Assembly (NCBI GenBank): GCA_003971905.1
Contig: RSEE01000053.1
Span: 434,001-474,824, forward strand
Source of the DNA: Moniliella sp. 'wahieum'
Lineage: Eukaryota
DNA: 40,824 bases
Direction: 5' to 3'
Under the pieces are notes generated by a model. It saw nothing but the letters and a program-made list of their open reading frames with translations. It was not told where the DNA came from and did not search any database. Within the stretch, counting starts at the first letter, position 1. Each line of letters starts with the position of its first letter. Shown here one piece after another: positions 1-40,824 of this stretch. Position numbers and translations under genes: made by a program.

Positions 1-1299
1 GAGCAACGTCCACCATGGCATGCCTTCCAACAAGGACGATAGCTCCGCTTGCGTGTCCGACGCTAGGTCCCACACGCTCGATCCGCTGTCACCGGCCCCG
101 ACACTTTTCTTGTCTCCTACCGGGTTGGCCTTCCGCACCTCCTCCATCACCCGAGCCGCTTGGCGCGGGACCAGCGAGGCAAACCGCGCGTCCAAGGAAG
201 ATGCTGCACCACGCAGGTTGGATGCGGTGGCGACCTCTTCGCCTGCCTGCGCACTCAGCGCAGCCGACGCATGCAGCACCGTCATGTACCTCCTCTCGTT
301 CTCCCCCGCGTCGGCTGGCTCAGCAGCGTACGTACCTGGCCCAGGCGCGAAGCGGTATAGAGCGCGGCAAAGCTCGACCAAGTGGCCGAAGAGGAAGCGG
401 AGGAAGAAGGCGATCGTAACGCTTCTTTGAGCGCCTCGGTCGCCCGCAAGGCCAAGCCCGAGGAAACGGTGGCAATCGCCACCGATGTGTCGCCGACCAC
501 GTTGCGCAGCGCAGCACGAATGGCCTGCTCAGACGTAAGGCCCGAGGGAAACGTGACTACTGCGTCCGAGTGGAGCGGCGGCAGAGCCAGGTCCGCTTCG
601 CCTTCGCCTTGCTCCTGGCCCGAGGTGGGAGGGGCGGGAGGAAGAGGTGCAGGGTAGTTGACCACCACCAGCGCGGACGCGGGGTGAATCTCACGCAGCA
701 GGGCAAGCGTGGGGTCGAGGCCGGCCGAAAGACTAAACGGATCCGTCACATACACAATCCGGTCCGCGCCGTACAAGGCCGACAGCAGCGCTTGCTTTGC
801 CTCGGGCGACAGGGACTGGGTCGACGGGAGGAGACGCCGAGTGAGCTGGACGTTGGGCAGCCAGCGAGGCGCAGGCAGGCTCAGGACCAGGTCCTTGTCG
901 CTGTCGGCAGCCAGCAGCGCGGGGGGGGCACGCCCTGGTCGCCCGGCCGCGCCTCGAGCGGCTCATCGACCAACGCACGCACCAGCGGCGCGGTCTCGGC
1001 GCGGTCCGAGCCGATGACTGGCAGGCGAACAAAAGGGCGAGCGCGTTAGCCAGGCGCTACGGCCCACCGCGAGAGGGAGGGGGAGACGCACCAAGCACAT
1101 TGGGTGGCGCGGGCTGCTGGGCGGCGGCGAGGCGGGCGCGCCAGACGCTGGTGCTGGGGCCGCCCCAGGCGGCCCAGGCGGCGTCGCAGTCGGCGAGGAG
1201 GCTGGCGGCGCGCGTGGACGCGGCGCGGAGCAGCGCCGGGCGCGGGCGGAGGCGGGCGGCGCGCGGGAAGGACGCGTGGGCGGCGCGCAGAAGCAACAT
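1..1299 (-). CDS. Putative mitochondrial protein, Mmc1-like; 3' end lies beyond the window; one intron (1018-1091)
   Basis: ATG at 1299 is followed by an Arg/Ala-rich presequence-like N-terminus (MLLLRAAHASFPRAARLRPR). Intron GTGCGT..GCTAAC..CAG splices in frame to give PPNVL-VIGSDRAETAPLVRALVDEP, continuing to YGADRIVYVTDP..ALVVVNYP. The family assignment is from recalled resemblance only. Confidence 0.5.
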
Positions 1300-1675
1300 G
1301 CTGCGCGTGGCCGGCGGTGGTGGTTGCGCGCTGGGCGCGCCTATGAATATGAGTATGAGTATGAATCTTCTGCCGCAGCTGGGCGTCTGGCCGTGGTCAC
1401 TAATGGCCGCCTGCCGCTGGAATGAAATTACGACGCTGCGGAAAACTGCCGTTCGCCCGCCATTCCCCCAAGTCGGAAAGCCCGACGGGCGAGTTTCGGT
1501 TGGAGGGAAGGAGAAGCCCTCACCCGCTACCCAAGCACACCCGCGCAGATGGAGCATCAAATAGGGGGCGGCATCCACGATGCACCCTGCAGGTGAATCC
1601 AGAACGAGATATACGCAGAGGGAGCAAGAAGAAGAAGAAGAAAAAAAAAAAAAAAAAACAGCAGCTCGACTGTGT

Positions 1676-2367
1676 TTACTTGTCGGCCTGGAGCGCAGCC
1701 AGCCGGTCAATGCTCGCCTGCTCCGCCTCAGGCTCGGCCGGAGGCAAGGCGTCGCCGCCCTTGGTGAGGTGGCCGGTGGCCACCTGCCGGAACAAGGCGT
1801 AGGCGCGGTCCAGGTCGTCGTTGACCACCGTCATCGTGCTTGCCCTCGCGCGCAAACCGCAGCTCTTGCGCGGCCATGGCAAGCCGCTTGGTGATGCTCT
1901 CCTCCGTCTCGGAACCGCGGCCTTCGAGCCGCTCCTTGAGCGCAGAGAACGACGGAGGCGCGAGGAAGACGTAGAGCGGGTCCAGGTGCGGGTGGCGCGC
2001 CATGATGGTCCGCACGCCTTGCGCATCAATGTCCAGCACCGCCCGGCGCCGCACACCGCCGTCCGACACGCGGGACACGTCGGCGACGGCCTGGGCCGTG
2101 GTGCCGTAGCAGTTGCCGCCGAAGACGGCGTGCTCGAGAAAGGCGCCGTCGTGTGGATGAGCTGGTCGAACTGGGGGCGGGTGACGTAGTGGTACGACCG
2201 CCGGGCGTCTCGCCGCGCGGGGGCGCGGGTGGTGTGGCTGACGCTGAAGCCGAAGCGGTCGGGGTACTCGCGAGGAGGCGCTTGAGCAGCGTGCTCTTCC
2301 CGGTGCCCGACGGGCCGAAGAGCACGAGGGGGCGCGCCATCTGGGCTTCGACGAGGGGGACGGACAT
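1676..2367 (-). CDS. GUK1: Guanylate kinase (apparent frameshifts, probably sequencing indels)
   Basis: Stitched frames give RPLVLFGPSGTGKSTLLKRL (P-loop), FGFSVSHTTRAP, YHYVTR, FLEHAVFGGNCYGT, VLDIDAQGV, LEGRGSETEESITKRL and VVNDDLDRAY; stop TAA at 1676-1678. Confidence 0.95.
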
Positions 2368-2618
2368 GGGGACGGGGGGGCGAGGCCACGCGTGGAGCAG
2401 CAGGAGCGAGTGTATTCGCGGCAAAAAGAGGGGGTAGGCCTTAGGCAGCCCGTGAGACGATCCAGGCGCAGTTGCACCGACCCGCCTGGACGTTTCGTTC
2501 GTGGCTGCGTCTTTTTCCATTTTTTTTCGGCGACGCACAGACGGACTTTTGCCTCGATTAGTCCCCGGCGAACTGCTGTGACGCCGCCCCCCCCCACCAC
2601 CCTCGCCCCCTGCCCGCC
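2368..2618. promoter_or_regulatory. 251-bp divergent (probably bidirectional) promoter between GUK1 and ADE6
   Basis: Head-to-head ATGs at 2367 (-) and 2619 (+); contains a T-rich tract at about 2512-2527. Confidence 0.55.
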
Positions 2619-5600
2619 ATGGCTGCTGGCCACGCCACCCTGCTCGGCCCCCGTCCACATCCCCCCATCCGCACCGACCTGCTCGACACCTCCGCCCCCT
2701 CCCGCCCCCAGCCCGCCGCTCCGCTCCGTCGACGCCGTCTACCTCCACTTTGTCCAGCCTGCCGCCCCGCCGCGCTCGAGGGCGAGGTGGCGCAGACCCT
2801 GGACCTGCTCCTCGCCTACGGCGACGACGTGGCCTTCCCCGCGACGCGCGCCGTCGTGGCCTCGGCCATCCAGGGCTCCCTCCCCTCGGACCAGGTCGTG
2901 CTCTTTGTCGCCCCGCGCCAGGGCAACATCTCCCCCTGGTCCTCCAGGCCGCCGACATCTTCCACGAGTGCGGCTTGGCCGACAAGGTCAAGCGCGTCGA
3001 GCGTGGCCTGGCGTACGTGCTGCAGTTTGATCACCCGGCCAAGGCGTCCTTGTCGCCCGAGGAGCTGGCGGGCCTGGGCGATGCGCTGTACGACCGCATG
3101 ACGCAGGTGCTCACCCCCACCCTGCCCACCACCGACGACCTGTTCCACGCGTCCAAGCCGGCGCCCTTGAAGGTCATTGATCTTCTCCAGGGCCTCAAGG
3201 CGCAGGACGTTGACCGTCCCACCCCCTGGCTCGCCTCCAGAAGGCCAATGTGGAGGATGTCTGGCGCTGGCCGGGGACGAGATGGAGTATCTCATCTCGG
3301 CCTTTGTCCACCCTCCCTCGGGCGGCACGGGCCTGGGCCGCAACCCGACGGACGTGGAACTGTTCATGTTTGCCCAAGTCAACTCGGAGCACTGCCGGCA
3401 CAAGATCTTCAATGCGGACTGGACGATCGACGGCAAGCCGATGCCGGAAACGTTGTTTGGCATGATCCGGCACACGCACAAGCTGCATCCGCACACACCA
3501 TCTCGGCCTACTCGGACAATGCCGCGGTCTTCGAAGGCTTGAGGCGGTGCGGTTCGATGCCGACAAGGTGGATGGCCTGCACGTGTACACGGGCAAGAAG
3601 GAAGTCCGTCCTATGCTCGGCAAGGTCGAAACCCACAACCACCCGACCGCCGTCTCGCCCTTCCCCGGTGCAGCTACCGGCTCGCGGGGGAGATCCGGGA
3701 CGAAGGTGCGGTGGGCCGCGGGTCGAAGCCCAAGGCGGCCTGACGGGCTTCATGACCTCCAACCTCAACCTCGCCTCGGCGCCGCAAAAGTGGGAGGAAG
3801 ACTTTGGTCGCCCGGCGCACATTGCCTCGGCGCAAAAGATCATGCTCGAGGCGCCCCTGGGCGGAGCCAGCTTTAACAACGAGTTTGGTCGTCCGGCGAT
3901 TGGCGGATTCTGGCGGACGTGAGCGAACGGGTGCCGGTACGTGGGGCTGCTTGCTTTGTTTTGTTGGGGGGTCGGGGCAGGGGGCAGGGATGGGGTAGCA
4001 TCCACAGAGAACTAACCGAACTGAACCATCTCATCATCCTCTTCCAGACGGGGGACAAGGGCGCGCTCGAAGTGCGTGGCTACCACAAGCCGATCATGCT
4101 TGCTGGTGGTGTGGGCAACGTGCGGCGAGTGTGCGCTCAAGGGCCAAATCGAGGGGGAGCGCGGTGATCGTGCTGGGTGGGCCGGGATGATGCTGATTGG
4201 GGGCGGCGGCGCTGCTTCTTCGCTCGCGTCCGGCGCGGCGGACCGGGCCGACTTGGACTTTGCTTCGGTGCAGCGCGAGAACCCCGAGCTGCAGCGGCGC
4301 TGCCAAGAGGTGATTGACCAGTGCGCCAACCTGGTGGGCGGCAACCCGATCCAGTCCATTCACGACGTTGGTGCCGGAGGACTGAGCAATGCGTGCCCGA
4401 GCTGGTGCACGACGCCGGTCTCGGCGCGCACTTTGAGCTGCGTGACGTTCCCGTCGCTTCGCCGGGCATGTCGCCGATGGAGATCTGGTGCAACGAGTCG
4501 CAGGAACGCTACGTGCTCGCGGTCAAGCAGGCCGATCTGCCATCTTTGAGGCGATTGCCAAGCGCGAACGGTGCCCGTATGCGGTGGTCGGGTGGCAACG
4601 ACCGAGCAACGCCTTCCTCTCGGCCGTCTGTTTGGCACGACGCCCATTGACCTTACGATGGACGTGCTGTTTGGCAAGGCGCCCAAGATTGGTCGCACAG
4701 CGCAGTCGCTCGACGTGCAGCTGACCCCTTTGACGCGTCGCTGGGCTCCTACGTCGCGTCCAACGCTACGGCCGAAGCGGTGGACCGTGTCCTGCACCTC
4801 CCCAGCGTCGGCAGCAAGGCGTTCCTGATCACAATTGGCGATCGCTCCGTCACCTCGTTGGTGGCGCAGGAACCGATGGTGGGACCGTGGCAGGTGCCCG
4901 TGGCGGATGTGGCGGTGACCCGGACGAGTTACGGGTTCGACTGCCTGACGGGCGAAGCGATGGCATCGGGAGAACGTACGCCGCTGGCACTGATCAATGC
5001 TGCTGCCAGTGCGCGCATGGCGTTGCCGAGGCGCTGACCAACCTCGTGGCTGCCGATGTGGGCGACGACCTGACCGCGTCAAGCTCAGGCCAACTGGATG
5101 GCCGCTGCGTCGCATGGGGACGAGGGCAAGAAACTGTACGAGGCTGTGCAGGCGTTGGCCTGGACTTGTGCCCGCAGCTCGGCCTCGCCATCCCGGTCGG
5201 CAAAGATTCCATGTCGATGAAGATGGCGTGGCACGAGGATGGGGAAGAGCAAGGAAGTCACCTCGCCGCTCAGCTTGATCATCACGGCCTTTGGCCCTGT
5301 GTTTGACACCGTCGTACCTGGACCCCGCTGCTGCGCACCGACGTGGAGGACACGGTGCTGCTGCTGATCGCCTGGCGGGCGGGAAGCAACGCTTGGGCGG
5401 CAGTGCGTTGGCGCAAGTGTTCCGCCAGGGGCGACGAGGCGCCGGACGTTGAGTCGGCCAAGGTGCTCACCGCGTTCATCAGGCCATGAGCACACTCAAG
5501 CGCTTGACCGTCGAGTCGCGCCCGATGCGCCCCAGCTCATCTTGGCCTACCAGACCGGAGCGACGGAGGCCTGTTGGCTGCGCGGCCGAAATGAGCTTTG

Positions 5601-6860
5601 CCGGCGCACGGGCATCGAGCTGGATGGCGTCGTACAGTGCCGATGCCAGCCTGGCCTCGGTGCACGCCGCCTTGTTCAACGAGGAACTGGGCGCGGTGGT
5701 GCAGGTGCGTCGGTCGGACGTCAAGGCGGTTGCAGGCGGTGCTGGTATCGGAGGGCGTGCCGGCCAAGGACGTTCACGTTCTCGGTCGCGTCCTCCCCGC
5801 CGGCGAGGAAAGCGTTACGTTCACCCACGGCGAGCACGTCGTCTTGCGCTCCGAGCGCAAGCAGCTCCAAGCTGCCTGGGCCGAAACGTCGTGGCGGATG
5901 CAGGCGTTGCGGGACAACCACAAGGCGGCCGATAGCGAGTATGCCTTGATCCAAACCAGCGCCCACAGCTCGCCCAACCGCCTGTCGTACGACCTCAGCT
6001 ACAACCCGGCGAGGACGTGTTGGGCGCGCTCGCGTTCACTGGGGTAGAGCGGCCCGCTTCACTCGGCGCCCATGGTGGCCATCCTGCGCGAACAAGGTGT
6101 CAATTCGCATGTCGAGATGGCCTGGGCCTGGCACCAAGCCGGCTTTACCGTGGTCGATGTCCACAGCTCGGACCTCACCTCGGGACGGGTCAGCTTGGCG
6201 CCCTTCCGTGGGCTGGCTGCCTGCGGTGGCTTCTCCTTTGGTGACGTGCTGGGTGCCGGAGGCGGATGGGCCAAGTCGCTGCTGCTCAACCCGACCGCAC
6301 GCAAGGAACTGCAGACCTTCTTCCTGGAACGCACCGATACGTTTGCCTTGGGCGTGTGCAATGGTGCCAGATGCTCTCGGAGCTGGGCCGGGCCGGCCTG
6401 ATCCCTGGCGGCAAAGCCTGGCCTGCGTTCAAGGGCAACGCCTCGGGTCGCTACGAGGCGCGACAGGTGATGGTTGAGGTGGACGCGAATGCCTCGGGTC
6501 CCTTTTTGCGCTTGATGCGCGGCTCGCGGTTGCCCATTGTCGTTTCGCACGCCGAAGGACGCGCTGTGGCGGCCAACCCCGTGCCGAAGGATCAGGTGGT
6601 GCTGCGCTACGTTAACAACAGCCCCGACGACCGCTCCGCGACCGAAACGTACCCGCTCAACCCAACGGCTCCCCCGACGGCGTGACCGGCGTGCAATCCT
6701 CCGACGGACGCGTGCTCAGCATGATGCCCCACCCGGAACGCTGTCTGTTTGACACCAACTGTCCCTCCCGCCCCCGGCCACGGGTCCGAGCTGGAACGGA
6801 CGCGGTCCCTGGTTCCGGCTGTTTGAAAGTGTGCGTCTGTGGGTGGAGGAGAACCCGTAG
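2619..6860 (+). CDS. ADE6: Phosphoribosylformylglycinamidine (FGAM) synthase, large PurL type; intron 3937-4047; many apparent frameshifts
   Basis: Motifs in order: [174 protein letters not shown] (glutaminase Cys), SHAEGRA, MMPHPER; stop TAG 6858-6860. The intron reads GTACGT..ACTAAC..CAG. Confidence 0.97.
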
Positions 6861-7746
6861 TGGCCGGTCCATCCGCGCGCCTACCCCTTCCCCCGCATCC
6901 AAAAGGATAGCGGACGGAAGGATTGAATCAATTCGTGTGTATCGTTTCGTCTGGGGCGTGACTGGCAGAGCTGAGAGGAGATCTGTAGGCTAGAAATGGT
7001 GCCTGACGGCGGGAGGAGGGACTGGTGAAGCAACAGTTGTGCTTGGAAGACATGCGTACGATACAACGAGGTGGACCGACATGTGGTAGATAGTAGTGTG
7101 GCTAGTTGGTTCTGTTCCAGCCGTTGAGTTCATCTGCCCGTACGGCGTCCCCTTGGCACCACACCGGCCACCGCTCTTTCTCCTCTCGTCCGTCCTGCCC
7201 GCCTGTGAGCTCGATTCGTAGCCTAGGTTACTAATAGTGGGACCCACCCACTGGAGCAACGCATGGCACAACTGTTTCGCCTTCAATGCAGACCGTCGAC
7301 CCCGTACCATCACCGTGGCAAACTGTCTAGTAGGCACCCCGGTCCGCCCCGTCCGTCGCAACGGTGGTTGGACCCGGTTTTGATTTTGAGGCAGGACGGA
7401 AGACATACGAGCTAGGCTGGGCCTCAGCGCTGACCTCCTACTTGGTCCTTGCTGTCCTGTCCGGCCCGGCTTGTCGACCGCTCCCGGCGGGTCGTTCGTC
7501 CGTAGACCTGATTAAAGATCCTTCTCTCTAGAACCTACGAAACCGTGCCGCAGTCCAGTCCCACCTCGGCTCCCTGCCGCTGAGCGCTGACCACGTCAAC
7601 ACGAAATCAATTCAATCGGAAACTATGTACAGTGCCATGGCGCAGGGAGACACGGTGCCCAGGGTCCCAGGGTACCCAGCGTGCCATCCACACCACATGG
7701 TCGAGGCTAGTTTGAAAGCAAGCCGAAGCGCTGGGGCTACGCGGTG

Positions 7747-10215
7747 CTACACATTGATCCACTCGGCCAAGTCAATGGCCAAGGGGGGCGAGGAGCGGGA
7801 GGCAGAAGGTGAGGAGGGCGAAGGCGAAGCGCGCGTCCACCGTTCGTCCCCGCTCCGCTCGGCGCGCAACTGCAGTCGTTCCCACAACACCGTGTCCAGT
7901 GTCGCGCCCGGACTCGGCGGCGGCACAGGCACGCACCAAGTCCCACTCCCAGTCCCACCCAGATCCAGATCCAGATCCAGATCCAGACCAAATCCAGACC
8001 CAGGTCCAGACCCAGGTAGGGGCAGGGGCAACCCGAGCTGACTACCACGACGGAAGGGGGACCGGTCTGGGCGGTCCGGCGAGCCGAGGGCGAGGTGGCA
8101 AGGCGCGGCAGTGGCGGGGGTAGAGCTGCGCGGGGTGGAGGTACCGGGGCGGGAGCGATGGGAGCGAGGATGAGTGCGCGTGTGGGTGCGCGTAGAAGAA
8201 GAAGGACGAGATCGGTCTCGCGGGTGAGAGGCGACAGAGCCAAATGGTCGATGGGTCTCGCAACCCGTGATGATCGCTCGTCGCGAAGCCGAGTAAGGCC
8301 GGTGCGAAGGCGCAAACGTGCCCATTCGCGGCGTTTCGGGAACGGGAGGGAAGAGGAGGAGGAGGAAAGCGCGGGCGAAAGCGTCGTCCCGGTGTTGTTG
8401 ACGCAGGTGGCGGTGGCGGTGGTGCCGCCCGTCGGCCACGAGAAAGAGGACGGGATGTGGAGGTGGATTGGGATCGGGATCGGGAGTCGGTACGGGAACG
8501 AGAATGGGAACGAGAACGAGAACGAGAATGAGAATGAGAAGGAGAGTGGAGACGAGAAGGCGAGGGGAGCGGGAGCGGAAGGGTACGATGACCACGTGCG
8601 TCGTCGACGCGGAAGCGAGATCGAGATCGAGATCGAGAACGAGAATGCGAACGAGAATGAGAATGAGAATGAGAATGAGAATGAGAAGCAAGATGAGGAT
8701 GGGGACGCGGATGGGGCCAGCCGAGCCGCGCGGGGCGAGACTGCCGACGACCATACGGGGCAAATGGAAACCACCACCCATATCGTCCGTCGTGTCTCCG
8801 TCCAAGTCCGAGTCCAAGTCCAAGTCCAAGTCCAAGTCAAAATCCGAGTCGGCAGCTGCACCGCACCGGCACCGACACGGGCACGTGCGCCGGTACCAGG
8901 CTCACTGTCCAACCCTGCGTCCGACAACCCACCGTCCTCCACCCGCTCAAATTCCCCATCCGAGCCAAACACTGCTCTGCCGTCGTCCGTCGTCCGCGCA
9001 CACACTGTCGTCCCGTCGCCATCCAAAAAGGTCACCGTCACCACGTGCGAGGAGACGGGGGCGGGTAAGGCAGGCGCGAGAGGAGGGCGCGGTCTCCTCC
9101 TCCTCCTCGTCCGGCGGGGAGGAGAGCGTGCGCTGGTCCCCTGTCGCCGGGGCAGGGGGAAAGAGCGCAGGCAGGAGTGGAGGCGCCAAGGTCGAAAACG
9201 AAGTCGAGGTCGAGGCCGATGTCGATAGCGCCAGGGGGGGGAAGTTTGATCAAAACTTTGTGGTCAAAAAGCGGGATGGACACTTCAAAGCTCGTCCCGT
9301 CTTCGTCTTCGTCTTCGTTCTCGTTATTGTCCGACTCGGAGCCGACAAGGGGCGGGCGAGCGGACCGCTGAGGTCCCACGACGGGACAAGCGACAGGTCG
9401 TACGTCGACAGGTCCAGTGGCCGCTCCTCTTCCGTATGCAACGGCGACGAAGGCGTGGGCACGTGGGAGAAGGGGGCGGGGAGCACCGGTACCTGTAGCG
9501 GCACCGGCAGTGGGCGGTGCCGCTATGCTTGTGTTTGCGACCGCCAGCTTCTTTCCGCGCTCGCTTGGCAGCGCCTTGGGACACCGAATGGGCAGCACGC
9601 TCCCGCTCAGGTCAAAGGAGCGAGGGAGGAAGACAAAGACAGCGGGACGTCGTGGTCGTACTCATACTCATACTCATACTCGTACTCGTGGCCATCGTCC
9701 GTGTCCACATCCGCATCGGCGTCGTCTGCCGGCGCGGTTGTGCGGGGCGGGCGGGAGCGAGGCGCCGTGTCACGGGCCAGGTCCAAGTCCGAGTCGGCAG
9801 CATCGGGGTCGACGAGGTCGGGGGAGAGGCGGAGCGGCCGCGGGGCGCGGTGCTTGCGTTCGGGAGGATGCGGGGGGCGCGGGGGACGCGCGGGGGCGCA
9901 CTCGACGCTCCGCAGCGCAGCGGCGCGGGAGGCTGGGGCGCAGGGGCGCAGCGAGGCTGGGGCGAGGGCGAGGGCGAGGGGGCAGGCGGGGCGGTGGCGG
10001 CGCAGCGCGAGCGCGGTGGTGGTGGGAGGCGTGGGGGGCGGGAGAGCGCCGGTGGCGCACGGCGCTTGCGCGCGGCAGAGCCCGAGGCGGAGCCCGAGCA
10101 GAGGCGGGGCGGGTGGGCGCAAGCGCAGCGGCCAGCGCCGAGGGCCGGCGGGGGGGGCGGGGGCGGGGCCTGGGCCTGGGATGGGCGGGGGTGGGGGGGG
10201 CGGGTGGGTGCGCAT
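7747..10215 (-). CDS. Hypothetical low-complexity Pro/Ser/acidic protein with dipeptide-repeat tracts (frameshifted)
   Basis: Consecutive overlapping minus-strand ORFs (MRTHPPPP.., ..HEYEYEYEYEYD.., ..ENEDEDEDGTSFEVSIPLFDHKVL.., DLDLDLDSDLDGD, ..PLAIDLAEWINV*). No recognisable domain; strand and frame are uncertain. Confidence 0.4.
7961..9687. repeat. Cluster of hexanucleotide microsatellites: (AGATCC)n, (GGGATC)n, (GAGAAY)n, (CCAAGT)n, (TACTCA)n
   Basis: Visible tandem runs at about 7961-7987, 8470-8485, 8497-8540, 8616-8687, 8802-8838 and 9659-9687. Confidence 0.85.
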
Positions 10216-10601
10216 GGGGCTCAGAGTATGCGTTGGCGTGATCTGGTTGCTGAGGTTGTGTTTCAGGGGCTGGCCACACCATCGTCAGGGAGCAGCACAC
10301 AGGAGAGAAGGAGCGCAGCAGCAGACAACAGCGCAGGTGGTAGCACCAACACACATCCCCCGAGTAGCCAGCCGGCTATGCCCCTCTAACCCCCCCCCAC
10401 CAGCACTGCCCCCGCGCCACCCCACCCCCTTTTTTTTTCTTTTTTGGCGCTCGCGCGATCCGCCCACGGGGGCAGTGTGGCTGGCCCTGCGCCTCCCGCC
10501 GCTTCTGCCGGCCATCATCCACCCCATTCCTTCGCTCCCCTCTCACGCATCGCCTCCCCATCACGCCCCATCACTCCCCTGTCACACCCAACATACTCCC
10601 A

Positions 10602-10675
10602 CTTATACTTCTCTTATTATACTGAGTTCTCCTCTTATACTTGTCTCTTATTATACTTGAGTCCTCTTATACTTG
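10602..10675. repeat. ~32-bp AT-rich tandem repeat (about 2.3 copies) overlapping the GLY1 stop codon
   Basis: cttatacttctcttattatactgagttctcct / cttatacttgtctcttattatacttgagtcct / cttatacttg. Confidence 0.8.
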
Positions 10676-12001
10676 CCACTCCATTCAATCTTCACACCCG
10701 CCCGCTGTAGATGCGGATCGACTGGCTGCGCAGCCCCGCCCCCGCCACGGGGTCAAAGCCCTGCGCAATCTTCTCCTTCTTCAGCACCCGCACCAGCGCC
10801 TCCAGCGCCTCCACCGTCTCCGGCGCCGTGTGCAGGTGGAACACCAGCCGCTGGGCCCGTCGTCAGGATCGGCTGCTCCAGCCCCGCCGCCCGCGCCGCC
10901 AGCTCTCGCCCCGACACGCCGATCGACATGGGATCAATAAAGCTGTCCCCCCCGGCGCCATTGTATGGTTAGCTTTTCCTTTCTGCGCACATCCACCTCA
11001 TCCACCCTCTGTCGTTCTACGCACCATGTTCGTTTCCGCCGGCGTGGCAATCCGCACGCCCAGCGCCTCGAGGCGCGCTGCGCATCGCGCGCCATGGCGT
11101 GCGTATGCGCCAGACGGTAAAAGTTGGCTTGCACCGCTTCGCGCGCCGCTGCGGCCAGTGCGCCCGTTTGGCGCATCCCGCCCCCAAGGCTTTGCGGAAA
11201 TGCCGCGCTTGGCAATAAACTAAACTGCGCGAGCCGGCCGGATGGAGCCAATCGGCGCGCCGAGCCCCTTGGACAAGCACACGTTGACCGAATCAAAGGG
11301 CCGGCTTAGCTCTTCCATCGTCCTCCCCGTCTCGCTGCCACGTTCCACAAGCGCGCACCGTCGAGGTGCAACTTGATTCCTTGTGCGTGCACCTCCTGCC
11401 CGATCCGCTCCACTTCGTCCTGCGGCAAGATGTGCCGTTGAGCGTGTTTCGAGACAGACGAGCTGCGTCGGCGCCACATGCACGTCCCCGTCCCTGCACA
11501 ATGTGCGGCGCAAGGTCGGACAGGTGAGGTGGTGTCCGTTCGACGGCAAACGGGGATGGTATGCGCACCGGCAATCAGTGCTGCGCCACCGGCTTCGTGC
11601 GCAAAAATGTGCGCGCGCGAATCGCAGACGAGACTGTAGGCGGTTGGTCAGGTGGGTGCGCACGGCAATTGGTTGCTCACCGTACCACTGGTACAGAACA
11701 AGGCGGCCTCTTTGCCTAGCAACGCAGCCAACTGCGCTTCCACCTCGGCCGTCGTGCCATCTTCGTGGTACACATCGTCGCCCCGCGTCGCACTCAGCAT
11801 CGTAGCCACCACCCGCCGAAGGCACCGTCAGCGTGTCCGACCTCAGATCGCGCGCTAACCCGCGCAGCCATCTTGTCTGCCGCCCCGTATGCCATGGAGG
11901 GAGGCGCGGCGACGGTGGGCAAGGCGAGGCGGGGGACGACGACGCGTCTCGGCCGCGGTGCGCGGCAAGGAGGGCGTGCTGCCAGCTGCGATGGGCGACA
12001 T
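10651..12001 (-). CDS. GLY1: Low-specificity L-threonine aldolase (PLP-dependent); intron at about 10943-11024; start codon uncertain; frameshifted
   Basis: Stitched frames: [88 protein letters not shown] (PLP lysine), [29 protein letters not shown]. Confidence 0.9.
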
Positions 12002-13083
12002 GGGTGGGAGGAGGAGAGCGGAGGAGGCTCAGAGTGTGGACAAAAAGATAAACGGATGGGGCTGTCGTCCAAACAACTCGGCGAGGGATTCGATTCTCCT
12101 TGTCGAGTCACTTCGGAGCTATGCTATCCTAGTAGTGTGCTTAGCGTGCAGGATGGGCTGCTGTGAGCAGGCGAGCGAGAAAGAGAGGAAAAAGACACAG
12201 GCCTTGCGGGTGCCGGATGGCAGATGGTCGAGAGGACACAGGCAGCAGACAGACAGACAGACAGATAAGGTGCCTGGACAAGGGTGCCTGGCAGAGGGTC
12301 GGCGGGGGTGACCGGTGAGTATATTCTTTCTGGGTCTTTTTCTAGCATGACGCGGTGACATGGTCTCTCCTTCGTCCTACAGCCGCCGTATGCCGCCGGC
12401 GGACGGCTAAAACCATACTGCACACGAGCTTCTCGATGGCTGAGAGGGAGAGTGGATGAGACGGAGCGATGAGGGCAGCCACTGCTGGGCTGCCCGCGGC
12501 GGCGGTGTTGGCTGGCGAGCGGCTTCGTTTGGGGTGTGGGAAGCGAGGCAGGCGAGCAAGAGCGGCACGGCGCATGTGGCCCAGCTGAGGCACATCAAAT
12601 TGGCGTGTGCCAATGTGGTTCCTGTAGCCTTCAGTAGCCGCGGACTGCGGCGGCGCGGTGGGGCCCAGGGCCTGCCAACACGCCTTCGTGTTGGGCGAGG
12701 AGCAGCGCCACTGCCGCACCCCTCATCGATCTTGCCCATGCTCCGCCGCGGCGCCAACTGAGTACGGAGTCTCAGTACTGACTAGCTGTACTGACTGGAC
12801 ATTGTTGTTGGGAGTCACTGGGACGATAGCAAGTCAGCTCGTCGCGTCATCGAGTCACTACAGAACTAATACCCATCGACCGGCGACCACCAACCGATCG
12901 TCTCTGACTGGATCACATTCGCCGTCGCATGTGGCCTGTCACATGTGACCTGTCGCATGCCACGCCACATCCATCCGCGCCACCCGGAACAGCGTGCATT
13001 CGCCGTGTCTTCGCCCTGGCGGCCTACGTGGACCAGACACTACTAGTGATAACACATCCGCACCTCTCCGCTGGCCGATTCGA

Positions 13084-14322
13084 TCATAGATGGCTGTACA
13101 GTGCCCCGCCCTCAGGCCTCATCCACGCCCAGCGCCGCCGGCCAGCCAGGGCCACTGGCGCCGCACCTCCGTCCAACTGAGCGGCACCACCGTGTCTGTC
13201 TGCACCAGCACCATCTGTCCCGCCGGCACGTGTCCGAACGAGCTCCGCGTCCTTGGCGTCGCACCCATCCAAGCACTGCTCGATGCGATTCTGCCTCCCT
13301 GCTTCCCCCCGCCTCGTACGGCTCAGGCTCAGGGTCGGCAAGCGCAAGCGCAAGAACACCATCCGACCTAGGCCACCTACCAGTTTCGGCGGCACGAGCA
13401 GTACCTGACCCAGCGTGTGGGCCCACAAGCGCGGGCTGACCAGCCTCTCCATCGCCTCGTGCCCTAGCACGCGTGTACGCTGCGCCGCGCCATACGTTGT
13501 CCTGCTCCCTTGGCACGCCAGCTGGGCCACATGGTCCAGCACGCGCCACGCACGCGTCTCAGCCAGCACACTCAGTGACCAGCCTACCTGCACGGCCGGT
13601 GCACGCGGTACCCCCCTCCTCTTCTTCTCTTCCTCTTCTTCTTACGGTCTGTCTCCCTTGGCGTAGGCAGGCGGTGGGCTGGTCCGATTGGTGCGCTGGC
13701 GCCGAGACGCACCGGGCGCGAACCGGGGTGCGAAGCGCGTACGCAAACGACGGTACAGCCTCGGCCTGCACGACGGGGGGGCATCTGCCTTGGCCGTTGG
13801 CGTGGGATGCGTGGGGTGCGTGGGGTCCGAAGCGGGTGGGGTCAAGGGGGTGGGAGCGAAGCGGGGGGGCGCGGTGCGGCGCGCCGCATGGTTCGCCATC
13901 ACGTGTTCCAGCGACCGCCGCGCGCCGCGGGGCAGGGACGAGGCGGATGTGGGCGAGAGTGGTGGGGCGGGGAGTGGGTGGTGTGTGTGGTGCCAAAGAG
14001 GCAGCTGGCTGGTGGCAGGACCCGACTGGGACCAGGATGCTTGGTGGAGAGCGCGACTGACGCGTCGGCTTCGTCCGGGAGCGAGGAGGAGGGGGGCGTG
14101 GAGAAGGCTGGCGCTGGCCGAGCGCGCGAGGGGATGGCGAGCGGCAGCGTGGACAGGGTAGAGACCGACCCGGGCGCCGAGACGTCGTGCCCGACGACAG
14201 GGACACGACCGACGGCGACTTGCCGAGCACACCCAGTTTCCCGCCTTTGCGTCGGCCCGAGCGGCGTGTGCTGGGCGCGGCGTGGGCGGCGGGGCTGTGG
14301 CTGTGGCGCGTGGGCTGGGCAT
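13084..14322 (-). CDS. Hypothetical protein (frameshifted), function unknown
   Basis: An ATG at 14322 after a pyrimidine-rich leader; overlapping minus-strand ORFs with protein-like composition (KSPSVVSLSSG.., ..WSLSVLAETRAWRVLDHVAQLA..RLWAHTLGQVLL..). No homology recognised. Confidence 0.3.
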
Positions 14323-14704
14323 GGGGGAAGAGGAGGAGGAGGGGAGGGGTGCGGAGGAGAGGAGAGCGGAGGAGGCGTGCTGGGTGGGTCTGCACGTGGC
14401 CGGGTGAGGCGGCGAGGCCCAAAGCAGAGGCCAGGCGGCACGAGGCGCCTGTCCGGAGCCGCGCACACGGCGTATCTCGCCTGTCGTTGTGTAAGTCCAG
14501 CGGGTGGCTATGCTTTCACTTTTCACGTGCCCACAGTGCCGCGCTGCTCGTTTCACATTTCAACTTGCCCATCCATCCGATCGGCCAGCAACGGCTCAGT
14601 CACCGGCTTGTCAATGTTGCGTGTCTACTCGGTGGGTGCCCACCCACTCGGTGGCGCCGCCCGCCCCTTCCTCCTCCCACTCCGCCCGCCTCTGCCTTGT
14701 CGCC

Positions 14705-15392
14705 ATGTCGCCGCCCCGCTCGCCCCCCCCCCCACCACCCCCACCCCTCACCCCTGCCCCTCGGCCCCTCGCCGTCGAGCCCGCCCCTGCCCTGCCAACA
14801 CCCTGACCGTGGTCCCGTGGGACGAGGACCCCCTGACGCTGCCCACCTGGGTGGCCCGGTGGAGCTCACGCTCTCTGTGCACGGCGTTGACGCCGGATCG
14901 CTGGGCAGCGCCCGGATCGCTTCCACGGGTCTCCGTGGCGCGCTCGCCACCGAGGCCCAGCGTCGGTGCTTCGCATCGCCGCCTCCCGCTGCGCTCCCCC
15001 CCTCGCTGCCCTGGTGCTGGACCCAACTCAAAACCAACCTGCTCGCTGTCGCCCAGCCCGACCTGCACCTAGCACGGCTCAGACGTCCATCCTCACCGGC
15101 CAGCGCTACCCTCGCCACCGACCTGCGCCACCTTTCCCACCCGCCGAATCCGATCTAAACCGCTTTCCCTGCCCTGCTCCCACCATCAAGGCCCACATTG
15201 CCTCCTGCCTCCCCGTCCCGCTCCAGTTCATCCTCAATGGTCCCGGGCCCACGAGCGACCAGGCCTGCTGGCTCGCCGACTCCATGCGGGCATCAACACC
15301 GCGCTACGCCTCCCGCGCGAACGAGAGCGGGAACGCCTGAACGGGAACGTGGGGAACGCGCTGAACGGGAACGTGGTAACGCGGTGAACGGG
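14705..15392 (+). mobile_element. Orphan retrotransposon gag/capsid-like ORF (Ty3/gypsy-type pattern); no pol seen
   Basis: Stitched: WDEDPLTLPTWVARVELTLSVHGV..ARIASTGLRGAL..WTQLKTNLLAVAQPDLHLARLRR fits the gag CA pattern W+..+E..+...G+ / A...L.G / W..LK..L. It has a Pro-rich N-terminus and ends in a 24-bp tandem repeat (15329-15392). Confidence 0.5.
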
Positions 15393-18164
15393 TGTGCCCC
15401 GCATACCCTTGCCCTACACCTCGACCTCTGGCGGAGCGCGGCGTACGTCCAGCTAAGTCCCCCCCGTCTCGCGCTTTTTTACATTTCGCCGCTGTCGCTG
15501 TCGATGCCAGTGGTTCCCCCGTGTTTTCACCTCTTTCTTATTCGTGCTTGTTTCTTGGCGTCAGCTGCCCCTTACCGGTTCCCGCTTCCCCCCGCGCGCG
15601 CCGCAGATACGTATTTCCTCGGTCGCTCCTGGCCCCCTTTTGCGCTCATCTGCTTTTGACCCATCTGTCTTGCTCGTCCTACTCATATTACTGACCGCTT
15701 GTAGTGTCGCTCCCCCTGCCATGTCCCCATGTCCCCATGCCACCATGTCTCCATCTCACCGGTCTTCCCTCTCTGACTGACTCTTACCCCAACCGTACAT
15801 ACACACGTACATACGTCCATACCCCCCCTGGCCTCGGTGGGGTGCTGCAGTGGGGGGCGCACCCACCCTACTCTGTACTTTCTCTGCTCTCTCGTCGCGC
15901 TTATATACTGCCTACGATCTCTCACTCAGAACGTTCGATGGTCACTATTCAATTCAATTCAATCCCAATCCGTCCTGCTGTCCGACCTCAGGCCGCAGGT
16001 CGCTTCTTCCTTTGTTCGTTTGTCGGTTGAGGACGGCGCGTGTTGAGACCCAGAAGGGGGAGATACGAACCATTAGGTATGCTATACTGAGTAGGACATC
16101 ATATAGCAGTTGCTCTGCCGCGCAAGATCCTCTCTTTTCGTGTTGGCAAACCCCATTGCATCCGCGCCTAGTAGTACTCGCCACCGACGCGCTAAGCCAA
16201 CTCAATCCAACCGAACCACACAAACACATACTACTACCGACCACCCCCTTCCCCCTCCTCGCGCCTCACGGCGAAGGCCGTCCAACGACCCTTATAGTAC
16301 CCCAATACCCTCAATGATAGACAAGTCGGATAGATATTGTAGATTCCCTCTAACCCCCCCCCCTCTCCTCAAGGAACGCGTCCGAAATTGACCGTCTTGG
16401 GAAGAAAAAATGGGGTATGGTTGAAGCGGAAGGAAACGCGGTGTCGGCGACGTTCGCCGCGTTGGGGGTGGACGCGGTGGAGGAGACACGTCGGAGGACG
16501 GGTTGGAGCGCACCAGACGACGCACAACGAGCAAGGCACCACCACCGGCCCCGCTACAGCGCCATGCCACACAGCCCGACACCGGCCCGTGCGCATAAAA
16601 TCTGACCTCCCGCGTCCACATCGGCCCGATCCAGAAAACTCGTTTACTCGTCACGCCCACGACTGCTCCTTCCTCGCCCTCGTCCTCCCGCACGTCTCCG
16701 CCACCCATCGCGCCACCCTGCAACTACCGACGATCACCCGCCCGCCTCGTCCTCCTCGAACAACCGCGCCTAGTACATCACTCACGTCCCAGTTAGCCCT
16801 CCATGGCCACCCAACTGTTAGTGTTTTCCTTTGCGATGGTAGTCGCCCCCGTCCCTGTTTACCTTGCCTTTTTAGGTTGCCCGTACGGCAACCGCCTTCC
16901 CCCTGTTTCCCCCTGTTCCCCGTTTTGTTTCCGGTTTAGTCCCTGTCTGCTAGCAATGGTTTGTGGGTTTCCCCATGGTCCATTGGCGTCTCCCCCTACT
17001 CTCCTCGCCAATTGATCAACCCAGTACAGACAACTCTCCTCCGCTTAGTTGCTCCTCTATAGCTCCCGTATTCAGCTCTCTGTTCTCCAGTAGTCCAGAT
17101 CAGTTCAGCCGCGTATGATCACACTTACGGCCACGCCGCCCCCAGTCCCAGTCCAGCTCCAGTCCAGCAGCGTTGAGTCCTCCGCTGCCTCCTCCCCGTC
17201 CCTGAGCCCGAAGGTTTCAGACATGCTACAGCCGCCCAAGCCGGTGCTGCGCAGCTTGCCACACCTGCAGCCGCCTCTGCTATACGCCGAGAGGCTTCTC
17301 CTTGTCCCTAGCTCCACTCGGACCCATCAATCAGCCCGAGCGCTTAACTATCGTGAGGACATGGACGATCCGCCACGCCCTCGAACCGAGGAGAAGGAAC
17401 AACAGCAACCAGCCTTACGGGCGAAACGGTGAAACTGCCAGACGAGCGTGTTGGGGAACCTGACGACGGATGGAACAAGGTAATCGAGAGTTGGTCGCCG
17501 ACATGTACCGCGCGAACGGTCTTAGTACCGACACAGATGGGTAGGTAAGTCTCAGCCTTTCTCCCTGCAAATGCTCTCTTCTAATCACTACGGCCATGTG
17601 GATGGTAGTGGGTGTAGGAGAAGGCGAAAGGGTGGCCTCAGATGCTAAGCAGCGTTGAAGAGAGGCTAGAGTTGCTAAATGTTGTGCGGATGAATTGAGT
17701 GCTACACTGGGACGTGGGACCAGGGGTACTGTAGCAGCAGTGTTGTTGTTTTATTCTTCTTCTCCTGTCTTAAGATGAATGGGAGAATAGCTCTTGTGGG
17801 AGAGCTATGCAGTGAATGGTATGGTTTCACCACCTCCATCTCCCCATTAGCTGCAAAATAGGTTGTGAAGCCCACGCAGTAGTCAACTCTCTTTCTGTCG
17901 GCATTAGACCAATCTGGTCACTCAATAGTCAATCTGGTCACTCATATAGTCACCAGGTTGACTGTTCCCTGATTTGTGCACGCCTTAAACTCTTCATCCT
18001 CAAGTCTCGAGGCCTTTCGTACAGGTACTATTACGCCGTGGGGTGCGGCTGCTCCTGGTGGGCGGCGGGACGGCGTCTCTTAGTACGAAAGCGAGCTCTG
18101 GAAAAGGGTGTGGTTAAAATGAGAGGCGAGGGGATGCTGCTGGAGAGGGGGAGGGTGCAGAAAC

Positions 18165-18306
18165 AATAGCGGCACCGAGAAGAGGATTCCCACATGCAGT
18201 GGGCATCATCTTCCATCGCGGTATATACTGACTGGGTGTTGCTATGGTGACCTTCATCGCAGATCGAACGGATACGGGCGTTCATAGTGCTAGTATGGCG
18301 GCGGAT
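18165..18306 (-). pseudogene. Degenerate 5S rRNA copy
   Basis: Co-linear with the intact 5S at 36874-36991 (gcggcaccgag..gaggattcccac, tactgactggg, tcgcagatcg, tatggc.gcggat), with substitutions and small insertions. Confidence 0.85.
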
Positions 18307-18677
18307 GGTGGTAGTGGTAGAGGGGGATAAGGGCCGGTCTGTGAGGGGATAGGGAGAGCAGTCCCTGCAGGGACTACAGGGGAAATCGAACACCTATACT
18401 CCGGTGCGTGGCCGAAGACACTGCTCAGATGACCTGGCTTGAAAGTATATTCACAAGTCAGCATCTGCAGGGTCAGTACACGCACAAGTCGAAAGAGGGT
18501 CAGTATATCCACAAAAGTCGAAACCTTTCAGCGGGGTTCCCTAACAGAGAGGCAACCGGGGGAAAGAGGGAGAGGGGATCAAACGGAGGCAAATTCACTT
18601 CATCAGTTCCACTCTTTTTTCTTTGCCAATTTGTCGAAGGGTTCGGGAGGGTTGGCTGTCAGGCGCGCAAAGATCGT

Positions 18678-19120
18678 CCTTCTGTAACGAAATGTCCAGC
18701 CGACGCACAATCTGCACCACTCTTCCTTGGACTTGATTCCCATCTGGGAAAAGAAGGGGAAATGTGCTCTAATATGCGGCGTATAGGATATGGGCCCCAA
18801 GACAAGGCAAAGCCTGGAAGTATTGTCTTGGCAGCTTCCACAGCGTCATTATACTGGGGAATGGCCAAGTGTAAAGCGATACCGAACCACTAACATCTCG
18901 CACATAAATGAAAAGCGGGTACTGGTTTGATCCACGTCCTTGCCCCAGCGCTCAGATATTCTTGGTTATCACTTCGGTCTGCACACCAGTAGTCCAGGCC
19001 TGTAAGTCAGTACATCATACCAGAAAAACGTCTGGAGCTCATCGTACATGTGCGACCAATAGCGGGAACCACGACGCAGATATTCAGTCAGGCCGTGCAA
19101 ATGATCGTTTTCGGCTTTGG
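18678..19120 (-). repeat. Unidentified repeat family, block X copy (homologous to about 21611-22080 and 26873-27300)
   Basis: Shared anchors ttgattcccatct, ttggcagcttcca, taaatgaaaagcggg, catcataccaga, atcgtttt.ggcttt; minus-strand translations MYD..WYDVLT and PRWES..SGADCASAGHFVTE recur. Confidence 0.8.
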
Positions 19121-19606
19121 AATGATCGCATGCACTGCGGTTATTGCTAGCCGTCGACGCTCTTTGGTCGAAGGGGGTGAAGAGTTTGGCTCTCAAGCGG
19201 ATGGAGCTTTGCTAGCCTTCATATTCGTCAACCACCCCAGGAGTACCGTCGGTGTTGGTACCTGTGCTACCCTCTTCCGCAGCTCGTAAACAGCGTTCTC
19301 AGTGGACGCCAACGCGTATGCAAGAATCCAACCCGAGCATCGGATATGGGACCGATGCGTTTCGTCTCTTGCTCCGGGCACAGAGGAGGAACGCACTGCC
19401 AACACGGTTCGACGCATCAAGCTGCGCCACCGCGCTGGAAGGGTCACATATCCAGTCCCCATCACGGCAGATCCCCTAGGACCTCTTGGCGGCGAATGAT
19501 TTATTCAGGGGTGGTCGGATTCGGAGACGCCCGAGCGGCGAGATCGCTGCCATATGGGCCGTGCAGCCGCAAGGTGAATAGGCAAGCCAGCGGTTCCCGG
19601 GATGCG

Positions 19607-21431
19607 GCCGCAGTGACAATTCCCAAGTATTGAGCCGTACTCGCACGTAACGCCGCAGTGACAAGTTCCCCAAGATATTGAGCCGTAGACTCGCACGTAA
19701 CGCACAAGCAAGCACGGGAAGACAACTTAGATTTGGGTCAAAAATAGCAGGAGGCCATTAAGCTAGACCGTAGACCTACCGGCTTGCATCTCTCGTATAC
19801 GACTCGTGGCACACACGCGCTCGGGGGGGGGGGCAGTTTCTTGCCGGACAAGCAGAACGATGCAATTCGAGCGACAAGCTGGGTCCCCGCTCCAACGACG
19901 GCTGTCGTCGCGACAGCCGCTATCGTTGCATATGAACAAGGGCATGACGCAAGAACCGTTTCAGGACCTCCCCGGTGGGGCACGCGGCCCAACGGCACTG
20001 GTGGGGCGAGGGTGCGGGAAGGGGCAAAGAGGAAATGTGAATGACGAGGAGTGGCGAATGATGAGGGAGCGGCAAACCGGAGACGCGCCGCTGAAAGTTC
20101 GCTCCGACACAGCTTGAGTTCGGGTGGTCGACAGCCCAGCTGACTGGCAAGCTGGCAGCTACGGTCACATCAATCATCAATCTTCAATCGAGAGCGAGGT
20201 TCATTGACGCTGCTCACACCATCTGCATCATCTTCAAGGGTTCGAGATGCGGTCCCCTTCACCCCTGTATGGCCACGACCGGCCTCGACTCGTGCACGGG
20301 TGAACCCGGGAACTGCGGCTGGGCCGGCCTGCTCCGTCAGCAAATGCGTTTCTCTGCGCCGCGGCAACCTTTCGCCGCTGACCCCCATCTTCTTTCGTAG
20401 TGCCTGTGCGGAAGGCAGCCCACTGCGGCCGCTCGCCCTCTACACCCGTTTTTTGCGTCCGGAGTGACCCTGCACAACAGAACATATCAAACGGCTCTTG
20501 CTCCTCAGCAGGAACTTGGGGGCATTCCATGAAGGCACAGCATGCGGGGATGTGAAGCATGTCTTGCCTTGGCTAGTGGGCAGCAGTGCAGTGCCGATGG
20601 CCAAACGGAAGTTGCCGTATCGTCATACCCTCGATTGGCGCTTTGAACGACCGACTGGGGGGGTGTTGTCGTGATGAGTTGAAGGGCTGCATGATGCGTG
20701 CGACCCGATTGCCTCCAGTACTGCGTCTGACCAATCAGAAATATCAGCAACTTGGGCCACAGCAGAGGAATATGGACCACGTACAAGCATCGACATCCAC
20801 GCGAACAAAGTTGGCGCGCTCGGCCCATTCTGGATGGGTCATCCTCGAGAGGGGTGAGCGCCGCGACCAAGCACATCATGATAACAGCATTTCTTTTCAT
20901 CCCGATGGCCGCATACCACCATGCCGCTCTACATTTTCCGGGTGTGAGCGAGGCGATCTGCGGATGCGTATCTCCTTCTTCATCGACCCGGCGAGGCGGT
21001 ATAAGCTGGCAATGGATTGATCCACGTTTTTAATGGGCCCCAAGTTCTCTTGCAAAGGATGTCCATTGTGTTCATTGGGAACGGCCCCGTTCCACGTGGG
21101 CGGCAGATATCCGCACCTGTTTAGCGCACTGGTCAGCACATTACAGCACAGCAAGGCTTGGGTGGTTTCTTACATGATGAATGAATACTGGGTACATTGC
21201 GCCGGATGGAGACATGCACCAGTAACGGAGCGACGAGGTGCAACACCGCGTAACGGTGTGCCTTGATGGCAGCGTCAATCCTGTCTTGGCCGCACCATCA
21301 CCACGTGGGCAGGGACGATATGAGCCCAGTCTCATCAGGGGTACGAGCAGTTCCACTGCAATGGAAGGCACCATATCCCACCCCGCCTTACCAGTAGCGG
21401 GGGATAGAACTAACCGGGATGCCACCACTGT
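19607..21431 (-). repeat. Unidentified repeat family, block Z copy (homologous to about 29380-31420)
   Basis: Shared anchors ggccattaagc, gggcatgacgcaaga, catcaatcatcaat..tcgagagcgaggttcattgacgct, gcgtgcgacccgattgcctccagt, aatatggaccacgtacaagcatcgaca. Confidence 0.85.
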
Positions 21432-21610
21432 TGGCACCCGAAAGCCTAAGCCACCCATACCGGCTGGCAAGGAGAAAAGAGCTCTGTCCCACTTCTGACC
21501 GTCCTCATCGCTGGGGTCCGCTCCCCGGATTGCCTTCACCTCGCGCCAGAGCTGCTCGTCGATCTGGTGGAGTTGGTCCGCCAGGTCGTCCGTCTGCATC
21601 GAGCGGAGCA
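21432..21610 (-). mobile_element. Internal fragment of the CRE-like element (post-RT region), duplicate of 23656-23834
   Basis: LLRSMQTDDLADQLHQIDEQLWREVKAIRGADPSDEDGQKWDRALFSLPAGMGGLGFRVP is near-identical to the end of the RT ORF. Confidence 0.9.
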
Positions 21611-23655
21611 ATCGCCTTCTGTAACAGAGTGCCCAGTCGAGGCAAAATCTGCCCACTCTCCCTTCGACTTGATTCCCATCTGGGAGAAGATGGGGGGGTT
21701 ACTCTGATATGCAGTAGTAGGATATTGGCTCCGACGAGGCGGAGTTTGGAAGCATATGACTGGGCAGCTTCCAGAACGTCATCATGTTGAGGGATGGTCG
21801 TGTAAAGCGATGATGCCGAACCACTAACATTTCCCACGTAAATGAAAAGCGGGCCCTGGTTTGACCCATGTCCTTGCCGTAGTGCTCGGACACTCTTGAT
21901 CATCCATCTCCGTCTGCCTACCCGTGCCTGTACGTTCCGGCCTGCATAAGCGCGTCGATCAGTATATCATACCAGAGGAAGTGTGGGTGGGGATCGTCGT
22001 CGTACATGTAAAACAGTGGAAATAAGCATGACCTCGGTATTGAGTAGGGCCGTGCGCATGATCGTTTTTGGCTTTAACGCTGACGGTCGGCGGCAGCAAG
22101 TTTGAGGTGAGGAATGCGTTCGCCGTGTGAAAGGGATTGTGGATCGTGGAGGGTTTTGCGGTCTGCGAGGGGAGTGCGCCTGAGAAGAGCTTGGGCATGC
22201 TGCTGGAACCAGGCCAGACTTCGACCCATTCCATAAGTCTTGGGTGGGGACCAATGCGGTTTCCATGTTGTGGAACACCCAGCCACTCTGGGAAGGGAGG
22301 AACTGGCCGGTCAGTGCGGGGCAGCGGAGGCGTGGGGGTCACGAGTTGGGGATGGAAGAACAAAGGGAGGGGCAATCAGGCCACAGCCCTGCTCCGAGTG
22401 GCGGGCAAAAGGGGCGACGCGGAGGAGCCACTTTGGCACAACTCGGGTGAGGTGGTGGTCGCCAGTCCACTTGACCAACAAGCGCGTCCAGCGAGACAGT
22501 CACATCCATGATCAGTGTCGAATCAAGAGTGAGGCGCATCAACCCCGCCTCCATCCTCTTCAGAGATCCAGCGAGGGGGATGAAGAGCATCCGCACGTCC
22601 CCCGGACCTGCTATACCTACGCGCCCGTCCCGTAGCGCAGCAGCATCGAGCAGAGCAGGATCTGCTCTTCGCCAGCCATAGCGGCCTTCCCTGCTGGCGC
22701 ATCCGTAGGAGGCGGGAAGCGTGCCTTGCCTTGCCTTTGCCAATGGTGCTGCCTATGGCCAAAGTGCGCAGCGGAGGTACTCTCTCCTTGGGCGCTTTGC
22801 TCGACTGCTGAGGGACGTTGATGTGGCAACGGCTATACGAATGTGGGCGCTCCGACGGCGTCTGGACAATGCGAAATGTCAGCAACCTGGGCCACCGCAG
22901 AAGGATATCAACCACGTACAGGTATCCCCACCAACAAAGGTGGCGCGCTGGGCCCATCCTGGGCCGGTAAGCGCAAAGAGAGGCGAGCACCGCGGCCAAG
23001 CACATCTCGAAGGACAATCAGTAGCGGCACAACTTTTCATCCTGTTGGCCCCACCCCTCATGTCTGATCAACATTCCTTGGCTTACTTGGGCGAGGCGAT
23101 CTGCAGATGCGCTGCCCCTGCTTCATGGACCACATCATGGCAGAAGCTGGCAATGACTCACCCACGTCTTTATCTTGCACCTCAAGTTCTTGCAGCGCCT
23201 GTCGTTGTTTTCATCTGCAGCGCCCCCGGTCAATGTTGGGATGGGCCCTGGCAAACCAGCCCCGCCACCATCCGATGTTGTCGTTGCATGGCGGGGTGTT
23301 TAATCTGATGCGGGGAATGCCTCTGCAGAGAGCGGGGTGATCATTTGCTTATTCCATCGGCTATTCTCCATCCAGCGTATTCGCACCTGGTTAGCGCACT
23401 GGTCAGCACATTAGAGCACAGTAAGAAGGTTTCGGTGGTGGTGTACATGATAAATGAATAGTGGGTACATCGTGCATGACAATGTGAGCATTTGCACGTC
23501 TGGCACCTCGGCGTGACAGTAAGGCAGGAAGGAGGGCGGGGGCGAGAGAGGCGTGTCGGATGTAATCGCAAAAGAAACGGACCGATGAGATGCCGCACCA
23601 TGTCACGGTGTGCCTTGATTGGAGCGTCAATCCTTTTTTGGCCGCACCACCACCA
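21611..23655 (-). repeat. Unidentified repeat family copy (21611-22930 resembles 26873-28100; 22860-23655 resembles 20720-21300 and 30460-31260)
   Basis: Long shared strings such as gaggaatgcgttcgccgtgtgaaagggattgtggatcgtggagg and gtggtggtcgccagtccac; translation I(M/I)DVT.SLD.LVGQVDWRPPP.PSCAKV in both copies. Confidence 0.85.
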
Positions 23656-25666
23656 TGGCACCCGAAAGCTTAAGCCATCCATACGGGCTGGCAAGGAGAA
23701 AAGAGCCCTGTCCCACTTCTGACCGTCCTCCTCGCTCGGATCCGCCACCCTGATTGCCTTCACCTCGCGCCAGAGCTGCTCGTCGATCTGGTAGAGCTGG
23801 TCCGTCAGGTCGTCTGTCCTCATCGAGCGGAGCAGGTGCCGCAGGTTCTGCTGCAGAGCCACGCGCAACAAGAGCAAGCGGGCCTGCAGCGGCATCCCGT
23901 GCAAGGAGGTACAAAGCCGCCTGAGCCTCCACCTTTGCCTGCAGAAAAGCGAGCCGAGCTTTCCTGGGACCCACGCACGAGCCGAGGAAGGTGCCGCCCT
24001 CCAGACGCAACTTCTGCGTCGAGACAGTCTTCGTCTTGCTTGGGTTGAGTTCCAGCCCCGTCTTGCTCTGCGCCACGACACGCGAGACCAGCTGCAACGC
24101 ATTGGCATTGTGCGACAAGACATAAGTGTCGTCCAAATAGGACACCACCAGCCCATCCTCGCCCAACGCACGCTGCGCCTGCTCGAGCATACTGCGGATG
24201 CCACAGAGAAGAAGAAGGGCCCAAAGGGGTCGCCCTGCCTGACTCCCTGCTGGCTCAGGAGGGTTCCAAAGCCGCCGGCACCACCCAACACCAACTGGAT
24301 GTGCTTTCCATAAGCCCAACGAAAGAAAGGAAGGAGCTCGGACGAATAGCCACTCTCCGCCTGGGCCACCGCTGCCCGGTAGATCCAGTTGAACGCATTC
24401 TTAAAGTCCAACGACAGCACACAGTTGAACTTGGCCCAAGCCGGGTCCCTCTCTTCCCCACTAACCAAACGATCCATAAGCCGCACAATCGGCTCCACCC
24501 CGTCCTTGGACTTGACGCCCAACTGCGTGTGGAGCAGAGGAGTAGCCACATCCAAATGAAGAAGAAGTGCTTTGGCCATTACGCGGTAAAGTAGCTCACC
24601 ACAGGCGATCGGTCTCACTCCGCCGTCAGGGTTGGCAAGCGCCGTCAACCTACTGGTGCACAACAGCTGAGCACCCGGGCACGTCCCATGAAACATGGCA
24701 CATGCCATGGCTTTGAGAGCCGCTCTAAAGTCATCGTGCTTTAAAGCCAACTGGAGAAGAGGAACCGACCATCCGCCCACGCCTCCCCCCCGTCCCGGGA
24801 GAAGCTGCTTTCATCCAACTCCAAAACCAGGCTCACCGGCGTCCGCCGCTGCGGTGTCGCCTGTTAAACCAGGCGGGGCCCGCTCCGACATTTCCAAACC
24901 AGCCAGTGGGTTCTTCGGGCCTGCAGGCGCTTTGCACCCAGGGCCTCAACCGTTCCCGGTCCAAAACCCCACCGCCGCATCCTGGGGATGCAACGTGCGC
25001 GCCGCACGCCCCAGCATTCCCTCTTTGACCTGGCGGTGTGCACAGGTCAAATCATCGGAACGCTGGCGCTCTGCAGAGCCCTTCTCCATAGCTGGCGGCC
25101 AAGCCACCTCCGAATAGGCCTTGAGCGTGGCACAAACGTCGGCCGAAGAGCCCCCCGCAAGCCCGCCTTCGGCAGGGCAAGCAGGTTGAACACGGCAAAA
25201 TCGTCGGGATGATAACTCTTCCCAATCGACCGGCCGCCTCCTTGAACCACGCCGTACCATTGTGCTGCCCGGCGGCGAGGGCACAGCGCACTCCACCACT
25301 CGAATGGATCCGAATTGGAACTGCCGGGTTGTCCGCTTCGGCTGCCAGATTAGGCTGAGCTCAGCCGACATCGACTGCCTGGCTTGGGGCGTGCGCGCCT
25401 GAGCTGTTGGTGTTACGCTAGTTCCCACCGGCCTCGTTCACCGCGCATCACGGAAGGGGACACATGATTCGCCACGACCTCCAGGCGGCGTGCAAGGCTG
25501 AGGAGAATGTGGCGGTGGAAAGGTAGAGAAGGAATACGTTTTCCATTGCCCGCCCCATCTCCATTCAAGAGTGCCTTGGACACATTTGTGGCCAAACTAG
25601 CGTACGCAGCCCAGAACGTTCTGCGGATACACATCTTGCTCGTCTTGCATTCTTGGGCAGCCAAAG
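23656..25666 (-). mobile_element. CRE-clade (Cnl1/MoTeR-like) non-LTR retrotransposon: 5' region and reverse transcriptase, truncated before the CCHC/RLE domain
   Basis: FNLLALPKAGL, AHRQVKEGMLGRAARTL, GWSVPLLQLAL, SRLTALANPDGGVRPIACGELLYRVMAKAL, QLGV, LDFKNAFN, FFRWAYG, GVRQGDPFGPFFFS, SYLDDTYV (24128-24139), GLELNPSKT, FLGSCVG, LFSLPARMDGL. Confidence 0.9.
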
Positions 25667-25726
25667 CACCGCGAATGCATAGTCTGGCTCCTAGGCTGTG
25701 GTTTTGCAACGTGGTCGGCAGGGAAA
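25667..25726 (-). pseudogene. Degenerate 28S rRNA fragment (putative retrotransposon target-site duplication)
   Basis: 25690-25726 matches 28S 38414-38450 at 31 of 37 positions (22 of 23 in cctaggctgtggttttgcaacgt); a weaker, mostly transition-type match continues to about 25667. Confidence 0.8.
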
Positions 25727-26195
25727 TCAAGCAAGCACCTTGATACATGTCTTACAGGGGTAGCGCGGTTGGATGGGGTGCCCCTTATACCTTAGCTCTC
25801 ACAGCGGCAGTGTAACCACGGGAGGAGTCACCCGCAGGAAGACCAAGGGAACAGAGCTAGGCACCCGTTGCACAAAAGGATTGTACGTTGGTGCTTTGCT
25901 TTGGCCTCCGCGTCGAACAAGGTGTTCATCTCCTTACACAGCGCGTGTGCCTGAGGGACGGCGGCGAGCGGATGGCAAATACGACGTAGAATAGACGTTG
26001 CGCGTCTTGTCTCCAAAGGACGAAGGGGTCAGGCTTGGATATGGATGGGCTCTTTGGAGCACCTGCGTTTGCCATCGCGATCTCAGCGCGGGTGACAGTG
26101 GCGTAGGAGCGCCCGACTCACTGCGGGTTGTTGAATGGCTCGGGCTCTACCATAGTGCCCGGAATGTCCCGCAACCCCGTCATGACCCCGTGGCC
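25727..26195 (-). mobile_element. Degenerate 3' end of a CRE-like element: RLE endonuclease region plus ~58-nt 3' UTR
   Basis: Stitched: GLRDIPGTMVEPEPF..RAEIAM..LTPSSFGDK..LCKEMNTLFDAEAKAKH..YNPFV..VPLVF..AAVRAKV* (stop 25785-25787). The order and motifs resemble recalled Cnl1-type RLE C-termini. Confidence 0.6.
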
Positions 26196-29100
26196 AGGAA
26201 ATGTGAACGCTGGATTTGAGGGCACCACCGACCCCCAGCTGGGATTGAGCGCTTCTGCTTTCTCGATCAGCCAGGAGCCGAGCGATGTAGTCACAGCAGG
26301 CAGCAGCTTCGTATGCTGGCGGGCGAGCAAAACCGTCGTCTTTTTCTTGTGCCAGGACGAGGAGTGGGATCGAATTCCTCTGGTTGGCTGCCGATCACCT
26401 GGTCCACCCATACGTTCGCCTCGCTGCCCAAGTTGATGCGTTGGCCTGTGGAGCAAAGCCAAGAGGAAAGAGCAAAAGTGATCTGCCCAAAGCGACGGGC
26501 ATCAGGATGCCAACTTGGTCCTACCATTGACCGACCACATTGCCCCGATCGTCGCCCCGGATGACTTGCCTCGTGCCATTGCTGCTCACCTACCCACGGG
26601 AGTTTGGCCCGTGCCAGATTCGTTTCTCCCCGCCTCGAGCGAAACAGATGGTGGAGGGGTTGCTGCAAGCGCGAACCGCAAAATGAACAACCCGTGGGGC
26701 AACGGAGGGATTTCAGGCAGAGGTAGCGAGCGGTTTGATCCACATTCTTGGCCTGCAGAACATCAGTCAGGTGATACTAGTCCCAATGCTGAAGCCCACG
26801 ATCTTGGCACGTTGCGTTTGCACATCTTGTACGCTGCGTTTTGGAACCTTTTCTTGCTCGGACCCTTTGCCTCGATCACGTTCTGTGACGAAATGTCCAG
26901 CCGACGCACAATCTGCCCCACTCTCCCTTGGATTTGATTCCCATCTAGGAGAGGGGGAGAAAGTCCTCTAATATGCAGCAGGATAGTAGCGCTAAGACGA
27001 GGCGGAGCCTGGAAGCATATGACTTGGCAGCTTCCAAAGAACCGCTAACATCTTCGACATAAATGAAAAGCGGGTAGCGGTTTGATCCATGTCCTTGCCC
27101 TAGTTCTCGGACACTCTTGATGGTCCATCCCCGTCTGCATACCCGTGCCTGTACGTTCGGGCCTGCACAAGCGCGTCGGTCAGTACATTATACCAGAGGA
27201 AGTGGGGGTGGGGATCGTCGTCGTACATGTAAAACAGTAAGAGAATCATGACCCCGGTATTGAGTAGGGCCGTGAAGATCATCGTTTTTGGCTTTAGTAT
27301 GAAATGCGCTGATGGTCGGCGGCAGCAAGCATGAGGCGAGGAATGCGTTCGCCGTGTGAAAGGGATTGTGGATCGTGGAGGTCTTTGCGGTCTGTGCCGG
27401 GAGTGCGTCTGAGAAGAGCTTGGACCTGCTGCTGGAACCAGGCCGGGCCCATTCCATAAGTCTTGGGTGGGGATCAATGCGCTTCCATGTTGAGGAACGC
27501 CCAGCCACTGTGGGAGATGAGCTGGGCGGAGTGTGGGGGCAGCGGAGTGTGGGGCCGCGAGTTGGGGAAGGGAGAACACAGGGAGACGCAATGGGGCCAC
27601 AGCCCTGCTACGAGCGGCGAACAAAAGGGGCGAGGTGGAGGATTCACTTTGGCACAGCTCGGGTTAGGTGGTGGTCGCCAGTCCACCTGACCAACAAGCG
27701 TGTCCAGCGAGGCAGTCACATCAATGATCAGTACCAATCGAGAGTGAGGCTCATACTATCCATCGTCTCCATCCTCTCAGAATCCAACGAGGGAATTAAG
27801 AGCAGCCGCGCCCGCCCCCCCGGGCCGGTTCTACGCACCCGTCCCGCGACACAGCAGCATCGAGCAGCATCGTCTTTGCCAGCTGTGGAGGCGTTCACTG
27901 CCGGCGCATCCGCAAGGGGCGGGAAGCGTGCCCTGCTTTTGCCAATATTCCCTGCATCTGCACCTTGCACAACTGGCTGGGGGGATATCGACGCGAGAGT
28001 TAAGGGCTACTGGAGTACGCGCACAGTGCCTCTGCAGCGGCGTCCAGCTAATGGGAAATGTCAGCAACTTGGGCTCCAGCAGAAGGGTATGAACACGTAC
28101 AGGAATCGCCACCATCGAAGTCACAGTACCCCATGGGTGGGCCGCCTCCAAGTATATTTGCATTCCACCACTGCACATCGTGTCGACCTCGGTAACGCAA
28201 CCGCCTTCTCGCAGCCAGTTCGGGTGTTGCATCGACAAGGATGGACAGCAAAAAGTGGTGCCCAGGGGCGTGCCCCCCCCCGTGAGCACGCATCCGGCTT
28301 GGCGGGTAGCGAGAGATGATGAAGCAAGGACACGAGGCATAGCAGAGTCCCAGCATGTTGGTCGTGGAGAGGCAAACCGGTCCCAAACGCAGCCAGGCTA
28401 GAATTGGCGCGGGGCTAGGCTTGGGCGGTATGGCCGCGGCCGAGGTGGAGGAACTTCTGCGCGCCAAGCGCGGCGGCAAACGCACGTTAAAATTAACCCC
28501 GCGACGGGAGCAGCTCTTTCTGCACGTCTCGCGCAAGAAGGTCGAGTGCGGTTGCTTGCGGGGCTGCTCGGCATGCGTCCGCTGCCGCCGGAGCAGCCCT
28601 GCAGACTTGCACTGCAACAGGGAGCGCTGCCGACGGCGGCAAGGCACCCGCCGTGCTGGCCAGGCACAGCTCGCTTCCACGCAGGCCTGGTGCACAGCTG
28701 CTGAAGCAGGCGCGTGGAGCGCGTCGGACACTGGTTGCGCACGTCTCTTGCGGCCCAAAGCCCAACCCGCACCTTCCGTACAACATAGGGGAGAGCAGTG
28801 CGCGCACTTGCCTTGCGAGGGCAGCTGCCCATCGTCAAGCAGAGCAGTGCTGGCACTTTCACCGCGTACGCGTCGATTCAGCCAGTTTCTTTGGGCAAGC
28901 ACTTTCGTCCCAGTTGCTGCTGGTACTGTGTTTGGTCTGTGGTTGTCAGTACCTCGCACCACAAGAGTACAATAGAGCAGGGGCAACGTACCATCACCAC
29001 AATGGGAACCAGCAAGCTTCGTCAAAACGATTGTGCACACCAAGTGTTCCAGATAAACCGCCCATATCGACAGCAGGTAATCTTATCGTTGGTAACAGCA

Positions 29101-32100
29101 GCGACCTCGCGCCACATTTGAAGGGCATGGACAAGGTGTACAGTACTGCACGCAAACAGTACCAGGGCCTCATGAAGCTGCGCCGCCGCACTGGAAGAAT
29201 AGCGGAACCAGTCCCCAACATTGCAGCCGCTACGCGGCCATTTGATGGCGAATGAGCGAATGATGCCCCTTGAGCGGTGGGGTTCAGAGGCGTCTGTGTA
29301 GTGGGATCGCTGCGATATATACCGGGCAGCCCCAAGGAATGAATGGACATGTTTGGGTCTCCCGGGATGCAGTGTCAGCAACGAATTCCCCAAGATGATG
29401 CGCCTTAGATGTGCACGTAAGGCACGAGCAAGCACGAGCAAGCACGAGCAAGACAGCTTAGATCACTTGGGACAAAAATAGTCAGACGGCCATTAAGCCA
29501 GACCAGGTTGACGGGATGGCATACCCGCCGCCTTGCTTCTCTTGGCTAGGACCTGCGGTACACATGCGCTCGCTGGGACACTGATTGTTGCGGGACAGGT
29601 GGAACGAGACAATTCGAGCGACTAACTGGGCCGCTGCTCCAACGACGGCTGTCGCGATGACAACCGCTATCTTTGCAAGCACAAGGGCATGACGCAAGAG
29701 CCGTACCAGGAGCTCGTCGTGTGGGTACCTGGCCCAGCAGGGGTTGAGGGTGGGGGGGGGGGAACGAGGAAATGTAATTGATGAGGTAGTGGCGAATGAT
29801 CAGGGAGTGGTAGACAGAAGAGCGACGCTGATATTTCGCTCCGACACGGCCCTGATTCGGGGGTGGTCGACAGCCCACCCGACCGGCGAGCGCGGCGAGC
29901 GAAGCGTCGCATCAATCATCAATATTCGATCGAGAGCGAGGTTCATTGACGCTAACCACACCGTCATCCTCTTCAGGGGTTCGAGATGCGGCGCCCTTCA
30001 TCCCCCTGCATGGCCACGACGAGCCTGGTCTCGTCCACGTGTAAGCCAGGGAACTGCGACTGGGCCGGCCTGCTCGGTCAACAAACGTACTCTCTGGCAA
30101 CAGCTAAGCCTGTCGCCGCCGACCCCCATCTTCTTTCGAAGTGCTGTGACTGTGCAGAAGGCAGCCCGCGGCGGCCGCTCGCCCCCATACCCGTTTTCTG
30201 TGTCCGGAATGGCCCAGCACAACAGAACAGCATCGAACAGCACTTGCTCGTCGTTGGCAACTTGGGGCCTTCCGTTAAGGCACAACTGCGGGGCTGTGAA
30301 GCATGCCTTGCCTTGGCTTGTGGTGCAGCGCAGATGGGCAACAGGGAAGTGGCGTATCGGCATACCCTCAATTGGTGCTTTGAACGACTGGCTGGGGGGC
30401 GTTGACGTGACGAGTTGGAGGGCTGCATGACGCGTGCGACCCGATTGCCTCCAGTGCTGGGCCTGACCAATGAGAAATGTCAGCAACTTGGGCCATAACA
30501 GAAGAATATGGACCACGTACAAGCATCGACACCGACACCAACGAAGGTGGCGTGCTGTGCCTATCCTGGCCAATCACCAGAGAAGTGTGCGCCGCGACTA
30601 GGTACATCCTGAGGGGCGATCATAGTAGCACAGCTCCTCCTTTTGTTGGTCTCACATCACCATGCTGCCCCCATTCCTCAAGCGTGAGTGAGGCCATCTC
30701 CGGATGCGCGTCTCCTTCATCGACACGTCTCAGTATGCGCTGGCCATGGTTCGACCCACGTCGTTATAATAGACCCCAAGCTCTCTTGCAAAGCGTGCCC
30801 ATTGTGTTCATTGGGAGCGCCCCCGGTCCACGTAGGCGGCGGGACCTGGCAGCCCCCCCGCTACCACCCGAAGTTGTCGCTGCTTGGCGGGGTGATGAAT
30901 CTGGTGCGGAGGCGATACCTCTGCAGATGGTGGGTAGATCATTTTCTTGTTTCCATCGGCATTCGGCTCCGGCAAGCATATTTGTACCTGTTTAGTGCGC
31001 CGGTCAGTACATCACTGCAGAGTAAGGCATGGGTGCTTTCGTACCAGAAAACACATAGTCGGTAGAGCGGTACCAGCGCCGCGCAAGACAGCGAAAAAGG
31101 ATTCGCACGTCTAGCATCCGGCGTGGCCGTAAGGCCGAAAGGAAGGCGGTGGCGCGATAGGCTTTTGCGGATGTAAACGCAACAGAAGCAGAACGACGAG
31201 ATGCCACACCCGTCACAGTGTACCTTGACGGAAGCGTAACCCCGTCTTGGTCGCAACACCGCCATGGAGGACATGAGCGATAAGAGCCCAGCCTCGTTCG
31301 TCGATGGAGGAAGCAGTGGGACGAGCAGCCTCACAGCAATGGAGGGCCCCATATCCAACCCCACGTTACCAGTGCAACTGCTGGCAAAAATACCGGATTG
31401 TCGTCATTATTAGCACCCGCGTTCCAAAGGTAAGCCCATACCCATGGCAAGAATACTCCAAAGGTTGATGTGGCAAAAACTTGGTGCTTCACGCCACTCC
31501 GACAAGCCCAAACGCACGCACAGCTACTCAGAGGCAAGGGTTCCACTTCTTCTGGGCACGCCAGTTGCCACCAAGCCAATTTGTGGCAAATGGTTGTTCT
31601 TGGGAGCCCAAGCACGGCCGATTTGGGGAGAAAACTAAAATCGATACAAGCAGATTGTCGGCGCTCCATCGGGGAGTGAGCTTGGCGCGCTGCCGGTGGC
31701 CAATGTGGAAAACAACGCAAATGGGAGGGCGGCAAATACGAGCAAATGAATCATCTGCGAGTGGTGTTGCGTTTGGTTGGGGCGCTGCTGGCTCTGAGAG
31801 GTGTGCGTGATGCATGTTGCTGACCAGCAAAGGGAAGTGGACGATCCCTACTGCTGCCCTCGTTGCCACCACACGCACAATCCAGTTGTCAGTACCTCAA
31901 GGGTGGGCCGCCTTCAGGTTGATTTGCATTCCGCCACGCATCGTGTCGACCGCGCTTTGAGCAGAAGCAGCCGAATCGGGAAGGACACGAGCCACGGTTG
32001 CACAGAAGGCCAGGTTCGTCGTACCGATGACTCGCGATGGGAGGGTGAGGGAACAGCGCGCCTTGCTCGGCCTGCTGCTGGAGTCAGTCGCCTAGGCCTT

Positions 32101-33600
32101 CGTCCCAGCCGCCGCCACAAGGCCCTCTGCCTGCATCGGGAGCTGCATGGACAAGGATGGGCAGCAAGAAGCGGAGGCAAGGGGCGCCATGAGCAACGCA
32201 TCCGTCTTGGTGTCAGCGAGAAAAGAAGAAGCTAGGACACGAGCTGCAGCAGCGGCTCCAAGTGCTGGTTGGTGGTGCACAAGCAAAACCGCCCCGACGC
32301 GACGAGATTAAATTCAGCGCGGTGCTAGGGTTGTAGGCGGTGGCCGCAGCCAATGTGGATGAATTGCAACAGCGTGGGCGCGCCAACCGACGCGGCGGCC
32401 ACACGCGACGACGCAACGCTCGCCGCGAGACCGACGGCCCAGCGCTGTGCCGAGAGGGGCACCCGCACCCATATCGGCACCACACTCCCGCCACTGGCGC
32501 TTCGCCGCGCGCGGCTTTCCGGCCCACGTACCCGCTCCTTGGCTGGCCCGTCCTTACCTGGCCACGAACCAACCTAAGCTGCCGATTCTTGGGGACAGCA
32601 GTAGGCGTTTGCCACGCTCGGCAGCAAAGCGAACCACGCAAGCGGCGCCTTGTCTACCGACCCGCCCATCCGACACGCAGCGCGCCTTTTGGTGTGCATC
32701 CTGCCTCCCCTCGCGTCTCGTCCCCCCCTCACGCCTCCACCGCCGTCGTCCCCGTTGTCCCCGCCGCAGCAGCCATTGGGCTACCCCCTTGGCCGTTGTC
32801 CCGCCCAGCACCATGCTCTGCAGCTGCTTCGCGTCGAGGCCATGTCCATGGCGTTGCCCTGCGAGCTGCTCCTCGGACTCCGAGGGCGCCGAGCGCCGAG
32901 GCGGTCGATTGTTGTTGTTCGTCGGGGTGCTCGCTGTGTGTCGCCTAACATCTCTCGTTGCGGCCAAGAAAAACTACCAACCTAGTCTCTCCCTTTCGCA
33001 CGAGCAGCAGCCGCTCCAGACCCGCACTGCAGCCGGAAGCGCTGCAGACGGCGTTAAAGGCGTCCGCCATGTTGCCCAGAAGCAGCTGGCTATCCCGTAG
33101 GGGCAGCGCCCGGCCGCTAAAAGACCCGGATGCAGGTCCGACACCCCCTTCGCACGTCCCTGCCCGGCCAAATGGCAATGAGGATCGTCCGAGTAGACCC
33201 CACCGAAGGGGGAGTGGAGCGGGTACTTTTTTGCCAGTGCAGCTGCCCATCGTCAAGTGGGGCAGTGCGTCCATGGCCACCGCGTACCCTCGTATGCCTG
33301 GAAAAGGGGTATTGATCCAGGCAGGTTCCTCGTTGCTTGAGTACGCGCGTCCCAGTTGCTTATGGTGCGGTGTTTGATCTGCTTTGGTTGTTAGTAACTT
33401 GGACTGTACAAGAGAATGTAGGTAACGTACCGCCATCACAACCTGGGCCAGCAGGGCAGCGACAGTCATAAACCGAACACCAGTGCCGATGGCAGCCTTG
33501 CCACGCCCTGATATCCCGTCAAGAGGAACATTCGTAGCTGGAGCAAGGTAGAAGAGCGGCAAGGGATGAACCACTGAGGTGCTCGTCAACACTGAACCAT
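26196..33600 (-). repeat. Two further mosaic copies of the unidentified repeat family (28120-29010 resembles 31890-33450; other blocks as above)
   Basis: Shared anchors gggtgggccgcct..atttgcattcc..catcgtgtcgacc, gacaaggatgg, gcagctgcccatcgtcaag, cgtcccagttgct; plus the matches to blocks X and Z listed above. Confidence 0.75.
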
Positions 33601-33639
33601 GCATAGTGGTCCAGTCAAAGGAGGCAACTCTATCATTCA

Positions 33640-35137
33640 AGGGGCTGCTCCTTCGCGGGGTGGGCAGCGCCTTCCATGGCAACAACTTGGCGGTCCAGTC
33701 CTCGGCATCTTGCGAAGCTTGGTCAAACTGTTAACGCAAAGTGAATCCAGTAAGTATATCATCCCCTCCGGTTCTTTCTCTAGTGGGGCTGCGCCACGAC
33801 CCTGAAAAGACCATGATCGTATACGTACGTTCTTGGCCGCCAGATACGCCAGTTGGTCCTCCGTATCATTCCAGTTGTTGTAACACGTTGTGGTCCCCGC
33901 CCCCCCGTGGTGTGCTGACCAAGACGGGTTGAGGTACAACATTGAGATCAACAGTGTATCGGGTAAAGAGCGTGCATCATCTTGCGCAGTTGTGAGAGTT
34001 GGGATGGTGCCTCATCTGCTCATGAGACATGTGCGGGTTAGCACCTCTTCCTCCTCGCGCTCTCTCTCTCTCTTTCACCCCTTTCGTCGCACCTGTTACC
34101 GCGGCGGGGTGCCAGAAGGAAGAAGAGCATCAACGGATGGACGTCATCGAACGTACCGATACAGTCGAGCCAGGACAGCCACTGTGGCACAGATTGTGGT
34201 TTTGATCGTGCTTCTTGAGATCATCCAAAGTCGCCAGGGCTGGGGAGAGCCGTTCGTCCAACCACTGCCGATTCGGGGCATAGTCATCGGCACTCAGTTG
34301 CGTCCTTCCAGACAGAGCTGGGCCAGGGCGGTATGAGGGCCGATGGGGACTCATAAAAGGGCTGCAGCGGCTACTTGCCACCACTTTCATGCCAGAGTCG
34401 CTCCTACGCAGTGGCAAACCGTTTCTTGGCGGGTTGCAGATAGATAGGCCGGCGAGAGACAGTAGCGAGACAATAACATCGAGGGTCGCGTTGGTCGGCG
34501 CCTATTGATACTGACTCGTATGTGATGTTCCACAAGGGCATCCCCGCTAGCATGGTGCCCCAGGCGACGTTGGTTAACATGGCACTGTTGTATCCCCTTT
34601 GACCCGGATCACTTGACGCGACCGGGTTTCCCAGTCAGGCTCGTCAGTTCCCCCCAGGATAGGCAGTGGGTTGTCGAGCAGGGCGGGGACCATGATGTGG
34701 TAGTGGTCACGAGGGAAGAATCCGCTATAGTAAGAGAGAGAGGAAAACACGTCAGGATCGACACGTTTGCGGTGGTGTGAGGCAAGGGCGTTTTAAGGGG
34801 ATACGCCAGAGTCGGCACGTACTGGGCAAACAGGATGGCCGAAAGGCCCACCTTAAGAACGACAAATGGCATATGCCCGGTGCGTGGAGCCGTATGCTGG
34901 GCCTGGGGGGGGGGAGGGCAACGCAGAGTAGACGCGGGTGGTGAGCAGAATAGAAGCAGGAGGGAGGCGGGATGTGCATGCAGACGTATGTCCAACGCTG
35001 CAACAACGCACCTGCTTAGTAGTGGCGTTTACTGTGGTGGCAGTGTTGGTGGACGTGACGAGCTTGGTGGAGGAGCGACGTGTGAGAGCGTGTGTGGCGA
35101 TGGCTAGCATGGTGCCCCAGGCGACGTTGGTGAACAT
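33640..35137 (-). pseudogene. Spliced host-type gene remnant; its distal part may be a 2OG-Fe(II) oxygenase (PHD/SM-20-like)
   Basis: ATG at 35137 (MFTNVAWGTMLA). Introns 34903-35011 (GTGCGT..GCTCAC..CAG), 34725-34851 (GTGGGC..CTGAC..TAG) and about 34016-34092 (GTGCGA..GCTAAC..CAG); the 51-nt exon between the first two is in phase. Motifs WLDERLSPALATLDDL and ISMLYLNPSWSAHHGG are present, but no intact HxD was seen. Confidence 0.35.
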
Positions 35138-35146
35138 GGCACTGTT
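34546..35146. repeat. 44-bp direct repeat (34546-34589 and 35103-35146, one mismatch)
   Basis: gctagcatggtgccccaggcgacgttggt(t/g)aacatggcactgtt occurs twice, separated by 513 bp. Confidence 0.9.
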
Positions 35147-35248
35147 TTCTTTGCACTGGGAAGGAGCTTCGCCAGGGGCTAGACGGGGGGGGGGGTAGAC
35201 CAGAGGCCGCCTCGAGCACGCCCTCGCCCCGAGCTGCCCCCCTCGCCC

Positions 35249-35866
35249 TCATTGTCGGCCTCCTCGCCCTCCGATCCACCCCCCTCGCTTCCCACACCCG
35301 TTCCCTCCTTCCTTGCCCGACTCCAGCCCATCGCCGGATCCACCAGGCAAGGGGACCAAGGCCGCCTCGGCAACGACAGCCCTGCGCGCAAAGACAGCGT
35401 TGAGCGCTGCCCTCCGCGTCGACCGGCGCACCGGCCCCATTGACGTCCCACGACCACGATCGTCCCTGTCGCGGGCCTCGCTGGCGTCTTGACCGCCGCC
35501 AAAAGACTCCCCCTCCGACTCGGAGGGGGTAGTAAACACGACCACGTTCATTTCCAGATGAACCACGCGCGCTTGTCCGGGACGCATCCAACGCAGCAGC
35601 CGCTGCTGCCACTCCGATTCGCTCCGGCCCGTTCGCCACGACGTCTTCTGCGCTGCACTCGACTTGCTCAGGGGTACCCCTTTCTTGCGAGCAATCGCCC
35701 TGATCTATGCATCAATCAGGTCTTGGCATTGGCCGCGTCGGTGGCCGGGGATGCGGCACAGGCCGCACTTCTTGCCCCCAGTCGCCGCTTGTTGGCAGAC
35801 CGCTGCCGTATGCCCAAAGCGGGAGGACCGCTCGCATTGTCGAGGGCGCATCGTCGTCGTACAAAC
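35249..35866 (-). mobile_element. 5' end of a retroelement: ORF with two CCHC zinc knuckles, directly after a 28S fragment
   Basis: ATG 35851: MRPRQCERSSRFGHTAAVC (degenerate knuckle) then CGLCRIPGHRRGQC (canonical CX2CX4HX4C). There is one in-frame TAG at 35705-35707, after which the same frame stays open to 35249. Confidence 0.65.
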
Positions 35867-35936
35867 CTTCGTGCCCCGCCGTATTAGCCTAGCCCAATCC
35901 CTAGGCTGTGGTTTCGCAACGTAGTAGATAGGGACA
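35867..35936 (-). pseudogene. 70-nt 28S rRNA fragment (putative retrotransposon target-site duplication)
   Basis: 35898-35936 is identical over 39 nt to 28S 38412-38450; the whole 70 nt aligns to 38382-38450 with 6 mismatches and 1 gap. Confidence 0.95.
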
Positions 35937-36310
35937 AGTGCATCCCGCAAGGCATATCATATCTTCACATTGGACAGTTAGCGATGAGCAAGCGAAGCAA
36001 TAGTGGTGACTTACTAGTTACTCCAAGCAGGGTATGCGTTCAGCTGATGAGTAAGCTGGCGTTCCGTATGTCGTTGCGCTCCTCAGCTTACGCGCTTCGC
36101 CCGCACACAAATGGCAATTGGAAGGGGAAGACTGTGTTGTGGGAGGGGGCGAATGGCCCAGGGAAATGAGCACCGGATGGGACGGATCGAACGTGGCTCT
36201 GCGCGCCCGATGCCGTGCATGGCCCGGCATTGGTCACGTCGCGGAGCTCATCCGACAGAGTTAACACGCATGCTGAAGGCGGTGGTCAGGGCGATGCTTT
36301 GGCATACGTG
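35937..36310 (-). mobile_element. Degenerate 3' end of a CRE-like element: RLE C-terminus plus ~146-nt 3' UTR
   Basis: Stitched: LSDELRDVTNA..ARHRARRATFDPSHPVLISLG..IAICVRAKRVS* (stop 36083-36085). HPVLISLG resembles the RLE F.P++S.GG motif, and the VRAK ending is shared with the copy at 25727-26195. Confidence 0.5.
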
Positions 36311-36867
36311 TGGTGGGGGTGGGGTGGTGGTGAGAGGATGGGGGGCAGGCCCGAAAACCAGCACAGTTCACTGGCAAACGGGGCACTAGGGTTGCGACTC
36401 CGCAGCAACAGAATGAACTAGGGTTAATTATAATTCCAAGCCGCGCTTCGAGGGTGTACACGCTATAAGGTGAACAGTACCGAGGGAAGCACGATGCTGC
36501 ACCCGGACGCAAAACTGTATATATACGGGCTCTATAGGTTACAGAGGGGGGGCGGTGGGCAGGGCAGCGACTATATACGTGCTCTATAGGGGGAAGCATG
36601 CGGGGGAAGTGCTGTAGCTCCTAAACCGTTGGAGGTACGGCCAAGTGGTATTAGAACGAAGTGGAGAGGGGGGTGGAAGGATGTGGGCGGCGTGGGGGCG
36701 CGGGGGAAGAGTTGTGGGCATGGGCGGGGGTTCAAGATGGGGGGTAGAATGGGGTGTAGCGCCGCAACGGTGGCCGATGGGGGGGGTGTATTAGAACGGG
36801 GGGCCCTGCCGATGGGGGTGGGTGTGCAAAAGGAGGCGGGAGGGGGGCACGTACCAAGAGGGGGGGC
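36311..36867. other. rDNA intergenic spacer IGS2 (truncated at the array edge)
   Basis: G-rich non-coding sequence downstream of 5S in rDNA orientation; no 18S follows. The left boundary is approximate. Confidence 0.6.
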
Positions 36868-36873
36868 AAAAAG
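36868..36873 (-). terminator. RNA polymerase III terminator (oligo-T) of the 5S gene
   Basis: CTTTTT directly follows the 5S 3' end on the minus strand. Confidence 0.75.
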
Positions 36874-36991
36874 AACCGCGGCACCGAGGATTCCCACGTG
36901 GTCCCCCACCGTAGTACTGACTGGGCGATACTGTGGTTAACTTCGCAGATCGGACGGGATGCGGTGCTTTCACAGTTCTATGGCCGCGGAT
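36874..36991 (-). rRNA. 5S rRNA (118 nt, basidiomycete type), same orientation as 28S
   Basis: ATCCGCGGCCATAGAACTGTGAAAGCACCGCATCCCGTCCGATCTGCGAAGTTAACC..AGTACTACGGTGGGGGACCACGTGGGAATCCTCGGTGCCGCGGTT; the terminal stem pairs. Confidence 0.97.
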
Positions 36992-37036
36992 GCTGGTGTA
37001 GCCTGGAGGGGGGGGTATGGGGGGGGCGTATATTGA

Positions 37037-37187
37037 CAAGGGGCAACCCTACTGGGGCATACCCGGAGGAGAGTACAAGGGAGGAGGGAGGGAGAATACC
37101 CAAGGGGCAACCCTAGGAGAGTACAGGGGGGGAGGGAGGAGAATCCACAAGGGAGAACCCTATGGAGAACCCTAGGGAGCCCCCTAG
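37037..37187. repeat. IGS1 subrepeats (about 50-60-bp units containing caaggggcaacccta / ggagagtaca)
   Basis: Imperfect tandem units are visible from 37037 to 37187. Confidence 0.75.
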
Positions 37188-37422
37188 CGACCACCCCCAG
37201 GGGTATCTCGCCGCAGTGGAGCGAGCGGTGGTCAGTAGGGTTTCGGGTGCTCGCAGCGGGGTAAAACGGGGGGGAAAACGGGGCAAGGGTATGGCTCAAA
37301 CCTGATAGAGCGTCCGGCCCGCTCACGCAGTCTTCCTCTTTTCTTTCCCTCTTTTCGTTCTTTCTTGCGCCGCAGGCGCGCTATTTTTGGTATTTTAGTA
37401 GGGTTTGGACTTGGAGAGAGAA

Positions 37423-37440
37423 CCCCCCTCCCGAGGGGGG
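37423..37440 (-). other. 3' ETS hairpin with NGNN tetraloop, candidate RNase III (Rnt1-like) processing site
   Basis: The minus strand reads CCCCCCT-CGGG-AGGGGGG directly after the 28S 3' end. The function is inferred from yeast. Confidence 0.45.
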
Positions 37441-37443
37441 GGG

Positions 37444-37814
37444 AATCAGAGGTGCCGAGATGGGCTTCAGCCGATCGTGGGAACAAGCCCACTCTACGCG
37501 TACGGCGCTCGGACCATGCCCCGTCGTATGCGGGGGATTTGCAGTGTGCAATGAGTGTATATTGTGGGGCGTGTGGTGGGGCGTCGCCCCGCCACAGGAC
37601 CCCCCCGTGGTGTACGGCTTGCGCCTATTGGTACCCAGTCCAGCGCACATGCGAGCGTACTAGCACGAGTTCCACCTTAGAGGCGTTCAGGTGTTACTCG
37701 GCGGGCGCGGCTGCGCACCTCTGCCCGGTCGGACAGGTGCTCAACTGGAGGCCCGGCCCCGGTGTTCCTCTCGTACTCGCCGGAACTACTGTCGACTCGC
37801 TTGTTACGGTAGGA

Positions 37815-37861
<47 letters not shown>

Positions 37862-37904
37862 ATTGGTGGGTGAACAATCCAACGCTTGCCGAATTTGCTA
37901 CGGC

Positions 37905-37939
<35 letters not shown>

Positions 37940-38490
37940 AACGTCGCTATGAACGCTTGGCTGCCACAAGCCAGTTTATCCCGGGGTGCATTTTCTGGCA
38001 CCTCCTGCTCCAAAAGCCGGAGAACAAAAGGATCGATAGGCCACACTTTCATGGTTTGCATCCACACTGAAGAGTAAATCAAGGCAGCATTTCCCCTTTT
38101 GGTCTACTGGAGATTTCTGTTCTCCATGAGCTGCCCTTGGGACACCTGCGTTATTGTTTAACAGATGTGCCGCCCCAGCCAAACTCCCCACCTGACAATG
38201 TCTTCAGGAAGGGTTGTCAACCGACGTAATTCCAAAAGGTGCGAGTCTCCTCGCAGGCCCACCTCACTGAATAAGTAAAGAGACGATAATAGTGGTATTT
38301 CACACTGGCGCTTGCGCTCCCACTTATCCTACACCCCCTATGTCTCTTCACAATGTCAAACTAGAGTCAGCTCAACAGGGTCTTCTTGCCCGCCGTAGAT
38401 GCCTAGCCCGTTCCCTAGGCTGTGGTTTCGCAACGTAGTAGATAGGGACAGTGGAGTCTCGTTAATCCATTCATGCGCGTCACGAATTAA

Positions 38491-38537
<47 letters not shown>

Positions 38538-38567
38538 TTTACCCGCGCTTGGTTGAATCTCTTCACT

Positions 38568-38601
<34 letters not shown>

Positions 38602-40718
38602 CGTCAACACCACGTTATGGCCATCGCAATGCTATGTTTAATTAGACAGTCAGATTCCCGCGTCCGTACCAGTTCCAAGTCGCTTGTTCAGCGCACCTTT
38701 CGGACCGCGCCGCAGCGCGCCGCCCAGCCGCCAGGAGCTTGCGCCCCCGGCAGCCCAGGCCGCCCACCCGCACGCCCGGCCAGCACCCAAGCCTTGGAGC
38801 CAATCCTTCTCCCAAAGTTAGGATCAAATTTGCCGACTTCCCTTACCTACGTTCTCGTTTCAACTAGAGGCTCTTCACCTTGGAGACCTGCTGCGGTGAT
38901 CAGTACGACCGGGCGAGAGACTAGACACGCACCAGGATTTTCACGGGCCGTCGAGCACACACCAGATGCCAGCGTAGCGCCAGCACTCTTCCCACGCCCT
39001 GCACCGTCTCTCCGGATAACCCGATTCCACGGCGCATTCTCAGCATGGTTAAGCAGAAAAGAAAACTTTCCTGGGGTACTCGCAGCGTCTCCTGGCTTGC
39101 TTGCGTTACCGCTCAATACATCCTCATCGGCGACGGAATCTTAACCGTCTTCCCTTTCCCGAACCACACCCCCAAAAGGGTGCTATGGATCAGCATCAGC
39201 CTTCGGTTAGGATCGGCTCACCCATGTCCAACTGCTGTTACCATGGAACCTTTCTCCACTTCAGTCTTCAAGGTTACTCGCTTGAATATTTGCTACTGCC
39301 CCAAGATCTGCACCAGGGGCCGTTCCACGCAGGCTCACGCCCACGCTCGGCACAAAACCCCCGCGCCTGCCTACTCTTTCGCACAACTCTGGCACGAAAG
39401 GTGGTATGGAGACACGCTTCAGCGCCATCCTTTCAGGCTAGTACATTCGTTGGTGAGTTGTTACACACTCCTTAGCGGATTCCGACTTCCATGCCACCGT
39501 CCAACTGTCTAGATGTACCAACACCTTTTGTGGTGTCTCATGAGCGTGTACTCTGGCTCCTTAACCACACGATCGGTTCATCCCGCATCGCCAGTTCTGC
39601 TTACCAAAAATGGCCCACTAGAAACTCACATTCAACGCACAAGCTCAACCAACAGCAAGTGCTTCTTACGCATTTAAAGTTTGAGAATAGGTTAAGAACA
39701 TTTCGTCCCAAGGCCTCTAATCATTCGCTTTACCTCATAAAATTGTTCTCACACGAGCTTCTGCTATCCTGAGGGAAACTTCGGCAGGAACCAGCTACTA
39801 GATGGTTCGATTAGTCTTTCGCCCCTTTGCCCAGCTCAAACGATCGATTTGCACGTCAGAACCGCGACGGACCTCCACCAGGGTTTCCCCTGCTTCATCC
39901 TAGCCAGGCAAAGTTCACCATCTTTCGGGTCCCAACAGGTATGCTCTTGCTCAGACCCATCTTGTGCGCACACGCAGGGCCGGCCGGTACTGCACCCGGG
40001 TTCGTACCCACATCACTTTCATTTCGCACGCCGGGTTTGCCACCCACATACTCGCATACATGTTAGACTCCTTGGTCCGTGTTTCAAGACGGGCCGCGGA
40101 AGCCATTAAGCCCATGTCCACCACACGGCAGTCCTCGGTCGTCCGCAGGGCATCCACAGCGCGGCTATAACACTCCCCCCAAAGGGAAAGCCACCTTCCG
40201 CGCCGCTTCTCCCCCACACACAACCGACATGGGCCCACGCCGCCACAGTACACCCCCCCGAGAGGGGCAGACGCGGCCGCCGCTCCGGCACTGACTTCCA
40301 ACGCTTCCCTTTGGCAATTTCACGTACTCTTTAACTCTCTTTCCAAAGGCTTTTCATCTTTCCCTCCACGGTACTTGTTTCGCTATCGGCTCTCCCCCAT
40401 ATTTAGCCTTGGATGGCCTTTACCACCCTCTTTGCGCTGCATTCCCAAACAACGCGACTCGTCGAGCGCACCCCACAACACGGCACCAGGCCAGACCAAG
40501 CACGGGATTCTCACCCTCTCTGTGCTGCTTTCCCAGCAGACTTGGGTCCAGCCGCACCGCACGAGGCACGTCTCCAGTTACAATGCGCCCGCAAGGGAGC
40601 TTTCAAATCGGGCTCATCCCGCTTTCGCTCGCCGCTACTAGGGGAATCCATGTTTGTTTCTCTTCCTCCGCTTATGATATGCTTAAGTTCAGCGGGTAGT
40701 CCTATGATTGATGTCGAT
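37444..40718 (-). rRNA. Large-subunit (25S/28S) rRNA, full length, no insertion at the R1 or R2 sites, divergent sequence
   Basis: Reverse complement contains ACCCGCTGAACTTAAGC, CCGTCTTGAAACACGGACCAAGGAG, TTCCCTCAGGATAG, CTCTTAAGGTAGCCAAATGCC, GAGTTTGGCTGGGGCGGCAC, GAACGTGAGCTGGGTTTAGACCGTCGTGAGACAGG and the sarcin-ricin loop AGTACGAGAGGAAC. Ends are approximate. Confidence 0.98.
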
Positions 40719-40824
40719 CGGGGGGGGTGTCGTATCGGCCTCCCACACAACGTCTCTTCCTAGTGGTACCTTCGTACTTTTCAGGAGAGACCCCGATGGA
40801 TCAAACTCCCACATCCATTCCACC
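40719..40824 (-). other. ITS2 (3' part; continues beyond the window)
   Basis: Position immediately upstream of the 28S 5' end. Confidence 0.8.

Follow-up and report, generated by a model that had tools for sequence, protein, structure and literature searches.

A dead Cnl1/MoTeR-like retrotransposon nest beside the rDNA of a basidiomycete as a possible footprint of insertion at the R1 site of 28S

Between the last rDNA unit and the ordinary genes of Moniliella sp. 'wahieum' lies a nest of dead element copies that holds two 28S fragments with a common start, at the site known from arthropod R1 elements. We put at roughly even odds the reading that this nest is the footprint of 28S insertion by a telomere-type element of the CRE group. 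The window, i.e. the whole stretch of DNA analysed, comprises 40,824 nt of contig RSEE01000053.1; positions below are counted within it.

Results

The nest extends over ~18.6-36.4 kb (Table 1). The neighbouring 28S gene (3276 nt) is uninserted, and a 5S-like fragment lies at the far nest edge, adjoining housekeeping genes. The first-pass annotation was right in assigning the sequence to a fungus, as the best named matches of both the neighbouring ADE6 gene and the reverse transcriptase (RT) are from Ustilaginomycotina and other basidiomycetes.

Table 1. Features of the nest and of the adjoining rDNA (all on the minus strand)
Feature	Position	Strand	Basis or remark
Live, uninserted 28S (LSU) rRNA gene	40716-37441	-	Rfam LSU_rRNA_eukarya, 2561 bits, model 1-3401
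Putative target segment in the live 28S	38375-38450	-	Starts TGTCCCTAT, ends just before CCCTGT
5S rRNA gene	36991-36873	-	Rfam 5S_rRNA, 111.6 bits; 450 bp downstream of 28S, same strand
B-upstream stretch	35937-36310	-	Called an element C-terminus in the first-pass annotation; likeness to the family profile within the range of shuffles
28S fragment B	35867-35936	-	Matches 38450-38382, 90% over 70 columns, E 4.9e-19
48-codon ATG ORF, two CCHC knuckles (CX2CX4HX4C-type)	35705-35851	-	Translation
Repeat Z	29014-28124, 33453-31890	-	Self-BLAST
Repeat Y, copies 2 and 4	28120-26875, 31373-29103	-	Self-BLAST, nhmmer
A-upstream, decayed Cnl1/MoTeR-like 3' region	25727-26357	-	Only 26357-26169 statistically supported
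28S fragment A, decayed	25667-25726	-	Supported core 25675-25724
Element copy with RT	23665-25666	-	Pfam RVT_1, hmmsearch, tblastn of five full-length relatives
Repeat Y, copies 1 and 3	23658-21611, 21395-18673	-	Self-BLAST, nhmmer with Y profile; mosaic
Second RT-end fragment	21426-21617	-	Profile 663-725; 90% identical to 23647-23834
5S-like fragment	18226-18312	-	Self-BLAST E 3.5e-8; 76% to the live 5S

Two 28S fragments share a start at the R1 site

Fragment B is confirmed, with a local alignment score of 111 against 16.4 ± 2.9 for shuffles. The support for fragment A is weaker: a match at the self-BLAST level pairs 25724-25690 with 38448-38414 (30/35), and local alignment extends it to 25724-25675 against 38448-38399 (39/50 by hand count of the match line), scoring 56 against 16.5 ± 3.3 for shuffles, whose maximum was 30. 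The fragments also align with each other (52 versus 15.4 ± 2.5), and when 736 windows covering both strands of 1-37000 were scanned for 28S likeness, A and B alone stood out, A being second-best, with the next score at 33 and the 99th percentile at 31. The 28S piece retained measures 70 nt at B and ~50-60 nt at A. Both had been said to begin at exactly position 38450 of the live gene, which is true of B, while A starts within 2 nt of it; the ACGTTGC variant is present in both, as claimed, and no A-run precedes either, in agreement with the reported lack of poly(A).

The 14-mer TGTCCCTATCTACT and its junction equal the R1Bm site, as had been proposed: R1Bm cuts the bottom strand at ACA!GTG and the top strand at ACT!ATC (PMC1919474), and the former nick maps to the 38451/38450 boundary of the live 28S. 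Exact copies of the 14-mer occur only at 35936-35923 and 38450-38437, and allowing up to one mismatch gave the same count of 2 (0.00 expected). The hexamer CCCT[AG]T occurs just twice in the 28S gene, as CCCTAT at 38447-38442 and CCCTGT at 38380-38375, and these are the two edges of fragment B, a coincidence spotted post hoc. Its confinement to those edges suggests that an enzyme directed by telomere motifs acted on 28S and left a duplication or leader of 69 bp.

Remnants of dead 28S genes, trimmed by deletions at the array edge and with the elements merely gathered nearby, might look similar, the common start then being a coincidence or a fragile site. The position at the array boundary, the heavy rearrangement of the region and the decayed 5S-like piece are in keeping with this; it would, however, take two independent deletions ending no more than 2 nt apart in a 3.3-kb gene, which we estimate at the order of 1e-3, and identity of 90-100% gives way abruptly to 11/24 upstream of the fragment start. 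Besides fragments A and B, no further 28S, 18S or 5.8S remnant was found, and Rfam searches of 17000-36900 (E ≤ 1) returned no other rDNA piece and no outer 28S flank around the nest. We regard such an origin as very improbable.

The RT belongs to a telomere-targeting lineage

The RT at locus A is real, although the copy is not intact down to 23656 as first described. Positions 212-725 of the 1059-position family profile match 25211-23665 with two frameshifts (hmmsearch; i-E 8.7e-82, 1.4e-29 and 2.8e-21 for the three pieces), and the homology stops sharply at profile 725, where an unrelated repeat follows. At E ≤ 1e-3 the RT matched 3660 library proteins, the best being 44-47% identical and ~900-1250 aa long; named relatives are from Tilletia, Cryptococcus neoformans and Filobasidium. 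Counted over all searches, the best hits are 44-48% identical. The C. neoformans proteins (47% identity over 96% of the RT query) are probably CNL1, judging by organism and architecture. In a FastTree phylogeny of 211 tips, midpoint-rooted, free of named outgroup families and drawn without MoTeR1, FoTeR and SLACS/CRE, the window falls with Tilletia into a clade of 103 tips (support 0.98) that also includes C. neoformans, Filobasidium and telomere-flanked loci.

Members of the family carry a single ORF of ~1000 aa, in which a zinc finger at the N-terminus is followed by an RT bearing YLDD and, at the C-terminus, by a CCHC motif plus restriction-like endonuclease (RLE). RVT_1 was found in 15/15 scanned relatives and an AP-endonuclease domain in 0/15, and Exo_endo_phos had no match in the window ORFs (96 + 68). 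Residues C836, C839, H847, C851, H862, E884 and D895 are invariant across 30 aligned relatives and thereby fit the REL consensus C-X2-C-X6-8-H-X3-4-C ... RH(D/N) ... E ... (R/K)(P/A)D ... D/E (PMC12857005). Among solved structures, R2 proteins come closest (E 1.1e-33; two matched stretches). By its sequence, the RT is a member of the basidiomycete Cnl1/MoTeR-like RLE lineage, within the CRE group of the R2 superfamily, which agrees with the CRE-type RLE assignment of the first-pass annotation; the source describing this lineage groups it with SLACS/CRE/CZAR (PMC12857005).

The targets of the relatives are telomeric. At least three telomere-like units were found at 9/79 of their loci, all on the sense strand and 0 on the opposite one, and in the window's own clade such units are clear at the ends of 4/5 loci, the contig of the fifth stopping 43 nt past the stop codon. 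The relatives carry the C-strand (CCCTAA) on the element sense strand, and the 28S CCCTAT has the same orientation. The concern that other copies might end in telomere repeats is thus borne out for these relatives, and none of the 79 loci touches 28S-like DNA. The window itself contains no tandem telomere repeat, only a single lone CCCTAA; the telomere-repeat insertion typical of Cnl1/MoTeR-type elements is absent there, and its separators are 28S pieces.

Family sequence flanks the 28S piece at locus A but not at locus B

On one strand, locus A reads element 3' region, 28S fragment, element 5' region, a head-to-tail order. Upstream, 26357-26169 matches profile 754-816 (hmmsearch E 1.5e-3; reached by 0/280 and 0/60 shuffles), so that the claim of an element 3' end here is family-like in that part; the last ~200 profile positions, with the CCHC and RLE motifs, do not rise above shuffles (25/298, 16/100), and the 'VRAK' ending offered as an RLE-like C-terminus is a by-eye resemblance only. 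Downstream, 455 nt between the fragment and profile 212 gave no profile match (17/60 shuffles reached its score); relatives carry an N-terminal C2H2 of consensus CPxC...H....H, and the ORF in the window is broken by the two frameshifts. The second RT-end fragment is truncated as well. Head-to-tail order, 5' truncation and lack of poly(A) are traits that the nest has in common with Cnl1/MoTeR-type elements.

Locus B had been described in the same terms, and here the description was confirmed only in part. Its upstream stretch (36420-35937) showed no likeness to the family C-terminus beyond shuffles, which reached its score in 41/298, 132/287, 28/60 and 12/100 cases, and it has no self-match inside the window; it may be rDNA spacer. 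The downstream ORF does carry two CCHC knuckles (in the first, S replaces the second C), but it is not detectably of the Cnl1/MoTeR-like family (5/60 and 9/20 shuffles reached its score), and its CX2CX4HX4C-type knuckle occurs in 0/213 stored proteins. Head-to-tail arrangement, claimed for both loci, therefore stands for A alone; B being unflanked by detectable family sequence on either side, only junction A ties the family to 28S.

The position of the fragments relative to the ORFs raises a further alternative, an RNA-level chimera: having run to the template's 5' end, the RT would have jumped onto 28S rRNA and extended by ~69 nt until a strong stop halted it. The 28S piece would then have been added 5' to elements that integrated at any site, and 28S DNA would never have served as a target. 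Template-switch chimeras with cellular RNAs are established for LINE RTs. The fragment lies directly 5' of the ORF start at both loci (the ATG stands ~16 nt past it at B and inside its tail at A), the nest lacks 28S flanks, and ordinary spacer upstream of B would suit this course of events; it demands, however, an identical switch point and an identical stop twice, and leaves the R1 nick and the CCCT[AG]T coincidences unaccounted for. We know of no hard-stop rRNA modification at the fragment position, and consider this origin distinctly improbable.

Segmental duplication shaped the nest

Growth of the nest by segmental duplication is clear. Duplicated segments share arbitrary breakpoints (21611, 26875, 18673), three copies of repeat Y terminate at one common arbitrary point, and the junction of RT profile position 725 with Y is found twice. 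Repeat Y also encloses an older element-like piece (22882-22703, profile 233-292; frameshift-tolerant profile alignment score 29.3 against a shuffle maximum of 16.8, 0/30), and no Pfam domain was detected in 68 minus-strand ORFs; Y copies 2 and 4 and repeat Z hold no recognisable domain.

These duplications lend weight to a possibility that the first-pass annotation itself had raised: a single chance insertion of a telomere-type element into a 28S copy, or a single capture of 28S, followed by local segmental duplication and rearrangement, A and B having inherited their common start, which would imply no preference for 28S. Between them, the two element pieces at locus A make up almost one whole copy (profile 754-end, followed by 1-725), which fits tandem duplication of one disrupted copy, and the telomeric habit of the relatives speaks for it as well. 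Against it, the flanks of A and B cannot be aligned (24 versus 27.2 ± 3.8 and 32 versus 29.8 ± 4.5 for shuffles) although the fragments themselves can, whereas other nest duplicates of 64-79% identity are easily detected; this argues against simple copying of one junction. Nor does a single insertion account for both edges falling at the only CCCT[AG]T motifs, or for the start at the R1 nick. We hold it to be unlikely, and locus B would instead represent a second, independent event.

Discussion

The closest named lineage is CNL1 of C. neoformans, in the same 0.98-supported clade; it has a single ORF and forms subtelomeric head-to-tail arrays with 5' truncation (PMC12810828). Copies of CNL1 are, however, telomere-flanked with target-site duplications of 0-13 bp (PMC12810828), whereas the separator in the window is a 60-70-bp 28S piece, and this mismatch in length is evidence against 28S insertion, as are the uninserted neighbouring gene, the missing outer 28S flanks, an RLE domain undetectable in the window, and the foreign knuckle motif of the ORF at B. 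MoTeR1 of Magnaporthe oryzae and FoTeR of Fusarium oxysporum share with the relatives of the window's RT the N-terminal C2H2, the RT, the C-terminal REL and the order of its motifs, but are ascomycete lineages whose target is the telomere repeat and not 28S. They occur within telomere tracts, TAACCC lying 3' of them, and build up in arrays at the ends of chromosomes, the rDNA telomere among these (PMC12857005; PMC7367193); in M. oryzae the link with rDNA comes from a telomere joined on downstream of the 26S gene, and the gene itself does not hold the insertion.

With R1Bm and other arthropod R1 elements the nest shares the 3' junction of element and TGTCCCTATCTACT at ACA!GTG in the same 28S orientation; unlike them, it shows no detected AP domain and a segment of ~69 bp, where R1 has an AP-type endonuclease, a 14-bp duplication and an RT of a different clade. 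R2 is RLE-type and targets 28S too, but makes small deletions or duplications, and its site, which we take to lie in TAAGGTAGCCAAATGCC (~38515-38497 here), would be ~60-70 nt upstream of the fragment start; the fragments begin at 38450 and not in the TAAGGTAGC/CAAATGCC stretch near 38500-38515 where we place the R2 site. R9 and R8 (R2 clade) and SLACS/CRE are RLE-bearing, site-specific and duplicate their targets, but in other hosts (rotifer, hydra, trypanosomatids) and at other sites. The duplication is 126 bp in R9 and 49 bp in SLACS. The R9 duplication in 28S is called 'exceptionally long' in a source that ascribes target-site duplications to every known CRE and R4 element as well as to R8 and R9 (PMC3636483).

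On the preferred reading, the nest would consist of dead, rearranged pieces of Cnl1/MoTeR-like elements whose usual target is telomere repeats and some members of which additionally entered 28S at its only two telomere-like hexamers. A bottom-strand nick by CCCTAT, identical with the R1 nick, would have primed reverse transcription, and the other end of the event would adjoin CCCTGT, 69 bp downstream; placed in this way, the two ends would leave the segment 38450-38382 between consecutive elements. A long target-site duplication could account for that segment, and so, no less well, could a 28S leader borne 5' on the RNA of an element located at the second motif. The order [element][69 bp][element] could arise by repeated insertion or unequal exchange, and deletions, segmental duplications and point decay would later have stripped the nest of its outer 28S flanks and left it with little coding capacity. 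In place of the convergence on the R1 site inferred in the first-pass annotation, there may have been an off-target action on the telomere-like CCCTAT, by analogy with the off-target insertion of CNL1 in FRR1 at the telomere-seed-like CACCCCT (PMC12810828).

We are more doubtful that a Cnl1/MoTeR-like lineage became a dedicated 28S-specific element, its RLE reading the two CCCT[AG]T hexamers, with the R1 nick and a 69-bp duplication or leader; any dedicated specificity for 28S would be a tentative extension of the junction evidence. Were it true, fungi would have their first reported non-LTR element with specificity for rDNA: our literature search, which did not extend to Repbase or Dfam, found none, and among the rows listed in the table of PMC10946416 the fungal ones hold only spacer-located elements.

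Such an element would also show how a short motif common to telomere repeats and rDNA lets target specificity move from one to the other. Among insects, the R1/TRAS pair has 28S and telomere targets within one clade, and the fungal case would be its RLE-based parallel. It would further provide a natural two-motif substrate for asking how RLE enzymes place the first- and second-strand cuts, a question that bears on current R2-type retargeting efforts. Even if the nest is a mere off-target footprint, it would exemplify the edges of rDNA arrays as graveyards of telomere-type elements.

Results

The window (61% G+C) carries ordinary intron-containing genes in its left 17 kb, encoding guanylate kinase, FGAR amidotransferase (ADE6) and a threonine-aldolase-type lyase, and an 18-kb repeat nest separates these genes from the last rDNA unit. 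Among named organisms, Tilletiaria, Tilletia, Violaceomyces and Malassezia (Ustilaginomycotina and other basidiomycetes) supply the best relatives of the ADE6 piece, at identities of only 33-48%, so the host is a fungus but no close relative of any named one. A 752-codon open frame in the left part has no Pfam match and holds short imperfect internal repeats (78-91% identical) that cluster at 8466-8688. Where the nest meets the housekeeping genes there is a 5S-like fragment that shares 76% identity and its orientation with the live 5S, and its flanks differ from those of the live gene. The spacer around the 5S (36300-37440) contains many C-runs and short AACCCTA or CCCTAG(G) motifs, and tandem telomere repeats are found neither there nor elsewhere in the window.

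Features of the window and of its repeat nest
Feature	Position	Strand	Remark
28S gene, complete	40716-37441	-	adjoins nest, uninserted
5S gene	450 bp downstream of 28S	same as 28S
Repeat nest	about 18.6-36.4 kb
28S fragment A (decayed)	25724-25675	-	aligns with 38448-38399
28S fragment B	35936-35867	-	aligns with 38450-38382
Profile match upstream of A	26357-26169		profile positions 754-816
RT copy	25211-23665		profile positions 212-725 of 1059, two frameshifts
ORF with RVT_1	24810-23344		RVT_1 also in an overlapping frame
Older family piece in repeat Y	22882-22703		profile positions 233-292
CCHC ORF, 48 codons	35851-35705		downstream of fragment B
Direct repeat, 44 bp	34546-34589; 35103-35146		97.7% identical, 557 bp apart
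5S-like fragment	18226-18312
Open frame, 752 codons	8402-10657	+

Two pieces of 28S, fragments A and B, are embedded in the nest. Fragment B is 90% identical to the live gene over 70 columns, and fragment A matches it at 39/50 positions in a local alignment (score 56, against 16.5 +/- 3.3 for shuffles) and at 30/35 by BLAST. Both carry the ACGTTGC of the host 28S and thus derive from the organism's own gene. In the live 28S this heptamer (38436-38430) stands where the insect sequence printed in PMC1919474 has ATCTAGC, the surrounding stretch being otherwise very conserved. A 736-window scan found no 28S-like piece beyond A and B (next score 33, 99th percentile 31), fragment B was the sole nhmmer match of rDNA to the nest, and Rfam at E<=1 gave no match across 17000-36900, so that neither a ribozyme nor a further rRNA piece was seen.

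The two fragments start within 2 nt of each other, identity drops steeply where B begins (11/24 over the 24 positions upstream), and the window has two exact copies of the 14-mer TGTCCCTATCTACT, one in the live 28S and one at 35936-35923. The relevant passages of PMC1919474 place the R1Bm endonuclease cuts at ACA!GTG in the bottom and at ACT!ATC in the top strand, and the size markers used there spell the same 14-mer. Judged by sequence, the common start is the R1 site, identical to the R1Bm nick, as the first-pass annotation had read it.

That annotation also assigned the inserted element to the CRE clade of RLE retrotransposons. Pfam searches of 96 ORFs of at least 100 aa and of 68 minus-strand ORFs found RVT_1 on the single RT copy downstream of fragment A and nothing else. 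A whole-library protein search returned 3660 matches at E<=1e-3, the best being 44-47% identical and 900-1250 aa long, and 74 full-length relatives were used to build a family profile. All 15 relatives scanned have RVT_1 and no AP endonuclease; relatives possess an N-terminal CPxC...H....H finger and an invariant C-terminal array, C-X2-C-X7-H-X3-C ... RH ... E ... D, which fits the REL consensus of MoTeR, FoTeR, SLACS and CRE as it appears in part of PMC12857005. Named relatives of the RT come from Tilletia, Cryptococcus neoformans and Filobasidium, and R2 proteins are the nearest solved structures. In a FastTree phylogeny of 211 RT rows, built without named outgroup families from those that filled at least 300 of 385 columns, the window RT lies inside a 103-tip clade that includes C. 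neoformans (support 0.98) and groups with Tilletia (0.53 as sister group, 0.956 one node up). Together, the relatives' domains, their C-terminal array, the named matches and the tree make the label reasonable for the family, although comparison of the profile with shuffles detected no RLE domain in the window itself.

At locus A, a profile match upstream of the fragment (E 1.5e-3; reached by 0/280 and 0/60 shuffles) and the RT copy, which begins within 455 nt downstream, show that one strand carries, in this order, the 3' region of an element, the 28S piece and an element's 5' region, and the proposed head-to-tail arrangement is therefore borne out here. For the other 443 nt up to the fragment, first read as an RLE-like C-terminus, the likeness is not significant (shuffles 25/298 and 16/100): remnants resembling the motifs can be picked out by eye in the correct order, and an intact C-terminus would need ~300 nt more. 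The two element pieces all but complement each other (profile 754-end, followed by 1-725), and an unrelated repeat interrupts the RT copy at profile position 725; this pattern fits a single copy that was disrupted first and then duplicated in tandem.

Locus B, in contrast, is not attributable to the family. The stretch upstream of fragment B, taken earlier for an RLE-like C-terminus, gave no signal against the C-terminal profile (shuffles reached its score in 41/298, 132/287, 28/60 and 12/100 cases) and may be plain rDNA spacer, because the window holds no second spacer copy. Nor could the downstream region be recognized as the same element: the two CCHC knuckles of its short ORF form a motif present in 0/213 proteins compared, the 2.4 kb that follow show no match to the family profile (shuffles 5/60 and 9/20), and the region has no Pfam domain. 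Decayed knuckles common to the N-termini of A and B were discarded as a by-eye likeness in DNA that does not align. A 44-bp direct repeat lies downstream of the CCHC ORF.

The nest contains four copies of repeat Y and two of repeat Z, neither with Pfam domains. Three Y copies stop at one common point (21611, 26875, 18673) against three different, unrelated flanks, and the RT(725)/Y junction occurs twice, which indicates that segmental duplication shaped the nest. The common Y end may reflect a breakpoint that the copies share or be the real terminus of an element; the three ends read ...ACAGAAGG(C)GAT, with no poly(A) and no terminal repeat. Y is a mosaic that includes an older piece of the Cnl1/MoTeR-like family (0/30 shuffles), and its end resembles an RT stretch. 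Comparison with the family profile ruled out Y as the element's missing RLE half. Dead 28S or spacer was also ruled out, since a Y profile found nothing in rDNA at E<=100, and the weak 28S-like scores in Y (33, 30) are thus due to chance.

Among 79 metagenome loci encoding relatives, 28S-, 5S- or spacer-like DNA was found in 0/79, as was the 14-mer. At least three telomere-like units end the element in 9/79, the sense strand bearing them in all nine and the opposite strand in none. In the window's own large clade (five loci), CCCTAA- or CCCCTAA-type units end four, 140-300 nt past the stop codon, and the contig of the fifth ends 43 nt past the stop. Such ends agree with those described for CNL1, MoTeR and FoTeR in the pertinent sections of PMC12810828, PMC12857005 and PMC7367193. 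Certain relatives (3' flanks of L001, L003 and L007) finish in CCCCTAA-type instead of CCCTAA-type units; L003 carries a CCCTAT unit within the tract at its end, and CCCTAAA-like units occur in internal repeats of L011.

Discussion

Drawing on the window itself and on relatives from elsewhere, we put at roughly one in two the probability that the fragments are the footprint of insertion into 28S by a telomere-type CRE-group element. In the 3,276-nt 28S, the motif CCCT[AG]T is confined to two places (38447 and 38380). The gene has no other near-match of this form to the telomeric C-strand unit, both copies share the strand of the relatives' telomere tracts, and fragment B begins 3 nt ahead of the first and stops 1-2 nt short of the second. 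Because this coincidence was seen after the fact, it serves as a lead, not as a test. An off-target CNL1 insertion at the telomere-seed-like CACCCCT is reported in a section of PMC12810828, and an excerpt of PMC3636483 gives duplications as the rule in CRE-group elements, with an exceptionally long one for R9. A telomere-motif-directed RLE element would act at both 28S motifs, leaving a 69-bp duplication or a 69-nt 28S leader, and repeated insertion or unequal exchange would then yield element, 69 bp and element in series.

In favour of recurrent site-directed insertion we count the common start of A and B, the motif pattern with a start identical to the R1 nick, and the flanks of A and B, which do not align though the fragments do; other nest duplicates of 64-79% identity are easily detected, unlike any likeness between these flanks. 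Against it we count a family tie at locus A only, the death of all copies, a nest without outer 28S flanks beside an empty 28S, and the nest's duplication of itself. This last point would suit one event followed by rearrangement, a reading that the dissimilar flanks make unlikely. An RNA-level template-switch chimera, which we consider improbable, and leftovers of deletions, less probable still, would both have to accommodate the shared start. The telomeric targets of the relatives also count against recurrent insertion, and a lineage dedicated to 28S, as first proposed, is a doubtful reading, though less so than these three. No fungal 28S-specific non-LTR element was found in the literature searched, and the fungal rows listed in the portion at hand of a 2024 review that covers rDNA transposable elements comprise spacer-located elements only (PMC10946416). 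If real, the insertion into 28S would give a known family a new target variant and would not amount to a new kind of element.
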